In this document: positions 1 through 61,298 of the stretch, piece by piece
Layout: the number at the start of each line of letters is the position of its first letter
How positions within the stretch are numbered: position 1 is the stretch's first letter
Origin: a virus
Lineage: Duplodnaviria > Caudoviricetes
Length of the DNA stretch: 61,298 nucleotides
Strand: one strand, 5' to 3'
Virus record (IMG/VR): IMGVR_UViG_3300047408_000236
Location: 1-61,298 of that record
Notes under the pieces: generated by a model
What the model saw: only the letters and a program-made list of their open reading frames with translations
Told to the model about the DNA's origin: nothing
Databases searched by the model: none
Made by a program: the position numbers and the translations under genes

Positions 1-127
1 CCTTCAGGGTCCAACCCAGATTTGGACCCATTGCCGTGGTAGACGCTCCCTACCTGCCGTCCCACCTCAGCCCGTCGCAGCTCTCGTGTTATGCCATGTG
101 CCCAGCCATCTATCACGAGCGATATGT
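1..127. repeat. Terminal direct repeat (identical to 61172-61298); circular assembly overlap
   Basis: Sequence ccttcagggtcc...cgatatgt at 1-127 recurs at 61172-61298; 127 nt is a common assembler k-mer size. Confidence 0.95.
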
Positions 128-737
128 GCTCAAACTATTTCCACCACCTGAGCCAGAACGACTCTTCGGTATCGCCCTCCACACTGCGCTCGAAGCGCAC
201 TATCGCGGCCAGGATGACGAACTGGTCTTCCTGAAAGCATGGCGCGAATCACTCGCCACCCTCGACCAATCGCTGTACCCCATCATCGATAACCTCAAAC
301 GCCGCGGCCTGCAACTCCTGTCCGACGTGCGTGCGCTCAATCTCGCCGGCGAACCCGAGCACCGTATCACCACACTCGTGGCTGGAATCACTATCCCAAT
401 CTTCGGTTATGCCGACCTGTGGGGTGACAACCTGGTTGTCGATTTCAAGTCAACCGGCTTCGGCTGGACGCAACAGAAAGCCGACGCCCAACTCTTCCAG
501 CCAGGAATCTACAGCCACGCCTTCGCGCTCGAGCACGACGGACAACTACCGACCTTCCAGTTCATCATTCTCCCCCGTGTGGAGGCTCCCATCCAGATTC
601 TCGATGCCACGCGCGATTATCGGCAGATCACCAGCATGTGGCAGCAGGCTCGCACCATCCACCAGGCCATCGAGGCGCAGGAGTTTTCCTGCCGATGTGA
701 TGGCCGGTTCCATCTCCTCGAAAGGGAGGCCGCCTAG
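36..737 (+). CDS. PD-(D/E)XK nuclease (RecB/Cas4-like exonuclease)
   Basis: HLSPSQL..Y..CP, GxxxH, GYADL...VVDFKS, Q..IY motifs; start overlaps the stop of the primase-helicase across the circular junction. Confidence 0.8.
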   Translation: MVDAPYLPSHLSPSQLSCYAMCPAIYHERYVLKLFPPPEPERLFGIALHTALEAHYRGQDDELVFLKAWRESLATLDQSLYPIIDNLKRRGLQLLSDVRALNLAGEPEHRITTLVAGITIPIFGYADLWGDNLVVDFKSTGFGWTQQKADAQLFQPGIYSHAFALEHDGQLPTFQFIILPRVEAPIQILDATRDYRQITSMWQQARTIHQAIEAQEFSCRCDGRFHLLEREAA

Positions 738-741
738 CCCC

Positions 742-966
742 ATGACCAACCCCAGTTACATGCGGCAGCGCAGCGCGATGGTTGACGAATGCCAAGAGGT
801 CACGCTGATTTGCAACTGCGGGGCTGAAGGTTCCCACGCCGATATCACTGACCACGTTGCTCGCCATCAAGTCGAGTCGGCTCGCTGGTTCGTGGCATCG
901 GTGTTTCTGATCGGCGTAGGAGTTGGCGTAGGAATTAGCGCTTGGCTTACGGGGGCGGCGCAATGA
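742..966 (+). CDS. Hypothetical protein (CxC/H motif, C-terminal TM helix)
   Basis: ATG after GGGAGG; C-terminal part of ORF 331..966. Confidence 0.5.
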   Translation: MTNPSYMRQRSAMVDECQEVTLICNCGAEGSHADITDHVARHQVESARWFVASVFLIGVGVGVGISAWLTGAAQ

Positions 967-1352
967 CCTCCACTGACCCCCAGGAGCGCTGGGCAGAACA
1001 CGTGAGAACTTTCAACAGGTATGGAGGTATTCGAGGGTTGACGGATGAAATCGACGCCCTCCGCGCCCAACTGATCAATCAACACGACGAGATCAAGCGA
1101 CTGACCGCCGACCTCGCCAGTGCGCGGGAGCAGATCGAACGAGTCGGGATAGACATGCGGGCTTGGAAGATTCGAGCCGAGACTGCCGAACGTGAGCGCG
1201 ACCAGGCCAGGGCGCAGTGCGAGCGGATGCGGGCTTGGGCCAAGGCAGAGTCAGAACATTGGGACGGGCGGAATTCCGACCGCTACTGGCAGATGCAGCG
1301 CGTGCTGCGCGAGCTTGACAAGCAGGCCCAGCCACAGGAGGTCAGCGGTTAG
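963..1352 (+). CDS. Hypothetical coiled-coil protein
   Basis: ATGA overlap with the upstream gene; heptad-rich sequence. Confidence 0.55.
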   Translation: MTSTDPQERWAEHVRTFNRYGGIRGLTDEIDALRAQLINQHDEIKRLTADLASAREQIERVGIDMRAWKIRAETAERERDQARAQCERMRAWAKAESEHWDGRNSDRYWQMQRVLRELDKQAQPQEVSG

Positions 1353-1844
1353 GTGACCGTGGCCAGCCTCGACGAGCAGCAGCGCATCCTCGTGCTTACC
1401 GCGGCTGTCGAAGGACTCGCCCTGCTCGCCAAAGGTTTACGGCGCCGCGGGGCCAACTGCCACCTCTGCGACTACTCGCCCGACGTCGTCCGATTCCACT
1501 TCGCCCACTGGCGCGAGCTCAAGTCTGCGACCGAAGGCTGCTCGGCCTCCGGCGCCAACCCGATCGGTGGCGGCATCCGTGACCGCATGAAACTCGCCGC
1601 CATCCTGGCCGACCTCGAAGCCGCAACCGACCAGGCGCTCGAGCCGTTCATCCGCTGGTACGCCGTGTCGCGTATCTATAAACGCCAGGAGCGCTTTCTC
1701 ACTTACCTCGCCTTGCGGCGTGTCGCGCTGCTCAACCTGCACCATCCTGAGCCGTCTGCACCACTCGCCGAGGCGATCTGCCTTGAGGCCATCTCGCGTG
1801 TGCTCGGCTGGTACCCACACGACTTTTGCGAAGGGCAGGATTGA
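1353..1844 (+). CDS. Hypothetical protein (CxxC)
   Basis: 163-aa ORF abutting the upstream stop codon. Confidence 0.55.
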   Translation: MTVASLDEQQRILVLTAAVEGLALLAKGLRRRGANCHLCDYSPDVVRFHFAHWRELKSATEGCSASGANPIGGGIRDRMKLAAILADLEAATDQALEPFIRWYAVSRIYKRQERFLTYLALRRVALLNLHHPEPSAPLAEAICLEAISRVLGWYPHDFCEGQD

Positions 1845-1870
1845 CAAAGTAGTGACGATGCAAGTACGGT
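1841..1870 (+). promoter_or_regulatory. Putative sigma70-type promoter upstream of the packaging/late operon
   Basis: Perfect TTGACA at 1841, TACGGT at 1865 (18-bp spacer), then GGAGG RBS before 1916. Confidence 0.35.
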
Positions 1871-1915
1871 GCGGTCTGGCGTACCCACTGTGCCCTGCGC
1901 GGGAGGCGATTTGAG

Positions 1916-3166
1916 ATGCCACGCGTCCCGCTTTCGCAGCTCAAGCCTGCGCCTTGGAACCCGAGAACCATCTCTGACGAGCGGTTCAAGAATCTTTGCC
2001 GCTCCATTGAGGCCGACCCCGGTCTACTCGACCTCCGTCCCATCCTCGCCCGGCTCGATGGCACGATCTACGGCGGCAATCAACGTTTCCGTGCAGTTGA
2101 GCATCTCGGTTGGCAGGATGTACCCGCTGACCTGAGCGATGTCTCTGATCGGCTAGCCAAGGAGCGTGCGCTACGCGACAACGGCTCGTGGGGCGAGTGG
2201 ACTGACGATCTGACCGCACTGCTCAACGAGTTGAAGGCCGCGGACGCAGACCTCGATCTGCTGGGCTTTCCTGAACCCGACCTCGAGCGATTGCTGGCCG
2301 AGCCGAAGGTATTGAACGAGGACGATGCCGACCTCACGCCACCGACTGAGCCAATCACCAAGCCTGGCGACTTGTGGCTACTCGGTCAGCACAGGCTGCT
2401 GTGCGGCGATGCGACGAAGGCTGAGGACGTGGCGCGGCTGATGGGCGATAATCGAGCTGTGCTGTTCGCGACAGATCCTCCGTACTTGGTCGATTACGAC
2501 GGTCTGGGGCACCCCACTTCGAGGGGTGCCCCAGACAAGAATAAAGACTGGTCCGAGCGCTACGGTGTTCATTGGGATGAGTCGATGTCGGCCGATGGCG
2601 GGCTTTACACGGAGTTTTCGGCTGTAGCCAAGGCACATGCTGTACGCGAGGACGCCGCGTGGTACTGCTGGCACGGGTTTCGTCGGCAGGCTCTCTTGGA
2701 AAGTATTTGGACGTCGCTGGGCGTGCTGGTTCATCAGCAGATCATCTGGCGGAAGAATCATCCGATCCTTGCCCGAACTCTGTACATGTGGCAACACGAG
2801 AGTTGTTTTTACGGGTGGGTCAGCCCTAACAAGCCTCCGCGCGTTTCGAGTGACACGGTGACATCGGTATGGGATGTGCCGTCCGAACGGTTGCCAGGCG
2901 AGCAGACGGATCATCCGACCATGAAGCCAGTCGAGTTATTCGCCATACCAATGCGCCAGCACACGCAACTCGGAGACGTGTGTTACGAGCCGTTCAGTGG
3001 TAGCGGTAGCCAACTCGTGGCGGCCGAACAGCTCGGACGTAAGTGCTTTGCGTTAGAGATCGATCCGCGATTTGTGGACGTCGCAGTTCGTCGATGGGAG
3101 CATGTCACCGGCAGAAAGGCCGCTCTCGATGGCCAAGGGTCAGCGCGCATCCAAGCGCTCGCCTGA
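1916..3166 (+). CDS. ParB-like N-terminal domain fused to N6A/N4C DNA methyltransferase
   Basis: P..WNPR and GGNQR (ParB-like); LCGD, TDPPY, HPTMKP, EPFSGSG (beta-class MTase); typical position before terminase. Confidence 0.9.
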   Translation: MPRVPLSQLKPAPWNPRTISDERFKNLCRSIEADPGLLDLRPILARLDGTIYGGNQRFRAVEHLGWQDVPADLSDVSDRLAKERALRDNGSWGEWTDDLTALLNELKAADADLDLLGFPEPDLERLLAEPKVLNEDDADLTPPTEPITKPGDLWLLGQHRLLCGDATKAEDVARLMGDNRAVLFATDPPYLVDYDGLGHPTSRGAPDKNKDWSERYGVHWDESMSADGGLYTEFSAVAKAHAVREDAAWYCWHGFRRQALLESIWTSLGVLVHQQIIWRKNHPILARTLYMWQHESCFYGWVSPNKPPRVSSDTVTSVWDVPSERLPGEQTDHPTMKPVELFAIPMRQHTQLGDVCYEPFSGSGSQLVAAEQLGRKCFALEIDPRFVDVAVRRWEHVTGRKAALDGQGSARIQALA

Positions 3167-3620
3167 GGTCGAGAAGCGCATCCTCGATGCGATCCGACTC
3201 GGTGCAACCTACAAACTGGCTTCTCAGTACGCCTGTATCGATCCTGCGACGTTCTGGCGATGGGTCGAGAAGGACGCAAACTTTGCGACCAGGGTCAAAG
3301 AGGCCGAGGGTGCGGCTACGGTTGGCTGGCTGGCCAAGATTGAGAAGGCTGCATCGGATGGCAACTGGCAGGCCGCGGCCTGGAAACTCGAACGGCGATA
3401 TCCCGAAGACTACTCGCTGCGCCAGCGGCTCGAGCACACCGGCGCCGATGGTGGGCCCATCGAGATTGACGAACGTTTGATCCTGAGCGAGGCGGAACTT
3501 GACCAGTACGTCCTTACCATCGTTGAACGCGCAGGAGCGCGCCTTGATCAGCCTCGCACGGAACCCCAACCGCGTCTGGCTCCCCCAGAAGGGACCACAA
3601 ACGGAAGGGTATCTCAGTGA
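3129..3620 (+). CDS. Terminase small subunit (putative)
   Basis: HTH-like N-terminus, WQAAAWKLERRYP and EHTGADGGPI motifs; directly upstream of TerL. Confidence 0.75.
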   Translation: MAKGQRASKRSPEVEKRILDAIRLGATYKLASQYACIDPATFWRWVEKDANFATRVKEAEGAATVGWLAKIEKAASDGNWQAAAWKLERRYPEDYSLRQRLEHTGADGGPIEIDERLILSEAELDQYVLTIVERAGARLDQPRTEPQPRLAPPEGTTNGRVSQ

Positions 3621-4968
3621 TGCCGACGAGTTGTACTACGGTGGTCAGGCCGGCGGCGGCAAGACTGAACTGGTCCTCGGCCTAGGGCTGACCGCGCATC
3701 AACGATCAATTATCTTCCGCCGTAACTTCACTCAGTTCAAAGGCGGCGAGGGACTCATCCAGCGCAGTCTCGCTGTGGTCGGGAACCGCGGCCATTTCTC
3801 GTCTCGCATCAATGGCTTGCTTATGAACGACGGCCGCACCATCGAGTTCGCGGGCATCGAAGACCTGGGCGAACTGGGCAAGTGGAAGGGCCGGCCGCAC
3901 GATTTGGTCGCTTTTGACGAACTCAGCGAGTTTATGGAGCAGATGTACACGTTCTTGATGGGCTGGGTACGTACCACGAAGCCCGGTCAGAGGACGCGCG
4001 TTGTCGGCGCCGGTAATCCGCCAACTAGCGTTGAAGGCGAGTGGGTGATTCGTCGCTGGGCACCGTGGCTCGATGCGCAGCACGAACATCCTGCTCGGGC
4101 CGGCGAATTGCGCTGGTACGCACGTGTCGACGACAAGGAAACCGAGGTCGAGGACGGTACGCCGTTCGAGTTCCGCGGCGAGACGATCACCCCGAAGAGC
4201 CGTACCTTCATCCCGGCCAGCCTGAACGACAACCCCATCTTGGCTAGGACCGGATATGCGGCACAGCTCCAGGCCATGCCTGAGCCACTACGCAGCCAGT
4301 TGCTCTACGGCGACTACACGATTGGCCTGAAAGACGATCCGTGGCAGATCATTCCATCACAGTGGGTCGATATGGCCATGCGTCGCTGGCATCCCGAGAT
4401 GCGACCTGAAGGCTCGGCCACGTGCTCCGGTCTGGACGTTGCGCGCGGTGGTGCGGCAAAGACCGTGCTTGCGCAGCGCTGGAACAATTGGTTCGCACCG
4501 CTGCAGCGCTACGCCGGCAAGGAAACGCCCGATGGCCAGGAATCGCGCCGTATCGTCATGCAAGCATTGCTGAACGGTGGCTATGCGAACATTGACGTTG
4601 GTGGACCTGGTGCCGCGGTCGTCGACCTGTGCCGCGAGGTGGATGCTGACGTTGTGCCGGTCAACTTCGGTAGCGGTACGAAACACAAGGACCGCACAAA
4701 CCTGCTCCGGTTCGTGAATGTGCGCGCGTTTATGTATTGGTCGTTCCGGGAAGCGCTCGATCCGGAGAAGGGCGACAACATTATGTTGCCGCCCGATACG
4801 GAGTTGAAAGCGGATTTGTGCGCGCCGCGATGGATGATGCGCGTCTCAGGCATTCAGGTCGAGGACAAGGACGAGATCAGCAAACGGATCGGGCGATCTC
4901 CGGACGCGGGTGATGCGGTCGTGCTGGCCGCGATGCCGCCATTAGCTGCAGGGGTGGCCTTCTACTGA
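3499..4968 (+). CDS. terL: Terminase large subunit
   Basis: Walker A YGGQAGGGKT, Walker B VAFDEL, NP motif, nuclease motifs GLDVARGG and SPDAGDA; exact start uncertain. Confidence 0.92.
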   Translation: MTSTSLPSLNAQERALISLARNPNRVWLPQKGPQTEGYLSDADELYYGGQAGGGKTELVLGLGLTAHQRSIIFRRNFTQFKGGEGLIQRSLAVVGNRGHFSSRINGLLMNDGRTIEFAGIEDLGELGKWKGRPHDLVAFDELSEFMEQMYTFLMGWVRTTKPGQRTRVVGAGNPPTSVEGEWVIRRWAPWLDAQHEHPARAGELRWYARVDDKETEVEDGTPFEFRGETITPKSRTFIPASLNDNPILARTGYAAQLQAMPEPLRSQLLYGDYTIGLKDDPWQIIPSQWVDMAMRRWHPEMRPEGSATCSGLDVARGGAAKTVLAQRWNNWFAPLQRYAGKETPDGQESRRIVMQALLNGGYANIDVGGPGAAVVDLCREVDADVVPVNFGSGTKHKDRTNLLRFVNVRAFMYWSFREALDPEKGDNIMLPPDTELKADLCAPRWMMRVSGIQVEDKDEISKRIGRSPDAGDAVVLAAMPPLAAGVAFY

Positions 4969-5867
4969 AAATCCTGGTCACTGGCGGCGAAGGATTTATC
5001 GGGCGTCATCTGGTTGCGCGACTGCGATCGCTTGAGCACGACGTGACGGTTTACGACCTGATGACCGGCGGCGACTTGCTAAGCCCTACAGCCGTTCTGG
5101 CGAGCATGAGGGGGCACGACATGGTCGTTCACCTCGCCGGACACGCTACGGTGCGGTTGATTGATAATCCGCGCATGCCGATCCAGTCGAACGTGATCGG
5201 TACGCAGAACGTGCTCGAGGCGATGCGGTTCGCCGGCGTGCAGCGTCTCGTGTTCAGCTCGACGAGCGCGGTATACGGTGACACAACAACGTTCCCCACG
5301 CCTGAGGACGCGCCGTTCCCGGTTCAGACCTCGCTGTACGGTGCGTCGAAGATCGCGGCCGAAGCGCTCGTGTCGGCTTACGCTCAGGCGTTTGACATGC
5401 AAGCTACGATCTTCCGGTTCGCGCCGGTCCTGGGCGAGGGCTATCACCGGGGTCACCTGTGGGACTTCTGGAACAAGCTCAAGCAGGACCAGACCAGAAT
5501 CGAGGTACAGGGCGACGGCCAGCAACGTCGGTCGTACGTCTACGTCGGCGATGTGGTCAATGCGCTTATACTTGCTACGGGCGGCGGGATTCCGGAGGTT
5601 ACTGCTGCACCGGTCGCAAACGACCCGGTCGCCGCCGCCCACATCTACAACGTTGGCCACTACCAGTCGTGCACGGTCAACGAATCGCTCGGCTGGTTGT
5701 GCGAATCGCTCCAAATCGAGCCTGAGCGGGTATACACTGGCACCAGTTGGAAGGGCGACAAAGCGCTGACGCTGCTTGACTGTACGCGGCTCATGGCGTT
5801 GGGCTGGACGCCGCAGGTGTCGATAAAGGATGCCGTACTGAGGACCGTGGCATCGTTTGACGGATAA
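4965..5867 (+). CDS. NAD-dependent nucleotide-sugar epimerase/dehydratase (probable CTG start)
   Basis: In-frame KILVTGGEGFIG from 4965, upstream of the called start 5043; SSTSAVYG, YGASK and R.YVYV.D motifs. Confidence 0.88.
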   Translation: MKILVTGGEGFIGRHLVARLRSLEHDVTVYDLMTGGDLLSPTAVLASMRGHDMVVHLAGHATVRLIDNPRMPIQSNVIGTQNVLEAMRFAGVQRLVFSSTSAVYGDTTTFPTPEDAPFPVQTSLYGASKIAAEALVSAYAQAFDMQATIFRFAPVLGEGYHRGHLWDFWNKLKQDQTRIEVQGDGQQRRSYVYVGDVVNALILATGGGIPEVTAAPVANDPVAAAHIYNVGHYQSCTVNESLGWLCESLQIEPERVYTGTSWKGDKALTLLDCTRLMALGWTPQVSIKDAVLRTVASFDG

Positions 5868-6558
5868 GCGGGTCGCGCTCGTCACCGGCGGCTCGATGGG
5901 GCTGGGCAAGGCTGTTGCCGAACACTTCACCCGGACGGGAGATTATGAGGTGATTACGTGCGCCACAAAGGGCGACGTGACGTACCACCTCGATGTTGCC
6001 AACCCGGAGGGAGTCGAGCAGTGGTTCATGGGCTGTCGGCGAGTCGATGTGCTCGTGAACAATGCTGCGATCTACGGGCCGGTCGCGCAGATCGACGATA
6101 CGGACCCGCTCGAGTGGTGGGACGCGGTAGCAGTCAACCTATTTGGCCCAATGCTCATGTCGCGTGCTGTGTTGCCGCTGATGCGAGCCCAGGGCTACGG
6201 CAAGATCATCAACATCTCGGGAGCCGGCGCTCGACCACAGACCGAATGCACGGCGTACAACGCCTCGAAGGCCGGCTTGCTGCGGTTCACCGAAGCGCTC
6301 GCGGTCGACCTCGAAGGCGCCGGGATCGATGTCAACGCAGTGGCACCTGGGACGCTCGACACGCGCATGCGGTTACGGTCGGCCCTACCGGACGATCCGG
6401 CGGCCAACATGCGTAAGGCCGTCGACCTGATAGCGTGGCTGGCATCCTCAGCGAGTGACGGGATCACGGGCCGGCTGTTCAGCGCGGTATGGGACGACTG
6501 GGAGCACCTGGGCGATCTCGGCAAAGATGACTACCGCATGCGGCGAGTTGTGCCCTGA
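5857..6558 (+). CDS. Short-chain dehydrogenase/reductase (SDR)
   Basis: TGGSMGLG, LVNNA, YNASK, VNAVAPG. Confidence 0.9.
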   Translation: MTDKRVALVTGGSMGLGKAVAEHFTRTGDYEVITCATKGDVTYHLDVANPEGVEQWFMGCRRVDVLVNNAAIYGPVAQIDDTDPLEWWDAVAVNLFGPMLMSRAVLPLMRAQGYGKIINISGAGARPQTECTAYNASKAGLLRFTEALAVDLEGAGIDVNAVAPGTLDTRMRLRSALPDDPAANMRKAVDLIAWLASSASDGITGRLFSAVWDDWEHLGDLGKDDYRMRRVVP

Positions 6559-7007
6559 TGGATCGTCGCACCTTTCTTCATGTACTCGCAACGGTTGGTG
6601 TGCTCACCGGCGCACCGTCATGGCTGCGCGACCCGCGCATGCTCGAACGTTTCGGGATTGTCAATCCGCCGCTCGATGATGATGTGTCCGAGTGGCTCGA
6701 ACCGACTGACCTGGCCGTTTATGGTCGGGACAAGACGTTTGACCTTATCGCTGCGAACGAGAGCAACGAGACTGGCTATGTCTACCTTGCTCGCCCCGGT
6801 GCCGACTATCAACGGCAAACGTTGTTGTCATTCACCATGCCGCCCGGCGGTTTCCTGCGTTGGAGCGCGGAGATGGGCGAGGAAATCTACGGACCAGTGC
6901 GTATCGTCGCGCCCGAGTTTTTCAAGGTCAGCGTGTATGGCACCGACAGCCGCGGTCGAATAGTCTGCGCCGACAAGAACGGCCTGATCCCATTGTCGCT
7001 AGCGTGA
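6558..7007 (+). CDS. Hypothetical protein with twin-arginine (Tat)-like N-terminus
   Basis: MDRRTFL followed by a hydrophobic stretch; TGATG coupling to the upstream gene. Confidence 0.55.
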   Translation: MDRRTFLHVLATVGVLTGAPSWLRDPRMLERFGIVNPPLDDDVSEWLEPTDLAVYGRDKTFDLIAANESNETGYVYLARPGADYQRQTLLSFTMPPGGFLRWSAEMGEEIYGPVRIVAPEFFKVSVYGTDSRGRIVCADKNGLIPLSLA

Positions 7008-7948
7008 TCATCGCTAGAGCACCACTCCGGGTCACGCTCGGTGGAGGCGGCACGGATATCCCCGCCTATTACACGAAGCACGATGGTCGATGCCTCGCGG
7101 CGGCGATCGACAAGTACGTGTACATCACCATCCACGAGACGTTCGTCGACGACCTGATCGTCAAGTACAGCAAACTCGAACGGGTCGCGTCCGCAGAGTA
7201 CGTCGAGCATCCGATTGTGCGCGAGGCATTGCGCATGCTGTGCATCAGCGGGCGCGGCCTGGAGATTTGTAGCCACGCCGATATTCCAGCCGGGACCGGT
7301 CTGGGCTCGTCGTCCAGCTTCACGGTGGCGTTACTCCAGGCGTTGCACGCGTACCGGCGCCAGACGTGCTCACGCGAGCAGCTCGCTGAGGAAGCGTGCC
7401 GTATTGAAATTGACGCGCTCGAGCAGCCAATCGGTAAGCAGGACCAGTACATCGCGGCGTTCGGCGGCGTGACAATCCTCTCGTTCTACCAGGACGGCCG
7501 CGTGAGTCCTGTGGGCCTGAACCTGCGAGCTGATACGTTCGCGGACCTCGAAGACAATCTACTGTTGTTTTTTACAGGTCACACGCGCAAGGCTGCGGAG
7601 ATTCTCGGCGCCAGCACGATGCCAGATGACGTATCGGCCTCTTGGGTGGCTGGCAATGCCGCAGATGCGCTCGAGGATGGTGATATCAAGGGATTCGCGC
7701 AGCGGATGAACGAGCAATGGCACTTCAAGAATCTGCGTACGCCGGCTGGTGACGATATTCAGCGATGGCGCGACCTCGGGCTGGCGAACGGCGCGCTCGG
7801 CGGAAAATTGGTCGGTGCTGGTGGCGGCGGGTTCCTGATGTTCTATGCAGAGGACAAGGCGCCGCTCAGGCGAGCGATGGCTGAGCAGGGGTTACGCGAG
7901 GTGCGGTTCCGGTTCGACTTCGACGGCGCGCGGGTCATGGCGTCGTGA
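7004..7948 (+). CDS. hddA: GHMP kinase, D-glycero-alpha-D-manno-heptose-7-phosphate kinase-like
   Basis: RAPLRVTLGGGGTD, PAGTGLGSSS, IGKQDQY, GGKLVGAGGGG. Confidence 0.85.
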   Translation: MIIARAPLRVTLGGGGTDIPAYYTKHDGRCLAAAIDKYVYITIHETFVDDLIVKYSKLERVASAEYVEHPIVREALRMLCISGRGLEICSHADIPAGTGLGSSSSFTVALLQALHAYRRQTCSREQLAEEACRIEIDALEQPIGKQDQYIAAFGGVTILSFYQDGRVSPVGLNLRADTFADLEDNLLLFFTGHTRKAAEILGASTMPDDVSASWVAGNAADALEDGDIKGFAQRMNEQWHFKNLRTPAGDDIQRWRDLGLANGALGGKLVGAGGGGFLMFYAEDKAPLRRAMAEQGLREVRFRFDFDGARVMAS

Positions 7949-8622
7949 GCCTGACCGTCGCGATTCTGTGCGGCGGACTTGGTACCCGATTAAAACCGCT
8001 CACCAACACGATGCCGAAGTCATTGGTTGAAGTGGCCGGCGTCCCGTTCATCAACTATCAACTTCGACACTTGGCCAGCCAGGGCATTGAACGCGCGGTG
8101 TTGTGTATCGGATACCGCGGCGGGCAAATCGCAGAGTTTGTCGGCAGCGGCCAGCGCTTCGGGCTGGACGTGGCGTACTCGTCTGATGGCGGCAAGCCGC
8201 TCGGCACGGCAGGCGCAATCAGGAAGGCACTACCGATGCTCGGCTCAGAGTTCGGGGTGCTGTACGGCGACGTATTCCCGCTCTATAGCTTGCAGGCTGT
8301 CGGTGAGTCGATTCTTGGGACAGGCGATGCTGTTATGGCGATACGTTCGCCTGGCCGCGGCAATGTCAAGTACCACGATGGTCGTGTGCTGGCTTACACG
8401 CGCGGCAGTCGATCAGCCTATGGTGATGCTGGATTCTCCGTACTTCATGCCGATGCGTTCCTGCACACGGACGTGACCGATCTGGGCGACTTGTTCAGCG
8501 ACCTTGCGATCGCCGATTCCCTCGACGGGTACGAGGTGACCGAGCCGGTGTACGAGGTTGGCTCGTTCGAAGGGCTCGCGTCATTCGAGCGCTATGTCCT
8601 TCACGACCGAATACCTGTCTGA
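7945..8622 (+). CDS. Sugar-1-phosphate nucleotidyltransferase (HddC-like)
   Basis: LCGGLGTRL..LT...PK, LGTAGA, YGD motifs; between the kinase and the isomerase. Confidence 0.85.
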   Translation: MSLTVAILCGGLGTRLKPLTNTMPKSLVEVAGVPFINYQLRHLASQGIERAVLCIGYRGGQIAEFVGSGQRFGLDVAYSSDGGKPLGTAGAIRKALPMLGSEFGVLYGDVFPLYSLQAVGESILGTGDAVMAIRSPGRGNVKYHDGRVLAYTRGSRSAYGDAGFSVLHADAFLHTDVTDLGDLFSDLAIADSLDGYEVTEPVYEVGSFEGLASFERYVLHDRIPV

Positions 8623-9145
8623 AGTTGCGGCAATTGCCGCTGGTTTCGACGTTGAGCAGGTTGATGCTTGCGCCGCGCTGCTTGATGGAGCGCAGCGCGT
8701 GTTCGTCCTGGGTAATGGTGGGAGCGCGGCGAACGCGTCGCACTTCGTCAACGATCTGCGCAAGATTGCCGGCATCGAAGCCTATGCGCCGACAGACAAC
8801 GCGGCCGAGCTTACTGCGCGCACGAATGACGATGGCTGGCACACGGCGTTCGCCGGTTGGCTCAAGACCAGCCATCTCGATCTATTCGACCTCGTGTTCG
8901 TGTTGTCGGTTGGCGGCGGCTCGAGCACAACCAGTGCGAACATTGTTGCTGCGCTCGTTTATGCGCGCGAGGCTGGTGCGCAAATCGCGGGGATTGTGGG
9001 CCGAAGCGAGGGCTATACGCGCCAGGTCGCGAACGCCTGCATTGTGGTTCCAAACGTCAATGAGGAGCACGTGACGCCTCACGCTGAATCGTTCCAGAGC
9101 GTGCTGTGCCATCTGCTGGTGTGGCATCCGGCCCTGCAGTCGTGA
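8594..9145 (+). CDS. gmhA: SIS-domain sedoheptulose-7-phosphate isomerase (GmhA-like)
   Basis: GNGGSAANASH, TARTND, LSVGG, E..Q...H motifs. Confidence 0.85.
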   Translation: MSFTTEYLSEVAAIAAGFDVEQVDACAALLDGAQRVFVLGNGGSAANASHFVNDLRKIAGIEAYAPTDNAAELTARTNDDGWHTAFAGWLKTSHLDLFDLVFVLSVGGGSSTTSANIVAALVYAREAGAQIAGIVGRSEGYTRQVANACIVVPNVNEEHVTPHAESFQSVLCHLLVWHPALQS

Positions 9146-9801
9146 GGCTGTTCGTCGACTCGGCCAATCTTGCGGATATTGAGGATGCGTTGCGCACGGG
9201 CGCGATCAGCGGGGTCACCACGAACCCGAGCATCCTGGCGAAAGAAGGCGTGGCGGACCGAATGCGTCGCTACCAGAAGATTGTCGGGTTGCTCGAAGGC
9301 CAATCGCTGAGCGTAGAACTGGTCGGGACGGATCCAGAGCGCATGATCTTCGAGGCATATGACCTCGCTATTGCGCTGAAGTACCCGAACCTGGCGATCA
9401 AGGTGCCGATGCGCTGGTCGTGGCTACAGGTCGTGCGCGAGTTGCGCGATCACGAGGTGCAGACCAACGTGACGGCGTGCATGACGTATGCCCAGGCGAT
9501 CGTGGGTGCGATGGTCGGCGCGACCTACGTCAGCATGTTCTGGAACCGTATTCGCGACGGTGGCGAGCAGCCGGCTGACATCGTGCGCGCTGTGCGTACA
9601 ACCTTCGACGCGCACGTCTGTAACACTCAGATCATCGTCGGCTCGATCCGCTCAACGCAGGACGTGACCGACGCCATCATGGCCGGTGCTGACATCGTGA
9701 CCGTGCCGCCGCAGTTCCTCGCACCATTGTGCGAGCATCCGAAGACCGACGAAGTGATCAGCCAGTTCCTGCGGGACGCTAAACAACCCATTCACGTCTA
9801 A
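9142..9801 (+). CDS. tal: Transaldolase (TalC/FSA-type)
   Basis: LFVDSA, GVTTNPS, IKVP (Schiff-base Lys), TNVT, GSIR, GADIVTVPP, HPKTD. Confidence 0.9.
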   Translation: MRLFVDSANLADIEDALRTGAISGVTTNPSILAKEGVADRMRRYQKIVGLLEGQSLSVELVGTDPERMIFEAYDLAIALKYPNLAIKVPMRWSWLQVVRELRDHEVQTNVTACMTYAQAIVGAMVGATYVSMFWNRIRDGGEQPADIVRAVRTTFDAHVCNTQIIVGSIRSTQDVTDAIMAGADIVTVPPQFLAPLCEHPKTDEVISQFLRDAKQPIHV

Positions 9802-9831
9802 CCCGTCCGCCTGGAGGTGGGACCGACAACC

Positions 9832-11331
9832 ATGCCGAACCCATTTCAGGCGATAGGGAAAGCCTTGCGCGGCGATTATCTGTCGCACAAGTTCACGCCG
9901 CTCGACGCCACAATGAACTGGCAGTACGTCAATCACCTCGTGTACACGGCGAACACGATCCCGTACTCGCAGGATTATGGCGGCGACGGCAACTCGGCCG
10001 TATTTGCCTGTTTGCGAGCGCTGGCGTACGCGAGCATTGAGGCGCCGCTTCGTGTCTGGCAACTGGACACCAAGCAGGAACGCGAGCCGCTGTTCGTCAG
10101 CCCGATCCTCGATCTGTTTGACGAGCCGCATCCCGAGCTCGACCTGAACGAGATCCGCTGGTGGTCGGCATGGGCGCGGCATATCGACGGCAACGCGTAC
10201 GTGCTCAAGGTGAGGTCGGGCAATGCGACCAGGGGAACACCGGTCGAGTTGTGGCCGATCAGCCCGACCAGGATGCGGCCACATACTGAGCGTGGCTCGA
10301 ACAACTTTATCGACTGGTACGAACTCGATCGCTACCAGGGCGGGCCGCCCCAGGAAATCCCCGTAGAAAACGTTATCCACTTCAAGCTGGGCGTTGATCC
10401 GTACGATACGCGCAAGGGTATCGCGCCGCTGAAACGGCTCGTACGCGAGATCGCCAGTGATGGCGAGGCCACGCGCTACGCCGATGCGTTGCTTAGAAAC
10501 TTCGGTACGCCAGGTCTGGTAGCCAAACTGCCGGCCGAGACGATGCTGGCGCCAAAACAGATCGAGGAACTCAAGGCGAGCATCAGCCAATCGTTTGGCA
10601 GCGAGAACCGCGGTCGAGTCGGCGTGCTGTCTGGCGGCGCGGACATGGAGCAGTTCGGGTTCTCGCCCGACCAGTTGAACCTGAAGGTGCTACACGACGT
10701 GCCCGAGACACGCATCGCCGCGGTCATGGGCGTCGACCCGCTGGTAGCAAGGCTGGGCGTTGGGCTCGAGCAGACCAGCAACTACGCGAGCGCTCGTCAG
10801 GTCCGCGAGAATTTCACTGAGCTGACCATTGTCCCGTTGTGGGTAATGGATGAGTCGAAGTGGAACCGCAAGCTCAAGACTGACTTCACCGATGATCGCA
10901 GCATCGTCATCGCCCACGACCTGAGCCAGGTTCGTAGCTTGCAGGAAGACGAGAACGCCAAGCATCTGCGATTGCGCGAAGACTTCAAGGCAGGGGTGAT
11001 CACGCGCGAGATGGCGCTCCGCGGTCTGGGCTACGACTCTGACTTGCCGCCCGAGGACACGCTCGCCGTGCCGTCAGGGCTCACGTACGTGCGCGTAGCC
11101 GACGCGGTAACTGACCCGACTGCTACCCCGGCTTTGCCGCCGCCGTTGCCTGGCGCGCCTCCTGTGCAGCCTGCGGTACCTCCGGGCGGGAAGGCGCGCG
11201 GTGACGCGTTCGCTTCGGTGGTGCAGAGCATCGTGGATCAGGCTGCCGGCGACTTCGCCGACGATCTTCAGCGGCTCCAGGACGGTCAGCAGAAGCGTGT
11301 GACGAACGGGCTCGTCAATGGTAGTCACTGA
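9832..11331 (+). CDS. Phage portal protein (HK97-like)
   Basis: AVFACL, GNAYV, LWPI.P, VIHFK, G.P.G..L, IAAVMGV motifs; position. Confidence 0.9.
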   Translation: MPNPFQAIGKALRGDYLSHKFTPLDATMNWQYVNHLVYTANTIPYSQDYGGDGNSAVFACLRALAYASIEAPLRVWQLDTKQEREPLFVSPILDLFDEPHPELDLNEIRWWSAWARHIDGNAYVLKVRSGNATRGTPVELWPISPTRMRPHTERGSNNFIDWYELDRYQGGPPQEIPVENVIHFKLGVDPYDTRKGIAPLKRLVREIASDGEATRYADALLRNFGTPGLVAKLPAETMLAPKQIEELKASISQSFGSENRGRVGVLSGGADMEQFGFSPDQLNLKVLHDVPETRIAAVMGVDPLVARLGVGLEQTSNYASARQVRENFTELTIVPLWVMDESKWNRKLKTDFTDDRSIVIAHDLSQVRSLQEDENAKHLRLREDFKAGVITREMALRGLGYDSDLPPEDTLAVPSGLTYVRVADAVTDPTATPALPPPLPGAPPVQPAVPPGGKARGDAFASVVQSIVDQAAGDFADDLQRLQDGQQKRVTNGLVNGSH

Positions 11332-11911
11332 GCGCAAGCAAGCCGCCGACGAGCAGCACGGCTTTCGGGATGACGACCTCGAACTGGCGCTGATCACCGC
11401 GCTGTTCGTGCTCTGGTACGGCACGGCCCTGCGAGCGGTTCATACGCTGGCCTTGCGCGTGCTCAACCTGAGCACGGTCCCGCTCGACGATCCGTCCGTG
11501 CGACAGATTGCCCTGGCTGGTCGTGCTGCCGCGGTCGCGGTCGACGCCACCACGCGCCGGCTGATCGCCGAGCGCATCCATGACGGGCTGGCGCAGGGCT
11601 TGACGACGCGCGAGATCGCGTATGGTACGCCCGACTTTCCGGGTATCACCGGTCTGTTCGAGGGCACGTGGAAGAACCGGCCATTGACGATCGCGAGGAC
11701 CGAGTTACAGAAAGCGCAACTCCAGGCAACCGTGAACCGATTCCGCACAGTTGGCCGAGGTGTGGTGACGGGGCTGCTCGCGCACGATGGTGACCATGAC
11801 GCGGCCTGTGCAGCTCGAGACGGACGAATCTACCCGGTCAGCCAGCCGCCGGAACTTTTGCACCCGAACTGCCGACTCAGCCTCAGCCCAGTTATTGGAG
11901 GGATCCCGTGA
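11318..11911 (+). CDS. Minor head morphogenesis protein (Mu gpF/SPP1 gp7-like)
   Basis: IARTE, C..RDG..Y and HPNCR motifs directly after the portal. Confidence 0.8.
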   Translation: MVVTERKQAADEQHGFRDDDLELALITALFVLWYGTALRAVHTLALRVLNLSTVPLDDPSVRQIALAGRAAAVAVDATTRRLIAERIHDGLAQGLTTREIAYGTPDFPGITGLFEGTWKNRPLTIARTELQKAQLQATVNRFRTVGRGVVTGLLAHDGDHDAACAARDGRIYPVSQPPELLHPNCRLSLSPVIGGIP

Positions 11912-12351
11912 CCACGATTGTCCGGCCCAGCGAGGCCGACCTGAGTGCAATCGCCCGACGTATTAGCGGGCCACTGTCACCTGAAGGCGCAGAAGCGTGG
12001 TACCGCAATGACAGCGCCATGTTGCTGCAAGAGATCGCCACGTTACGCCAGGAAGCCGCTACAGCGCGGCAAAGTTTCTTCAGCGACGGTGCTCAGGCCG
12101 GACCTGATGCCACGTTGTACGAATTGGCGAAGGCATGGAAGGCGACGAGTACGGGCTACTGGGAGAAGACCCAGACCAGACGGTTACGTCAGAAAGTGGC
12201 CGAGCTTACGGACGACGCAGAGAACCTGCGCGCCTCGATCCAGACGATGCGCGAGGAGTACGAACGAAACGTTCAGGTGTTGAGCGCTCAGTACGCGGCA
12301 CGTGAAGCCCAGGCCAAGGATCTCATGGCTCGCGCCGCGGAGTTGCTGTGA
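11908..12351 (+). CDS. Hypothetical coiled-coil protein
   Basis: GTGA overlap; helical composition. Confidence 0.55.
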   Translation: MTTIVRPSEADLSAIARRISGPLSPEGAEAWYRNDSAMLLQEIATLRQEAATARQSFFSDGAQAGPDATLYELAKAWKATSTGYWEKTQTRRLRQKVAELTDDAENLRASIQTMREEYERNVQVLSAQYAAREAQAKDLMARAAELL

Positions 12352-12560
12352 CCAAACGGCGCGCGAAGGCGCCGGCACTCACGCCTCACGGGTTCGATCT
12401 GGCTTACGGGAAAGATTCGGCCGCGCAGCCGGGTATGGTCATGTTCAGAATCGCTAACGAGGGCGTAATCAAGTGGGAGCTGAACATGCCGCCCGAGGAG
12501 TTTCTGGTCCTGGCGCACGCGTTCGAGAACGTGGCTCGAGCCGTCGCCGCGGACGTGTAA
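12348..12560 (+). CDS. Hypothetical protein
   Basis: Translationally coupled on both sides. Confidence 0.5.
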   Translation: MTKRRAKAPALTPHGFDLAYGKDSAAQPGMVMFRIANEGVIKWELNMPPEEFLVLAHAFENVARAVAADV

Positions 12561-13681
12561 TGCTCGGTCGCGCACCGCGCGTGCTCGCCCTGACTGGCGA
12601 TGAAACCGGCTGCAGCCTTTGGCGAATCTGGCAGCCATTCGCTGAGCTCGAACGCCGCGGCTTTATCGCCGAGTGGTCGCACAAGAATGACAGCGACAAG
12701 GTGCTGCCGCTCGTTGCGGCCGGTCGGTACGACGCGGTCATTACGCCGCGGATCGTCTGGCCGGTCGAGGGCATTGGCGAGCAGTGGGTCAACACGATTC
12801 ACAAGGCCGGCCTGGCCTGGCTGTACGAGATCGACGACGACATCTTTTCGCCCAGGATTGTCGATCGGCAGATGCGCGTCTTTCCGGCCGAGGCGGCCAA
12901 AGGTCGCGACCAGCTCGAATGGGAACGTAACGAGCGGATCAAGATGCTCACCGTGTGCGACGGCGTGACGGTGTCGAGCCGGCGACTGGCGACGATTGCG
13001 CGTCAGTACGCACCAGCAGCAACGCCTGTTTATCACATCCCCAATAGCATCGATGCGAAGTGGTTCAGGTCAACGCTCCGCGGCATCGGTCGCATCCCCG
13101 AACTTGAGGGCAAGTTGACGGTTGGCTGGGCTGGCGGCGCACGCGAAGAGGCCGACATGAAGCCGCTTGCTGAGGCATGGGCGATCATCGCTGAGCGCTA
13201 CCCCGAGGTCGAGTTCGTGATTCAGGGTCATATGAGCGACTCGCTCTACCACTCGATTCCGGATGAACGGCGGCACTCGCTGCCGTGGCTGGAATTGCAC
13301 GAGTACCCGCGGGCGCTCATCAACATCGATATTGGCTGCTGCATTGTGGCGCCGCTCGTGTTCAACACCTCGAAAACGTGCATCAAGTGGTACGAGATGA
13401 CGCTCGCTGGTGCCGTGTGCGTTGTCAGCCCGACGTTGTACGGGCGCGAGGTGACCGATGGTGAGGATGCGCTGGTCGCTGAGACGCCCGAGCAGATAGT
13501 CACGGCGCTGAGCCGACTGATTGAGTCTGAGGATCTGCGCCGGACGATCAGCCGTAATGCTCGGCGCGCGGTCATGGAGCGCCACAGCTTAGAGAACAAC
13601 TGGCATAAGTGGCCGTTGGCCTGGTCAGACGCAATTGAACGATTCCGCGCGAAGCCGAGACTGATTCTCGCTTCCGCTTAG
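12560..13681 (+). CDS. Glycosyltransferase (GT-B/GT4-like)
   Basis: YEIDDD, CDGVTVS, IPN, VGWAG, DIG..PL..N.SK..IKWYE motifs. Confidence 0.85.
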   Translation: MLGRAPRVLALTGDETGCSLWRIWQPFAELERRGFIAEWSHKNDSDKVLPLVAAGRYDAVITPRIVWPVEGIGEQWVNTIHKAGLAWLYEIDDDIFSPRIVDRQMRVFPAEAAKGRDQLEWERNERIKMLTVCDGVTVSSRRLATIARQYAPAATPVYHIPNSIDAKWFRSTLRGIGRIPELEGKLTVGWAGGAREEADMKPLAEAWAIIAERYPEVEFVIQGHMSDSLYHSIPDERRHSLPWLELHEYPRALINIDIGCCIVAPLVFNTSKTCIKWYEMTLAGAVCVVSPTLYGREVTDGEDALVAETPEQIVTALSRLIESEDLRRTISRNARRAVMERHSLENNWHKWPLAWSDAIERFRAKPRLILASA

Positions 13682-13747
13682 CTTTTATTCGCCGGCGCGA
13701 GCAATCTCCCCGGCTCATCTTCAACGCTTCTGAAGGGAGCCGGCCCC

Positions 13748-14575
13748 TTGCTGTACATGTCTACCCCGCTGGAGTTGGTCGAGATCAAGGCCGACTCGTC
13801 AGGCGCGATGCAATTCACCGCGTACGCATCGACGTTCAACAATCGCGATCACGGCGGCGACATCATCTCCAAAGGCGCGTTCGGTGCAAGTCTTGCCGAA
13901 CGCAAGTTTCGACCGCTGCTCTGGCAGCACGACATGCGCGAGCCGATCGGCATCGAAAAATCACTCAAGGAAGACGCCCGCGGCTTGCTCGGCACGTGGG
14001 AGCTGGTCGATACCGTCCGCGGTCGGGACGCCTACAAATTGCTCAAGGCGGGCGCGGTGCGCTCCATGAGCATTGGCTACGTCCCGACGCAGTTCAAGTT
14101 CGACGACGCCGGCGATACGCGCATCCTCGAAGAAATCGACCTTTTGGAAAATTCAGTTGTCAGCATTCCGATGAACGATCAGGCGCAAGTGCAATCGGTC
14201 AAGCACGTGCATTGCGCGACGTGTATGGCGCTAATCGAAGTACCCAAGGAGGAAGAGCACAAGGAACAGCCGACGCTGGCGCAGCTCGCCAGCACGACCA
14301 GAGATGTGGTCGCGGCGTTCGGTGAACGCACTCGCGACTTGCTCGACAAATTGCAAGCAGGCGATTTCAGCCTGACGGAACAGAAACGCACAGACCTCCA
14401 GGCACTCCTTGAGACGTTCTCGGGGATCGACGCCGTGCGTCACGACGCCGAAGCGGTACTGGCTCACAAGCAGGAACAGGTACCCGACCCGACGACTAGC
14501 CAGCAGATCAGTACGACTGCCCTGGCTCTTGAACTGGCTCGTCACCGCATTCGTGCGCGTGGCTGGGAGGTCTGA
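13748..14575 (+). CDS. HK97-family prohead protease
   Basis: YASTF..D.GGDII.KGAF, LLWQHD..PIG, MSIGY, LLENSVV..P.N. Confidence 0.93.
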   Translation: MLYMSTPLELVEIKADSSGAMQFTAYASTFNNRDHGGDIISKGAFGASLAERKFRPLLWQHDMREPIGIEKSLKEDARGLLGTWELVDTVRGRDAYKLLKAGAVRSMSIGYVPTQFKFDDAGDTRILEEIDLLENSVVSIPMNDQAQVQSVKHVHCATCMALIEVPKEEEHKEQPTLAQLASTTRDVVAAFGERTRDLLDKLQAGDFSLTEQKRTDLQALLETFSGIDAVRHDAEAVLAHKQEQVPDPTTSQQISTTALALELARHRIRARGWEV

Positions 14576-14582
14576 ACGAATC

Positions 14583-15908
14583 ATGTCGATGACCATTGCC
14601 GAAGCTCAGACGGAGCTCAAGGAACGGCTCGAGCAGGCCGATCTGCGCGAGAAAAAGTATCTCGACACCGAGATGCCTAACGAGGAACGCGAAGAGCAAA
14701 AGAAACTGCTCGACGAGATCGCTACTCTCGAAACGAAACTGAACGATATCGAGGATGCCGAGCAGCGGCGTGCTCGCATTATGCAGTCGTACGAGCGCGC
14801 ACGACGGCCAGCACCTGGCGCGCGCCCAACGTACGAGGGCGATGATGGAGACCTCGAGGGCAAGCGCATCTCACCAGGTCGTCAGTTCCTATCCAGCATG
14901 GATTACCGCACGGCCAAACAGCGCAAGATGTTCGATTCGAATCTGTCGCGTGTCGAGATCGGCGTCACGATGTCCGAAGGTACGTCGATGCTCGAATGGG
15001 CCCAGCAGAAAACGCTGTTGCGCGGCGGTTCGTCCACTTCTGGTGGGCCGTTCGTGCTCGAGGACCATCAGCCAGGATATCTCGACTTGCTGCAGGCGCC
15101 GCTGAACGTTATCGACATCATTATGCGGTCGCAGACGTCGAGCGACACCATCGAATATGTCCGTGAGGACACGTTCACCAACGCTGCGGCGTTCGTCGCT
15201 GAGGCAACGGGCTTCACGGCGTCGGCGCTCGCGACTGGCACGGGTACTGGCCTCAAGCCTGAGTCAGCATTGGCGTACAGCACGCAGACCGCGACGGTCA
15301 GGACGCTGGCTCACTGGATTCCGGTTACAAACCGCATGCTCAGTGATGCGCCGGCGATCCGCGGCATCATCGACGGACGGCTTCTGTTCGGCTTGCAGCA
15401 GAAACTGCAGTCGCAGATCGTGTCTGGTGACGGTACTGGTGAGAACCTTACCGGTATTTTGAACACGGCCAGCATTGGCGTCGTCGGCAAGGGCACCGAT
15501 TCGCAGATTGACGCGCTGTACAAGGGTCGAACACTGGTCAACTGGACGGGCCTGGGCCGAGTCTCCGCGTTCTGTCTCAACCCGACTGATTGGCAGACAA
15601 TCCGTCTGGCACGTGAATCGGCCTCGACGGCGACGCCTGGTTCCTACCTGTTCGGTCCGCCGAGCGGTATGGGCGCACCCACGTTGTGGGGTATTCCGGT
15701 TGTCGAAGACCCGAATATCACGGTAGGTACGGGCCTGGTCGGCGACTTCCAGCAGGGCGCCACGCTCTATGATCGCGAACAGGGCGCGGTCAGGGTCGGC
15801 ACGGTGAACGACCAGTTCGTGCGCAATATGCAGACTATTTTGGCCGAACTCCGCGTGGCCTTCGTGGTCTGGCGGCCAGCAGTTTTCGCGAAAGTCACCG
15901 GACTCTGA
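14583..15908 (+). CDS. Major capsid protein (HK97 fold)
   Basis: N-terminal coiled-coil delta domain; KPES, LAHWIPVT, GDG.G.N..GIL, LWGIPVV, GDF, F.RN....LAE.R. Confidence 0.93.
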   Translation: MSMTIAEAQTELKERLEQADLREKKYLDTEMPNEEREEQKKLLDEIATLETKLNDIEDAEQRRARIMQSYERARRPAPGARPTYEGDDGDLEGKRISPGRQFLSSMDYRTAKQRKMFDSNLSRVEIGVTMSEGTSMLEWAQQKTLLRGGSSTSGGPFVLEDHQPGYLDLLQAPLNVIDIIMRSQTSSDTIEYVREDTFTNAAAFVAEATGFTASALATGTGTGLKPESALAYSTQTATVRTLAHWIPVTNRMLSDAPAIRGIIDGRLLFGLQQKLQSQIVSGDGTGENLTGILNTASIGVVGKGTDSQIDALYKGRTLVNWTGLGRVSAFCLNPTDWQTIRLARESASTATPGSYLFGPPSGMGAPTLWGIPVVEDPNITVGTGLVGDFQQGATLYDREQGAVRVGTVNDQFVRNMQTILAELRVAFVVWRPAVFAKVTGL

Positions 15909-15911
15909 TCG

Positions 15912-16109
15912 GTGGCTAATCCTGCGCCTGCAGTCATGGACGTTGTTCGCCGTCTACGGCTGCGCTTACGCAGGATGAGTGGTGACGAGCCGGCAACGGA
16001 GCATCCACCGTTGCCGGCCGTCGACCACAAACGACGACTGATCTACTTTGATAAGGCACGCTGGCCGCGGCGTGATTATGAAGACAAGGGAGTCCAGCCG
16101 CATGGCTGA
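15912..16109 (+). CDS. Hypothetical protein
   Basis: Short ORF directly after the capsid gene. Confidence 0.4.
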   Translation: MANPAPAVMDVVRRLRLRLRRMSGDEPATEHPPLPAVDHKRRLIYFDKARWPRRDYEDKGVQPHG

Positions 16110-16368
16110 TGAATACGTGGTGCAGCTATACGGCACCGGTGGCGATTACGTTACCGACGCGTTCACCGATCAAGACTTATCGCTGGCCAGTAATCGCGAG
16201 ATGGTGATAGACAGCGGCGGCAAAATCTACGTCTGGAACCAGCGCAACGCCCAATGGCGAGAATCAGCCGGTGTCATCACGCTCGGCAAGGAAATAGTCA
16301 AGCCGGCTGAACCCGAGCCCGAACCTGAGCACGAGCCCGAGCCAAAGGTGGCCGATAAGGACAAGTGA
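16102..16368 (+). CDS. Hypothetical protein with PEPEPE tail
   Basis: RBS AAGGGAG; coupled to the downstream GT. Confidence 0.55.
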   Translation: MADEYVVQLYGTGGDYVTDAFTDQDLSLASNREMVIDSGGKIYVWNQRNAQWRESAGVITLGKEIVKPAEPEPEPEHEPEPKVADKDK

Positions 16369-16958
16369 AGGCGCCGTCGTTCACGTTCATTGTGCCGACG
16401 CATCGCAATGATCGGCCGATACCGCGTTGCCTCAACAGCATCGCGCCGCAGCTCGATCCGTCCGATGAGGTGATCGTGGTTGGCGACGTGCATGATGGGC
16501 CCTTGCCGAACGTCGAATCATGGGTAGCGTCTTACGGCTCGCAGTTCCGCTATGTGAGTTTGGACGCGGGCCATCACTGCTTTGGTCACTGTCAGAATAA
16601 TCTCGGCATCGAGCAGGCCAAAGGAACATACCTTCATTTCAACGACGACGATGACGTCTGGACGCCGGACGCGGTGGCGCTCATGCGAAGAAGCGTCAGC
16701 ATGTTTCCCGACATTGCGCTGCTGTTTCGGTTCCACTCGTACTTTGGCCTGGACTTCTGGGATATGGCCGGCCACTTTGAGCGCAACTACATCGGTGGCC
16801 ATTGCCTGGTCGCGCCGAACGTTCCGGACAAGATCGGATCATGGACGTGCGACTACACCGGGGATTTCGACTACGTCGAGAGCACGGTGAACAATTTCGG
16901 TGGGCCGGACAGGGCGATCTGGGTCAACGAGTTCGTAGCGCGAGCGCGACCAGGATGA
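16365..16958 (+). CDS. Glycosyltransferase family 2
   Basis: FIVPT, CLNSI..Q, EVIVVGD, N.GIEQAKG.Y..F.DDDD. Confidence 0.88.
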   Translation: MKAPSFTFIVPTHRNDRPIPRCLNSIAPQLDPSDEVIVVGDVHDGPLPNVESWVASYGSQFRYVSLDAGHHCFGHCQNNLGIEQAKGTYLHFNDDDDVWTPDAVALMRRSVSMFPDIALLFRFHSYFGLDFWDMAGHFERNYIGGHCLVAPNVPDKIGSWTCDYTGDFDYVESTVNNFGGPDRAIWVNEFVARARPG

Positions 16959-17794
16959 TTCCCGCACCGACCAACAACTACACGGATTACCGAGACTGCT
17001 TGCGCGAGGCGGTTGCGCAGCAGCCCGAGGAATGGACGTTCAAGTCCGATCCGCGGTACCAGCGGGTGCTCGAGCATGTTGACCATTACCAGGGCGTCAG
17101 ATTCATCGTGCAGATCAAGCAGGAGTACGCGGCGTACTGGTCGAGGGCGCTCTCGATATTGCCGGCCATCGTTGAGGAGAATGACCGTTACGGCAAGCCG
17201 ATCACTGACACGTTCCAGGAGATCGGGCTGACGTGCTCGCCGTCGAACCTGCGCTATTTGAGCCAGGCATTGCGATTGTGGACGCATGCGCTCGAGATGG
17301 GCATGGAACGCATGCACGTGGTCGAGTTGGGCGGCGGCTACGGTGGGCTGGCACTGTACGTCCATCGGCTCGCATCGTTGTTCCCGAGCGTAGAGCTCGC
17401 TTGGTACACGATCGTCGACTTGCCGGAAGCCGCGGACATTCAGGAGATGGTGTTTGCTGAATGGGGCGTGCCGGCCATGACGGTGAATGGACTGGACGAG
17501 GTTGCGCTCGAATGGTGTCTCGACCATGCCGATGAGACGCAGGCGCCGCGGTTTCTGTTCTCAGCTTATGCCTTCAGCGAGTTCGATGAGGAAACGCGCG
17601 ACTACTACGCCGAGCGTGTTGCGAAGCATTGCGAGCATGGCGTGCTGATCTGGAACTTTACCAACGGTCCGCACGAGAAACTAGCGGAACGGCCGGTCGG
17701 TGGGCCGGTCTATCAGTTCATCAATAAGCCGTTACGCACCAATCTAGATCAACCGGCCATGTATCCGGAACCCATCCAGCTCGTGAGGTTCTAG
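16955..17794 (+). CDS. Putative sugar O-methyltransferase
   Basis: SAM motif VVELGGGYGG, YTIVDLPE, YAFSE. Confidence 0.75.
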   Translation: MIPAPTNNYTDYRDCLREAVAQQPEEWTFKSDPRYQRVLEHVDHYQGVRFIVQIKQEYAAYWSRALSILPAIVEENDRYGKPITDTFQEIGLTCSPSNLRYLSQALRLWTHALEMGMERMHVVELGGGYGGLALYVHRLASLFPSVELAWYTIVDLPEAADIQEMVFAEWGVPAMTVNGLDEVALEWCLDHADETQAPRFLFSAYAFSEFDEETRDYYAERVAKHCEHGVLIWNFTNGPHEKLAERPVGGPVYQFINKPLRTNLDQPAMYPEPIQLVRF

Positions 17795-18927
17795 TGGTTT
17801 CGGCCCCGGTCAAACGCTACCCGCTCGCGCACGTGACGTACGGCGACGAGGAGATGGCCGCGGTCATGATGACGTTGAGGGCTGGCCAGACCACGTGCGG
17901 GCCTCAGGTGAAAGAGTTTGAGCGGTCCTTTGCCGAGTATGTCGGTCGCGAACATGCCATCATGGTCAACTCGGGCTCGAGCGCTGACTTGCTGTGCGCG
18001 TTCGGGCTGGGACCGGCTGAGCCTGGCGACGAGGTGCTGGTGCCCGCGGTGACGTGGCCGACACAGATCTGGTCGTGCACGATGGCTGGCTACACGGTGC
18101 GGCTCGTCGACGTCGACCCGACTACGTTGCAGATGGACCTTGCCGACTTGAAGCGCAAGGTCAACATCCATACGCGTTGTGTGTTCCTGACGCACGTGCT
18201 CGGCAACGTCGGCAACCTCGACGACTTGGACGATGTTGATATTCCAATTCTCGAGGACTGCTGCGAGGCGATGGGTGCTCGCTGGCGCGGCAAGCATGTC
18301 GGGACGTTCGGTTCGGCCGCGGCGTTCTCGTTTTTCTTCAGCCACCTCCTCAACACGATGGAGGGCGGGATGGTGGTGACGGACTCGCCGATCGATGAGC
18401 GCGACTACCGGCTATGGCGTTCACACGGCTGGGAGCCGAAGGTCGATTTTCCGTTCTGGTTCCCGACGTGGGGTTTGAACGTGCGGCCGACCGAGATCCA
18501 GGGCGCGTTCGGTAATGTCCAGATGACGCGGCTCGAAGGTTTTCGGAAAGCTCGAGCACGCAATTTCGACCGACTCATGGCCGCCATCCCGTGGGACTGG
18601 CTGAACGGCATAGCCGTATTGCCTGAATGTGAACCGGCATGGCATGGCTTCCCGGTGATGGTTGTCGAGGATGCACCGTTCTGCAAAACCGACTTGTGCC
18701 GGTACCTCGATGCGCATGGCGTCGAGACGCGGCCGATTGTGGCAGGTAACTTTGCCGAGCAGCCCGTAGCGCAGGGCCACCCACAGATCATCGCTGAGCA
18801 TCTGCCGGGCGCGGAACACATCCATACGCACGGGTTCTATATCGGGATCTCATCGTTTGATGATGAGGACGGCGCGGCTTACGTCGGCGAGGTTGTGCGC
18901 GACTTCCTACGAGACACTAAGTGCTGA
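17794..18927 (+). CDS. DegT/DnrJ-family PLP enzyme, His-type (ColD/DdhC-like NDP-sugar 3-dehydratase)
   Basis: [37 protein letters not shown] (His at the catalytic Lys position), GVETRPI.AGN. Confidence 0.8.
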
Positions 18928-19559
18928 TCGCCATGCGCGACCTTGTCGAGCGCTACGACGTGACACCGAAAGCGGTCCTACACGTCGGCGCCCATCTTGG
19001 CGAAGAGGCTCCTGATTATCAGGCCGTGGGTGTTGAGCGCGTCTTGTGGATTGAGGCGAACAGAGCGCTGATGCCGGCGCTACAGGCGCACGTAGCGGGA
19101 TTCGCTGGTCAGCGAGCGTTGCAGGCTACGGTGAGCGACGTCAATGACGAGCCGGTGACGCTGCGACTGACGACCTTCTCGATGGCGTCTTCGATCCTGC
19201 CGCTCAAGGAGCACCTCAGGTTCTACCCGTCGATGCCCGAGGTCGGTGGGCAACTGGATATGAGCACCACAGTCGATATGTTGCTCGAGCAGCACGGCGA
19301 GTCGCCCGCGTTCGATATGGCCAACCTCGATGTGGAGGGCGCCGAGTTGTACGTGCTACGCGGCATGGCATCGGTCATGCCAAGTTTGAAGTGGGTCTAT
19401 ACCGAGGTCAATCACGAGGAGATGTACGAGGGCTGCGTCCTGGTGTCGCACATGGACGACTATCTTGGCGGCTTCGGGTTCAAGCGAGTAGCTATTCAGG
19501 ACGCGTATATCGGCAGTCAGATGATGGGCTTCGCGGATGCGCTCTATGCCCGAATCTAG
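18921..19559 (+). CDS. FkbM-family methyltransferase
   Basis: LHVGAH.GEE, IEAN, SSIL, LDVEGAEL.VLRG, YTEV. Confidence 0.88.
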   Translation: MLIAMRDLVERYDVTPKAVLHVGAHLGEEAPDYQAVGVERVLWIEANRALMPALQAHVAGFAGQRALQATVSDVNDEPVTLRLTTFSMASSILPLKEHLRFYPSMPEVGGQLDMSTTVDMLLEQHGESPAFDMANLDVEGAELYVLRGMASVMPSLKWVYTEVNHEEMYEGCVLVSHMDDYLGGFGFKRVAIQDAYIGSQMMGFADALYARI

Positions 19560-20331
19560 CCTGCAAGTCATCTGCTTTAGCAAAGACCGGCCGCTGCAGC
19601 TTCACGGGTACCTGACCTCGTTCTACCGGCACTGCGAGCAGAACGCGGACGTGAAAGTGCTGGTGCAGTCGCAGCCTCAGTGGTTCGCTGATGCGTACGG
19701 TCAAGTCGAATCCGAATTTCCTCAGGTCGAGTTCTGCCACGAGACAGACTTTCGAACGGACCTCGAATCGCTGATTGGCGATACCGAGTACACCATGTTC
19801 GGCTGCGACGACGTCGTGTTCACACGCTCGTTCGAGATACGGTTCGACGAGGGCGTCATTGGGGTATCGCTGCGACTCGGGAACCACATCACGCGCGATA
19901 TGTTCGGCGCCCCGCTGTCACAGCCGACCATGTTTCGTCGGGGTAATCAGTGGCCGGTGGTTGAGGGCGTGGGCGATTGGGGCTATCCGTGGGAAGTGCT
20001 GGGCACGATCTACCGAACCGACTTCGTCAAACGCATGGCGGCGCGCGTGCAGGCCAACTCGCCCAGCCAGCTCGAAGAACGCGGCTCGCGCTGTTGGGCC
20101 GAGGAAACGGACGCGCGCCTGCTGGCATCGTGGGCCCTGTCGCGGCTTGTGGTGCCGACAGTGAACCTCGTGCAGCAGGAGTTCCCGAACGGGATCTGCG
20201 GCAACGTGCCGCTCGATGTCGGCTTCCTGCTCGACTGCTGGAACCACGGTATGCGATTGGACGTGGACCGATACGCGAACATGGCGCCCGAGTCGTGGCG
20301 TATCCCTGATTTCTTCTTGAGGCGGGCATGA
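19546..20331 (+). CDS. Putative glycosyltransferase (GT-A-like)
   Basis: FSKDRPLQL..L.S, F.CDD.VF, SLRLG; context among glycan genes. Confidence 0.65.
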   Translation: MPESSLQVICFSKDRPLQLHGYLTSFYRHCEQNADVKVLVQSQPQWFADAYGQVESEFPQVEFCHETDFRTDLESLIGDTEYTMFGCDDVVFTRSFEIRFDEGVIGVSLRLGNHITRDMFGAPLSQPTMFRRGNQWPVVEGVGDWGYPWEVLGTIYRTDFVKRMAARVQANSPSQLEERGSRCWAEETDARLLASWALSRLVVPTVNLVQQEFPNGICGNVPLDVGFLLDCWNHGMRLDVDRYANMAPESWRIPDFFLRRA

Positions 20332-21053
20332 CGGCCTGGGCGTTCACGCTCGCGTACAACGAGGCGCCGCTGATCCGGTATTGGGTTCGAGCCTATCGAG
20401 ATTTCTGCGACAAGGTCATCGTCTACGTTGACATTGGCTCAGATGACGGGACGGCTACGCTCGCGCGGCGTGAGGGCGCTGAGGTGCGGCCTTACGGACC
20501 AAGTGATCTGGACGACGTTGCCTTCGTTGCCTTCGCTCAGGAGCACTACAGAGAGGCGCGCGGCCATGCCGATTGGGTGATCTGGGTCGACGCCGACGAG
20601 ATTCTGTACCACCCGCACATCGAGCAGCGACTTGTCGAACTGCGCGCTCAGGGGGTGAACTTTCCGACCGTCGCGGGCTACAGCATGATGGCCGATCACC
20701 CGCCGACCGGACTGGATCAGATCTACGACCAGATCCAGACAGGTTTTCCTTCACGAGCGTACGGCAAGGTTTGCATCTTCGACCCGATGCTTGACGTTCA
20801 GTGGGCAACCGGCAAGCACACCGCGACTGCCGTCGGCGCCGTGTCTGATGATGGCTCAGACCCGTTGAAGTTGCTGCACTACCGCTGGCTGGGCGAGGAC
20901 TACTTTATGCAACGCAACTGGCGGAACTTCAGACGAGTGAACGCACTCAACAAGGCCATGCAGCACGGCAAGGAGATTTATCCCGGTTATCAAGGGGAGT
21001 ACAGCCCGCAGTGGTACGCCGAACGCCGCAGCATGGTCGAGGTTTGCGTATGA
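20328..21053 (+). CDS. Glycosyltransferase family 2-like
   Basis: YNEA..I, D.GSDDGT, WVIWVDADE, LLHY. Confidence 0.85.
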   Translation: MTAWAFTLAYNEAPLIRYWVRAYRDFCDKVIVYVDIGSDDGTATLARREGAEVRPYGPSDLDDVAFVAFAQEHYREARGHADWVIWVDADEILYHPHIEQRLVELRAQGVNFPTVAGYSMMADHPPTGLDQIYDQIQTGFPSRAYGKVCIFDPMLDVQWATGKHTATAVGAVSDDGSDPLKLLHYRWLGEDYFMQRNWRNFRRVNALNKAMQHGKEIYPGYQGEYSPQWYAERRSMVEVCV

Positions 21054-21451
21054 CTACGGGCGTGGCGTTCGCGGTTCAGGCATACGTCGAGGAACAGGCC
21101 CAGGATGTGGTGTCACTGCTCAAGGCGTGCGGCTGGCAGGATAACGCGATCCCGACGTACGAGGTTCTGGCTGAGGCTTCGATGACCGGCTGCGCGTTTG
21201 TCGCGGTCAGGGACGGTCACGTGGTCGGGTTCATTAGGGTGATCAGTGATGGCGAGGTGGTGTCGTACGTGACGGAGGTGGCCGTGGATGCAGGGGCAAG
21301 ATTCCAGGGGATCGGGCGAGCGCTGATTGACGCTGTGGCTGCCGAGTTCCCGAAGGCGCGCATCGATCTGCTGTCGACGTCGAGTGCGCAGGAGTTCTAC
21401 GACACTCTCTGCTTTACGCGGAAGTCTGGTTATCGGAGATGGCCGCAGTGA
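21050..21451 (+). CDS. GNAT-family acetyltransferase
   Basis: VGFIR, VAVD...RFQGIGRALI, AQEFY. Confidence 0.85.
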   Translation: MTTGVAFAVQAYVEEQAQDVVSLLKACGWQDNAIPTYEVLAEASMTGCAFVAVRDGHVVGFIRVISDGEVVSYVTEVAVDAGARFQGIGRALIDAVAAEFPKARIDLLSTSSAQEFYDTLCFTRKSGYRRWPQ

Positions 21452-22539
21452 TCCCCCTTTTCAAAGTGTTCATGGCTCCCGATGCCAAGGATCGAGCCGG
21501 GGTAACGCTCGATTCTGGGTACGTCGGCGAGGGTCCGCGCGTACAGGAGTTCGAGCAAGCGTTTGCTGAGTTGGTGGGTTTCTCTTCTCGCCCACCGCTC
21601 GCGCTCAACTCCTGTACGTCGGCGCTCGACCTGGCCTGTCACCTGACCGGTGTCGGGCTGGGCGACGAGGTCATCACTACGCCGATGACGTGTACGGCCA
21701 CAAACGGCGTGCTGGTGAATCGCGGCGCAAGGATTGTGTGGGCTGACGTGGACCCGCTGACCGGTCTGATTGATCCCGCGGATGTGGCTCGGAAAATCAC
21801 GCGGCGTACGCGCGCCATTATGGCCGTTGATTGGGCTGGTCGGTCATGCGATTACCGGGCGCTGCGCTTTTTTGGTCAGCCAGTTATTCAGGATGCAGCG
21901 CACAATCTGTTCATCGATCCTGAGAACTGCGGTCACTACGTGGCCTGGTCGTTCCAGGCCATCAAACACCTGACCACTGGTGATGGTGGTGCGTTGCTCG
22001 TACCAGCGGGGCAATATAACCGCGGCCGTCTGCTCCGTTGGTACGGGCTCGATCGCACGTCATCTGCCGACTTCCGATGCTCGCAGGACATCAAAGAGGC
22101 TGGCTTCAAGTACCACATGAACGACATCGCCGCCAGCATTGGGTTGGCCAACCTGCCCCATGTCGCAGAACTCGTGGCTCACCACCGCGAGAATGCGGCG
22201 TGGTTCTCCCAGAGCCTCCAGGGCGTGCCGGGCATCACACTACCTCCTGCTGATCCCGGCTCGTCCTGGTGGCTGTATTGCCTGCTGGCCGATGACCGAG
22301 CGTCCTTGATCGATCATCTGGCCAGCCGCGGCATAAGTGCAAGTCCCGTGCACCGACGTAACGATACCCACCCGGCTTTCTACTACCCAAACGGTCCGCT
22401 ACCCGGCGTCGACCACTTCGCCGATCACGAGGTTGCCATCCCTGTGGGCTGGTGGATCTCTGAGAATGATCGGGGGCGGATCGTGGCGGCCGTACTCGAG
22501 TGGTCGCACTCGCGTCAATTGGTTGGAGCTGCGGCATGA
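21439..22539 (+). CDS. DegT/DnrJ/EryC1/StrS sugar aminotransferase (Lys-type)
   Basis: NSCTSAL, GDEVIT, DAAH, SFQAIKHLTTGDGG, GFKYHMND. Confidence 0.9.
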   Translation: MAAVIPLFKVFMAPDAKDRAGVTLDSGYVGEGPRVQEFEQAFAELVGFSSRPPLALNSCTSALDLACHLTGVGLGDEVITTPMTCTATNGVLVNRGARIVWADVDPLTGLIDPADVARKITRRTRAIMAVDWAGRSCDYRALRFFGQPVIQDAAHNLFIDPENCGHYVAWSFQAIKHLTTGDGGALLVPAGQYNRGRLLRWYGLDRTSSADFRCSQDIKEAGFKYHMNDIAASIGLANLPHVAELVAHHRENAAWFSQSLQGVPGITLPPADPGSSWWLYCLLADDRASLIDHLASRGISASPVHRRNDTHPAFYYPNGPLPGVDHFADHEVAIPVGWWISENDRGRIVAAVLEWSHSRQLVGAAA

Positions 22540-22628
22540 CGCTCGTCCGATTTCCGACGCGACCTGATCGCGCCAAGCCGCCCATGAAGCCTAAGCCCAA
22601 GCCGAAGCCACCGAAGCGACCCTACTGA
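22536..22628 (+). CDS. 30-aa Pro/Lys-rich peptide
   Basis: ATGA overlap upstream and TGATG overlap downstream; MTLVRFPTRPDRAKPPMKPKPKPKPPKRPY. Confidence 0.5.
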   Translation: MTLVRFPTRPDRAKPPMKPKPKPKPPKRPY

Positions 22629-23263
22629 TGAGCGCTAACCTCTACGCGTCTGTCTCCGAACTCAGGGACCGTCTTGGCCTGACGGATACCGACCAGGACT
22701 TCATGCTCGACCACGCCCTGCAGTCGGCTTCACGGTGGATCGACAAGACTCTTGGCCGAAGGTTCTTCACGACGGCCGCGGATGAGATCCGCTACTTCAC
22801 GGCGTGTAATGCGTACTGGTATCTCGAAACAGGCGATCTTCTGAGTGTGACCACGCTCGCCACAGACGCGAACGGCGATGGCATCTTTGAGACAACGTGG
22901 ACGGTTACCACCGACTACTGGCTCGGGCCGCGGAACGCGCCGCTTGACAGTGAGCCGTATACCTGCATCAACAAGAACTGGACATCAGGACGGTATACGT
23001 TCCCTGCCTGGCAGGATGCCGTACAGATCACCGGCAAGTTTGGTTATTGCACGCTGGCTAACGTGCCGCCGCAGATTCGCGAGCTGACCCTGTCACTTGC
23101 CGAAACCGGCACAGGCTCGGTCGGAGGTGGTGACCTCGCTATCCCCGGCGTGCAGAGTTACAAGATCGGGACCGAATTGTCGGTGACAATGGGCAGCACC
23201 AAACTCGCCGACTCGAATCTGTCGGTCCTCACCCAGTTCCGGCGTGGCGGCTTCGTCACCTAG
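22628..23263 (+). CDS. Head-tail connector/adaptor
   Basis: YASVSEL...LG, ASR.ID...GR.F, V.ITG.FGY...VP..I. Confidence 0.8.
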   Translation: MSANLYASVSELRDRLGLTDTDQDFMLDHALQSASRWIDKTLGRRFFTTAADEIRYFTACNAYWYLETGDLLSVTTLATDANGDGIFETTWTVTTDYWLGPRNAPLDSEPYTCINKNWTSGRYTFPAWQDAVQITGKFGYCTLANVPPQIRELTLSLAETGTGSVGGGDLAIPGVQSYKIGTELSVTMGSTKLADSNLSVLTQFRRGGFVT

Positions 23264-23626
23264 ATGGCGATTCCCGGTCTGGCTGGCCAGGCTCGTCTGA
23301 AAGCAGCCCTGGCTCGGACGTTCAATGCGAGCGCAACCATCATGCGTAAGGCGCAGGTTGCCGACAACACTGGCGGCTACACCGATACCTACGTCGTCGA
23401 GGCGACACATCCGTGCTCGTTCTCGCGGTCGCAGATTACACCGGTCGAACGGGAAAACGCCGTCCAGGTGCGGGCGATATCGTTTTGGACATTCGTATTT
23501 GCGGCCGGGACCGACATCTTGACCACGGATCGCATTGTGGTCGGCAGCCGAACCTTCGAGGTTGTCTCATCAGCAACCGGCAGTCTCGAACTCGCAACCC
23601 GCGTCGTCTGCCAGGAAATCACCTAG
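23264..23626 (+). CDS. Head closure (stopper) protein
   Basis: D..GG, GTDI..TDRI.V..RTFEV; synteny. Confidence 0.75.
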   Translation: MAIPGLAGQARLKAALARTFNASATIMRKAQVADNTGGYTDTYVVEATHPCSFSRSQITPVERENAVQVRAISFWTFVFAAGTDILTTDRIVVGSRTFEVVSSATGSLELATRVVCQEIT

Positions 23627-23716
23627 TTACAGTCCGCCGCTCACGCGGTAGCTTGGCACGCGCCAGTTCTCTGGCTCCTGACAAGAACCTAGCAGAAGGA
23701 GTCAGGACACACCGTT

Positions 23717-24076
23717 ATGGCCCGTTCACTTCTCACCCCGACTACTACCGCCGCGACGGGCGTCGTGCTCGCATCTGCTGTTGCAGTTGATTCGGGCAAC
23801 GGCAACGAATGGACGAATACCGGCCGGTCGCTCATCGAGATTTTCAATAACTCGGCATCCGCAATCACCGCGACATTCGTCACGAACGGCACCTACAGCG
23901 TCGGCACCACGGCCTACGCCATCGCAGATGACGTAGTAGTGGTGGCGGCGAGCGCGACGATGGCGGCTGGCCCGTTCGATACCGCGCTCTACAACTCGAC
24001 CACGTCGACGGTTCAGGTGAACTGGTCAAGCGGCACGAGCATCACCGCGCGCGTGATCCTGCTCGGCGCCTCCTGA
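23717..24076 (+). CDS. Putative virion structural protein
   Basis: Thr/Ala-rich beta protein with strong RBS, in the neck region. Confidence 0.55.
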   Translation: MARSLLTPTTTAATGVVLASAVAVDSGNGNEWTNTGRSLIEIFNNSASAITATFVTNGTYSVGTTAYAIADDVVVVAASATMAAGPFDTALYNSTTSTVQVNWSSGTSITARVILLGAS

Positions 24077-24080
24077 TCCA

Positions 24081-24539
24081 ATGCCAGCCGGTTCGATAAC
24101 GGCCAGCATTGTTGTGCGGTCTAACCATATTGGCACGTTGGTCACACACCTCGAACAGCGGATGCACGAGATTGTCGACGAGGCGGCCGGGCAGGTTCAA
24201 ACTCGTGCTAGTCAGATCGCACCCGTCGATACCGGCGCGCTCCGAAACAGTATCTACGTCAACAATGGCGATGCCAGCGACTACAGCCAGCGTGTCGGTA
24301 CGGCCCAATCACTCAATCCTGACATGGTGGCGCTCGAGGAGATCACCCCCGAGTTTGTTATCTCCGTATCCACGTCACCTGGTGACGAGTCATACCTTTC
24401 GGTTGTTGGCGTGGCGGCTGATTACGGACTCTTCCAGGAGCTGGGTACCAGTCGGAACCGTGCACAGCCGTTCATGCTGCCGTCGGCGCTCGGAGCGCAG
24501 GGTGATTTCGAAACGGCTATGACGCACATAGCAGAGTGA
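24081..24539 (+). CDS. HK97 gp10-like tail completion/neck protein
   Basis: APVDTGALRNSI, Y..FQELGT....AQPFMLP. Confidence 0.88.
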   Translation: MPAGSITASIVVRSNHIGTLVTHLEQRMHEIVDEAAGQVQTRASQIAPVDTGALRNSIYVNNGDASDYSQRVGTAQSLNPDMVALEEITPEFVISVSTSPGDESYLSVVGVAADYGLFQELGTSRNRAQPFMLPSALGAQGDFETAMTHIAE

Positions 24540-24543
24540 GTTC

Positions 24544-24981
24544 GTGAGCGCAGATATCTCGCGCATCGATCAGTGGATTTACGGCATTTTGGGCGGCGAT
24601 GTCACGTTGTCCACTGCGGTCAGCAATCGGGTATACGGCGATATGGCGCCACAGGGCGCCTCGATGCCGCTGGTGTTGTTCTCCTACCTGGGTGGTGCAG
24701 ATAAGGTGCTGACGCTGCGTACGCGGCTGACGAACGCGATCTATCTGATTCGAGCCGTGGCTACTGGCTCGTCGTACAACACGGTCGAGTCGATCGCGGA
24801 CCGCATGGACTTGCTGCTCACCACAGCGTTGCCTGATCTCGGCGTTGTGGTGCGTGACATTCGGGTGTCGTCCTGTACGCGCGAGCAGCCGCACCAGCGG
24901 AAGGATATGGAGAACGGCGTCCCGACCGTATACCTGGGCGGGTTCTACCGCATTCGGTACCAGCCACTCGTGGTCGTATGA
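24544..24981 (+). CDS. Tail terminator protein (DUF3168-like)
   Basis: RVY...AP.GA..P.V; synteny before the tail tube gene. Confidence 0.7.
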   Translation: MSADISRIDQWIYGILGGDVTLSTAVSNRVYGDMAPQGASMPLVLFSYLGGADKVLTLRTRLTNAIYLIRAVATGSSYNTVESIADRMDLLLTTALPDLGVVVRDIRVSSCTREQPHQRKDMENGVPTVYLGGFYRIRYQPLVVV

Positions 24982-25241
24982 CCGATGAGCGCGAGTTCTG
25001 GATTCAGGTACGGCGCGGATTGTCCATTGTCACGCACGCGATTGATGAGGAGCGTGCTCAAGATCAATTCTGGGCGACCATACTCCGCGGTTTGAACATT
25101 GTCGTCAGAGCGATTGAAGTCCGCTGGCGGTTACCGCACAGCAGCATTCGCACCATAGGTCAAATTCCCGAGCCACCGGCTGAACCGCTCGCTCGATCTG
25201 AAGAAAGGATCGGGCAATCGGATGCCATTCAGCTCAGGTAA
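24978..25241 (+). CDS. Hypothetical protein with internal duplication
   Basis: FWIQVRRGLSIV..AI repeated as FWATILRGLNIV.RAI. Confidence 0.5.
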   Translation: MTDEREFWIQVRRGLSIVTHAIDEERAQDQFWATILRGLNIVVRAIEVRWRLPHSSIRTIGQIPEPPAEPLARSEERIGQSDAIQLR

Positions 25242-25617
25242 TATCGCAACCTTCTCGCTCGGCGGCAATGATCTCAGCGCGTACACGACGAGCGTCACGC
25301 TGCACCTCGAACGCAACATCAGCGATATCAACCCTATCGGCGGCAACGCCATCAGCAAGCTGGTCGGACCCTACGGCGGCACGATCAGTCTTGAGGGTGG
25401 CTACGATCCGGTAGTCGACGCCATCCTGTCGGCGTACATGCTGGCTGCTACCCCGGCGTCGTTGGCGTTCGTCTATCGACCAGCAGGTTCAGGAGGTGGC
25501 ACTCGGGCAGTTGGGGGGAACTGCTATATGTCCACGTATGAAACGGCAACGCCGGGGGATGACACGGCCACGTGGACGGCGGAACTGGCAATCAATGGGA
25601 CTGTAACTAACGCGTAG
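25222..25617 (+). CDS. Major tail tube protein (putative)
   Basis: 131-aa beta-rich protein with RBS GAAGAAAGGA; between terminator and chaperone. Confidence 0.7.
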   Translation: MPFSSGNIATFSLGGNDLSAYTTSVTLHLERNISDINPIGGNAISKLVGPYGGTISLEGGYDPVVDAILSAYMLAATPASLAFVYRPAGSGGGTRAVGGNCYMSTYETATPGDDTATWTAELAINGTVTNA

Positions 25618-25995
25618 TCAGCGTACGTGCTCGAAGGCTATCCAGCCGGCCTTGCCGTACTGGGGGCCTTCCATCACGCGCACTTTCATGGCGTACCAGC
25701 CCTGCTCGAGCACGAGCAATCGTGTTCCGTTGGCTACGGGGAAGATGCGCTCCTGGCGTATCAACTCCCGTAGGCCAATCTCATCCTTAGCCGCTACTGC
25801 CTTGGCGTACGCATCCTGGCTCACCGCGGTTTCGGATAGATACCACTCGTTGCCTTGCCTCGCCCAGAGCCGGGCTTCCTGGCCAACGGCCAGACGCGCC
25901 GGCTCTGGGGTGCTCGTAGGTCGCGGGGGCGAACCAGGCGTGGCTGAGCAGGCGGTTATCCCAACGAGCAGGATGCCGCACAGCCACAGGCGCAT
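25618..25995 (-). CDS. Putative lipoprotein (antisense moron)
   Basis: MRLWLCGILLVGITAC lipobox-like signal, PT-rich linker, SH3-like end (KVRV..G...GKAGWI). Confidence 0.7.
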   Translation of the reverse strand: MRLWLCGILLVGITACSATPGSPPRPTSTPEPARLAVGQEARLWARQGNEWYLSETAVSQDAYAKAVAAKDEIGLRELIRQERIFPVANGTRLLVLEQGWYAMKVRVMEGPQYGKAGWIAFEHVR

Positions 25996-26062
25996 AGCCG
26001 GCGCAGCGTACGGGACGACGGTCGACCTGTCAACTTGAACCATTCCCCCTTGAGGAGGGCGC

Positions 26063-26503
26063 ATGAGTTTCGATACCCAACCACCACACATGCTGACGAT
26101 CGACGAGATCTGGGCCGCCAAGGACATCGAGGAGCGGGTTGTGCCCGTTCCACAGTGGGGTGGCGCCGTCAAGATTCGAACGCTGAGCCAGAAGCAATCG
26201 GCCGATCTACGTCGGAAGGCCCAGCGCATCAACCCAGTGACCAAGCAGTCCGAACTCGATAACGAGGCGCTCGAGCAATTGCTATTCATCGAGGGCGTGA
26301 TCGAGCCGCAGTTCAGCATCACGGACTATGGACGGCTTAGCGAAAAGTCGATGGCGGCCGTGACGACCGTGCTCAAGGCGATCATGGACGCTTCCGGCTT
26401 CAGTGGGGAGAGTGTAAACGAGGCAACTAAAAGCCCTGTTGAGGGATCCCTCGCTGCGGTTCGAGTACACACTGGCGAAGATGCTGGGGATGACGAGGGC
26501 TGA
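26063..26503 (+). CDS. Tail assembly chaperone (gpG-like)
   Basis: V.VP.WGG.V.IR.LS; RBS GAGGAGGG; position before the tape measure. Confidence 0.75.
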   Translation: MSFDTQPPHMLTIDEIWAAKDIEERVVPVPQWGGAVKIRTLSQKQSADLRRKAQRINPVTKQSELDNEALEQLLFIEGVIEPQFSITDYGRLSEKSMAAVTTVLKAIMDASGFSGESVNEATKSPVEGSLAAVRVHTGEDAGDDEG

Positions 26504-26648
26504 ATTGGTGACTCGGATGAGCGGCTCAGAGTTCGCTCACTGGGTGGCGTACCACATCCTCGAGCGTCGAGACGAAGAGCGTGCTATGCGTCAGGCCAGG
26601 AACAAGCAGCAGGCGCAACGGCTGAGTAAACAGGTGAATCGGGGTTAG
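26439..26648 (+). CDS. Tail assembly chaperone second frame (gpT-like)
   Basis: LA..LGMT..EL...MS..EF..W.AY pattern; overlaps gpG-like gene. Confidence 0.65.
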   Translation: MRDPSLRFEYTLAKMLGMTRAELVTRMSGSEFAHWVAYHILERRDEERAMRQARNKQQAQRLSKQVNRG

Positions 26649-26651
26649 CCG

Positions 26652-28829
26652 ATGCCTGTGCCAATTGCCGAGCTCTTCGTATCGGTGGGCGCCGATATCT
26701 CTGGTGCCACTCGCGGTCTGAGCCAACTGAACTCGCAACTTAACAATATTGGTAGTAATGCCGGAGCGGGGTTCAGTCTTGCGAACGTCGGCAAGAACCT
26801 CAGGACTATTGGGAGTCAGGCCAAGACCACGGGGTTCAACCTGACGCAAGACCTGACCGCGCCGATCCTGGGTATAAGTGCAGCGGTGTTCGGCGCAGGC
26901 TCAGATTTCGAGCACGCGTTTACCGAAGTCAAGCGTACGGTCACCGGTCTGGACGACACGCAACTCCAGGACTTGCGAAAAGATCTACTGGATATGAGCA
27001 AGACTCCCGCCGGCGGTCTGAAGACTGCTTCAGAACTGGCAGAGATTGCTGCGGTTGGCGGTCAACTCGGGCTCGCCGGCGGCGATATCAAGCAGTTCAC
27101 TTCGTTAGTAGCACGCCTTAGTTTGGCTACTAACCTGCCTTTTGCTCAGGTTGCTGACGATGTTGGCCGTGCGATCAACGTTCTCGGGTTGGCAAGTAGC
27201 GACTTCGAGCGGTTTGGGTCTGTCATTACTAAACTAGGAAATGACTTCGGCGGAACTGAAGCCGACATTCTGGAATTCAGCCGAAGGTTGGGCGGCACAC
27301 TGTCCTCACTCGGAGTGAAGCCGGCACAGATTGAGGCAATCGGCGCTGCCTTATCGGCGGCAGGGGTGCTTCCAGAGGCAGGCGCTACAGCGGTCAACCA
27401 GTTCTTCGTCGACATGGTCAATAGCCTGAATGAGACGAGTGGCGCATCTGAGGAGACGAAGCAGAAGCTCCAGAATTTGAAGGACACGATTTCTGATCTG
27501 AGCAGCAACCTCGAAGTAGCCTCGCTTCGTCAGAAAGAGTTTGGACGTAATACCCCGGCGTCAGTTGTCAAGGCCAATCAACTTGCGATACAGAAGTATC
27601 AGCGTGACCTTGGTCAGGCCAATACGAAGTTGGATGCGTTCTCGCAGACGTCGGCCGAAGGAACGCTGAATATCGGTGGCATGGCTAAGGTTGCCGGAGT
27701 CACTGATGAAGAATTCCGCAACCTTATCAAGACCGACCCAGCACGTGCCTTCGCGAGTTTCGTGGATGGATTACGTCGGATTCAACACTCCGCTGGCGGG
27801 CCAGCAGCGGTTACCAAGACGCTCGAAGAACTGGGTATCACAGGTGACCGACAGCGGGAAACGTTCCTCAACCTGGCCAACGCTCAACAAGATGTCACGT
27901 CGGCACTGAACATAGCCGAGCCTGCATGGAACAAGCAGACTGCGCTATCAGACGAAGTCGCTACCGCTATGGAGGACATGAAGAATCAGATCAAACTGGC
28001 TGCCAATGTCTTTCAAACATCACTGATCGATGCGTTCGACAAGCAAAGGCCAGCGATCCAGGCGCTCGTTGACCAGATCAATACCGACCTGATCCCAGCC
28101 TTCAAGAATCTAGTCGATTCGATTCCTGTATTGTCACCTGATGCGCTCAAAGCCCTTGGTGCATTGGCAGCGCTCGGTCCGGCGATTATTGCATTAGGTG
28201 CAGCGCTGTCGATCGTAGGTGCCATCATCCTTGTCCTGAGCGCTCCGTTAACACTGCCCATCATCGCCGTGCTCGCTGGCTTGGCGTTGGTGTTCGGGTT
28301 GGTCGCTGCAAATAAAGATACGATCAATAACGCCTTCGATAACATCGTCGCTGGAGCCAAGACGTGGGGCACCGATTTCAATAACGCGCTGCAGGCAGCA
28401 ATCCTTGGAGCGGGCTCGATCTTCTCGGCGTTCGGCACGTTCCTGGACGGCTTCTTCAATACAGTCATCTTGCCGATTTTCCAGCGATTCCCGGCCTGGA
28501 TTTTGGAACACGTGCTCGGCCCAGTCATTGGGCTACTCGAATTCTTACAAACTCTCGGGATCACCAGTATTCCCGGTGTAACCGCTGATCTCGGGGCAAC
28601 GATCGCCGATCTGAAGGCAAAGCAGACCGCTGCGGCGGCTACGGCCGGTGGTGCCCAAAACGCTATCAACGTGACGATCAATAACCCGATGGTCACGAGT
28701 CAGAATCTACTTGACCAGCTCGCGACCAATGTATCGAACGCAGTCACGACCGCGCTTATCACAGCTGAGAAGAGCGTGATCATCGCGCCACAGCCGTTGC
28801 CTGGCCATGTTCCGGGTACGCCGTTCTAA
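26652..28829 (+). CDS. Tape measure protein (TP901-like)
   Basis: 725 aa, helical, Ala-rich; IAELFV.V.AD start; hydrophobic segment near the C-terminus. Confidence 0.92.
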   Translation: MPVPIAELFVSVGADISGATRGLSQLNSQLNNIGSNAGAGFSLANVGKNLRTIGSQAKTTGFNLTQDLTAPILGISAAVFGAGSDFEHAFTEVKRTVTGLDDTQLQDLRKDLLDMSKTPAGGLKTASELAEIAAVGGQLGLAGGDIKQFTSLVARLSLATNLPFAQVADDVGRAINVLGLASSDFERFGSVITKLGNDFGGTEADILEFSRRLGGTLSSLGVKPAQIEAIGAALSAAGVLPEAGATAVNQFFVDMVNSLNETSGASEETKQKLQNLKDTISDLSSNLEVASLRQKEFGRNTPASVVKANQLAIQKYQRDLGQANTKLDAFSQTSAEGTLNIGGMAKVAGVTDEEFRNLIKTDPARAFASFVDGLRRIQHSAGGPAAVTKTLEELGITGDRQRETFLNLANAQQDVTSALNIAEPAWNKQTALSDEVATAMEDMKNQIKLAANVFQTSLIDAFDKQRPAIQALVDQINTDLIPAFKNLVDSIPVLSPDALKALGALAALGPAIIALGAALSIVGAIILVLSAPLTLPIIAVLAGLALVFGLVAANKDTINNAFDNIVAGAKTWGTDFNNALQAAILGAGSIFSAFGTFLDGFFNTVILPIFQRFPAWILEHVLGPVIGLLEFLQTLGITSIPGVTADLGATIADLKAKQTAAAATAGGAQNAINVTINNPMVTSQNLLDQLATNVSNAVTTALITAEKSVIIAPQPLPGHVPGTPF

Positions 28830-29170
28830 TGTCGTCATTCAGCAGCGGCTCCGTAAACGTGACGTTCACGGTTGACCGAGAGAGTTTCAGCGAGCAGCGG
28901 GATGCGCGAGTAGCAACTCAGGAGATCCCTGGCGGTAACGAGTTCACGGTCGACCTCGCTGGCCGCCAACCGCACAAGATCTCCGTGAAAGCCATCCTGC
29001 CGAACGAGACATCATGGGGTGCCATGAACTCGGCGCTAGGCACGACCGGCTCGTTGCAGATCGACACTTTGAATACACACGACGTGGTAGTCATGAGCGT
29101 GAGTCGGGATGCGCCGTATATTGACGGGCAGATATCGGCCAGCATTGCGTTTCTCGTCACCGACGACTGA
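28829..29170 (+). CDS. Putative distal tail protein
   Basis: Directly after the tape measure; IPGG motif. Confidence 0.55.
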   Translation: MSSFSSGSVNVTFTVDRESFSEQRDARVATQEIPGGNEFTVDLAGRQPHKISVKAILPNETSWGAMNSALGTTGSLQIDTLNTHDVVVMSVSRDAPYIDGQISASIAFLVTDD

Positions 29171-30273
29171 TGCCCACGGTTCGCACGCTACAGCACTCAG
29201 TCACATTCAATGGCTCGACGCTCGACAACGTTCTGTCGTTCCGGTACGCGCTGGGCTTCGACGAGCCGGTCGGGAGCGCTCAGATCACATTAGGCGGCTG
29301 GACCTCGCCCGGCGTGCTCATGCAGACCTCAAGTCTCGGCACCTATTTCGACGAGGTGTCGATCCGAGTAGACAATATCGTGCGCTGGTCGGGCATCTTC
29401 CTCCAGTGGGATTTCTCGCTGTTCCCGCGGCAGGTAACCATGCAGTGCAAGGGCCGGCTCGAGTATGCCAATCGGTACAAACTCCCGATCGAAGCCGTGC
29501 GCGTCGAGGATAAGGGCTTGCTGCTCGAGGATTTTGTATCTGGCGACACTACAGACGAGAACATCGTGTCGGCTGTTCTGAGTTACATCAGTCTCAGTAC
29601 GCGTGGCGGCGCCATCGATGGTACGGGTCGTATCTACGGCACGATCGCGAACCAGGAGTTCGTGTGGGCCGTCAACGAGTCTGCGCTGAGCTACATTCAG
29701 AAGATCGATGGCGTGAGCGCCGGCTACCGCACGTTCGAAAGCGCAGACGGCCAGATTTACCGGGCGTCCGTTACGTCGCGGCCATCAGGCTCGCCAGAGT
29801 TGACCTTTACGGAGGGCGTCGATATCAAGGAGGCATCCGCGAGTCGAACGGTGCAGAACGCGTGCAACGGGGTCAGGATCGGTGGCTATTCGGTTGGTGA
29901 CTATGCCGACCCGCGGGTATGGCTCCAGATCGACGGTAATGACTTCATGGACGCCAGTAACCCGCAGATCTACTCGTACGACAACTCGATGATCGAACGC
30001 CGCGCGGAAGCGAGCTCGGGCACGGGTATGAGTTGCGAGCGCATGGCTGAGTTCTGGTTAGGCGAGTTGAACCGCGAGGTAGTCACGGTGCAGATGACGA
30101 CGCCTCGCTCGGATCTGATCGGGCCAGCTCAAATTCATCTGGTTCAGGGGCCGGGCGGCCAGGCGTACCGTATTGGTGTGGGTGAGCCGTTGTGGGTTCA
30201 GCGGGTCGAGGGCACATTGGATGCGAGCGGCGCCTTCTCGCAGACCATGACGTATATCGGGGGCGGAATTTGA
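29170..30273 (+). CDS. Putative tail tip/baseplate hub protein
   Basis: Synteny and size. Confidence 0.55.
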   Translation: MPTVRTLQHSVTFNGSTLDNVLSFRYALGFDEPVGSAQITLGGWTSPGVLMQTSSLGTYFDEVSIRVDNIVRWSGIFLQWDFSLFPRQVTMQCKGRLEYANRYKLPIEAVRVEDKGLLLEDFVSGDTTDENIVSAVLSYISLSTRGGAIDGTGRIYGTIANQEFVWAVNESALSYIQKIDGVSAGYRTFESADGQIYRASVTSRPSGSPELTFTEGVDIKEASASRTVQNACNGVRIGGYSVGDYADPRVWLQIDGNDFMDASNPQIYSYDNSMIERRAEASSGTGMSCERMAEFWLGELNREVVTVQMTTPRSDLIGPAQIHLVQGPGGQAYRIGVGEPLWVQRVEGTLDASGAFSQTMTYIGGGI

Positions 30274-30884
30274 CGTTCGAAGCGCCGGCCAACGATACGC
30301 CGTTCAACAATCCGAGCGCGCAGCCGGCCCTGGTCGAGATGTGGCGTTCGGCCATCAAGAAAGCGCACCAGGAGATCCCGCCCGCACCGGTTCTACCGTC
30401 GGTGATCCTGGCGAACTTCGATGGGGTAGGACTGCCTTTGACCGTTGGCATGGCTGCGTTTGCCGAGGTGACGTTCCCGTGCAAGCTATTGAGTTGTCAT
30501 ATCTACGCAGGCGTGGCGAACGTTACAACGGGTATCCAGCCGGTCAACTGCTCGGCGAGTGTGGAGCTGCGCATTGCGGCTCAGGGCCAGTGGTCGTCTG
30601 GAAGTAGGACGGTCTATTCAGGAACGCGGCCAACCCTCACTGGCGCAGCCGAAGCGGACGTTAACATCACTGGCTGGGTTACATCGTTTCAACCGGGCGA
30701 TGTGCTGACGTACGTGCTCTCATCGTTCACTGGTGCGGCCACGGTGCTGACCATCAGTTTGCCAGTACGACGGCTTGACGTGGTGGGCGTGGGATCACAG
30801 GCACTCAGGGATGGGGCGGGGTCAGTGATTCTCGGTACTGAGTTCACCACGTCCGGTGGTGACCCGTTCGTGCTCAGGAGTTAG
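30270..30884 (+). CDS. Putative minor tail protein
   Basis: TTGA coupling; beta-rich; GDVL motif. Confidence 0.5.
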   Translation: MTFEAPANDTPFNNPSAQPALVEMWRSAIKKAHQEIPPAPVLPSVILANFDGVGLPLTVGMAAFAEVTFPCKLLSCHIYAGVANVTTGIQPVNCSASVELRIAAQGQWSSGSRTVYSGTRPTLTGAAEADVNITGWVTSFQPGDVLTYVLSSFTGAATVLTISLPVRRLDVVGVGSQALRDGAGSVILGTEFTTSGGDPFVLRS

Positions 30885-30893
30885 TCACAGCCG

Positions 30894-31862
30894 ATGCCGT
30901 TACATGCGAATGCCGCAGGGCTCGACCTCCACGAATCCAAGCGCATGAAAGAGCCTGTCCGCGCTGCATCCACGGCAACAGTAACGTTGGCATCTCCTGG
31001 CGCGACAATCGATGGCGTCACGCTTGTAGCAGGCGATCGTGTTTTGCTCAAGAACCAGGCGTCGACATTCGAGAACGGCATCCATACATGGTCTGGCGCC
31101 GCTGTGGCGCTTGTACGTACGGCGGATGCTGATTCAGCCGCGGACTTTACTTACGGCTTCTTCGTGTTCGTGCGCGAGGGTACGGCGAACGCTGCGACGT
31201 ATTGGGTTATGACGCAGACCGCGGCCATTACCCTCGAGACGACGTCGATCACGTTCGTCAAGGTTGATTCTGGCACGTTCGCCGGCGAGGTCACGGGAAC
31301 CGACTTCAAGCCGACTGGGCTTACTGGTGCGACATCGGTTAGTCGATATGTCGGTGCTACAGCAAGCCTCGCACCCACCACTGGAACGTTCGCTGCAGGT
31401 GACTGGGTTATTGACCTGGTCGGCAAAACGTGGATATGTACGGTCGGCGGTTCGCCTGGGACATGGATCCAGCTCAACGCGTCGATCTCGGGTGGCGCGA
31501 ATGGGCAGGCACTCAACTTCCTGGCGCTCACCGAATTGACGACCATCGCGGCAGCAGCCACCACTACGACAACCATTCAGATTCCAGCCGCATGTATCTT
31601 GCTAGCGGTCAGTGTTCGTGTGACCGTAGTCATTCCGACTGCGGCGACCTTCACGGTCATCGGCAACACATCGACGACGGTCTACAACACCGCGGCTGTG
31701 TCCACTGCTGCGAACACAACCGATGCTGGCACTGCTGCAGGAGCCGTATTCAACGGTACGGCACAGACGGTACGCATCACGCCGAACCTGACACCAGCTA
31801 ATAACTCTGGACGTGTGCGCGTGACGATCTTCTATATGACGAGCACGCCACCAACAAGCTGA
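30894..31862 (+). CDS. Tail fiber-like protein
   Basis: VRAAST...TIDGVTLVAGDRVLLKNQ...ENGI domain, typical of phage fiber proteins. Confidence 0.7.
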   Translation: MPLHANAAGLDLHESKRMKEPVRAASTATVTLASPGATIDGVTLVAGDRVLLKNQASTFENGIHTWSGAAVALVRTADADSAADFTYGFFVFVREGTANAATYWVMTQTAAITLETTSITFVKVDSGTFAGEVTGTDFKPTGLTGATSVSRYVGATASLAPTTGTFAAGDWVIDLVGKTWICTVGGSPGTWIQLNASISGGANGQALNFLALTELTTIAAAATTTTTIQIPAACILLAVSVRVTVVIPTAATFTVIGNTSTTVYNTAAVSTAANTTDAGTAAGAVFNGTAQTVRITPNLTPANNSGRVRVTIFYMTSTPPTS

Positions 31863-31863
31863 C

Positions 31864-33687
31864 GTGCCTACTACGGCGACGTTTGGTTATGGCTGGGGTA
31901 ATCGGCAGTCGGCGTTTGGTGTCGGGCTTTATAAAGGAGCGCTGAGCGTCGGTGACCAGTTAGACCACACGACCCCGTTAGATCTAAGCGGCGTAGGTCG
32001 ATACAACATCGCCAAGATCGCAACCAGCGGCCTGACGACGATGCTTCTGACAACGAGCGGCGGGCTAGTGGTGGCTGGCTCCAATGAGCATGGCGAGTTC
32101 GGCAATGGGACAAGCGACACCTTGAGCCACACGTCGCTTATAAGCACAGGCATCGCCAGCGTGACCGACGTGAGTGTGGGTGGGTACGCCGGCGCAGTCA
32201 ACGGCAGCGATGTACTCGCGCTGTTTAGCAATGGTCACGTGGAAGGTTGGGGCTCAAACTTCTACGGCTCGCTTGGCTTTGGAGACACCACTGAACGACA
32301 CACACACGCTACGACCTGGCTGCCAGCCAGCCGTGGCGGACTGACCATTACGCAAGTCGAGTGTGGCTCGAATCACTGCGCGCTGCTGGACTCCAACGGA
32401 GAGGTATGGACTGCCGGCTCCAACAGTAACGGCCAGTTAGGTCGCGGAACTATCGGTGTCTCCGATCTGAGCTGGGGCAAAGCTACAGGCTTGACCGGGT
32501 TGGTGGTGACGCAGATTTCGTGTGGGCACGAAACGACTTTGTTTGTGCTTTCGACTGGCGCGGTGTGGGCGTGTGGAAATGGCCTCGACAACCGGCTCGG
32601 CCGGACGATTCGTCTCTTGCCTGGGTCACATACGGCTACGCCGACGCAGATCCCCGCGGTTGCCAACGCAGTTGAGGCACGCCAGGTAGGCGCGGTGTCG
32701 TGGTATCGAACCCTTACTGGCAGGCTGTTCTGGAATGGTGCGCCGGGAACAGACGGGGCGATAGATGTGGTGGGGAGTGGATCATTCGAGAGCGACTTCG
32801 GGTTGAATTTTCCCTTCGAGACAACCGCGCCAGGCTCGGGGGTGACGTATGCCAGGCTTGCCTACACTAGCGGCTATATAGACTTGTTGGGTGGCGAAAC
32901 CGGGATGATGGCCATTGGCTCGAATGGCAGGCTCTACACCCAGGGATCAGGCTTCTATTACGGTCCCGGCGACAACACCCAAACAAACCACTCTGTATTC
33001 ACTGAGTCGGCAGGTTTGGGTGCGGGGATTACGGCAGCGACCTTTGGCGGGGCACTGTATTGGGGAGTTACTGTCAACAATGTTGACAGTACTCTGGTGG
33101 CAACCTTTGCAGGCCAGGGGAAGGCGTTTCGATGGGTGCCTGGCGATCCTGCGGTTTCGGGTACCTGGATGAATCCTGGATTTGACGATAGCACGTGGGT
33201 TGCGCCGGTGAACGCAGCCTCTGGTACGAGCCCGGCGCCACCGTCGCCGCCGTACAGCGGTGACCTACTGTGGCCTCTTGCTATTGAGACGAACCAGAAC
33301 GCGTTCATGTACTACCGGTTCCACTTGAACGTGCCGGCTGGCACGTTGATCAGGACGGCGAGTATAAACGCACCGGCAGTCGATGGAACGTTTGCGACGG
33401 AGGCGGGCTTCCTGTCCGCTCCACCATTCGGCCCCATGCCATTCGACTCGTTCGTCAACGGAAATGGAGCAGCCCTTGGTTTAGTTGCCGGGACGTTTGA
33501 GACCCTGCTTGCCGTTGGTGCAGACAACCTGATCGCGGTCCTGGTTCCTGATATCTATGCGGCTCCTGTGCCGATTGCGACTGGCCGGTGGGCGTCGTTC
33601 GTGTTCCATCTGGCTTACAAAGGAGCAGCGGTGACTGGCGTTGTTGCAACGTCTATTGGTCGCAGTTCAGCCCAGATCATTGGGTGA
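31864..33687 (+). CDS. RCC1/BLIP-II repeat beta-propeller protein (candidate receptor-binding protein)
   Basis: Repeats GSNEHGEFGNG, WGSNFYGSLGFG, AGSNSNGQLGRG, CGNGLDNRLG; QVECG..H. Confidence 0.75.
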   Translation: MPTTATFGYGWGNRQSAFGVGLYKGALSVGDQLDHTTPLDLSGVGRYNIAKIATSGLTTMLLTTSGGLVVAGSNEHGEFGNGTSDTLSHTSLISTGIASVTDVSVGGYAGAVNGSDVLALFSNGHVEGWGSNFYGSLGFGDTTERHTHATTWLPASRGGLTITQVECGSNHCALLDSNGEVWTAGSNSNGQLGRGTIGVSDLSWGKATGLTGLVVTQISCGHETTLFVLSTGAVWACGNGLDNRLGRTIRLLPGSHTATPTQIPAVANAVEARQVGAVSWYRTLTGRLFWNGAPGTDGAIDVVGSGSFESDFGLNFPFETTAPGSGVTYARLAYTSGYIDLLGGETGMMAIGSNGRLYTQGSGFYYGPGDNTQTNHSVFTESAGLGAGITAATFGGALYWGVTVNNVDSTLVATFAGQGKAFRWVPGDPAVSGTWMNPGFDDSTWVAPVNAASGTSPAPPSPPYSGDLLWPLAIETNQNAFMYYRFHLNVPAGTLIRTASINAPAVDGTFATEAGFLSAPPFGPMPFDSFVNGNGAALGLVAGTFETLLAVGADNLIAVLVPDIYAAPVPIATGRWASFVFHLAYKGAAVTGVVATSIGRSSAQIIG

Positions 33688-33721
33688 ACACTAAAAGGAA
33701 GGAGGACGGCACAGACGCGCT

Positions 33722-34072
33722 GTGACTAGCAAAATTGGAGGGCACAAGGGCTACCTGATTATTGACCACAGCAACTCGCCCGGTATCCCTGACGATCTGG
33801 CGCCGCGGATAGCCGCGGCTGGTGGCGTGCCAGTACCCGGTAATACGGTGGCTGAGATCGACACGTGGACGTGCTCGCATTGCAATGCGATTGTTCTCAA
33901 GAACCCAGATCGAACTCGGCCGCGGGAGGTCTGCCGCAAGTGCATGCACGTGGTATGCGACCGGTGCTCGCTCTGGTGTGAGCCGTTCGCACAACTGGCT
34001 GATGCCATTCAAGAGGGCAAGTTCCACGCCTTGCCGAGCAGCCCGCTCCTGGTCCCTGGTAAACCGCTATGA
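33722..34072 (+). CDS. Zinc-finger protein
   Basis: CSHC, CRKC, CDRC; RBS AGGAAGGAGG. Confidence 0.6.
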   Translation: MTSKIGGHKGYLIIDHSNSPGIPDDLAPRIAAAGGVPVPGNTVAEIDTWTCSHCNAIVLKNPDRTRPREVCRKCMHVVCDRCSLWCEPFAQLADAIQEGKFHALPSSPLLVPGKPL

Positions 34073-34335
34073 CCGGCCTGACAGTAGAACAGCGAACACT
34101 GCTCGAGCAGCGCTACTGCGAGGCTGGCCATCAATCCGATGGCATAAACTACCCCACGCCAGAGGGCGTCTGTCCACTATGCGCCTGGCCTGAGCTACAA
34201 GAACAGATCGATCGTTACTATCGGTTGGTCGGGGAGCAAACGACCCAACCACGCGAGCCGCTCCACCCATCAGTTGCGCAGCTCGAACAGTCCATGTCGC
34301 CGTCGCTTACGGCACTTTCTCACACCGAAAGGTAG
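34069..34335 (+). CDS. Hypothetical protein
   Basis: ATGA overlap; CxxxH and CxxC. Confidence 0.5.
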   Translation: MTGLTVEQRTLLEQRYCEAGHQSDGINYPTPEGVCPLCAWPELQEQIDRYYRLVGEQTTQPREPLHPSVAQLEQSMSPSLTALSHTER

Positions 34336-34345
34336 GACTCGTCGA

Positions 34346-34849
34346 GTGGCCAAGTTCAGTTATTCCTTCACCACGTTTACCCCCACCGCAACGGCTGATG
34401 CCGCGACTGCGCTCGCTAACGGTTCGTACATGGGCGTCCAGGGTGGTAACGCGACCCAACGTCTCACCTTCATCGAGGTCTACTTGGGTGGTCAGGCCGG
34501 CGCCAGCTCGCCGACGTTCATGCTGCTGTCGCGCGATTCGACGGTGGGCGTCACGCTGTCCTCCACGTCGGGCGCGATGCAGGCTGCGCTTGACGGTACG
34601 CATTCGGTGCTGTCGGTCGTGCCGATTGGGTTTACCATCGCTGGTACCAACCCCCAGCGCTCCACCACGTTGCACTTGCTCAATCTGAGCTACAACGCGT
34701 TCGGCGGTATCGTGCGTTGGGTTGCTGCTCCGGGCGAGGAGCCGTCGACCATCGGTAATACCGCGTCGTTGGGCGAGGTGTCGCTCAGCGCGTTCACCGG
34801 CGGTACCGCGGGCCTGACGGGCGCCCACATCATCTACGAGCCCGCGTAG
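34346..34849 (+). CDS. Putative virion structural protein
   Basis: Ser/Thr/Gly-rich; GTG start with RBS. Confidence 0.55.
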   Translation: MAKFSYSFTTFTPTATADAATALANGSYMGVQGGNATQRLTFIEVYLGGQAGASSPTFMLLSRDSTVGVTLSSTSGAMQAALDGTHSVLSVVPIGFTIAGTNPQRSTTLHLLNLSYNAFGGIVRWVAAPGEEPSTIGNTASLGEVSLSAFTGGTAGLTGAHIIYEPA

Positions 34850-34866
34850 GTCGGTCTGATTCTCAT

Positions 34867-35586
34867 ATGTCCGATTCGCTCGGTACCACGCTGATCCTGT
34901 GTGCCTACCGGTCGGTGAGCCTACCTACGCACGGCTGCATCATGGAGCTGTTCAAGACACCGAGTCACAACCGGTGGCGCGAGCAGCGCGGAGGTGAAGC
35001 GGGCATTGCTCGTGCCCGCTCCATCCAGGCATCCAAATGGTTCCGCGAGACAACCGAAGACGTCTTCCTGATGCTTGACGACGATATCGTCTTCGATCCG
35101 GAGGACGCCAACAGTATTGTCGATCGCTGCCGTGCTGGGTACGATGTGATCGCAGCAGCGTACCCGACCGGCGACGCTAGCCACCTCGCTATCCGCACGC
35201 TGGGCGAGTCGCTGCTGCGCTTCGGCCCAGATATGGAGCCGCTCGAGATGCGGCACGTCGCCACGGGCTTTTTCGCTGTCCACCGGCGCGTGATCGCGGC
35301 CATGGTCGACGTGTTGCCAGAGTGCAATACAAACGCGTCCTGGCGCTTCTGGCCATTGTTCGGGTTCGCGACCGAGGCTGACGCTGAGGCGGGTGGCACG
35401 AACAACCTCAGTGAGGACTACTACTTCTGCAATCGTGCAAGAGCGCTCGGGTTCAAGGTCTATCTGGATATGTCCATTGCAGTCGGCCATGACGTGTTGT
35501 CGCGGCTGAACGTGGTCAACATGGAAGCGGTGTACCAGGCGTTGCGCTACGGCAGCCAGGCAACCAACGGGGCACTAGTCAGGTGA
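34867..35586 (+). CDS. Glycosyltransferase family 2-like
   Basis: IARAR, FLMLDDDI, ATGF..V.R, SEDYYFC.RAR..G.KVYLD. Confidence 0.82.
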   Translation: MSDSLGTTLILCAYRSVSLPTHGCIMELFKTPSHNRWREQRGGEAGIARARSIQASKWFRETTEDVFLMLDDDIVFDPEDANSIVDRCRAGYDVIAAAYPTGDASHLAIRTLGESLLRFGPDMEPLEMRHVATGFFAVHRRVIAAMVDVLPECNTNASWRFWPLFGFATEADAEAGGTNNLSEDYYFCNRARALGFKVYLDMSIAVGHDVLSRLNVVNMEAVYQALRYGSQATNGALVR

Positions 35587-35777
35587 GTAAGCCGGCGGCT
35601 ACGTACGAAAAGCCAGTGGCGTGGAATATGGTGCGCTGTACGTGTTTGCTCTGCGGTAAGACGTTCTATCGTCAGCACCGGCCGCGGTTTGGTCAGGCGT
35701 TCTGCTCGGAGGCCCACTACTGGCGTGAGCGGCGGACCATCCAGCGGCTAGCTCTACCGATGGCTAAGGAAGTCTGA
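35583..35777 (+). CDS. Small zinc-binding protein
   Basis: C..CGKTF...FCS..H. Confidence 0.5.
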   Translation: MSKPAATYEKPVAWNMVRCTCLLCGKTFYRQHRPRFGQAFCSEAHYWRERRTIQRLALPMAKEV

Positions 35778-36433
35778 TGCCGACGTTCACGGTGTCGGCT
35801 TCGGCCGACGATGCCCATATGCCGAGTATCGCTAACGATAGCGGGCGTGCCCCCACGGGATCTGGCGCCGGAAATATTACCAGCACGTTACTGAGTCCAG
35901 GTTCACATGGTAGTAATGATGAATGGAGCGTGGGTGCCCGGTTTACCGGCGTATCGGTCGCGAATGGCGCGACGATCTCATCAGCCTCGTTCTCGATGAA
36001 GGCACAAGCGACGTATTCATCGCCTGGCACCATTAGCTATCTGGTTTCCGGACACGCCTCCGATAACTCGACCGCATTTACAGTCTCGGGTGGTTTGTTG
36101 AACACGACCAACCGGCCACGGACGACGGCTGTCTCGGCTGCGTGGGATAAGACAGTCACCGTCTCAGGTACGCGCTACTCGATTGACGTGACTTCAGTCG
36201 TGCAGGAACTCGTAAATCGTGCTGGGTGGGCGAGTGGCAATGCGATGTCGATGCTCGTGGATACCAACACGACGACAACGCTCGGTGAGTGGACTGACTT
36301 CTACGCATGGGACGACACCACTGATCGCACCAACAATCCGCCGCAACTGGTGATAACCACTGGCGGCGGCGGTGCCCCATTTGACAGCATGGACCCCGGA
36401 ATGCAATCCGCTCTTGTCTCGATGATGCGCTGA
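35777..36433 (+). CDS. Putative virion-associated beta-sandwich protein
   Basis: ADDA, RF..V....GATI.SA, DVT.VVQE.V...GW..GN, PQL.IT. Confidence 0.55.
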   Translation: MPTFTVSASADDAHMPSIANDSGRAPTGSGAGNITSTLLSPGSHGSNDEWSVGARFTGVSVANGATISSASFSMKAQATYSSPGTISYLVSGHASDNSTAFTVSGGLLNTTNRPRTTAVSAAWDKTVTVSGTRYSIDVTSVVQELVNRAGWASGNAMSMLVDTNTTTTLGEWTDFYAWDDTTDRTNNPPQLVITTGGGGAPFDSMDPGMQSALVSMMR

Positions 36434-36738
36434 TGGCGATTCAATCGCGGGTTCAATGGGACAACGGCAGACCAGACCGACCGGCCACGGTGACCATCTT
36501 CTGGGATGACGTATCGCTTCTGCTTACGTCAGTGGTGGTCAACAACACGAACGGCATTTACCCGCTGATGTGCGCGGCCGTGGTCGATGCTCAGCCGAAC
36601 AGGAACTTCAACGTGACAGTGCAACCAGGCTCTACGTTCCAACAGAATGTCCCTACGAATCAAGCCAACCGCTTCGAGTTGTTCATGGACCCGATTCATG
36701 GGGTTACTGGCATTAGCTGGAATATCGGCGGCGGTTAG
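36433..36738 (+). CDS. Hypothetical protein
   Basis: TGATG coupling. Confidence 0.5.
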   Translation: MAIQSRVQWDNGRPDRPATVTIFWDDVSLLLTSVVVNNTNGIYPLMCAAVVDAQPNRNFNVTVQPGSTFQQNVPTNQANRFELFMDPIHGVTGISWNIGGG

Positions 36739-36741
36739 CCA

Positions 36742-37428
36742 GTGGCCTCCCCCGTCTTTCGGTCCAAGTCGAACGGTGGAGGATCGCCTGCCGCCGACGT
36801 GACGGTCAATGCACCCTCCGGTACGGCATCTGGCGACATTCTCATTGCTCTCTTGACCAAGGATGACACCAACGCAGTGACGTGGCCGGCGGGTGGCACT
36901 CCGTGGACAATGCTTGAGGAAAACACCGCTAACGGGTTCTACATGGGGGTAGGTTGGCGGCGCGCAACCTTTTCCGATGTTGCGAGCTACACATGGACGT
37001 TCACGAGCACCTGGCGAGATTGTGTGGTCCTTGCCTACACCGGTGGTATCGGCACCGGCAATCCGCTGGACCCTGACAACCCAGCGTCGTTCAACTCAGG
37101 CACGGTGGCAACAGGCACCCAAACGTGGGTAGTCAACGATCTAATTACCTTCAGTGTTGACACCACGGTGATGGCGCTTGCTGGCTACATTGGAACCTCT
37201 AGCTGGGGAGCAACGCCCGGTGGCGGCTGGGTGGCTCGTCAGAATTCTGCCGGCAACGAGAACTACGCCATCGAACTCGCGGTTGCGGCGACAGGAACGA
37301 CTACTGGTCCGACCATCAACCTGGCCGGCTCGGGGGGCGCGGTAAAGAGCTTCATCTTGGCGATTCAATCGGTAGCGGTTGCCGCTGCTGTTGATGCCTT
37401 TTTCCCTGCCGCACGCGGTAGCGGGTAA
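36742..37428 (+). CDS. Putative virion-associated protein
   Basis: PSGTASGDILI, P.GW, YTWT motifs; Thr/Gly-rich. Confidence 0.55.
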   Translation: MASPVFRSKSNGGGSPAADVTVNAPSGTASGDILIALLTKDDTNAVTWPAGGTPWTMLEENTANGFYMGVGWRRATFSDVASYTWTFTSTWRDCVVLAYTGGIGTGNPLDPDNPASFNSGTVATGTQTWVVNDLITFSVDTTVMALAGYIGTSSWGATPGGGWVARQNSAGNENYAIELAVAATGTTTGPTINLAGSGGAVKSFILAIQSVAVAAAVDAFFPAARGSG

Positions 37429-37441
37429 CCAGGCGTAGGCA

Positions 37442-40147
37442 ATGGCCTACTGGCGCGGGTCGCAATACGACCGACAGCAGGCCGTTGCGCAGACTAGTCA
37501 GAACTACGATCAGGTCCATGCGACCCCGCTGATCCTGCAAGGCCAGGACAAACTCAATCCTGGCAAACAGACATTCGAGACGACACGTCCGAATGCGTTC
37601 TTACTCAGGTCGCAGCGCTTCTTTGCGCTGATCGCCAATAACTTCGATCAGGTCCATGCGACGCCGCGGCCACTGCAGGGTCGGGACGCGATGGCCGTCG
37701 GTGGATCGACGCTGGACACGCGTCGGCCGGTTGCTTATCTAGTTCGACAGACACGGCTGGCGATGACCAGCCAGCAATACGACCAGGTTCATGGCACTCC
37801 GAACCCGCTGCTAGGCAAGGATGCGCTACCAGTTGGTGGGTCGACCATTGATACACGGCGACCGACCGCATATCTGGCCAGGGCCTATCGCTACCCGGTT
37901 TACGACGGCAATTCGGGCACGGCGTTCCTGCCCGAGCAACCGACCGGTGTACCGCTCCCGCCAGGGCAATCGTCACTTGACACGCGGCGTCCGTCCGCAT
38001 TTCTGGCTCGTGCTTACAGATACCCGGTCTACGATGCCAACTCGGGGAATGGGTTCCTTCCCGAGCCGGGTGGGTCTTCGGTTGCTGGTGCTTCGCATCT
38101 GCTGCTGCCGGCCGCCCATCTTGGTCGGTTCCGATATGCGACGTATGACACGAACTCGGGCAATGCGTTCCTGCCCGAAGAGCCGGTCTCTGGACTTCCG
38201 CCAGGACAGGCGACGCTGGATACCAGGCAACCCGGTGTTGCGCGGTATCGGCTGGCGACATACGACGCGAATGCTGGCAACACGCTCCTGCCCGAGCTCG
38301 TCGGGCAAGACGCGATGGATGTCGGCGCACAGTCGTTCGACCTCCCGCCAAAGACCGCGGCGCGGTCGGTTGACCTTCTTACCTTCGTCGATCCCAGCGA
38401 AAACTGGCTATTTGGGACAGATGCACTAAACGCGGGCGAGCAGTCGTTCGATCTGCCGCCGATAGCGGTATCTCGAGCACGTGACTACTCCTGGTCGCAG
38501 GATCTCACCCCGAACCTGATCGGCCAGGATTCGATGGCTGCGGGTGCGCAGTCATATGCGCTGCCGCCGATCGGGCCGGTCCGTGCTCGCGATTACTCGT
38601 GGGTACCACCAGTCAGTCTCAGCCTGACGGCAGCCCCCGCTGGCGCACAGCTCACGGATTCGCTGCCGCCACGGGCCGCAGCTAGAGCGCGAGACTACAC
38701 CTATACCGCTGGTCTGATCCCGAATCTCGTGGGTCAGGATGCGGTCACTGCTGGCAAGGAGTTTTTCGACCTTCCGCCAGTCGGGCCGCTCCGAGCGCGA
38801 GATTACACGTTCGCGCCACCGATCAATCTCTGCTGCCTGACGACGGTCGTCCAGCCGATTCCATACGGCCAGCAGAGCACCGATTCGCTACCTGCACACT
38901 CGGCACTGCGGGCGCGAGACTACTCGTGGTCGCAAGAACTGATCCCGACTCTGATCGGGCAGGATTCGCTCAACGCAGGTAAGCAGTTATTCGACCTGGC
39001 GCCTGCACCGGCACCACTGCGAGCCAGGGACTACTCGATCAGTGAGTCGTTCCCGCTTACGCTGATCAGCCAGGACGCGGTAACCGTTGGCGAGCAGTTC
39101 ACAGCACTGCCGCCAATCGGTGCGCCGCGAGCACGTGACTACTCGTTTGTCCCGCCGGTTAACCTGCCGGCGCTGACGACCGTTGTTCAGCAGATCCCGT
39201 ACGGCCAGCAGGTTACCGACTCGCTGCCGCCACGGGCAGCCGCTCGAGCCAGAGACTACTCGATCGTCGAGTGGTTCCCGCTCACGCTCAATGGGCAGGA
39301 CGCACTCCCCGCTGGCGAGCAGCGGACCGATCTCGCACCAATAGCCGCTCTGAGGGCGCGGGACTACTCGTTTACCCCGCCGGCCTCCCTCGCGTGTCTG
39401 ACGCAGGTCGTCTTCCCGTGCGGTCAGCAGTCGACCGATTCGCTGCCACCTCGCGCGTACCCGCGACTCCGCGATTACACATGGATTCAAGAACTGATCC
39501 CAGACCTGATCGGTCAGGATCAGATGAATGCGGGCGAGCAATCGTTCGACCTCGCACCATCGCCTGCGCCACTCAGGGCGCGCGACTATTCGATCACGGC
39601 AGCATTCCCGCTCACGTTGATTGGGCGGGACGCGATGACGGCTGGCGACAGCACGCTCGCCAGCGAGAACCCGCCCAGGGCCGCGGCTCGAGCACGTGAT
39701 TACACGTGGCTGCAGACGCTGCCACTGCTCACGACGCAGATCCTGCCGGCGGGCGAGTCGAGCCAGCAAACCGAAGGCCCGCCACGTGGCCCGCTGCGCG
39801 CTCGCGATTACACGCATCTCGACCTGACCAAACGAAACCTGATCGGTCAGGACTCGATGATCGTCGGCGAGTCGACCTTCATCAGCGACCTTCCGCCGAG
39901 GCCGTATCCACGGGCGCAGGTTCTTCGCGTCCCGGACACGAACAACATGATCGGGTTGCTATCGGCGCCCGTACGCGACCTGGCGTACACGTTCAGCCTG
40001 GCCGGTGGTCACTGGGAATCCGATCTTGGCGGGAGTCACTGGGCATCCGATCTAGCCGGGAGCCGTTGGGGATCTGACGTGACTGGTAGTCATTGGGAAT
40101 CCGACCTGGCTGGTAGCCATTGGGACTTCGGTCCGTCTCAGGAGTAG
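37442..40147 (+). CDS. 901-aa tandem-repeat protein (RARDY repeats)
   Basis: Long open frame; 12 RARDY plus 1 RLRDY at about 36-aa spacing; other repeat blocks at both ends. Confidence 0.8.
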   Translation: MAYWRGSQYDRQQAVAQTSQNYDQVHATPLILQGQDKLNPGKQTFETTRPNAFLLRSQRFFALIANNFDQVHATPRPLQGRDAMAVGGSTLDTRRPVAYLVRQTRLAMTSQQYDQVHGTPNPLLGKDALPVGGSTIDTRRPTAYLARAYRYPVYDGNSGTAFLPEQPTGVPLPPGQSSLDTRRPSAFLARAYRYPVYDANSGNGFLPEPGGSSVAGASHLLLPAAHLGRFRYATYDTNSGNAFLPEEPVSGLPPGQATLDTRQPGVARYRLATYDANAGNTLLPELVGQDAMDVGAQSFDLPPKTAARSVDLLTFVDPSENWLFGTDALNAGEQSFDLPPIAVSRARDYSWSQDLTPNLIGQDSMAAGAQSYALPPIGPVRARDYSWVPPVSLSLTAAPAGAQLTDSLPPRAAARARDYTYTAGLIPNLVGQDAVTAGKEFFDLPPVGPLRARDYTFAPPINLCCLTTVVQPIPYGQQSTDSLPAHSALRARDYSWSQELIPTLIGQDSLNAGKQLFDLAPAPAPLRARDYSISESFPLTLISQDAVTVGEQFTALPPIGAPRARDYSFVPPVNLPALTTVVQQIPYGQQVTDSLPPRAAARARDYSIVEWFPLTLNGQDALPAGEQRTDLAPIAALRARDYSFTPPASLACLTQVVFPCGQQSTDSLPPRAYPRLRDYTWIQELIPDLIGQDQMNAGEQSFDLAPSPAPLRARDYSITAAFPLTLIGRDAMTAGDSTLASENPPRAAARARDYTWLQTLPLLTTQILPAGESSQQTEGPPRGPLRARDYTHLDLTKRNLIGQDSMIVGESTFISDLPPRPYPRAQVLRVPDTNNMIGLLSAPVRDLAYTFSLAGGHWESDLGGSHWASDLAGSRWGSDVTGSHWESDLAGSHWDFGPSQE

Positions 40148-40151
40148 GAAC

Positions 40152-40484
40152 ATGGAAGACCGACCCGCTCAATCCAAGGAATACGTACGCGTTAGCGTCC
40201 TCGCCGTCAACGAGAACGGGGCAGCAGTCAACCCAACGGTTGATTCAGTAGCGCTCGCCTTCATTGCCGAGGGTGATCCGGTCGTTGCCTCGTCCACGTT
40301 CATCGCTGGTACCTGGGAAACCGACGTATCTGATGCGGCCAGCCCGATCTACTACGGTCGCGTCCTGGCTGGACCAGGTGCTGCGTATATACCCGTGGCT
40401 GGCACGAACGTGGATGTGTATATCAAGGTCAGCGACAACCCTGAAGTGCCGATCGTGAAGGCCGGCACGATGCGGTTCACGTGA
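40152..40484 (+). CDS. Putative structural protein
   Basis: RBS AGGAG; C-terminal DNPEVP motif. Confidence 0.55.
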   Translation: MEDRPAQSKEYVRVSVLAVNENGAAVNPTVDSVALAFIAEGDPVVASSTFIAGTWETDVSDAASPIYYGRVLAGPGAAYIPVAGTNVDVYIKVSDNPEVPIVKAGTMRFT

Positions 40485-41257
40485 CCTCTCAGCCACCACC
40501 TCCGATTCCTCCACCACAGGCACCGTTGTACGGGGGAGCCGGCAGCACGCCGATCCCGGATCCTACGGTTCTGACGAACCAAGCTGTAGCGCAGGCTACG
40601 GACACGCTTCGCCGCGAGCTGATGGCTGCTGTGGCACTGCTGGACGCGAAGTTGGAAGGTCAGCATGACGTGATCGAAACACGTCTGGCCGGCATGGACG
40701 AGGCAGTGAGGCTGATTGCCGAATGGCGCAAGCAACTGCCAAAGGAAATCAAGGACGAGGTCAACCAACTCGAACGGCTTGGGCTTGAGCGTTTCGGGAC
40801 GATACAGGAGCGTTTCCACGGCCTGGATCGCGTAATCCAGGCCGTGGAAACGGGACTGGCCCTTCGGTTCAAGGAACTTGAGACGCGCAGTGAACGCGAG
40901 GCCCGTGACAACAAGGTGGCCGTGGACGCTGCATTCGCCGCTCAGAAGGAAGCGGCCAGTGAGCAGAACAAGTCGAACACGCTGGCCATCTCGAAGAGTG
41001 AAGCGGCGACCTCAGAAACGCTGAACAAGCAAGCCGACCTGTTCAAATCAACGACAGATGCGCTGGGCGCGCGGATCGAGGATTCCAAGCAATTGCTAAG
41101 TCGGATAGACACTCGTCTGACGGCTATCGAGAGTCGTGGCGTGCAAGTGCGCGAGACGCAGGGTCAGAGCAATTGGGTTATCGGGGCGGGGATGAGTGTC
41201 CTTGCACTGTTGATCTCACTGGCCGGGTTGATCGTGGTGCTGGTGAAACTCGGATAG
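40481..41257 (+). CDS. Coiled-coil protein with C-terminal TM anchor (lysis region)
   Basis: Long helical region followed by WVIGAGMSVLALLISLAGLIVVLV. Confidence 0.65.
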   Translation: MTSQPPPPIPPPQAPLYGGAGSTPIPDPTVLTNQAVAQATDTLRRELMAAVALLDAKLEGQHDVIETRLAGMDEAVRLIAEWRKQLPKEIKDEVNQLERLGLERFGTIQERFHGLDRVIQAVETGLALRFKELETRSEREARDNKVAVDAAFAAQKEAASEQNKSNTLAISKSEAATSETLNKQADLFKSTTDALGARIEDSKQLLSRIDTRLTAIESRGVQVRETQGQSNWVIGAGMSVLALLISLAGLIVVLVKLG

Positions 41258-41259
41258 CC

Positions 41260-41385
41260 ATGGATGACCCGCCGAGTGCGCTCGATCAGAACTTCTACAT
41301 CTTCGTATCGGCAGGGGCTGGCGTCATCCTGGCGATTGTTGGACTCGTGATTGCGTACCTCAGGAATCGCCGCCACGCGAAATAA
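41260..41385 (+). CDS. Small single-TM protein
   Basis: MDDPP...FVSAGAGVILAIVGLVIAYLRNRRHAK. Confidence 0.5.
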   Translation: MDDPPSALDQNFYIFVSAGAGVILAIVGLVIAYLRNRRHAK

Positions 41386-41457
41386 ACGTTCGGACCCAAG
41401 GAGGTTTTCCGGTGTGATTCGTCGACCCTTTCAACCTACACACGGTGGACCCTTCTT

Positions 41458-41679
41458 GTGGTTGCTCAACCTGTTTTTCACGGTACCACTGACGAATCGA
41501 CTGCTCTGGTCAATGCCATAGCGCGCAACTGTGGCTGCCAGTACGCATTGACGGGCGCACGCTCAACGACCTGCGCACCGCATCAAATGCTGATCGAGGA
41601 TCAAAGGGCGCTCGACGGCCTCGTGTTTATGCGACGTCGGGTCGAGCACTTGCGCCGCGGAGAATTCGGCGCGAAGTAA
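41458..41679 (+). CDS. Hypothetical protein
   Basis: 73-aa ORF with CxC and C..H. Confidence 0.5.
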   Translation: MVAQPVFHGTTDESTALVNAIARNCGCQYALTGARSTTCAPHQMLIEDQRALDGLVFMRRRVEHLRRGEFGAK

Positions 41680-41691
41680 GGAGCACCACTC

Positions 41692-41886
41692 ATGCCAGCA
41701 ACCGTAGGCCCAGGCATCAAGGCGCAGATGGACGCCGCGGGCGACATCCCGATCACGAATGAATGGACCGAGCCGAGTGGGGGCGCCAAGGTCGTCAAGG
41801 CGTGGGGCAAAAAGGGTTTGTACGTCGCATCTGACGACAGTGGGAACTGGGTCACTGTTGGCCCTTTCGGGGCAGCGGAAGCGTAG
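41692..41886 (+). CDS. 64-aa protein; probable N-terminal part of a frameshifted endolysin
   Basis: Strong RBS TAAGGAG; contains C CCT TTC slippery heptamer near its end. Confidence 0.7.
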   Translation: MPATVGPGIKAQMDAAGDIPITNEWTEPSGGAKVVKAWGKKGLYVASDDSGNWVTVGPFGAAEA

Positions 41887-41924
41887 CGCCTGAACCGATT
41901 CCGCCGCCGTACATCGTCAGGCGC
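41862..41924 (+). other. Candidate -1 programmed ribosomal frameshift signal (heptamer + H-type pseudoknot)
   Basis: C CCT TTC at 41862-68; stem 1 41871-80/41899-908; stem 2 GCGCCTGA 41886-93 / TCAGGCGC 41917-24. Confidence 0.7.
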
Positions 41925-41945
41925 AGCCCGAACACTAGCGGCAAG

Positions 41946-42377
41946 ATGCTCAAGTACACGGGGGTCGTGATCCACGGAACGCGCAGCGGCGTGTTCGGCA
42001 ACCCGGCCGAGGGCATCGGGACGGTGGTCTACTGCACCACGCCAGGGACCACGTCCTACAACTGGATCATTGATTACGACGGCACGATCTACGAGCTCGT
42101 CGATATCAAGAACTCGGCCTGGCATGCCACGTACTTGAATCGAAACCATCTCGGGGTCGGGCTCGCGCAGCCAACCGTCGATGACCCGATTCGTGATGCG
42201 CAGCATGCCAGCCTGAAATGGCTACTACAGAAGATCAACCACGAAAAGGGCGTGCCGCTCGTGCACGTGTTGGACGAGGATCAGCCGGGGTTGATCGAGC
42301 ACCGCGAGTCACAGCAAGGCCAGCAGTACGGGAAAAGCGATGTTGGCTACCAACTCGATTGGGCCACGATCTTGTGA
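41946..42377 (+). CDS. Endolysin, N-acetylmuramoyl-L-alanine amidase (Amidase_2)
   Basis: VVIHGT, SYNWIID.DG.I, AWHA, N...LGV, EHRE, KSD.G; frame is open upstream to 41835 and includes an SPN motif. Confidence 0.85.
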   Translation: MLKYTGVVIHGTRSGVFGNPAEGIGTVVYCTTPGTTSYNWIIDYDGTIYELVDIKNSAWHATYLNRNHLGVGLAQPTVDDPIRDAQHASLKWLLQKINHEKGVPLVHVLDEDQPGLIEHRESQQGQQYGKSDVGYQLDWATIL

Positions 42378-42389
42378 AGGAGACACACG

Positions 42390-42566
42390 ATGCCTAACTG
42401 GTTACTCTTAGTTATCGTTGGCATAGTGCTTTACGGCGCCTCGTTAGCGCCACCGATACCGCCGACGTGGAAGCCATTCCTACAATGGATTGGCGGGGCA
42501 CTCGTGTTGATCGGCATCGTGCTGCTCGTACTGCTCGTACTGCACGTGTCGTTGCCTGGCACCTGA
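42390..42566 (+). CDS. Two-TM membrane protein, holin candidate
   Basis: RBS GAAGGAG; MPNWLLLVIVGIVLYG...WIGGALVLIGIVLLVLLVLH; directly after the amidase. Confidence 0.6.
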   Translation: MPNWLLLVIVGIVLYGASLAPPIPPTWKPFLQWIGGALVLIGIVLLVLLVLHVSLPGT

Positions 42567-42575
42567 CGCTAACCC

Positions 42576-44207
42576 GTGCGCCCGCTCATCACCGCACTGG
42601 TTGCGATCCTCGCGCTCGGCGTCGTGCTGGTCCCAGGATTGGTAGGCATGGCACAGACGGCGCCGCCAGTTACCTTCCTCGAAACGTTCGACTTCGAGCC
42701 AGGTGCGCCCGTGCACTACGTGCCGCCGGGCTGGGATGTGTCGGTGGTTGCGCACGAGAACGAAACCATCGAGCCGATGTGGGCAAACCACGGCCCGAAC
42801 TGCGAGCCGCCGGATGATACGTGGCCGGGCGGTACGCCGAACGGCGTACACAATCACTTCATCTCACTGGAGCCGCAGACAACTTTCGACTGCTCGAACC
42901 ACATCATGACCAGCATGAACGCAGGCTACGGCGCGGTCTATCTGACGCCGCCGGCCATGCTCGATTTCCGCAATGGCACGGCCACGCTCGAGTGGGACAT
43001 GTCGACCGAACGCACCAGCTCACGTGACTGGGTCGACATCATGATCTTGCCGTTCGACAACCTGATGGCGCTCAACATGGTCGACTTTCATACACCCACG
43101 GACGGCATTCAGGTCGAGCTGCAGGGCGGCGGCAATGTGTTCGCGGCACATACGTTTCTGCCCGCGTTCTCGTCTGCCTGCGGCCCGCTGAGTTACGCCA
43201 AGTCAGCGTCGATCTATTACTGCGGACTGCCCTTTGATGGTTATCACCAATGGGACATGATTCAGCAGTTGTACGGCTTGCATACGTCGGCCGCGCGCAG
43301 GGATCACTTCATCATCGAGCTTTCCAAGACCCATCTGCGCATGGGCTTTCGGCCAGCGAGCGCAGTCGGCTCTCCGTTCCATCCGTACTTCTACTGGATC
43401 GATTCAGACATTCCGGGCGGGCTTCGGTTCGACGAGGGTGTCGTGCAGCTCAACCAACGGGCGTACAACCCGCTCAAGCCGTGTGGTCCTGGCGTCGGTG
43501 ACGCGGGCGCGTCCACAGTCGGCTGGCAGGGGTCGTGCAGAGCAGCCACGTGGCACTGGGACAACGTGGCGATCAGTCCCGCTACGCCGTTCACCATCAT
43601 CCCTGGCGCGCGCAAGGTGCAGTCTGGTGGCAGTGTGACGTTCCCGCTGCCGGCGCCCGCGAACTCGTTCCTGAAAGCGGCCGGCTCGCGCGGGACCGAA
43701 TATTCGTTGAACGGTACGGCGTGGCAGCGGTTGCCGGTGGTCGGGCCTGAGGGACCGGTCGAGGCTGGTGATTCATTCTGGACGGCCGTGCCCGCGGGTA
43801 CTCAGACGGTGCGGTTCCGTAACGGCTCGGTCCAGGATGTGTATCTCTATAGCCGCACACCGCGGGATGCCATCCCGATTCCGACGCCATTGCCGGCTAC
43901 GGCTACTGCCATTGCTACACGAACGCCGGTGAGCACACCAACGGCTACCCCGACCGCGTTCGTGCCGCCTACGGCGACATCAACGCTTCCGCCAGCAACG
44001 GCAACGGCTGTTGCCGCGGCGACCGCGACGGCAGTAGTGGCTGCCACCGATACGCCGACACCAACGCCTGAACCACCGGTAGACAAGCCACTCACGCCTA
44101 CGGTGATGCCGACAACGTTCGAGTGTTATGCGCGTGCCGTCGAACGGCAGGATGGCGTCGATACCGAAATCCTGGTGTTGCAGCCCAGTACGTACTGCCG
44201 GCCGTAA
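42576..44207 (+). CDS. Secreted protein with Pro/Thr-rich C-terminal linker
   Basis: Signal peptide ending near GMA-Q; PTPLPATAT...TPTPTPEPP tail. Confidence 0.7.
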   Translation: MRPLITALVAILALGVVLVPGLVGMAQTAPPVTFLETFDFEPGAPVHYVPPGWDVSVVAHENETIEPMWANHGPNCEPPDDTWPGGTPNGVHNHFISLEPQTTFDCSNHIMTSMNAGYGAVYLTPPAMLDFRNGTATLEWDMSTERTSSRDWVDIMILPFDNLMALNMVDFHTPTDGIQVELQGGGNVFAAHTFLPAFSSACGPLSYAKSASIYYCGLPFDGYHQWDMIQQLYGLHTSAARRDHFIIELSKTHLRMGFRPASAVGSPFHPYFYWIDSDIPGGLRFDEGVVQLNQRAYNPLKPCGPGVGDAGASTVGWQGSCRAATWHWDNVAISPATPFTIIPGARKVQSGGSVTFPLPAPANSFLKAAGSRGTEYSLNGTAWQRLPVVGPEGPVEAGDSFWTAVPAGTQTVRFRNGSVQDVYLYSRTPRDAIPIPTPLPATATAIATRTPVSTPTATPTAFVPPTATSTLPPATATAVAAATATAVVAATDTPTPTPEPPVDKPLTPTVMPTTFECYARAVERQDGVDTEILVLQPSTYCRP

Positions 44208-44228
44208 CCATCTTCCTCCCCCCACGAG

Positions 44229-44280
44229 ACAGCCCCTGTCTGGTCCTCTACGGACTGGGCAGGGGCTGTTTTCGTTTTTA
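44229..44280 (+). terminator. Rho-independent terminator between convergent operons
   Basis: ACAGCCCCTG...CAGGGGCTGT stem followed by TTTCGTTTTT. Confidence 0.8.
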
Positions 44281-44284
44281 TGGG

Positions 44285-45892
44285 CTAGTCGGCCGTCGCG
44301 TGGCCGCGCGTACGGTGCATGCGCTGGATGTTGACCTTCTTGGTGACCGGCTCGCCGTGGTACGGGTTGACGCAGTGCCGCGGACACGATCGTCTGTGAT
44401 CCCACTCGCCCACCGGGAACCAGCGGCCATTGGCGATCTCCCACACGACCTGATGGGCCGGCCGGTTGTTCTTCGGGCGGCCGTCAGGATACGCCCAGCG
44501 CTGGACGCCGTAGCCGTCCTTGTCGATCGAGCCTGTCCACAGCCAGCAGTCGCCTTGCGATCGGTCAATCTTGCCCAGCACCTCGCGCACCTCGATCGGC
44601 GGTAAAGGCAGCGCCGGTCGCTCAGGCTCGGGTGCCCGCCCTATCTGCTCGATGACCACCCTACGCCCGTAGGGAGGCTCTGTAGGAATAGGCGTAGGGG
44701 GTGGAACGTAGGAAGATTTGGGCGGCTTGGGGAACTTGACGAGGCGACGGATCCTGCCGTGGGCGATGTAGGCAGTGAAGTCCTGCATATTGGCGGGGTC
44801 GAGGTCGCGGTAGTCGAGGCCGAGCCGGTCAGCGGCTATTTTCTGGAGTGGCTTGAGTTCCTGGGCGAAGTAGACGCGGGTGCTGATATTGGCACTGATG
44901 CCGTCGTTGAGATCCGATTCGGCCTGGGTGAGGTCGTCGACTGCGATTTTGCGGCGGCGGCCGGCCCGGTGGAATGGTTCTGCGAGGTCGATGCGTTCGC
45001 CGAGTTGGCCGGCTTCTTCGAAGATCAAGCGAAAGCCGCCGGGTACGAGTGACGCGCAGCGTTTGGCTTCGGCCAGACCGAGTGCAACAACGTCGCCGCC
45101 GAGTGATGGGTGATCGAAGGAATCGTTGTCGAGCAGGACGCTGATGCCGCGGTTCAGGAGGTCGGCAATGTCGACGCCGTCGGGGCCGATGCTAGTACCG
45201 AACTGGTCGGCCAGGTCGAGGAATCTGGCCACCCAACCGGCACAGACGGTGCGCAGCTCGCGGTCCGACTTGACGGTCTGCTCGAGCCGCTCGCCAATCA
45301 AGCGTAGGGTCCGTTCTTCTCCGCGGGCGTCCAGTTGACGGATCACGTCGGCGGTGGCACGGCGGGCAGCCCGTTTCCAGGCGCCTACGCCACCCGAGCG
45401 GAATACTTCGGTGAGTCGTTCGGCTACTTCGGTTGGTGAGCCAATCAGAAAGTTGACCGGGTTGGTGCTGACGCACGCGGTCCAGCGGAAGCCGTGCAGG
45501 CGCACTACGGCGTCGACCAGTGGGTCAGACAGATCAGGTGTGGCTACCAGTGCCACTCGTTTGCCGTCGAGCCTGACGGTTGCAACGGATGCGCTCTTGC
45601 CGGCTCCAGTTGGCCCGAGCCAGGCGCAGTGTGGCTTTCTTGTCCGATCGATGACCAGCCCATCGACCTTCATCAGATCGTGTGGCGGGCGAAGGCTCCA
45701 CCACCAGCGGCGGAACAGCGGCGTATTGGTTGGACGTCGGACTATGACGTCCTTGGCGGAACCGTTGTCAATCTTGCCACGATCATTGCCAGGCATGATG
45801 ACAAACAAAAGCCCTGCTACTCCGAGAAGCAGCAGGGCTGTACGCGTCTGATCGTTCTGTTGGAGAAACTCAGCCAGTGATGTCGGGTTCAC
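44285..45892 (-). CDS. VirD4/TraD-like coupling ATPase fused to a C-terminal HNH endonuclease domain
   Basis: N-terminal TM, Walker A GPTGAGKS, Walker B LIFEEAG, GR..K..V...TQ; Pro-rich linker; then CWLWTG..DKDGYG...AHQVVW...DH...C..CVNP.H...VT...N. Confidence 0.7.
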   Translation of the reverse strand: MNPTSLAEFLQQNDQTRTALLLLGVAGLLFVIMPGNDRGKIDNGSAKDVIVRRPTNTPLFRRWWWSLRPPHDLMKVDGLVIDRTRKPHCAWLGPTGAGKSASVATVRLDGKRVALVATPDLSDPLVDAVVRLHGFRWTACVSTNPVNFLIGSPTEVAERLTEVFRSGGVGAWKRAARRATADVIRQLDARGEERTLRLIGERLEQTVKSDRELRTVCAGWVARFLDLADQFGTSIGPDGVDIADLLNRGISVLLDNDSFDHPSLGGDVVALGLAEAKRCASLVPGGFRLIFEEAGQLGERIDLAEPFHRAGRRRKIAVDDLTQAESDLNDGISANISTRVYFAQELKPLQKIAADRLGLDYRDLDPANMQDFTAYIAHGRIRRLVKFPKPPKSSYVPPPTPIPTEPPYGRRVVIEQIGRAPEPERPALPLPPIEVREVLGKIDRSQGDCWLWTGSIDKDGYGVQRWAYPDGRPKNNRPAHQVVWEIANGRWFPVGEWDHRRSCPRHCVNPYHGEPVTKKVNIQRMHRTRGHATAD

Positions 45893-46010
45893 TGATGAGC
45901 ATTAGCCACAGCAGCATCCCCGCTGCCGCGAACACGGCCACCCACCATCCCAGGAACGCTACCGCTCCAACCAGAAGCCCGATCTTCGCTAGTCGCATTG
46001 CCCACGCCAT
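45870..46010 (-). CDS. 46-aa membrane peptide overlapping the 3' end of the VirB4-like gene
   Basis: GAGG RBS; MAWAMRLAKIGLLVGAVAFLGWWVAVFAAAGMLLWLMLISEPDITG. Confidence 0.45.
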   Translation of the reverse strand: MAWAMRLAKIGLLVGAVAFLGWWVAVFAAAGMLLWLMLISEPDITG

Positions 46011-47550
46011 GACGGACCTCCCTCGGGTCAGTGGTTATTTTCTGATGCTCTTCCTTTGACGCCTGAATGTCAACTGGTACGACCATGCCGCTCACGTCCA
46101 GTAGTGCCTGGCCGCGAGCTGCGCTGCGCAGGAACCGGCGCGCCTCATCGCTCAGTCGGACCTTCTCGGCCAGCAAGTCGCCGTCTGGCCCGTTTTGCTT
46201 CAGATACACCTTGATGGCCGAGTTGTTCAGGACAGCGAGCCCCTGGTCGCTCGTCAACAATTCCTGTACCTGCTGCGATGCTATCCAGAGACTCAGATAG
46301 TGGTGGCGTCCGATGCGCGCTATTTCCTCGATGAGACTGGCCAGGGCTGGATCACGCAGGAGTGACCACAGCTCGTCAAGAATAAGAAGTCGTGGCCGAG
46401 GATCACGCTTTGCCGTGTCCCACAACTCGGACACAAACGCTCGCAAGCGGTCTGCACGTTCGCTATAGGGTACGTCTGCCAGGTTGAAGGTTTGGGCGTG
46501 GGCGACACCGGCGTATTCCGCGGGACTTCGTTGCTCAACAATCAGCACCTCTACATCTTTGAGCCGGCCAGCCAGTAGCTTGAGAAAGTAACTCTTCCCG
46601 GCGCCGACCTTGGCCAGCACAATGCCGCCGAAGCTTTCTAGACTCGGGTCGAACGGATCGAGCCGGACCTCCATTGAGCCAGTATGCGTCGTACCCAGCG
46701 GCGCGCCATTCGTGTGGCGCACCGTGGCTGGTTGGAACGGCCATGTTGACGCAACCGAAGTACAGTCGAGCGTGTGCCATGCACCGAGCAGACGACATAC
46801 GCCTGTGGCGCTAGTAGCCTCAAGGCCACGATCGTGCTCCCATGTGGCGGGCCGGACATCCCCGAGTGCTAGCCCGATCTCGTGTTGCAACGTCGCTACT
46901 CGGCTCATCAGTAGCGTGCGCTCGTGAGCTCGTACGGTGAACGCAATCGCCACTTTTACTGGCCGATCCTTGTGCGCGATCAGGTCTTCGCGGACCCGGC
47001 GCGAGTCGCGTGTGGTGAGCATGTCGCCCGCATCATTCGAGTCCTGATGCCGTTTCTGTTGGAGTTTGAGCTTACGCGCGATCCAGGCCGAGTCTTGCGC
47101 CTCGATGTGAATGCCGACGTCAACCGGTAAGTCACCGGCGAGCGCATTGCCGAGCCAGCCTGGCGCTACCTCCCGCGGCCAGCGGCGCAGGACGAGTGAC
47201 GCGCAGTAGTCATCGCCCGCAAATACACAGTCGGACCAGGTGAGTGTTGCTGGTTCGATATCCGCGGTGGCGATATAGCATCGAAGCCCTACCCCTTCGA
47301 GTGTGCGCGCGAGTGTACGGGTGCGCCACCCACTCTCGTCATCATCAAGGACTGCCAGCCAACGACGCTCAAGCTGTGGTGGCTGAGGCCACGTCGGATG
47401 TGTCTCGATGGTCCTTGCCTGTCCGATGAGCTGGATCGGATGGCTCAGGCCCATGAGTGCGCGTGCGAACGCTTCCATTTGATCGGACCTGGCGCTCTGC
47501 GACTCGAGCGCGTAGTTTGTCGTTGGTTGCAACGCGAGTACGCTGCGCAT
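45889..47550 (-). CDS. VirB4/TraE-like ATPase
   Basis: Walker A AKVGAGKSY, Walker B LLILDELW, ARIGRHH.LSLWIASQ, NNS.IKVYLKQ, G.ALL. Confidence 0.8.
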   Translation of the reverse strand: MRSVLALQPTTNYALESQSARSDQMEAFARALMGLSHPIQLIGQARTIETHPTWPQPPQLERRWLAVLDDDESGWRTRTLARTLEGVGLRCYIATADIEPATLTWSDCVFAGDDYCASLVLRRWPREVAPGWLGNALAGDLPVDVGIHIEAQDSAWIARKLKLQQKRHQDSNDAGDMLTTRDSRRVREDLIAHKDRPVKVAIAFTVRAHERTLLMSRVATLQHEIGLALGDVRPATWEHDRGLEATSATGVCRLLGAWHTLDCTSVASTWPFQPATVRHTNGAPLGTTHTGSMEVRLDPFDPSLESFGGIVLAKVGAGKSYFLKLLAGRLKDVEVLIVEQRSPAEYAGVAHAQTFNLADVPYSERADRLRAFVSELWDTAKRDPRPRLLILDELWSLLRDPALASLIEEIARIGRHHYLSLWIASQQVQELLTSDQGLAVLNNSAIKVYLKQNGPDGDLLAEKVRLSDEARRFLRSAARGQALLDVSGMVVPVDIQASKEEHQKITTDPREVRHGVGNATSEDRASGWSGSVPGMVGGRVRGSGDAAVANAHQ

Positions 47551-47991
47551 TCAGGGCTTGCTCCAGAAGTGCCGAAGCCTGCTGCTCCAGTGAACGCCAC
47601 TCGCGCGCGGCAATCTCGGACAACGTGTCAGTGTCCGTACCATCACGGACCGTAACCTTGAGTTCTGCCATTGCTCCCGCCATCGTGGCCAGATGACCAC
47701 GTGAAAGTAGTGCCCAGCGGCTGCTAGCCACTCGTGTATGCGGCGCATGCCGAGCTTGCTGCGTAACCCGCTAGCGATCGCACCAACGCCTGACACGTCG
47801 CACGCCGGCTCACCGGTCAGGGTCCACGCGCCAACGCATAGCACGATGGGTACGGCCCACCACCACGAGTAACCGTTGTTGATCAGGTACCAGATGCTCG
47901 CTACCCCGAGCGCGAGCATCACGAAGTCCCAGAACGGGGTACGCCGGTCCAGTTCGGTCGGAACAATGATGACTGGTGAGCGTTCGTCCAC
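47551..47991 (-). CDS. PrgI/VirB3-like membrane protein
   Basis: VP.ELD followed by two TM helices; directly upstream of the VirB4-like gene. Confidence 0.5.
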   Translation of the reverse strand: MDERSPVIIVPTELDRRTPFWDFVMLALGVASIWYLINNGYSWWWAVPIVLCVGAWTLTGEPACDVSGVGAIASGLRSKLGMRRIHEWLAAAGHYFHVVIWPRWREQWQNSRLRSVMVRTLTRCPRLPRASGVHWSSRLRHFWSKP

Positions 47992-48216
47992 TCAGGCGTG
48001 TGGTGCCGCGCCGGTGACCAGTGCAGCGATAGTCTGCGCGCCGAGCACGATCGCGGCGCCAATCAAGCCGCCAGTGATCCAGTCTTTCGCTGCTTTCTTA
48101 TCGCCGATGAGCCACTGGTAGCCACCAACAGAGATGGCTAGTAGCAGGACGGCGGGCAGGATGAACTGCTGCGCGCTCGTCAATGCTGTTCGGATAGTTG
48201 CGCCGACTGTTTCCAC
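47992..48216 (-). CDS. TrbC/VirB2 pilin-like protein
   Basis: 74 aa, two hydrophobic helices, GGYQWLIGD..AAK.WI...LIG.AIVLGA pattern. Confidence 0.65.
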   Translation of the reverse strand: METVGATIRTALTSAQQFILPAVLLLAISVGGYQWLIGDKKAAKDWITGGLIGAAIVLGAQTIAALVTGAAPHA

Positions 48217-48227
48217 TCTTCCCTCGT

Positions 48228-48329
48228 TTACTTGAGGAACGTGGCATGGGCAATCACGAGGATGCTCATGCCACAGGCGATGATCATGGAAAGCGCTAGT
48301 GTCCAGCCGATGAAGTACCTCCTAGCCAT
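48228..48329 (-). CDS. 33-aa membrane peptide
   Basis: MARRYFIGWTLALSMIIACGMSILVIAHATFLK fills the gap within the operon. Confidence 0.45.
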   Translation of the reverse strand: MARRYFIGWTLALSMIIACGMSILVIAHATFLK

Positions 48330-48864
48330 GACGGACCCGGCCGAACCCGACGAGGTGTGCGCGCCAGAACGGGTCCGTATAGGACTGGCGGCCAACAACA
48401 GGCTCAATCGCGCTGACCATCCAACCCGGCGCGACGACTATCCCCACATGGGTTATTCGATCGGGGGAGCTGTAGGTTCGCTGGAAGAAGACCAGGTCGC
48501 CAACGTCGGGGGTAGTGACGAGCGGTACGTCGTTGTACTGAGTTTGTGCGGTACGCGGCAGTGAGTAGCCGAGTGTGCGGAACACCGCTACCGTGAGGCC
48601 CGAGCAGTCGATGCCGCGTCGGTCATTGCCACCGAAAACGTAGGGCACGCCCATGTATGGCTGAATAGCGGCCATAAGTGCTGATGTGTCGCTGAGTAGC
48701 GGTCCTGCTGGTGCGACTTGCGCGGGTGCGGGCACGGTGCCCGCTGGCTGCAGGTTCGAGCCGGCGAACCAAAACGTCGACCAGGCTTGTGAATGCAAGC
48801 CGACTGCTGGTGCGAGGATGAACATGGCGAACACGGCGAGGCCGACACCGATCCAGCGCATCAT
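48322..48864 (-). CDS. NlpC/P60 (C40) peptidoglycan peptidase with signal/TM segment
   Basis: GVPYVFGG, GIDCSGL, LPRTA..Q, GDLVFF, HVGI. Confidence 0.92.
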   Translation of the reverse strand: MMRWIGVGLAVFAMFILAPAVGLHSQAWSTFWFAGSNLQPAGTVPAPAQVAPAGPLLSDTSALMAAIQPYMGVPYVFGGNDRRGIDCSGLTVAVFRTLGYSLPRTAQTQYNDVPLVTTPDVGDLVFFQRTYSSPDRITHVGIVVAPGWMVSAIEPVVGRQSYTDPFWRAHLVGFGRVRHG

Positions 48865-49802
48865 GCGCGAAACAACAATCTCCGCAGGATCAGGAACTTG
48901 CCAATACCGCCACCACCTCCACCGCTGTGGTGGCTCGCACCGAACATGCTCGGCATCTTGCGCGCCAGCAGCAGCACCGCGATGCCGAGCACGGTGCCCA
49001 CAAAGCCTGTGCCAATCCCACCGAGCACCGGCGCCAGCCGAAGACAGATAACGATCGCGATCTGGCTGAACAGCGTGCCCGCAGCCAGCGAGGTGTAGCG
49101 GCTCGCCCACGAGTCGGTCTGCTCGAGCGACTTGGTCACGAGCGCGAGTGGGCCGACGATGATCAAAATGTCAATCAGCGCAAGCCTGAATACCACGGAG
49201 AACACCAGCATCAAGGCCACGACCGCATAGACGATCACGAGCACCGACGGCCCGAAGGCTTCGACGGGATTGCTCGTGAGTGTGGGTACTGTCATGTGTG
49301 GTCGGACGATGCTGGCCAGGGACGGCGCGGCAATGGCGGCACAGATGCCGTTGTTCAGGCTGATGCCGATCTCCCACCACATCAGGTTGAGCCCACTCAC
49401 GACCGCGCCATAGGCAAGGCGGCCGTAGGAGGCGCCCTGATGGAGCATGTGGCCGAACGCCGCGGCAACGACGAACAGGACGACCAATGACATTGCTACA
49501 GCAGTAGCGGTCGTGGCTAACGACCGGACGGTGTCATTACGGAACGTCCACTCGGGTGGGGTGGTCGTGAAAATGTCGGCCATGTTGATGGCATCGTTGG
49601 CCCACTGCACGAGCGTGGGTGCGACGAGCTGCACAACGATGGCATTCGAGCTCTCTACAGATGCATCGGCTATGGCTTCAGGGTCTGGCGGTGGCGCCTC
49701 GACGGTCACATGGTTCTGAATGACCTGGATTGGCTGAGGCTGCGGTTGTGGCAGGGGCGGGCCGATCTGCAGGAAGAGGACGGCGAGTATCGCCAGTATC
49801 AC
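48861..49802 (-). CDS. VirB6/TrbL-like polytopic membrane protein
   Basis: Multiple TM helices; R...I.ILII.GPLA......T.SW pattern; Gly-rich C-terminus; first gene of the operon. Confidence 0.65.
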   Translation of the reverse strand: MILAILAVLFLQIGPPLPQPQPQPIQVIQNHVTVEAPPPDPEAIADASVESSNAIVVQLVAPTLVQWANDAINMADIFTTTPPEWTFRNDTVRSLATTATAVAMSLVVLFVVAAAFGHMLHQGASYGRLAYGAVVSGLNLMWWEIGISLNNGICAAIAAPSLASIVRPHMTVPTLTSNPVEAFGPSVLVIVYAVVALMLVFSVVFRLALIDILIIVGPLALVTKSLEQTDSWASRYTSLAAGTLFSQIAIVICLRLAPVLGGIGTGFVGTVLGIAVLLLARKMPSMFGASHHSGGGGGGIGKFLILRRLLFRA

Positions 49803-49891
49803 GCGACTCTAGACATTCCCTTGTCTCTTACCTTACACTGGCTGGACAAGGACTGACAAGAGAGGGCTCCTGTATCGTTTACGTACAGGGA

Positions 49892-50092
49892 ATGCGACTG
49901 ACGCGTCTAAAGGACCGGCGCGAGCGGGCCCTGCTGACTCAACATGAGTTGGCTGAACGCGCCGGTGTCAGTCGCGCCACGATCGCGGCAATCGAGGCTC
50001 AGAAGGCCGAGCCGCAGTTTTCCACAATCCGCAAACTTGCGGAGGCACTGAAGTGCGAACCAGCCGACCTGATGGAACCCGAACAGACCTAA
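49892..50092 (+). CDS. XRE-family HTH transcriptional regulator
   Basis: LTQ.ELAERAGVSR.TI..IE...P...TIRKLAEAL; divergent from the T4SS-like operon; stop codon lies in site A. Confidence 0.9.
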   Translation: MRLTRLKDRRERALLTQHELAERAGVSRATIAAIEAQKAEPQFSTIRKLAEALKCEPADLMEPEQT

Positions 50093-50111
50093 TGGTGCTT
50101 AGATCTAGCAA
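50080..50111. repeat. Palindromic recombination-like site A
   Basis: CGAACAGACCTAA-TGGTGC-TTAGATCTAGCAA. Confidence 0.75.
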
Positions 50112-50346
50112 GCCCTGCGAGCACAGCGATCGAGTTCGGCCTGTCGTCTGGCAACTCATCGGACTCGAAGAAGTGCCGCAGACCGTCGTCTGCGAGCAGT
50201 GCATGCGGCCAGTCAATGCTCAGGCCGTCGGTCACACGGCCTATCACGAAGCAGACGATGGCTGGTATGTGCCGATTCAGCCCCAAGGTCCTGACGACCA
50301 CGAAGAACGCTGCTACCTCGCTGGCTATGGCGAAGACGACCAATGA
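50092..50346 (+). CDS. Hypothetical protein (cassette 1)
   Basis: Starts inside site A (TAATG); CxxC. Confidence 0.55.
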   Translation: MVLRSSKPCEHSDRVRPVVWQLIGLEEVPQTVVCEQCMRPVNAQAVGHTAYHEADDGWYVPIQPQGPDDHEERCYLAGYGEDDQ

Positions 50347-50362
50347 CCCACTTCTGCGGAGC

Positions 50363-50725
50363 ATGACTGACAAAGGAACCACCGACCAGATTGCACAGCG
50401 GTACATCGAAGTCTGCGCCGAGCGCGACGCCCTGCGCGCCAAGGTTGAGCGGCACGAGCGACGATTTCGAGAGGCTGAGGCTGAGTGGGTCGAACGGTTC
50501 GAGCGCCTGGAGGCCGAGAACGAGCGGCTGAAGAAGGCATACGACGTTGAAGTGCGAGCCGAGAAGCGCGAGCGTGATGCCCTTACCGCAGAGGTAGAGC
50601 AGCTACACCAGGAACTGGCCGATGCCCACTCAGCACATGCGACCGTGGCTGACCTCTTGCGCGAAGCCAACAAGCCGCAGCCAGACGCTCTGGACAGCCA
50701 CGAGATGGAGACGATGCCGTTTTGA
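50363..50725 (+). CDS. Coiled-coil hypothetical protein (cassette 1)
   Basis: GGAG RBS; heptad repeats. Confidence 0.6.
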   Translation: MTDKGTTDQIAQRYIEVCAERDALRAKVERHERRFREAEAEWVERFERLEAENERLKKAYDVEVRAEKRERDALTAEVEQLHQELADAHSAHATVADLLREANKPQPDALDSHEMETMPF

Positions 50726-50892
50726 CCGCCGAGCAGTTTGAGCGAGTCGCACAGCTGGTCGTGGAGATCGCGAGCGATGATCCATCCGGCGATGACCTCG
50801 TGACCCTCTGCCTTGCGGCTATGTACATGCTGCCTGAGAGCGTCCGCAGTCGCGAGAGTCGCGAGCGCCTTGGCAGACCTAATTGTTGTTAG
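50722..50892 (+). CDS. Small hypothetical protein (cassette 1)
   Basis: TTGA overlap; TAG stop lies in site B. Confidence 0.45.
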   Translation: MTAEQFERVAQLVVEIASDDPSGDDLVTLCLAAMYMLPESVRSRESRERLGRPNCC

Positions 50893-50901
50893 AGGTGACC
50901 A
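50870..50901. repeat. Palindromic recombination-like site B
   Basis: TTGGCAGACCTAA-TTGTTG-TTAGAGGTGACCA. Confidence 0.75.
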
Positions 50902-51101
50902 AAATCGAACCGACTGAAGCCCACATCGACATCGAGGGCGTGCGGCTTAGTGAAGGCCAGTCAATGGCCGTGCGCGTGGCAATCGAGATGTATATGTTCG
51001 ATCTTGAGCGAGAACTGGCGAAGGGCATGGGGCAGGTCGGGCAGAACTACTTGGCCCGGTTGCGCGAGGTGCGACGGCTGATATCGGAGGGAGCCATTTG
51101 A
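50883..51101 (+). CDS. Hypothetical protein (cassette 2)
   Basis: Starts within site B (TTG 50883 or GTG 50895); stops 2 bp before site C. Confidence 0.6.
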   Translation: MLLEVTKIEPTEAHIDIEGVRLSEGQSMAVRVAIEMYMFDLERELAKGMGQVGQNYLARLREVRRLISEGAI

Positions 51102-51103
51102 TT

Positions 51104-51136
51104 TTGTCAGAGGCTAGTTGTTGTTGGATCTGGCAA
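51104..51136. repeat. Palindromic recombination-like site C
   Basis: TTGTCAGAGGCTAG-TTGTTG-TTGGATCTGGCAA (left arm has one extra base). Confidence 0.7.
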
Positions 51137-51166
51137 GCGTGGCATGTTTAAATTCCGTCAAGCCGC

Positions 51167-51799
51167 GTGCGCCCCTACTACGAGCAGGACGGAATCACGA
51201 TCTATCACGGCGACTGCCGCGAACTCGTGCCTAGCCTGGCGTTTGACGTAGTGATTACTGACCCGCCATACGGTAGCGCTGTTGCTTATGACATATATCC
51301 GGATACCCCCGCTAACTGGCAGTCGATCATGGCCTGGCTGCTCGCCTTGCCGCAGCCGATGGCATTCACGCTGAGCCACAGTCGGCTCTTTGATCTGGGT
51401 CGCAGACCCCAATGGGTTGGCTGCTGGGACAAAGTCAACACGGGCGGCATTGTTCATATCGGTGCCAGCCCTTCGTGGGAGCCGATCTGCTTCTACAACC
51501 TGCCTCGTGGTGATTCTGGCATCGCTAGATGGAATGACGTGTTCCGATATGCTGCCACTGGCTTCGCCAATGAGGTGCAAATCGGTCGCCCTCATCCGTG
51601 TACTAAGCCTGTACTCCTTTACCAGCGACTGATAGCAGTAATGCCCTCGGGCATCGTCCTCGATCCGATGATGGGCAGCGGCACCACGCTACGAGCAGCT
51701 AAGAACCTCGGGCACCGTGCGATCGGCATCGACGTGTCTGAGCGCTACTGCGATCTGGCTGCCCGGCGTCTCGCGCAAGGCGTCCTGTTCGCGACTTGA
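51167..51799 (+). CDS. N6A/N4C DNA methyltransferase (cassette 3)
   Basis: IYHGDC, TDPPYG, HP..KP, DPMMGSGTT, AIGID; stop codon lies in site D. Confidence 0.9.
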   Translation: MRPYYEQDGITIYHGDCRELVPSLAFDVVITDPPYGSAVAYDIYPDTPANWQSIMAWLLALPQPMAFTLSHSRLFDLGRRPQWVGCWDKVNTGGIVHIGASPSWEPICFYNLPRGDSGIARWNDVFRYAATGFANEVQIGRPHPCTKPVLLYQRLIAVMPSGIVLDPMMGSGTTLRAAKNLGHRAIGIDVSERYCDLAARRLAQGVLFAT

Positions 51800-51827
51800 T
51801 AGACCTAAAGATGGTTAGGGTTGATAT
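51796..51827. repeat. Palindromic recombination-like site D
   Basis: TTGATAGACCTAA-AGATGG-TTAGGGTTGATAT. Confidence 0.75.
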
Positions 51828-51912
51828 GCCACCACTGGATGCAGTGCTGCTGATGCTGGGCGCTCTGGCCGTCGGCTGGGTACTCGGGTGGCTGTCGTCA
51901 AAATTGGTCTGA
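51826..51912 (+). CDS. 28-aa membrane peptide (cassette 4)
   Basis: MPPLDAVLLMLGALAVGWVLGWLSSKLV fills the D-E interval. Confidence 0.5.
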   Translation: MPPLDAVLLMLGALAVGWVLGWLSSKLV

Positions 51913-51919
51913 CTGAGGC

Positions 51920-51951
51920 TTGTCAGATCTATGTGCCGTTATGTCGGATGA
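51920..51951. repeat. Palindromic recombination-like site E
   Basis: TTGTCAGATCTAT-GTGCCG-TTATGTCGGATGA. Confidence 0.7.
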
Positions 51952-52180
51952 GCCGTGGTGTGACAACGAGTGCCCAGCGCAGGCTCAGTTCGTCTGGTTT
52001 GGCCGCTACCTCTGCGAGCCGTGCGCCCACCGCGAGCACGCGCGCGGCGCCTTTCGCATGTGTCCCTGGCATGGGCGCTACTGCTCAGTCTGGCGTGGCG
52101 AGCACCGAGAAACTGACCACGAGCGCAGGAGCAAACCCCCCGAGGCAACGGCCCAGCCGCCGCTGTTTTGTCAGATCTAA
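51941..52180 (+). CDS. Cys/His-rich small protein (cassette 5)
   Basis: ATG lies in site E, TAA lies in site F. Confidence 0.55.
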   Translation: MSDEPWCDNECPAQAQFVWFGRYLCEPCAHREHARGAFRMCPWHGRYCSVWRGEHRETDHERRSKPPEATAQPPLFCQI

Positions 52181-52199
52181 CTGTCCTAAGTTCTGACAA
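52168..52199. repeat. Palindromic recombination-like site F (most symmetric; candidate primary/att site)
   Basis: TTGTCAGATCTAA-CTGTCC-TAAGTTCTGACAA (11/13 arm symmetry); 3 bp from the recombinase stop codon. Confidence 0.8.
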
Positions 52200-52202
52200 G
52201 AT

Positions 52203-53129
52203 TTAGAGGTTCCAGCGAGCCGACAGTGATGCGGTGTCGGCGATCTCGTTGACCGTGCGGTCACTCAGCGTAATGTAATCGCTTAAAACGTCCCGACTCA
52301 TCTGGCCGAGTCTCGAGCGGAGCTGGATCTCGGCGCCCGGTCGCTGCGCCAGGAACTCCGTCGCAGCAGAATGCCGCGTCCGATGCGGGTGAGCGTTCGG
52401 TACGCGAGCAGCCGTGCCCATCTCCGTGAAAATCTCGCGAACCCGGCGTGGCGAGAGCGGTAAGCGCTCACGTGTGGTGAATAGCGCATCGATGCCGGCG
52501 CGCGCCTCGCGCACCTTCAGCCAGTTTCGAAGCGCCGACAGGCTTGGGCCGCCATCACGCCGAGCCTGGACGCGAAAAATCACTTTGCGCGGATGGCCGT
52601 TCTTCGTGCGGCGAAACAGGATCGAGCCCTCGACCAGGTCGACGTCGGCGACGCTTGCGCTACAGAGCTCGCCCACGCGACAGCCGGTATCGAACAGCAT
52701 CAACAGCACCGCTCGATCGCGAATCGGATTGGCGCCACATGCCGCCGCTTGTACCAACCGGCGCGCTTCGTCTTCGGTGAACGGCTTGCGATGAATCTTC
52801 TGGACGCGTGGCACCTTGAGCCGAGCCAGCGGATCGAACGGGTAGACGTCGTTTTCCCACAGGAACCGCGCCCAGGTCTTGAGCGTGGTCACTCCCTGCT
52901 TTTCGGTGACCAGCCCACCACGGCGACCGTGGGACCGGCCGCGGAGCCAGGCCTGCCACTCGCGCACGAACTGCGGGTTGAGTGCGTCGAGCGTGGGCTC
53001 GACCTCGTGCTCGACCAGGAACGCCAGGAAACTGTCCTGGTAAATGCGGTACAGGCGCAGCGTCATCGGGCTGCGGTTCAATCGCTCCAAGCTACGCCGG
53101 TGAAACTCAGCGGCTTCGATGAGGTCCAC
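52203..53129 (-). CDS. Tyrosine recombinase/integrase (XerC/D-like, no arm-binding domain)
   Basis: RDRA.L..L.DTG.R.GEL, TKNG, HPH.TRH..AT, LGQ, D-Y; GTG start with GGAGGG RBS. Confidence 0.92.
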   Translation of the reverse strand: MDLIEAAEFHRRSLERLNRSPMTLRLYRIYQDSFLAFLVEHEVEPTLDALNPQFVREWQAWLRGRSHGRRGGLVTEKQGVTTLKTWARFLWENDVYPFDPLARLKVPRVQKIHRKPFTEDEARRLVQAAACGANPIRDRAVLLMLFDTGCRVGELCSASVADVDLVEGSILFRRTKNGHPRKVIFRVQARRDGGPSLSALRNWLKVREARAGIDALFTTRERLPLSPRRVREIFTEMGTAARVPNAHPHRTRHSAATEFLAQRPGAEIQLRSRLGQMSRDVLSDYITLSDRTVNEIADTASLSARWNL

Positions 53130-53261
53130 AGGAAGCCCTCCAGCACCCCTTTTGATCCCGCGTAATGTAGAACGCAAGTTCTAGGCTTTCAAGGGGCTGG
53201 GGTTGGTTAGACGGTGAACTGGTGCGATAACAACGGTTGGGCGGCCGGGCACGGGCGGCAG

Positions 53262-53795
53262 TTAGAGCGCGGCGGCGGCAGTTACGTTGAAACGGTGGCC
53301 ACCCAACGGCCGGCCAATCGGGAATTGACGTGGCCTTAACGTGCTACCCGAGTCGCCCCGCTTGGGGCGCGTACGAGTCTTTCGGCCACTAACGGCGGCA
53401 TTAACGGCGGCCTGGGCACCCTCATTAACGGCGGTCCCCACCTGGTGGATCAGGTCGACCACCGAATCGCCCTGGGCCTTTAATGCTTCCCAGAAGTAAT
53501 CTTCGTGTTCCGGCCCAACGGCCGCTAGCCAACGGTCGAGCTGATCGCGCACGAGCTGGCGGCGGGCGTCGATCTGCTCGTGGGAATCGCCCTTGCCGAT
53601 CACGCCGGCCAGTCCGGCCGGGGTCATATCAAAGGCAGCGGCGATATTCTCGAAGGTTTCCATCTCGACGTTGTCATCGCCGTTGATGATGGCGTACGCC
53701 TTGGATGCGCTGATGTTGGAACGTCTGGCGATCTCTCGGACAGACCAACCGCGACGCAGCCGCTCGGCCTCGAAAAAGTGTTGAAGCGCGGCCAC
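53262..53795 (-). CDS. Immunity repressor (XRE HTH)
   Basis: RGWSVREIARRSNIS.S....I.NG HTH; divergent from the Cro side; upstream of the recombinase. Confidence 0.8.
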   Translation of the reverse strand: MAALQHFFEAERLRRGWSVREIARRSNISASKAYAIINGDDNVEMETFENIAAAFDMTPAGLAGVIGKGDSHEQIDARRQLVRDQLDRWLAAVGPEHEDYFWEALKAQGDSVVDLIHQVGTAVNEGAQAAVNAAVSGRKTRTRPKRGDSGSTLRPRQFPIGRPLGGHRFNVTAAAAL

Positions 53796-53813
53796 GTTCC
53801 TATCCTACGCGCA

Positions 53814-53875
53814 TGTCCAGCATTCTGCAAGTATTGCCCACTAATCTAGGAACGGGTATTGCAGAATTCTGGACA
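53814..53875. promoter_or_regulatory. Pair of inverted 17-bp operators in the immunity switch
   Basis: TGTCCAGCATTCTGCAA (53814-30) and TTGCAGAATTCTGGACA (53859-75); the second overlaps TTGCAG-N18-TAGAGT. Confidence 0.7.
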
Positions 53876-53895
53876 GATGGTGTAGAGTAGAGGAC

Positions 53896-54189
53896 ATGAA
53901 CCGCACCGCCACCCGCACCGACAAGGTACGCGCCGCACTTCAGCAAAGCGGCCAGTGGCTCAAGGTCCGCGACCAGAACGGACGCGCCCTCGCTTACGGC
54001 GTGCCATCCGCGACCACCCCGCTGCTCTACCACTTCGCCAACTCGACTCAGTGCACGTGCCCCGCTGGCCAGCACGGCCAGCGCTGCTGGCATACCGCTG
54101 CTGTTGGCTTGCACGTCGCGGCCGTTCGCACCCAGCAGCGCACGGCGACTCTGGCTGCTGACTATGATCGGATCTTCGGCAAGCTGTGA
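53896..54189 (+). CDS. SWIM zinc-finger protein
   Basis: CTCP........CWH..AV. Confidence 0.75.
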   Translation: MNRTATRTDKVRAALQQSGQWLKVRDQNGRALAYGVPSATTPLLYHFANSTQCTCPAGQHGQRCWHTAAVGLHVAAVRTQQRTATLAADYDRIFGKL

Positions 54190-54196
54190 TTGCCGA

Positions 54197-54226
54197 TTGC
54201 ACTATTCTGAACACCATGCCTAGAAT
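54197..54226 (+). promoter_or_regulatory. Third operator copy overlapping a promoter for the cro-like gene
   Basis: TTGCACTATTCTGAACA; TTGCAC-N18-TAGAAT. Confidence 0.65.
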
Positions 54227-54239
54227 GGTGGACGTGCCG

Positions 54240-54491
54240 ATGAAGACCACTGCCGTGGAAGCCGCAGTCGCGCGTGGCTGGTCGAGAGGCGAGCTGGCGA
54301 AGCGCACCGGCCTGAGCCGCAGCACCATCCACAACCTGGAAACCGGCGAGTACGACACCATCAGCGGCAAAGCCATCAGCGCGATCATGCGCGCTTTCCC
54401 CGACTTGCCGTACGAGCGTCTCTTTGTTGTGACTTCCGATTCCAGTAAAAAGAACGTCTCGTCCAGTCCACAAGAACCCGTAGCCGCATAG
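54240..54491 (+). CDS. Cro-like HTH regulator
   Basis: RGWSRGELAKRTGLSRSTI.NLETG. Confidence 0.8.
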   Translation: MKTTAVEAAVARGWSRGELAKRTGLSRSTIHNLETGEYDTISGKAISAIMRAFPDLPYERLFVVTSDSSKKNVSSSPQEPVAA

Positions 54492-54571
54492 GCCGCGCTC
54501 GCCCGTCGCGCTGACGGGCAACAAGAAGCCACCCGCGTCAACGAGTGGCCTAGTCCCGAAAGGCACCTGAG

Positions 54572-54808
54572 ATGCCGAACGAAACCACCGCCATTCTAGA
54601 CCAGCCGCTGATGACGCCAGAGATTCAGCGTGCCAAGCAGCGCGATCAAGACATCGAACTGCTCAAGGCCGTCCGTCAGGCCACGCTGGATATTCGGGCC
54701 CAGTGCCACCGCTACGACACCTCGCTGGCATACGCGTTCGCCGAGCCGTTGCAAAAGGTAGAGGAAGCCCTGGCATGGCTGCTGTTGGCGAGGGAACTCG
54801 GGTCATGA
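54572..54808 (+). CDS. Hypothetical protein
   Basis: RBS AAAGG; coupled to the downstream gene. Confidence 0.5.
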   Translation: MPNETTAILDQPLMTPEIQRAKQRDQDIELLKAVRQATLDIRAQCHRYDTSLAYAFAEPLQKVEEALAWLLLARELGS

Positions 54809-55029
54809 CCGACGCCAACGTCCTGAGCGTGACCGACTTGCAGCACCTGATGTGGTTTCGGCTGCGCATGGAAGCAAAAGAGCACCTCGCCTTGACGCAG
54901 CAAACCGTCACCGGTATGGAAGCGAAACGGCTCGCCTTCGCCAGTTATCTCGTCACCAGCCAACGCCTGACCGAGCACACCATCCGTCAGACCGCCCAAT
55001 CGTCGCAGGGGCCGTGGAGTTTCGCATGA
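54805..55029 (+). CDS. Hypothetical protein
   Basis: ATGA overlaps on both sides. Confidence 0.5.
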   Translation: MTDANVLSVTDLQHLMWFRLRMEAKEHLALTQQTVTGMEAKRLAFASYLVTSQRLTEHTIRQTAQSSQGPWSFA

Positions 55030-55571
55030 CTGATCTGCTCGTGGCGAGCAAGGACTTTATGCGCGCCAGCGACCGGCTCAGCACGCTCTGGCAATTGACC
55101 GAGGATTTCGAAGCGTTGGTAGCGCTGCTCGAGGATCCGGATGCCGATCCCGATGCCATCGATGCCGAGATGCAACGCGTGGCCGGCGACATCAAGACCA
55201 AGGCGTTCGGTGTGGCATCCGTCATCAATGCCCTCGAAGGGCTCGCAGCGTTCCAGAAGATGAACGCTGACCGACTGGCCGTCAAGGCTAAGGCCAACCA
55301 GGCGCACGCTGACCGACTGCGTTCGTACGCCCACGCGTGTATGCGCGCTATCGGTGTGGATCGACTCGAAACCGGGCAGTACACGTTGGCGATCAGGACC
55401 AATCCGCCGAGCGTGGTTGTGCAGGACGCCGCGGCCATACCGAACGAGTTCAACCGGACCAAGATCACGGTCGAACCGGACAAGACAGCGATAAAGGATC
55501 ACTGGAAGCAGACCGGCGAGCTGGTTCCGGGCGTTGACATCGTGCGTACGGAAAGCCTGCGAATTTCATGA
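55026..55571 (+). CDS. Siphovirus Gp157-family protein
   Basis: RL..Y....M...G, I.TNPPSV, IP.EF, PDK.AIK...K.GE.VPG..I.....LRI. Confidence 0.85.
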   Translation: MTDLLVASKDFMRASDRLSTLWQLTEDFEALVALLEDPDADPDAIDAEMQRVAGDIKTKAFGVASVINALEGLAAFQKMNADRLAVKAKANQAHADRLRSYAHACMRAIGVDRLETGQYTLAIRTNPPSVVVQDAAAIPNEFNRTKITVEPDKTAIKDHWKQTGELVPGVDIVRTESLRIS

Positions 55572-56116
55572 TCTGGCTTGCCCTTTATGTCGCGACGATT
55601 TTCGGAGCTAACTGGGCGATCACCACGTTCGGTCTGGTACCAGTTGGCTTCGGACTGATGGCACCAGCAGGCGTGTACTTCGCCGGGCTCGCATTCACTT
55701 TTCGCGATCTGACGCAGGACTCACTTGGCCGACGCTGGACCTTCGTTGCCATCCTACTGGGCGCGGGACTCTCCGGGTTCCTGAGTGGCCCGCTAGCGCT
55801 CGCGTCAGGCATTGCCTTCCTGGTGTCCGAGACATGCGACCTCGTCGTGTACACACCGCTGCGCGAGCGCCATTGGCTATCTGCTGTGGCGTTATCGAAC
55901 ACGGTCGGGCTGGTCGTCGACTCCGCTTTGTTCCTGATGCTCGCGTTCGGCTCGCTCGAGTTCCTCGCCGGGCAAATCGTCGGCAAGTTCGAGATGACCG
56001 TGCTCGCGGTCGTGCTGTTGTGGGGGTGGCGTCGCTTTGCTCTATCTCAGCGGAGTCATCAACCCACTGGTATCGCGCACGGCGCCGCCGTGGGTGGGCT
56101 GGATGTTGAGTCCTAA
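55568..56116 (+). CDS. VUT/YhhQ-family queuosine-precursor transporter
   Basis: AN, PAGV...G..F..RD, ALAS..AF.VSE..D..VY, SN.VG..VDS..F...AFG, GQ..GK. Confidence 0.8.
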   Translation: MIWLALYVATIFGANWAITTFGLVPVGFGLMAPAGVYFAGLAFTFRDLTQDSLGRRWTFVAILLGAGLSGFLSGPLALASGIAFLVSETCDLVVYTPLRERHWLSAVALSNTVGLVVDSALFLMLAFGSLEFLAGQIVGKFEMTVLAVVLLWGWRRFALSQRSHQPTGIAHGAAVGGLDVES

Positions 56117-56636
56117 TATGGGCAACCGCATCCCGCTCGACGGGCGACCGGTTGCACTCGATAACGGGTGCTTCGGCGACCGGTTCTCCCCACGTCGTTG
56201 GCGCCGCTTCCTGCTCAAGCATTGGGCGGACCGCGACCGCGTGCTGTTCGTGGTTGTGCCCGATGTGGTGGGCGACGCTGACGCGACGCTCAAGCGCTGG
56301 CACGAGTACTCGGCTACAGCTCGCCGGTACGAGATGCCGTTGGCTTTCGCAGCACAGGACGGCCTCCGCGTAGATGCTATCGAATGGGACGAGTTCGATT
56401 GTCTGTTCATCGGTGGCAGTGATGCGTGGAAGTGGCCCGATGGTCATCTCACTCGCGACGTGCGCGCGATTGTCGATCAGGCAACACAGCGCGGTAAGTG
56501 GGTCCACGCTGGACGCGTCAACAGTGCCAAGCGCTTCGCGATGTGCTCAGACGCTGGGATCGATAGCGCAGACGGTACGTACCTTCGCCGTGCACCCGAT
56601 GTAAACCTGCCGCGTCTTATTGGATGGGTCGCATGA
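56037..56636 (+). CDS. TGT-fold / DpdA-like deazaguanine transglycosylase (putative)
   Basis: LDNG.F, VVPDVVGD..AT, QDG, LFIGG, VH.GRVNS, DSADGT; directly after the YhhQ-like gene. Confidence 0.6.
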   Translation: MLYLSGVINPLVSRTAPPWVGWMLSPNMGNRIPLDGRPVALDNGCFGDRFSPRRWRRFLLKHWADRDRVLFVVVPDVVGDADATLKRWHEYSATARRYEMPLAFAAQDGLRVDAIEWDEFDCLFIGGSDAWKWPDGHLTRDVRAIVDQATQRGKWVHAGRVNSAKRFAMCSDAGIDSADGTYLRRAPDVNLPRLIGWVA

Positions 56637-57028
56637 CCACCGCACTGACCGGCGCCACCTTGCTCGTGCATCTCATCGTTAGCGGCGAGCCGATCCCCAA
56701 GGCGCGACCTCGCTTAGCCCCAAGGGGCCACACGTACACGCCGCGCCGGACCGTGGAACAGGAAGCCAAGGTGCTGGCCTACCTGAAGGTCCAGTACCCG
56801 CGTCTGGTGCCCGTTGAGGGCGCGCTCAGCGTGTCCACGGATTTCTACCTGAGTACCACGCGCACGGTGGACCTCGACAATTTGCAGAAACTGATCTGGG
56901 ATGCGCTCCAAGGGGTGGTGTTCCGGAACGACTCGCAGATTGTGGAGTCGTACGCGCGCAAGCATCTGAGCGGTATCCCTCGTACCGAGATCAGCGTTCA
57001 CGTGCTCGGCGGGAATGGAGCTGCATGA
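56633..57028 (+). CDS. rusA: RusA-family Holliday junction resolvase
   Basis: P.PKARPR, DLDNLQK...DAL.G....NDSQI. Confidence 0.9.
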   Translation: MTTALTGATLLVHLIVSGEPIPKARPRLAPRGHTYTPRRTVEQEAKVLAYLKVQYPRLVPVEGALSVSTDFYLSTTRTVDLDNLQKLIWDALQGVVFRNDSQIVESYARKHLSGIPRTEISVHVLGGNGAA

Positions 57029-57387
57029 TGGCATTGAGTCGGCGCGAGGTGTGGTGCCTGACGTGTCTGCTCTGCGCTCTGCTCTGCGCCTTCACTTTGA
57101 TCTGGCTCGCCGCGCCGGCGCATGCCGAGGAAGAAGATGTACAGGTCTCGCCGTACTCCGCGCGTGCCGATTGCATCGTGTCGTACGAGTCGCACTGGAA
57201 TGCGTACGCGGTCAACCCGCGCAGTGGCGCCAGTGGACTCGGGCAGTTTCTTCGATCAACGTGGATGACCACACCGTACGCCGGACACTCGGTCTTCGAC
57301 GCATACGCCAATCATGCCGCGGTGTGCTGGATGCTGAGTGTCGGTCGCGCACGGGAGTTCGACGTTGTTCGGCTGGGGTGGTGCTAA
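57025..57387 (+). CDS. Lytic transglycosylase/Rpf-like protein with signal peptide
   Basis: Signal ending AHA; CI...ES.WN..A.NP.SGASGLGQF..STW. Confidence 0.75.
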   Translation: MMALSRREVWCLTCLLCALLCAFTLIWLAAPAHAEEEDVQVSPYSARADCIVSYESHWNAYAVNPRSGASGLGQFLRSTWMTTPYAGHSVFDAYANHAAVCWMLSVGRAREFDVVRLGWC

Positions 57388-57554
57388 TGCCGCTATCCAA
57401 CCACCCGCGCAGTGGGCTGTATCTGGACCCGTGCGCGCCGCATATGCGCGTACGGCTGGGGATGCTGATAGCAGGGCTGGTCAGCCTGGTGTTGTGGTTC
57501 ATCCTGATCTTCGCGGCCGTGGCCGTGTACCGCTACCTGCGAGGCGAAGTCTGA
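57387..57554 (+). CDS. Small membrane protein
   Basis: TAATG coupling; one TM helix. Confidence 0.45.
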   Translation: MPLSNHPRSGLYLDPCAPHMRVRLGMLIAGLVSLVLWFILIFAAVAVYRYLRGEV

Positions 57555-57826
57555 TGGGGAGACGGTGCTCTACATCCGACTGCCATACGCGTGTCGGCCC
57601 GCCGCAGCACTTCTGTTTGCCGTGCCGATTGAGTATGGGCGAACTCCCGAAAATGCGCCTACGTCGGGCAAACCTAGCGGTCTATGCCGGCCAGCACCTA
57701 CTGACGTGCTCGAATGGCCACCCGCATATCGTGGGACTCGCTCAGATCAACGTCATCGCAGGTACACGCTGCCCGTGGTGTCCGGCACTTATCGGGGCTG
57801 CGACGCGGAATGGAGCTGCGGCATGA
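57554..57826 (+). CDS. Cys-rich hypothetical protein
   Basis: TGATG coupling; several Cys/His pairs. Confidence 0.45.
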   Translation: MGRRCSTSDCHTRVGPPQHFCLPCRLSMGELPKMRLRRANLAVYAGQHLLTCSNGHPHIVGLAQINVIAGTRCPWCPALIGAATRNGAAA

Positions 57827-57996
57827 GGGAGTGTGTGGAGTGCGGTCTGAGAAAGCCGCGCAGTGACTTTTATCGGTCCAACACCTTCTGGTATCGGCGC
57901 CGGTGTCGTGAATGCTTGCTGTCACACCGCAGGGAGATGGCCGCGCTCGCCCTGGCTCGATTCTGGGCCGACCAGGAACGACGGGCGGCAGCATGA
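57823..57996 (+). CDS. Small zinc-finger protein
   Basis: CVECG..KP..DFY...CREC. Confidence 0.5.
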   Translation: MRECVECGLRKPRSDFYRSNTFWYRRRCRECLLSHRREMAALALARFWADQERRAAA

Positions 57997-58484
57997 GGCT
58001 CGCGGCTGAGCGCACAACATTGACATGTCGATCGTGCAACCAAAAGAAGCCTGTCGACTTGTTTCCACCAAAGCGCCGACGCTGTCGCGCATGCGCTGCA
58101 CAAGTCACAGCAGAATGGCGCCAGAAGCATCCGGAGCGTCACAAGGCTAACGTCGAACGGTGGCGCGTCAACAACCCGGAGCGACGACTTGAATTGCAAA
58201 GGAGGTGGTTGAAAAGTAATCGAAAGATTGCTACCGAGAATGGTCGACGATGGAAGCAATTGAACCCCGAACGCGCACACGTAATGGAGGTAGCGGCAAC
58301 ACGCGTCCGATCTGCAATCAGGAAGGGAGTACTAAGTCGTCCAGCATGCTGTGAGCAATGCGGTACGACAGGGGCAATTGAAGCCGCCCACTACGACTAC
58401 ACACGACCACTAGACGTCAGATGGTTATGCAGACGTTGCCATCGAGCATGGGATCAAGCAGAACCAAAGACAAGGAGTACATAA
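57993..58484 (+). CDS. Zinc-finger/HNH-like protein
   Basis: CxxC pairs; CE.CG...EAAH.DY.RPLDV.WLC..CH. Confidence 0.65.
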   Translation: MRLAAERTTLTCRSCNQKKPVDLFPPKRRRCRACAAQVTAEWRQKHPERHKANVERWRVNNPERRLELQRRWLKSNRKIATENGRRWKQLNPERAHVMEVAATRVRSAIRKGVLSRPACCEQCGTTGAIEAAHYDYTRPLDVRWLCRRCHRAWDQAEPKTRST

Positions 58485-58485
58485 G

Positions 58486-59043
58486 GTGTTTCAAGCTCCA
58501 GCCAAAGGCACAACGTATGTGGCACCTCTCGAGCCCATCGATCTGGATAGGCGTTACCTATTTAAGTTGATCCACCTCGAAGATCAGGGAGTTAGCAAGT
58601 TCGCCGACCCGGCCAAGAACGAAACCTTCCACAACATTCAGTGGACGTTCCACGTCGCCGACCAGGAAACCAAGGAGGTCGTGTTCAACATCGACAAGGA
58701 TCCGTGGGAGCACATCGAGTACACCACGTCCAAGACCGGCAAGAATCCGAAAAACGGCATGATCGCCAAGGCGCGATTGTGGATCGAAGCGCTGCTCGGC
58801 CACACGGTTGAGGACGAAGAGATCACCGCGGACCTCCCCAGCATGATCCTGAACAAGTACGGCTCCGGGTTCTTCGAGGAGAAGGAAGTCGAAGCCCAGG
58901 ACGGCTCGATGTACACCAAGCTCAAAATCCTGAAGCTGAGCCCGTACCGCGCCGGCGCCAAGGCCGAACCGAAACCCGAACCCAAGCCGGAACCGAAACC
59001 GGTTGCGGCGGCAGCAGCAGGCGATTCCTCGCTCCCTTTCTGA
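58486..59043 (+). CDS. Putative single-stranded DNA-binding protein
   Basis: Strong RBS AAGGAG; KPEP repeat linker and C-terminal DSSLPF tail; upstream of the primase. Confidence 0.55.
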   Translation: MFQAPAKGTTYVAPLEPIDLDRRYLFKLIHLEDQGVSKFADPAKNETFHNIQWTFHVADQETKEVVFNIDKDPWEHIEYTTSKTGKNPKNGMIAKARLWIEALLGHTVEDEEITADLPSMILNKYGSGFFEEKEVEAQDGSMYTKLKILKLSPYRAGAKAEPKPEPKPEPKPVAAAAAGDSSLPF

Positions 59044-59188
59044 CATGTCGCTCATGTGGTGCGTTGGTGGCTTGGGGCTTGACGGTCAACAACAAGCGCT
59101 GCCCATACGACGTGGTCGACGGCCAGATAACCGACGTGTCGCACTTCGCCACATGCCCGCAAGCATCCTCCTGGTCAAAGAGAGGTAA

Positions 59189-61213
59189 GTGAACGTAGTG
59201 GCACCGGCAGAGCTCGCCAGGCGACCCCAGTGGGTGGCTTGGAAACTCGTACCGCGAGCTGGCGAGCCCAAGCCGACCAAGGTGCCGTTCGATGCACATA
59301 CCGGCCGCCACGCCTCGACAACGGACCCAACCACGTGGTCGTCCTTTGAAGAGGCCGCGGCCTTCTGTGCCGCACACGATTGGGCGTCTGGCGTCGGCTA
59401 CGTGCTGTCCGCCGACGACCCGTATACCGGCGTGGATCTCGACGGTTGTCGGGATCCACACTCCGGCCGCATCGAGCCGTGGGCCAAAGCCATCATCCGC
59501 CGGCTCAACTCGTACACCGAGATCAGCCCGTCTGGTACCGGCCTGCGAATCTTCATCCGCGGCGAGTTGCCGCCATACGGCCGACGTAAAGGCCACATCG
59601 AGATCTACTCGCATGCTCGCTTCCTGACCATCACCGGCGATCGCTACCTGGCTGCACCAGACAGCATTCAGGAACGCGCAGTCGAATTGCTCGAATGGCA
59701 CCACGAGGTCTTCGGCGACCCGCCAGGACCGCGCCAGAACGGCCACGCGCGCTCACCCGTCCAGCTCGCGGATGCCGATTTGTTGCTCAAGGCGCGTGAT
59801 GCTGCGAACGGACAGAAGTTCTGGGCGCTATGGAACGGCGACTACTCAGCCTACAACTCGCCGTCGGAGGCCGACGAAGCACTCGTTAGCCTCCTCGCCT
59901 TCTGGTGCGGGCCTGACCCGGGCAGAATCGATCAACTCTTCCGATCGAGCGGACTCATGCGCGACAAGTGGGATCGGCAGGACTATCGCGATCGCACTAT
60001 CAACACGGTACTCGACGGCAAGACCGAGTACTACCGCGGCAAAAGCGCTAGCCCAGCGCTCGTCGTGCCAGAGCATATCGACCCTGTGACCGGCGAGGTC
60101 ATCTACGAACGGCGATTCCGATTCCTGACCGCGGACGAGCTCAAACACCGCCCCGATCCCGAATTCATCATCGACCATATCCTGCAGAAAAATACTCTTG
60201 CATTGATCGTCGGCGCCCAGGAATCGTACAAAACCTTTCTCGGTCTAGACATGGCCATGGCCGTCTCTGACGGCGGTGAATGGCAGGATCGGCCCGTTCA
60301 GCAGGGTACCGTCGCGTACATCAGTGCCGAGGGCGGCTCGGGTATCAAACTGCGTATCGAAGCATGGGAAACCGAGCACGAGCAACGCGTCGACCATTGC
60401 TACTTCCTGGCCGACCAGGCACCGCAATTCCTCGACCGCGGCAAGGGTGGCGACGTCGAAGAACTGCTGCTATCGCTCGGCGATCTACCAGCTACACCAA
60501 CGCTCATCTTCGTCGACACACTGGCTCGAACCATGGTCGGCGGTGACGAGAACTCGGCTCAGGATATGGGCCTGTTCATTGCATCGGCCGAGCAGATCAG
60601 ACAGGCTACCGGCGCTACCGTGGTGATGATCCACCACAACAACAAGGAGGGCTCAGCTCGCGGTAGCACCGCGCTCCTGGGCGCCGTCCATACCATCATC
60701 GAATGTTCGCGCGAACAGGGCCGAGATAACGTCATCGTAAAATGCGGCAAACAGAAGGATACCGACCATTTTGACACGATGCTGCTCTCGAGCAGTGTCA
60801 TCCAATTGGAAGGCGAAGAACGAGCCTCGCTCGTTCTTCGCATGCGCCAACGCGCTAACCTGCTGTTCAATCCGATCAGTAACCAGGCGATCCTGGCATT
60901 GGACACACTGGCAGAACTTGATAACCCTGCCTTCGCCGAATGGCGGGATGCCACAAATATCTCTAAGTCGGGATTCCAGCGGGCAAGAGTCGACCTTCTA
61001 AAAGGAGGGTACGTGGACCATAACGCCGACCGATATAGCGTTTCTTCTCTAGGACATACGTTCAGGTCCAACAGGGTCCAGACAGGGTCCATGGACCCTA
61101 TGGACCTTAGGGTCCAAAAAGGCCCCGTAAGGGAGGGGCCTTTGGACCCAGCCATCCCCGATGGACCCACCCCTTCAGGGTCCAACCCAGATTTGGACCC
61201 ATTGCCGTGGTAG
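59189..61213 (+). CDS. PrimPol (NrS-1-like) primase-polymerase fused to an AAA/RepA-type helicase
   Basis: QWV.W, K.P, STTDP.TW, GVDLD.C, YTEISPSG.G; SEAD/SGL.R.KW domain; G...SYKTF, YI.AEG, IFVDTL, DENS, IHH..K...RGS. Confidence 0.88.
   Translation: MNVVAPAELARRPQWVAWKLVPRAGEPKPTKVPFDAHTGRHASTTDPTTWSSFEEAAAFCAAHDWASGVGYVLSADDPYTGVDLDGCRDPHSGRIEPWAKAIIRRLNSYTEISPSGTGLRIFIRGELPPYGRRKGHIEIYSHARFLTITGDRYLAAPDSIQERAVELLEWHHEVFGDPPGPRQNGHARSPVQLADADLLLKARDAANGQKFWALWNGDYSAYNSPSEADEALVSLLAFWCGPDPGRIDQLFRSSGLMRDKWDRQDYRDRTINTVLDGKTEYYRGKSASPALVVPEHIDPVTGEVIYERRFRFLTADELKHRPDPEFIIDHILQKNTLALIVGAQESYKTFLGLDMAMAVSDGGEWQDRPVQQGTVAYISAEGGSGIKLRIEAWETEHEQRVDHCYFLADQAPQFLDRGKGGDVEELLLSLGDLPATPTLIFVDTLARTMVGGDENSAQDMGLFIASAEQIRQATGATVVMIHHNNKEGSARGSTALLGAVHTIIECSREQGRDNVIVKCGKQKDTDHFDTMLLSSSVIQLEGEERASLVLRMRQRANLLFNPISNQAILALDTLAELDNPAFAEWRDATNISKSGFQRARVDLLKGGYVDHNADRYSVSSLGHTFRSNRVQTGSMDPMDLRVQKGPVREGPLDPAIPDGPTPSGSNPDLDPLPW
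61064..61200. repeat. Cluster of ten GGTCCA/TGGACC repeats in both orientations (candidate replication origin)
   Basis: 5 copies of (A)G(G)GTCCA and 5 of TGGACC(C) within 137 bp at the 3' end of the replicase gene. Confidence 0.7.
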
Positions 61214-61298
61214 ACGCTCCCTACCTGCCGTCCCACCTCAGCCCGTCGCAGCTCTCGTGTTATGCCATGTGCCCAGCCATCTATCACGAGCGATATGT
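61172..61298. repeat. Terminal direct repeat (identical to 1-127)
   Basis: Exact match to the window start. Confidence 0.95.

Follow-up and report, generated by a model that had tools for sequence, protein, structure and literature searches.

A type IV secretion-like operon without a recognised relaxase in the genome of a temperate soil phage

The DNA analysed here, IMG/VR record IMGVR_UViG_3300047408_000236 (hereafter the window), is in its entire length of 61,298 nt the complete, circular genome of a temperate tailed soil phage (Caudoviricetes). An earlier reading of the sequence alone had taken it for a complete tailed-phage genome, and this is borne out by a 127-bp exact repeat at the termini, which indicates circularity, by a CheckV completeness of 100, and by genes for TerL, the portal, major head, adaptor and tape measure proteins, an endolysin, an integrase and a primase-helicase. 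Seven ORFs on the minus strand at 44285-49802 form a translationally coupled operon of 5.5 kb (Table 1). The tight coupling attributed to this operon by the sequence-only reading is apparent at its junctions: the start of the hydrolase gene overlaps the stop of the VirB6-like gene (ATGA, 48861-48864), the gene for the 146-aa protein abuts the stop of the pilin-like gene (TGAGTG), the VirB4-like gene likewise abuts the stop of the 146-aa-protein gene (TGAATG), and the start of the ATPase-HNH gene overlaps the VirB4-like stop (GTGA).

Table 1. Genes and sequence features of the type IV secretion-like operon and its borders
Feature	Position	Strand	Evidence
Hairpin terminator	44227..44271	.	20-bp stem, 11 GC pairs, T-run on + strand; inverted repeat I17
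Membrane-anchored coupling-protein-like ATPase + HNH_3 nuclease fusion, 535 aa	44285..45892	-	PHROG, AF2/Foldseek, relatives
VirB4-type ATPase, short form, 553 aa	45889..47550	-	PDB, NCBIfam, Walker motifs
146-aa protein, two hydrophobic helices, VirB3/PrgI position	47551..47991	-	Directly upstream of VirB4-like gene
TrbC/VirB2-type pilin-like protein, 74 aa, two hydrophobic helices	47992..48216	-	Pfam, homologues, hhalign
Single-pass membrane micropeptide, most likely 33 aa	48228..48329	-	Internal ATG 48329
Membrane-anchored NlpC/P60 peptidoglycan hydrolase, 180 aa, VirB1-type role	48322..48864	-	Pfam NLPC_P60 E 5.7e-20
Polytopic membrane protein, VirB6/TrbL-like, 313 aa	48861..49802	-	Pfam TrbL_4, homologues, hhalign, Foldseek
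Divergent intergenic region, presumed control region	49803..49891	.	89 bp
XRE-family HTH regulator	49892..50092	+	Pfam HTH_3 E 1.3e-15; divergent from operon

The operon is found in an accessory region on the integrase/repressor (immunity) side of the genome, with the lysis genes on one side and the integrase on the other, and is separate from the early and late phage operons. It is bounded, as had been proposed, by a terminator and a divergent XRE regulator. The terminator is common to the end of the operon and to a convergent gene (42576-44207). The regulator gene, listed as an ORF at 49730-50092, is likely to start at the ATG 89 bp from the operon start, and XRE homologues are also divergent from the operon in five other loci (L003, L006, L009, L010 and L017). 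The single sigma-70-like match in the 89-bp region between operon and regulator (+ strand, 49810-39) is a consensus match alone, a count not above that in shuffles.

On sequence grounds the first ATPase is of the VirB4 type, as first suggested, and this identity is solid. The VirB4 structure 4ag5 in the PDB is matched at E = 2.1e-8 with the single sequence and at 8.9e-19 with a profile, 11 orders of magnitude ahead of the runner-up for the profile, STIV B204 (E = 2.4e-7). The NCBIfam models CD1110 VirB4-like (2.7e-19), TraC (2e-15) and VirB4_CagE (1.1e-11) are all matched below their curated cut-offs and over the C-terminal part only. Both the N- and the C-domain match cellular VirB4s (best E = 4.8e-40), and the Walker A (G318 K319 S320) and Walker B (D392 E393) residues are invariant in 30 sequences.

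The assignment of the second ATPase as VirD4-like holds in part, and must now take in an HNH domain at the C-terminus (phrog_826, E = 5.9e-20, residues 420-531). The protein carries an N-terminal hydrophobic anchor, and its AF2 model (pLDDT 85) matches both HerA (4d2i, E = 3e-11, TM 0.47) and TrwB (1gl7, E = 1.4e-10, TM 0.65) in a Foldseek search of the PDB, alongside the SIR2/HerA and HerA-DUF antiphage complexes and DndH. No Pfam family of type IV coupling proteins (T4CPs) matches the protein itself, only AAA_10 (E = 1.1e-3), although AAA_10/P-loop_TraG signals are present in both ATPases of the operon. Most of its relatives point to T4CPs: among 46 distant ones, TrwB_AAD_bind was found in 20 and TraG-D_C in 18, compared with DUF87 in 10, FtsK_SpoIIIE in nine and HerA_C in eight. 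The grouping with HerA/FtsK or Tad/Esx families that would have told against the sequence-only reading was thus not borne out: the first ATPase groups with VirB4, and the second is a coupling-protein-like ATPase of TrwB/HerA fold that groups best, but not cleanly, with coupling proteins. The fusion is maintained in 112 proteins. The family of this ATPase is small, with 128 representatives among 1.84 billion, and an alignment of 35 sequences shows no variation in Walker A, in Walker B or at the His/Cys/Asn positions of the HNH domain.

The remaining products are small or membrane-embedded, and their identities vary in strength. The NlpC/P60 hydrolase is solidly identified, with a match above the family cut-off; the start at 49110 first given for it is to be replaced, most likely, by the ATG at 48864. 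In all ten loci examined this slot is taken by an ORF of 182-202 aa that begins with a hydrophobic segment, although in L017 its catalytic part is instead lysozyme-C-like (PDB 3cb7, E = 8.2e-6); the wall-hydrolase slot is therefore kept while the catalytic domain has been swapped. The pilin-like protein matches TrbC (E = 6.5e-5) and T4SS_pilin (E = 5.4e-4) under the respective cut-offs, and the TrbC/VirB2-type identity is good at the level of the lineage, where TrbC is detected in six of eight homologues (best 3.9e-12) and T4SS_pilin in five of the eight. The VirB6/TrbL-like assignment is weak but consistent: the protein's own TrbL_4 match (E = 8.1e-4) is under the cut-off, but nine lineage homologues include two with TrbL_4 (best 6.4e-7) and one with TrbL, and the top five PDB matches of its AF2 model (pLDDT 63) are all R388 TrwI/VirB6 chains, though at E values of 0.1-0.55. 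The small membrane peptide is present as described, its most likely size corrected as in Table 1; no family match was obtained in Pfam, PHROG and NCBIfam scans, and its slot holds hydrophobic ORFs of 29-32 aa in L001, L004 and L013, that of L004 matching the window peptide (E = 0.002).

For the label of the 146-aa protein as PrgI/VirB3-like, no sequence support was found. Although conserved in an alignment across 12 loci, the protein has no match in Pfam, PHROG, NCBIfam or the PDB, the PrgI Pfam family gives nothing at E <= 10, and hhalign against a PrgI-family protein returns E = 0.24. A predicted complex with the N-terminal 310 residues of the VirB4-like protein scores 0.53, against 0.00 for the best control. 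Position, topology and this weakly supported predicted contact make a weak case that the protein may be VirB3/PrgI-like. Taken as a whole, the operon nevertheless unites the parts expected of the core of a monoderm type IV secretion system (T4SS), as claimed: a VirB4-type and a coupling-like ATPase, a pilin-like and a VirB6-like protein, and a wall hydrolase.

Other parts of a conjugation system were not found. The sequence-only reading had recognised no relaxase, and six-frame searches of the whole genome with six families (Replic_Relax, Relaxase, TrwC, MobA_MobL, Mob_Pre and Rep_trans) likewise gave none at E <= 1; Replic_Relax (PF13814) is also absent from all three related complete phage records. 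At the same threshold, six-frame searches detected neither FtsK_SpoIIIE nor a VirB8/TcpC-like scaffold, for which Pfam TpcC was the only family tested, and no oriT was found, no repeat structure standing out in the window. With relaxase, oriT, FtsK domain and VirB8/TcpC-like protein all not found, a defining half of conjugation is missing.

The operon recurs, with gene order kept, in four IMG/VR virus records, three of them 97-100% complete by CheckV, and in further metagenome loci. About 107 of the 120 matches listed for the VirB4-like protein are homologues with 43-86% identity; with one exception, those listed have no source name or are called 'hypothetical protein' or other generic names, and many lie on contigs of 44-68 kb. 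In L001, L009, L010 and L017 an integrase gene lies upstream of the operon and is read from the same strand, and in L001 TerL and a ParB-methylase are found downstream. Just one of the three complete related phage records contains a homologue of the window capsid gene, which implies that the module travels among mosaic phages. Judged by these comparisons, the operon is a conserved, phage-resident module, and one long resident in the lineage.

This distribution also bears on two further readings, both very improbable: that a conjugative or mobilisable element with a mobility of its own is nested in the phage, or that the operon is an artefact of assembly. The plasmid-like gene content and the presence of the module in phages with differing capsid genes would fit a nested element. 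However, the operon has no integrase, relaxase (of the six families searched) or flanking repeats of its own, its GC content (0.61-0.63) is within the range across the genome (0.55-0.64), and it keeps its place beside the phage integrase in relatives with 45-67% protein identity. A recently captured piece of an ICE was rejected on the grounds that the module is long resident in the phage lineage, with a counterpart in Bacillus phage G. An assembly chimera, raised in the sequence-only reading, was also rejected: both borders are spanned by contigs assembled in independent runs, with zero differences to the window (X2 over 43738-44662, X3 over 49510-50149), and the same operon lies beside integrases in other complete phages.

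The closest known counterpart is gp150-gp157 of Bacillus phage G (JN638751), a 498-kb phage in which no integrase was seen in the stretch viewed. The gene set is the same as that of the window operon, and the order nearly so. The pilin-like gp150 (T4SS_pilin, E = 3.7e-6) is aligned with its window equivalent by hhalign at E = 1.4e-4; gp151 and gp152 are small membrane peptides; gp153 is a TrbL_4 protein (E = 1.8e-11) aligned with the VirB6-like protein at E = 1.3e-4 over 218 columns; gp154 is a 125-aa two-helix protein comparable to that of 146 aa; gp155 is a short VirB4-type ATPase (tblastn E = 1e-38, with 93% of its window equivalent covered); and gp156 is a second ATPase structurally similar to that of the window (BFVD E = 1.8e-10; hhalign E = 4.7e-4). 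By contrast with the window, the pilin-like gene precedes the VirB6-like gene, no wall hydrolase is seen in the block, the HNH domain is encoded by a separate gene (gp157) directly after gp156 rather than fused, and a Replic_Relax gene (gp146, E = 4.1e-25) lies 3 kb upstream. In the VirB4 tree, the grouping of phage G with the soil phages was not resolved. The phage G record labels the block only 'VirB-like', 'MsbA-like' and 'HNH', no paper on it was found in the literature, and gp146 is annotated as SPO1 27.3-like.

Because of this last annotation, the window can be linked through phage G to the little-studied 'DNA translocation operons' of Bacillus phages, with which its module belongs. As described in the available part of Pathria et al. 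2012 (PMC3357382), such operons of phages 0305phi8-36 and SPO1 are plasmid-like sets with an AAA_10 coupling-type ATPase and a VirB6-like membrane protein, dispensable in the laboratory (that of 0305phi8-36 can be deleted without a defect in plaque growth) and adjoined by recombinase genes in temperate members. An AAA_10 ATPase and a VirB6-like protein are likewise encoded on the window phage genome. However, what defines the operons there is an MreB-like gene together with a relaxase of the Replic_Relax/MobC type, and that part of the paper mentions neither a VirB4 nor a pilin, a hydrolase or an HNH; the window lacks Replic_Relax, and no MreB/ParM-like actin was matched among the window ORFs scanned with Pfam or PHROGs. 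The window ATPases have no direct sequence match to 0305phi8-36 or SPO1 in the phage collection.

Among cellular MPF-FATA/FA T4SSs of monoderms, a plasmid of Embleya sp. NBC_00896 (NZ_CP108778) and a chromosomal cluster of Dormibacteraeota (L005) served as comparison loci. Each combines, in one operon, a PrgI-position protein, VirB4-type and coupling ATPases, a large membrane protein and a hydrolase of the NlpC/P60 or CHAP kind, the Embleya gene row being PrgI, VirB4-like, VirD4, Replic_Relax and NlpC/P60. Their VirB4s are longer (643-769 aa) than the 553 aa of the window protein, and they have canonical VirD4s with strong T4SS-DNA_transf, TrwB_AAD_bind and TraG-D_C matches, whereas the window coupling ATPase is divergent; Embleya has a Replic_Relax protein, whereas the window has an HNH fusion and no relaxase, in a genome that encodes virions. 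Prophage DNA moves by cell contact both in the 'conjugative prophage' Phi1207.3 (as portrayed in the sections available of PMC4260502) and in phage-ICE tandems (Huang et al., Sci Adv 2026, PMC13651849). In the latter, according to the accessible text, the conjugation machinery comes from an adjacent, separate ICE, and it is stated that the tandems are not hybrid elements, whereas the channel genes of the window are part of the phage genome.

The operon is tentatively interpreted, with somewhat less than even confidence, as a relaxase-less minimal type IV secretion module of monoderm (MPF-FATA-like) type for virion-independent, contact-dependent DNA transfer. The hydrolase would open the cell wall locally, and the membrane proteins and VirB4-type ATPase would build and power a channel through the envelope. 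In place of a relaxase, the HNH domain of the coupling ATPase may nick or cut the DNA, for which the phage genome, excised or in replication, is the most plausible candidate; the ATPase would then feed this DNA into the channel for transfer. We know of no HNH enzyme that pilots DNA covalently. DNA is favoured as the substrate because the second ATPase carries the HNH domain as a fusion and gp157 directly follows gp156 in phage G, and because Replic_Relax genes accompany both the phage G block and the Embleya row. The sequence-only proposals of a phage-ICE hybrid spreading by cell contact, or of effector export, gained no support here. Given the phage G counterpart, classical conjugation is no likelier than a role adapted to the phage. 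To our knowledge, phage G has no lysogenic state; if so, a role in transfer from lysogens to other cells is not general.

One such phage-adapted role, unlikely in our estimation, is that of a helper in the phage cycle, moving phage DNA across a membrane during infection, for instance from one compartment or cell to the next in a host that is filamentous, mycelial or sporulating. The Bacillus-phage operons have been read in this way, which differs from conjugation from a lysogen, and the same gene set in phage G favours it, as does the suggestion of Pathria et al. that propagation occurs via translocation among closely packed cells (from the portion of PMC3357382 available). A further precedent, in what is accessible of PMC6316719, is SPP1 gp32, a non-essential TrwB/VirB4/FtsK-like protein with membrane partners. 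Yet no cell biology of a host can be cited in support, and the operon has its own XRE regulator, beside the integrase and apart from the early and late operons.

That same placement, between lysis genes and integrase under a regulator of its own, would suit lysogenic conversion, with effectors or toxins leaving through the channel, or with a pilus or adhesin as its product. In that case the HNH domain would be a delivered or accessory nuclease rather than one that processes DNA for transfer. The pilin-like protein is in keeping with this, and delivery of effectors and toxins by co-opted T4SSs is on record (in the part of review PMC12282955 available). The possibility is nonetheless judged improbable: the loci share no candidate effector gene within the operon, the HNH domain is part of a membrane-anchored cytoplasmic motor and not of a secreted protein, and the HNH and Replic_Relax genes accompanying the phage G set point to DNA. 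Pairs of HerA and a nuclease are known defence systems, and a HerA-like membrane ATPase-nuclease with membrane partners could block or destroy phage or plasmid DNA as it enters through the envelope, thereby protecting the lysogen. The best Foldseek E-value, to HerA, and the several matches to HerA-based antiphage complexes and DndH agree with such exclusion, as do the nuclease fusion and the location in a prophage accessory region by immunity and integrase genes. By TM-score, however, TrwB is favoured over HerA, T4CP families outnumber HerA families among the distant relatives, and the VirB4-type ATPase, pilin-like protein, VirB6-like protein and hydrolase are channel parts without a role in known HerA defence, which together render this explanation decidedly improbable.

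A bolder form of the DNA-transfer interpretation, which we hold to be doubtful, is that temperate phages of this lineage may spread in two ways, as virions and by a new, relaxase-independent kind of conjugation, in which the coupling ATPase would cut its substrate by means of the fused HNH nuclease and drive the phage genome through a minimal VirB4/VirB6 channel to a neighbouring cell. True 'conjugative phages' had not been found to date according to a 2025 review; if this proposal is true, such dual-spread phages would be true 'conjugative phages'.

The first and last 127 bases of the 61,298-bp window are identical, so the assembly closes to a circle of approximately 61,171 bp, and CheckV puts its completeness at 100. 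Together with the genes identified by PHROG matches, among them an integrase, and a facing pair of HTH genes, this bears out the sequence-only reading of the window as a complete tailed-phage genome: it is a complete temperate tailed phage. Interspersed with its terminase, portal, capsid and adaptor genes is a set of sugar-nucleotide and glycosylation genes, encoding an epimerase, a FabG-like reductase, a transaldolase, glycosyltransferases, two aminotransferases and a methyltransferase. A gene for a 543-aa protein, for which no match was found in Pfam, PHROGs or NCBIfam, follows the endolysin and a hydrophobic ORF of 58 aa and is convergent with the operon terminator. The 20-nt motif and the 30-nt inverted repeat near the XRE block could be regulatory or recombination sites. 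In a 78-kb relative (record G003, locus L004, C1:28733-30467), the major head protein homologue is found in two pieces of 58% and 84% identity, separated by a gap, with two stop codons in the first; interruption by an insertion, intron or intein is possible.

Positions of the features discussed, in window coordinates
Feature	Position	Strand	Remark
Large terminase	3499-4968		PHROG match
Sugar-nucleotide/glycosylation genes	5043-9801, 12473-13681, 16802-22539		
Portal	9817-11331		PHROG match
Major head protein	14409-15908		PHROG match
Head-tail adaptor			PHROG match
Tape measure	26652-28829		PHROG match
Amidase endolysin	41946-42377		PHROG match
543-aa protein	42576-44207	plus	N-terminal hydrophobic segment, Pro/Thr/Ala-rich linker
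Hairpin	44227-44271		20-pair stem with T-run
Operon	44285-49802	minus	Seven ORFs
Second ATPase	44285-45892	minus	535 aa
46-aa ORF	45870-46010	minus	Other frame, overlaps 3' end of VirB4-like gene
20-nt motif, three copies	50084-50103, 50874-50893, 51800-51819		Gene boundaries of plus-strand block after XRE gene
30-nt inverted repeat	51919-51948, 52171-52200		On both sides of 86-aa gene
86-aa gene	51920-52180		
Tyrosine integrase	52203-53177	minus	PHROG match
HTH repressor-like gene	53262-53795	minus	Faced by opposite-strand HTH gene
Primase-helicase			PHROG match

All seven of the ORFs originally proposed to form a conjugation-like operon are present, and their junctions (ATGA, TGAGTG, TGAATG and GTGA) overlap or abut, so that translation is coupled along the operon. 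For the hydrolase gene the most likely start is ATG 48864, which gives a product of 180 aa bearing a hydrophobic anchor at its N terminus, and the small peptide of 33 aa most likely starts at ATG 48329. The proposed borders also hold: the hairpin separates the operon end from the convergent 543-aa gene, and the probable start of the divergent XRE regulator (HTH_3, E = 1.3e-15) is at 49892, 89 bp away from that of the operon. The very hydrophobic 46-aa ORF may be a true small membrane gene or a chance occurrence; homologues of the VirB4-like protein show no conservation beyond approximately residue 511.

Contigs from other soil sequencing runs span both operon borders without differences (43738-44662 in run X2, 49510-50149 in run X3), and with the assembly thus bridged at 44.2 kb and 49.9 kb the suggestion of a chimera fails. 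The same operon, in the same gene order and with 45-67% protein identity, is found again in four IMG/VR records and further metagenome loci; four loci have a same-strand integrase upstream, and five have a divergent XRE gene next to the operon. Of three related virus records with completeness of 97-100%, only one carries the capsid gene of the window and none carries Replic_Relax. Searching GenBank phages with the operon by blastn gave no match, and scans of viral contigs returned none with a single sequence and four when based on an alignment. The operon is neither an artefact nor a recent insertion, and this T4SS gene set for channel building is maintained by selection as a fixed component of complete phage genomes. 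In X2 and in a further run, X4, a single contig joins 44598 to 48415, skipping 3816 bases and adding 4 letters; the shorter side of this joint is only 19-21 letters (below 30), making it probably unreliable.

The 553-aa VirB4-like protein matches the solved Thermoanaerobacter VirB4 with an E value of 2.1e-8 as a single sequence and 8.9e-19 as a 30-sequence profile, the next-best structure being STIV B204 (2.4e-7). NCBIfam VirB4/TraC models match at 2.7e-19 to 1.1e-11, under their full-length cut-offs, and the N-terminal half also matches cellular VirB4s in a sample of 201 genomes (best E 4.8e-40). A tree built by a quick method from 35 rows, hand-picked from more than 120 homologues, places the soil-phage proteins on one side of a branch with an SH-aLRT of only 65, and phage G, Chlorohelix and others in an unresolved fork; the row for locus L023, with an end branch of 9.25, is probably in the wrong reading frame.

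Among the smaller proteins, the hydrolase is clearly NlpC/P60 (5.7e-20), and its slot is occupied in all ten loci examined by a catalytic domain that varies, being lysozyme-C-like in locus L017. The pilin-like protein alone matches TrbC weakly (6.5e-5), while homologues from the lineage match TrbC in six of eight cases (best 3.9e-12) and T4SS_pilin in five of eight. The VirB6/TrbL-like identity proposed for the polytopic protein is weakly supported, by a TrbL_4 match of 8.1e-4, matches in two of nine homologues and a low-confidence model (pLDDT 63) for which R388 VirB6 chains fill the first five Foldseek rows, all with E values of at least 0.1. PDB searches with profiles of the VirB6-like and pilin-like proteins gave no matches. 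For the 146-aa protein, searches of Pfam (including PrgI), PHROG and NCBIfam found no family match, the PDB profile search was empty and the ESM Atlas gave no usable match; compared by hhalign, its homologue alignment scored E = 0.24 with a PrgI-family protein and E = 0.086 with phage G gp154. What survives of its PrgI/VirB3-like label is its position, two hydrophobic helices and a complex predicted to form with the N-domain of the VirB4-like protein, which weakly suggest such a role. This complex scored 0.53 (best control 0.00), with contact agreement between runs of at least 51% and partner pLDDT of at least 68; it is rated as weak support. Of 80 solved complexes, 58 pass the mark, as do 2 of 110 mismatched pairs; the range up to 0.60 holds only 7 of the 80 solved complexes and both passing mismatches.

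The second ATPase combines an N-terminal hydrophobic helix and P-loop ATPase (residues 1-395) with an HNH_3 nuclease (residues 420-531; phrog_826, E = 5.9e-20). This fusion is seen across 112 proteins; in an alignment of 35 homologues, neither the fusion nor its catalytic-type His, Cys and Asn positions vary. Its AF2 model (pLDDT 85) resembles HerA (E = 3e-11, TM 0.47), TrwB (E = 1.4e-10, TM up to 0.65) and VirB4 (TM 0.64), while 46 distant relatives match TrwB_AAD_bind (20), TraG-D_C (18), DUF87 (10), FtsK_SpoIIIE (9) and HerA_C (8); Pfam FtsK_SpoIIIE itself has no match in the window at E <= 1. On these fold and family matches the protein appears coupling-protein-like, in line with the VirD4-like label first given to it; an affinity with HerA/FtsK is also possible. 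Among 1.84 billion representatives, the profile of the ATPase part retrieved no more than 128 proteins, and no close relatives of the ATPase-HNH family were found beyond the metagenomic and viral contigs of this lineage; it is a small and easily tracked family.

As had been noted from the sequence, no relaxase is recognisable: six-frame searches covering the entire genome gave no match to Replic_Relax, Relaxase, TrwC, MobA_MobL, Mob_Pre, Rep_trans or TpcC, and a repeat search of the window found no oriT-like structure. A tblastn search of 50,697 phage records identified a full-length VirB4-like relative in one cultured phage, Bacillus phage G (gp155; E = 1e-38, 93% coverage, one genome entered as two records). 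Beyond this, there were only six partial matches, in faecal 'Bacteriophage sp.' contigs. Around gp155 lie gp150 (T4SS_pilin), the small membrane peptides gp151 and gp152, gp153 (TrbL_4, 1.8e-11), gp154 (125 aa), gp156 (second ATPase) and gp157 (HNH), with a Replic_Relax gene upstream, gp146, annotated as SPO1 27.3-like. Profile comparisons link the VirB6-like protein to gp153 (E = 1.3e-4), the pilin-like protein to gp150 (1.4e-4) and the second ATPase to gp156 (4.7e-4), which is also its third-best viral fold match (E = 1.8e-10).

T4SS parts in phages have been in print since 2012. The 'DNA translocation operon' of phages 0305phi8-36 and SPO1, as described by Pathria et al. 2012 (PMC3357382), comprises a relaxase of the Replic_Relax type, a coupling ATPase of the AAA_10 family and two further proteins resembling VirB6 and MreB, and is deletable without a growth defect. 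The window ATPases have no direct match in either phage, and the connection is one of kind and via phage G. In phage-ICE tandems (PMC13651849), conjugation proceeds via a separate ICE. The cellular layout closest to the phage module is that of an actinobacterial linear plasmid from Embleya sp. (NZ_CP108778, 274386-285538), where genes for PrgI, an XF1762-family protein, VirB4-like, VirD4, Replic_Relax and NlpC/P60 proteins form a row; typed as 'non-mobilizable', this is likely to be an unrecognised conjugation system.

The host is probably a high-GC monoderm soil bacterium. All 118 GenBank phage records matching the HNH domain are phages of Actinomycetes, and one VirB4-like homologue is labelled as a Mycobacterium MAG (5-kb contig). 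The only VirB4 recovered by a scan of the genome collection is a distant one from a Dormibacteraeota MAG; within that phylum, VirB4 matches occur in 49 of 201 genomes (a tally including genome G177), with no close full-length relatives, and matches to the ATPase-HNH profile were no more than marginal and partial, occurring in 11 of 201, with none in genome record G004. The window contains no tRNA gene, and relatives of TerL are scattered over many phyla, without bearing on the host.

A nuclease recurs beside or fused to the second ATPase, as HNH in the window and phage G and as Replic_Relax in phage G and plasmids, and this points to DNA as the substrate. For that reason relaxase-independent export is tentatively favoured, as a possible rather than probable function: DNA would be handled by the second ATPase and its nuclease, and would leave the cell through a minimal VirB4/VirB6 channel. 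The main rivals are a helper of the phage cycle that moves DNA, a secretion or surface structure, and defence. No description of this phage lineage or of the ATPase-HNH fusion was found in the literature.

Phages and conjugative elements are usually seen as two separate routes of gene flow. Here, the place expected of a relaxase is taken by a nuclease fused to a motor. Should the module move DNA, the phage may be able to spread without virions, which would matter in soil aggregates, where particles diffuse poorly; a relaxase-free initiation of DNA transfer would be defined, and a function would be supplied for the 'DNA translocation operons' of Bacillus phages, unexplained since 2012. If the module instead serves defence or secretion, phages would still be using T4SS parts in a way not recognised before.

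What the first reader, a model, noticed from the sequence alone, without database searches (positions are those of the whole stretch)
50080..53129. Array of six lox/dif-like sites bounding small gene cassettes next to a Xer-like recombinase: candidate integron-like cassette system in a phage
Seen: six related 32-33 bp imperfect palindromes with 13-6-13 architecture (consensus TTGTCAGAYCTAA-N6-TTAGRTCTGACAA) start at 50080, 50870, 51104, 51796, 51920 and 52168. Every one lies at a gene boundary. Stop codons fall within sites A, B, D and F, and start codons within A, B, D and E. The five intervals (790, 235, 691, 124 and 248 bp, spacer to spacer) hold complete, co-oriented, unrelated genes: a DNA MTase, a 28-aa membrane peptide, and Cys-rich and coiled-coil proteins. 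The most symmetric site (F) lies 3 bp from the stop codon of a tyrosine recombinase with no arm-binding domain. Known: simple tyrosine recombinases act on inverted arms around a 6-8 bp spacer (loxP 13-8-13, dif 11-6-11), and pdif modules and integrons accumulate cassettes this way. Inference: the recombinase captures, excises or shuffles cassettes at site F, and they are read from the promoter upstream of the XRE gene at 49892. It differs from a classical integron: the array is 3' of the recombinase, the sites are short with no attC hairpin, and I see no IntI-type insertion.
Basis: partly seen in the sequence, partly recalled or inferred. Interest (0 to 1): 0.92.

Follow-up and report, generated by a model that had tools for sequence, protein, structure and literature searches.

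The report
Ordered gene-junction sites in soil phages
Six look-alike 32-base sites sit exactly between the small genes of one operon of this soil phage, and other phages keep the same sites in the same order while the genes between them differ, so they look like fixed joints for swapping genes; the recombinase gene next door is probably not what works on them.

Summary
The six dyad sites are real, confined to one 2.1-kb operon of this complete 61-kb phage genome, and sit on stop/start junctions. The same site family forms one array per genome in seven other high-GC IMG/VR phage genomes. The arms are generic. The 6-base centres fall into a few classes that keep one order in all eight genomes, while the genes between them differ: all five intervals differ between the window and G003. 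So "conserved joints, variable cassettes" holds.

The proposed engine does not hold:
- Relatives of the integrase (75-79% identical) have no site beside it.
- Five of seven complete array-bearing genomes have no PF00589 protein; four of those carry large serine recombinases.
- No protein family is shared by all array phages.
- Contigs from three other soil samples show the same arrangement.
- The one natural cassette-number change found (G008 vs L402) crossed over inside paralogous coding sequence, not at a site.

The arms show no covariation, so these are not hairpin or attC-like sites. They look like half-sites for an unidentified factor. Best reading: junction elements (PeSL/ESAS-like) that survive as joints of modular exchange. 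The mechanism is unproven. This scan noted the same pattern before on other DNA (SPbeta-like phages).

The parts
49810..49839 (+). sigma-70-like promoter match upstream of the operon
   Evidence: 9 of 12 consensus positions with an 18-nt spacer. This is a consensus match only.
49892..50092 (+). XRE-family HTH gene, first gene of the operon
   Evidence: HTH_3, 3e-16. PHROG transcriptional regulators. Homologues at 45-57% identity in G002, G004, G008 and G009 only.
50080..50111 (+). site A (centre class A)
   Evidence: Holds the XRE stop and the overlapping start of the next gene.
50092..50346 (+). 84-aa Cys-containing protein; its first codons are encoded by site A
   Evidence: ORF. No family hit.
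50363..50725 (+). 120-aa coiled-coil-like protein; its start carries a lone right-arm-like half-site
   Evidence: ORF. Half-site word at 50367. 104 nt are 89% identical to G001. Homologues sit in other slots in G004.
50722..50892 (+). 56-aa ORF ending inside site B
   Evidence: No family hit.
50870..50901 (+). site B (centre is a TTG repeat)
   Evidence: B-type sites in G003 and G008 have centres of other lengths.
50883..51101 (+). 72-aa ORF between B and C
   Evidence: No family hit.
51104..51136 (+). site C (7-nt gap in this register)
   Evidence: 24 nt are identical to the C-type site of G003.
51167..51799 (+). DNA methyltransferase (N6/N4 type)
   Evidence: PF01555, 2.2e-18. phrog_67, 1.5e-41.
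51796..51827 (+). site D
   Evidence: 26 nt are identical to the D-type site of G003, with unrelated flanks.
51811..51912 (+). 33-aa hydrophobic peptide ORF starting in the centre of site D
   Evidence: No family hit.
51920..51951 (+). site E (commonest class; found in all eight genomes)
51920..52180 (+). Cys-rich 79-86-aa ORF ending in the left arm of F
   Evidence: No family hit. An alternative frame (51888-52196) is also open.
52168..52199 (+). site F, the terminal site of the array with no gene after it
   Evidence: Arms match 11/13. It is the only full-consensus match in the genome. Terminal-class sites end the arrays of G001, G002, G003, G008 and G009 as well.
52203..53177 (-). Xer-like two-domain tyrosine integrase, convergent with the operon; probably not acting on the sites
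   Evidence: PF00589, 3.2e-24. Matches XerC/XerA/XerD models over nearly their whole length but far below their cut-offs. Aligns to XerA residues 24-309; the R, E, K, H-x-x-R and Y positions are kept and one His/Trp position is Gln.

Best explanation
The six sites belong to a conserved family of gene-junction elements. Each genome of a group of high-GC soil phages carries one ordered array of them.

Anatomy of a site:
- A generic, well-conserved 13-nt left arm that carries the stop codon of the upstream gene.
- A 6-nt centre that is specific to the site's position in the array.
- A looser right arm that usually carries the start, or a ribosome-binding-like purine run, of the downstream gene.

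The arms behave as two sequence-read half-sites for a DNA-binding factor that the phages do not encode in common. It may be a host protein or an interchangeable phage regulator.

Inferred function: the sites punctuate and couple expression of a hypervariable accessory operon. Because they are the only conserved islands in otherwise unrelated DNA, they are the joints at which genes are replaced slot by slot. This would happen through general (short-homology or illegitimate) recombination between phages sharing a host, followed by selection for intact stop/start joints. The adjacent integrase would not be involved.

Shown: the anatomy, the restriction to one array per genome, the conserved order, the variable content, the independence from integrase type, and the absence of arm covariation.

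Inferred: the factor, the regulatory role and the recombination route.
For: One array per genome:
- Found in eight genomes with a spacer-free half-site scan and a 32-nt matrix (3 hits per 1.66 Mb of shuffles).

Order:
- About 33 sites were found. The order of centre classes A<B<C<D<E<terminal is never violated in 8 of 8 genomes.
- The window and G003 share all six classes in the same order, while all five intervals hold different genes.

Conservation confined to the sites:
- Conservation stops at the edge of the 32 nt.
- G002 and G003 are 78-84% identical in both flanks, but inside the array only the sites match.

Arms generic, centres position-specific:
- Within a class, identity is left 0.80, centre 0.96, right 0.54. 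Between classes it is 0.75, 0.34, 0.54. The classes were defined by their centres.

Genes move between slots:
- The same gene family occurs in different slots: SLOG/YAcAr in G001 and G003; a paralogous pair in G008.
- The YhhQ-type gene of G001 is fused to site-encoded first codons.

Stops and starts:
- A TAA stands at arm positions 11-13 in 26 of 29 sites.
- A start inside the site opens an ORF of >= 25 codons in most non-terminal sites.

No hairpin signal:
- Pairing is 67.8% observed against 69.5% when partner arms are shuffled among sites; 482 of 500 shuffles are at least as high.

Route of change:
- A natural change in cassette number arose by homologous recombination.

Shared gene pool:
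- Contigs of other phages in the same soil runs match the window only at the sites (joints with 22-26-nt sides; loose ends of G001 type).
Against: - No binding factor is identified.
- The XRE gene is missing from 3 of 8 array genomes, and no protein family spans all of them.
- The centres of classes E and F are nearly invariant although their NTG opens a real ORF in at most 2 of 9 (E) and 0-1 of 6 (F) cases. Neither translation nor a plain operator model explains this well; it fits a recombination-compatibility label better.
- The one documented rearrangement had its crossover inside coding sequence, not at a site. So exchange at the sites themselves has not been seen.
- The eight genomes amount to two lineages, the window and one clade of seven, so the counts are not independent.
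- No expression data exist: no RNA run holds the stretch.
Confidence: 0.45

Rival explanations
1. The sites are true site-specific recombination sites with mutually incompatible (heterospecific) 6-bp overlap regions. They would be read by a host Xer-type recombinase or another recombinase not yet recognised. Same-centre sites of two co-resident phages would recombine, while different centres within one genome would not. This would give ordered, slot-by-slot cassette exchange.
For: - The 13-6-13 architecture with a fixed 6-nt gap holds in all class A, D, E and F sites aligned.
- The arms are generic, while the centres are class-specific and nearly invariant.
- The collinear order is never broken.
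- E and F centres are conserved beyond any start-codon need.
- The inner TAA-N6-TTA matches the inner positions of the Frankia alni dif quoted in PMC3025954 (passage read). By my own hand count, about 10 of 20 specified positions agree.
- In mycobacteria, dif variants changed in the central region recombine only with identical partners (bioRxiv 10.1101/758037, abstract and passages).
Against: - B- and C-type centres are a TTG repeat whose length varies (about 3, 5, 6 and 9 nt) among genomes. A fixed strand-exchange geometry does not allow that.
- B and C share a centre in direct repeat yet persist in 3 of 3 genomes.
- Paralogous cassettes in different slots do not carry their flanking arms with them.
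- The only rearrangement seen was homologous, within coding sequence.
- All sites point the same way, unlike pdif modules.
- Similarity to an actinobacterial dif is weak, and the host is unknown.
Confidence: 0.22
2. The sites are purely regulatory operators or roadblocks (like stoperators or SPBRE) for the XRE protein or another repressor. They would keep the accessory operon silent or timed. The variable genes between them would reflect ordinary phage mosaicism, with the sites playing no part in exchange.
For: - The half-sites are read by sequence, with no covariation.
- The strongly conserved arm is asymmetric and always has the same orientation relative to transcription.
- The sites sit at gene junctions, as described for stoperators (PMC9283540 and PMC6550527, search listing and abstracts only).
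- XRE is the first gene of the window's operon. Homologues lie 0-3.7 kb upstream of the array in 4 other genomes.
- A precedent exists for repeated intergenic sites bound by a repressor with a recombinase fold (MrpR/SPBRE, PMC10516654, passages read).
Against: - There is no full site in the promoter region of the operon.
- XRE is absent from G001, G003 and G010, two of which have the richest arrays.
- The main repressor-like gene (53262-53795) has homologues only in phages without adjacent sites.
- One protein would not be expected to need five different, individually invariant centres.
Confidence: 0.2
3. RNA-level elements: each site folds in the mRNA as a hairpin that hides the next start until the upstream ribosome terminates in the left arm. 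This would be translational coupling, or a processing or terminator signal.
For: - The stop lies in the left arm and the start in the centre or right arm at most non-terminal sites.
- F, E and C fold somewhat better than shuffles, with z of -3.7, -2.0 and -1.6.
Against: - A, D and B do not fold better than shuffles (z 0.1, -0.5, -1.3).
- There are no compensatory changes, and pairing is no better than with arms of other sites.
- G-U pairs show no sense-strand excess: 24 sense against 17 antisense among 260 cells.
- Terminal sites have no downstream gene, and 4 of 6 of them have poor right arms.
Confidence: 0.05
4. One reading: the adjacent Xer-like tyrosine recombinase captures, excises or shuffles cassettes at site F, in an integron-like way.
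For: - F lies 3 nt from the integrase stop codon and is the most symmetric site.
- The integrase has a simple two-domain architecture that would fit a roughly 30-bp core site.
Against: - Integrase relatives lack adjacent sites.
- The arrays occur with serine integrases, with a distant and unrelated tyrosine integrase, or with none.
- Terminal-class sites end the arrays in those phages too, next to lysis or tail genes.
- The whole operon is missing from the nearest relative at this locus. The juxtaposition therefore looks like an accident of where the module landed.
Confidence: 0.04

Closest known systems
PeSL (promoter-early stem-loop) cassettes of T4-type phages (PMC2839356, abstract and outline read; PMC4122927, listing only)
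   Same: - Short conserved motifs flank small, non-essential, variable genes in hyperplastic regions.
- The motifs are the points of insertion, deletion and replacement between relatives.
   Different: - PeSLs are a sigma-70 promoter plus a terminator hairpin and recombine with each other, giving mini-circles.
- Here there is no promoter match at the sites, no hairpin covariation, position-specific centres in a fixed order, and no circles seen.
Extended start-associated sequences (ESAS) of Cluster K mycobacteriophages (PMC3203893, passages read; PMC12699233, passages read)
   Same: - Imperfect inverted repeats lie at the translation starts of non-structural genes, all in one orientation.
[quoted passage not shown]
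- The function is still unverified.
   Different: - ESAS have 17-bp arms and a variable 4-13 bp spacer, and usually come with the 13-bp SAS. The SAS is absent here (0 matches with up to 2 mismatches).
- ESAS travel with their gene family. Here the sites stay in place while the genes change.
Stoperators of Cluster A mycobacteriophages (PMC9283540 and PMC6550527, listing and abstracts only)
   Same: A roughly 13-bp asymmetric conserved element at gene junctions, in one orientation relative to transcription.
   Different: - Stoperators are spread across the whole genome and co-vary with the immunity repressor.
- Here the sites are confined to one operon, carry a second arm, and no repressor is shared.
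pdif sites and dif modules of Acinetobacter plasmids (PMC5790767 and PMC13141974, listing and abstracts only)
   Same: - Arm-6-arm sites bound modules of accessory genes that shuffle between replicons.
- The recombinase is host-encoded rather than adjacent.
   Different: - pdif sites are 11-6-11 copies of the host dif, and the sites flanking a module are inverted (recalled).
- Here the sites are 13-6-13, all direct, resemble an actinobacterial dif only weakly, and the host is unknown.
Integron attC/attI with IntI (recalled knowledge)
   Same: An array of promoterless, co-oriented cassettes separated by imperfect palindromes.
   Different: - attC sites are recognised as folded single strands with conserved structure rather than sequence, and they need an adjacent IntI.
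- Here sequence is conserved but pairing is not, and no recombinase is consistently present.
SPBRE sites bound by MrpR in SPbeta (PMC10516654, passages read)
   Same: A repeated intergenic element within one phage, read by a DNA-binding protein. It shows that recombinase-type sites can be operators.
   Different: - SPBRE is a 15-bp motif in about ten promoter regions, bound by a catalytically dead protein with a recombinase fold.
- The window's integrase keeps 6 of 7 catalytic positions, and most array phages have no detectable tyrosine-recombinase homologue.

Membership tests
Integron | An adjacent IntI-type tyrosine integrase in every member | tested here: not met
   PF00589 is absent from 5 of 7 complete array genomes and lies 11 kb away in a sixth. 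The IntI-specific insertion was not examined.
Integron | attC sites kept as a folded hairpin (structure conserved, sequence free) | tested here: not met
   Pairing is 67.8% observed against 69.5% with partners shuffled, with no excess of compensatory changes. It is the sequence of the arms that is conserved.
pdif / dif modules (Xer) | Sites are 11-6-11 copies of the host chromosomal dif | not testable with these tools
   The host is unknown. Only a hand comparison with the Frankia alni dif quoted in PMC3025954 was made: about 10 of 20 positions agree.
pdif / dif modules (Xer) | The sites flanking a module are in opposite orientation (recalled definition) | tested here: not met
   In every array all sites have the strong arm on the same side.
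PeSL cassettes | A strong sigma-70-type promoter within each element | tested here: not met
   The scan of 49600-53400 gives two promoter-like matches, neither at a site. The host's promoter type is unknown.
PeSL cassettes | A stem-loop that terminates transcription | tested here: inconclusive
   Only F (z -3.7) and E (z -2.0) fold better than shuffles, and there is no T-run.
PeSL cassettes | Elements mark the indel and replacement points between relatives | tested here: met
SAS/ESAS (Cluster K) | The 13-bp SAS next to start codons | tested here: not met
   0 matches with up to 2 mismatches in the window.
SAS/ESAS (Cluster K) | Imperfect inverted repeats at the starts of non-structural genes, the left repeat nearer the consensus | tested here: met
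   Arm length and spacer rule differ from ESAS.
Stoperators | Many sites spread over the genome, co-occurring with one immunity repressor family | tested here: not met
   The sites lie in one operon only. No regulator is shared by all array genomes.
Stoperators | The repressor binds the sites and blocks elongation | not testable with these tools
   This needs EMSA, ChIP or RNA data. No RNA run holds the stretch.

The most novel reading that the evidence does not exclude
Generic arms plus position-specific, nearly invariant 6-bp centres would make these sites natural heterospecific recombination sites. A host Xer-type enzyme, or a recombinase not yet recognised, would pair only same-centre sites of two phages in one cell. 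Accessory genes would then be exchanged slot by slot without scrambling the operon. That is a natural counterpart of recombinase-mediated cassette exchange. It would be shared by unrelated phage lineages and, going by this scan's earlier unchecked notes, also by SPbeta-like phages with a different arm sequence.
Probability: 0.2. Interest if true: 0.85.

Novelty: new variant of a known kind. Interest (0 to 1): 0.6.

Why it matters
Phage genomes are mosaics, but how unrelated genes are swapped cleanly at gene boundaries is largely unexplained. Here a small set of 32-nt joints is kept in the same order in otherwise unrelated phages while every gene between them is replaced. The genes include DNA methylases, a 7-deazaguanine salvage pair, SLOG proteins and many small orphans.

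That gives a concrete, testable substrate for modular exchange of accessory genes that may serve counter-defence. It also gives a handle for finding such hypervariable gene sets in metagenomes, and possibly a set of portable stop/start couplers. If the centres prove to be recombination labels, this would be a new kind of ordered cassette system that needs no dedicated integrase.

I found no description of this motif or arrangement in the searchable library. Subscription journals are not covered.

Tried and rejected
Searches that gave little:
- blastn of 49800-53200 against cultured phages: no match.
- Integrase against one genome per prokaryote species: only 26-28% hits. No prophage copy was found, so no attL/attR and no host.
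- TerL against cultured phages: at most 45% identity, spread over many hosts. Host still unknown.
Only 1 of 93 loci read was a real site, and it lay on a contig already known.
Among the 116 loci from it and the class-F scan scanned together, only L402, was a new array.
- L401, also, did not pass the matrix and had no similarity to G008. It was not pursued.

Readings considered and set aside:
- Promoter reading of the sites: no match at the sites. By eye, the TTGNCA-like box and any TA-rich hexamer are only 13-15 nt apart.
- Terminator reading: no T-runs.
- RNA hairpins.

Reads:
- All four runs are contigs, so circles and rare variants cannot be seen.
- The four joints have sides of 21-30 nt, mostly with 'between: not known'. 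I read the two whose ends lie in sites B and D (50451>50874, 50903>51801) as contigs of other phages that share the sites or a gene fragment, not as deletions. I did not explain the other two, in g3 and in the integrase gene.
- Parts of the stretch without cover in X4 and X5 are not interpreted.

Common trans-acting protein:
- blastp clustering of 2,536 ORFs from eight genomes found only three families linking the window with four or more other genomes: a secreted SLT/Rpf-like protein, a 73-aa protein and XRE.
- BLAST sensitivity is limited. A divergent recombinase-fold protein like MrpR would be missed by PF00589.

Other:
- The dif comparison was done by hand only.
- Earlier-findings look-up by place (relatives) found nothing.
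- Supplementary files of the papers were not requested. The SAS/ESAS site tables in the supplements of PMC3203893 and PMC12699233 were therefore not seen.
- I did not search G000, G003 or G004 for serine recombinases.

Full report
What the window is. It is a complete IMG/VR virus record of 61,298 bp with direct terminal repeats, about 61% G+C, with no tRNA genes. The stretch is held by contigs of seven soil-metagenome runs from seven studies. The region of the finding is a plus-strand operon (49892-52180) wedged between minus-strand genes. Downstream lie the integrase (52203-53177) and a repressor-like HTH gene (53262-53795).

- Only F is a good palindrome (11/13). The others pair at 7-9 of 13, and C needs a 7-nt gap.
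- The half-site is enriched: 23 matches against 12.0 +/- 3.5 expected, and no shuffle reaches 23.
- A two-arm scan finds these six sites and nothing else in the genome.
- The integrase aligns over its whole length with two-domain Xer-type recombinases.

The same sites in other phages. A pattern scan of IMG/VR followed by matrix scans found the same dyad family in seven further high-GC genomes, G001-G004 and G008-G010.
- Each genome has a single array, and strong half-sites occur nowhere else. This holds with a spacer-free scan and with the 32-nt matrix, which gives 3 hits in 1.66 Mb of shuffles.
- Conservation ends at the edge of the 32 nt.
- The left arm is nearly invariant (19-20 of 20 at eight positions), while the right arm is loose.
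- The seven genomes form one clade by shared structural proteins, and the window is a separate lineage. The evidence therefore comes from two lineages, not eight independent ones.
- Two relatives of the window's own lineage also carry sites elsewhere in their genomes. G006 has a single class-E site. G005 has a weak D-E-E array about 11 kb from its integrase.

Order and content. The 6-nt centres fall into a few classes: A tggYgc, B/C a TTG repeat, D agatgg, E gtgccg, and terminal F ctgYcc.
- Two terminal sites, in G004 and G010, have other centres.
- Across about 33 sites the order A<B<C<D<E<terminal is never broken.
- The window and G003 have all six classes in the same order, with 24-26-nt identical patches at C and D. 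Yet all five intervals hold different genes.
- G002 and G003 are 78-84% identical on both sides of the array, but inside it only the sites match.
- Gene families turn up in different slots. SLOG/YAcAr lies between B and D in G001 and between E and F in G003. A coiled-coil gene related to 50363-50725 follows class E in G004. A paralogous pair occupies two slots in G008.
- The YhhQ-type transporter gene sits in the replication region of the window and G002, but inside the array of G001. There its body is fused to first codons supplied by the site.
- Arms are as alike between classes as within them (left 0.75 against 0.80; right 0.54 against 0.54). Centres are 0.96 identical within a class and 0.34 between classes. 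The classes were defined by their centres, so the informative facts are how few classes there are and that their order is fixed.

Not the neighbouring integrase.
- Four contigs encode a 75-79% identical integrase, and none has a site within 6 kb of it.
- Three of the four whole contigs have no left-arm match. The fourth is G005, described above.
- In G005 the gene corresponding to 48861-49802 lies about 256 bp from the integrase, so the whole operon is absent there.
- Among seven complete genomes with arrays, PF00589 is found beside the array only in the window. It lies 11 kb away in G003 and is absent from G001, G002, G008, G009 and G010.
- Four of those five encode large serine recombinases; G009 has neither type.
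- The terminal site ends the array in those phages too, facing lysis or tail genes.
- The window's integrase is preceded by a conserved promoter-like stretch with a GAAC-N4-GTTC box shared with its relatives. It looks like an ordinary integrase, possibly under SOS control.

What the sites are not.
- Folded sites or RNA hairpins. Pairing within a site (67.8%) is no better than pairing with the arm of another site (69.5%; 482 of 500 shuffles are as high). Compensatory changes are not in excess. G-U pairs show no strand bias. Only F and E fold better than shuffles.
- Sigma-70 promoters or intrinsic terminators.
- The dyad is real in register, so the arms look like two half-sites read by sequence.

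What reads them is unknown.
- XRE homologues exist in 4 of the 7 other genomes, but not in G001, G003 or G010.
- No protein family spans all the array genomes.
- A host factor, or interchangeable regulators, remain possible.

How content changes.
- G008 and L402 are 99.2-99.4% identical but differ by 1,104 bp in the array.
- L402's single cassette is a chimera of G008's two paralogous cassettes, with the crossover inside coding sequence. This is plain homologous recombination, and it removed two sites.
- Contigs at 100% identity from three other soil samples bridge A, B, D, E and F in the window's arrangement, so the array is stable in this lineage.
- In the same runs, contigs of other phages match the window only at the sites, so phages carrying these sites co-occur.
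- B- and C-type centres vary in length among genomes, and B and C coexist with the same centre in three genomes. Both facts argue against an efficient strand-exchange reaction at these two classes.
- Against that, the E and F centres are nearly invariant without serving as start codons. This is most simply read as a label that must match a partner.

Reading. I commit to conserved junction elements of a hypervariable accessory operon.
- They carry the stop and usually the start signals, and are read as half-sites by an unidentified factor.
- They persist as the joints of slot-by-slot gene replacement through general recombination and selection (0.45).
- Site-specific exchange by a host Xer-type enzyme using heterospecific centres is the main rival and the most novel reading (about 0.2).
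- A purely regulatory operator or roadblock role comes next (0.2).

Comparison with known systems.
- The nearest published analogues are PeSL cassettes of T4-type phages (PMC2839356) and the ESAS repeats of Cluster K mycobacteriophages (PMC3203893). Both share the placement at gene junctions. ESAS also share the left-arm bias and remain of unknown function (PMC12699233).
- The present sites differ from both in having position-specific centres in a fixed order and in staying put while the genes change.
- Stoperators, pdif modules, integron attC sites and SPBRE/MrpR each fail at least one defining feature, or could not be tested (see the membership table).
- Earlier notes of this scan describe junction palindromes with their own 6-base centres kept in order in SPbeta-like phages. 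Those notes are unchecked here. I reached the same pattern independently (precedes), on unrelated DNA with a different arm sequence.
- I found no paper describing this motif.

Noticed in passing
window 53164-53200 (upstream of the integrase start); L004, L005, L006 upstream of their integrases: A promoter-like stretch carries a GAAC-N4-GTTC box of the kind known as a Gram-positive/actinobacterial LexA (SOS) box (recalled). It is conserved in three of four integrase relatives. This suggests SOS control of the integrase and hints at the host type.
   Followed up: partly
G008 26505-28121 versus L402 1862-2374: Two phages 99.2-99.4% identical differ by 1,104 bp. L402's one cassette is a chimera of G008's two paralogous cassettes, with the crossover inside the coding sequence. 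The event removed a class-C and a class-E site.
   Followed up: yes
There the transporter has site-encoded extra first codons.
   Followed up: partly
window 57025-57387: A secreted protein with a weak SLT-like transglycosylase match (120 aa, signal-peptide-like start) is the only protein family shared by the window and six of the seven other array genomes. It is 88% identical to its G002 homologue, far above the rest of the genome.
   Followed up: partly
window 50870-50901 and 51104-51136; G003 and G008 B/C-type sites: The centres of the B- and C-type sites are a TTG repeat whose copy number differs among genomes (about 1 to 3 units). This looks like slippage of a run of possible start codons.
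   Followed up: partly
window 51888-52196 and 51920-52180: Two overlapping frames are open across the last cassette (102 and 86 aa). The Cys-rich frame ends in the left arm of F, as other cassettes do. The other frame starts at the GTG in the centre of E.
   Followed up: no
window 51118-51234 and 51167-51799: The ORF that starts in the centre of site C (38 aa) is out of frame with the methyltransferase. The methyltransferase starts 30 nt after the site with no obvious ribosome-binding sequence.
   Followed up: no
G006 45017-45048: A 55-kb contig whose terminase and two other proteins are 84-87% identical to the window's carries a single class-E site upstream of the terminase region, in a quite different context. 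CheckV rates the contig only 16% complete.
   Followed up: partly
window 52203-53177: In the integrase, the His/Trp position of the LGH-type motif is Gln, while the relative L005 has His there. The other six catalytic positions are kept.
   Followed up: partly
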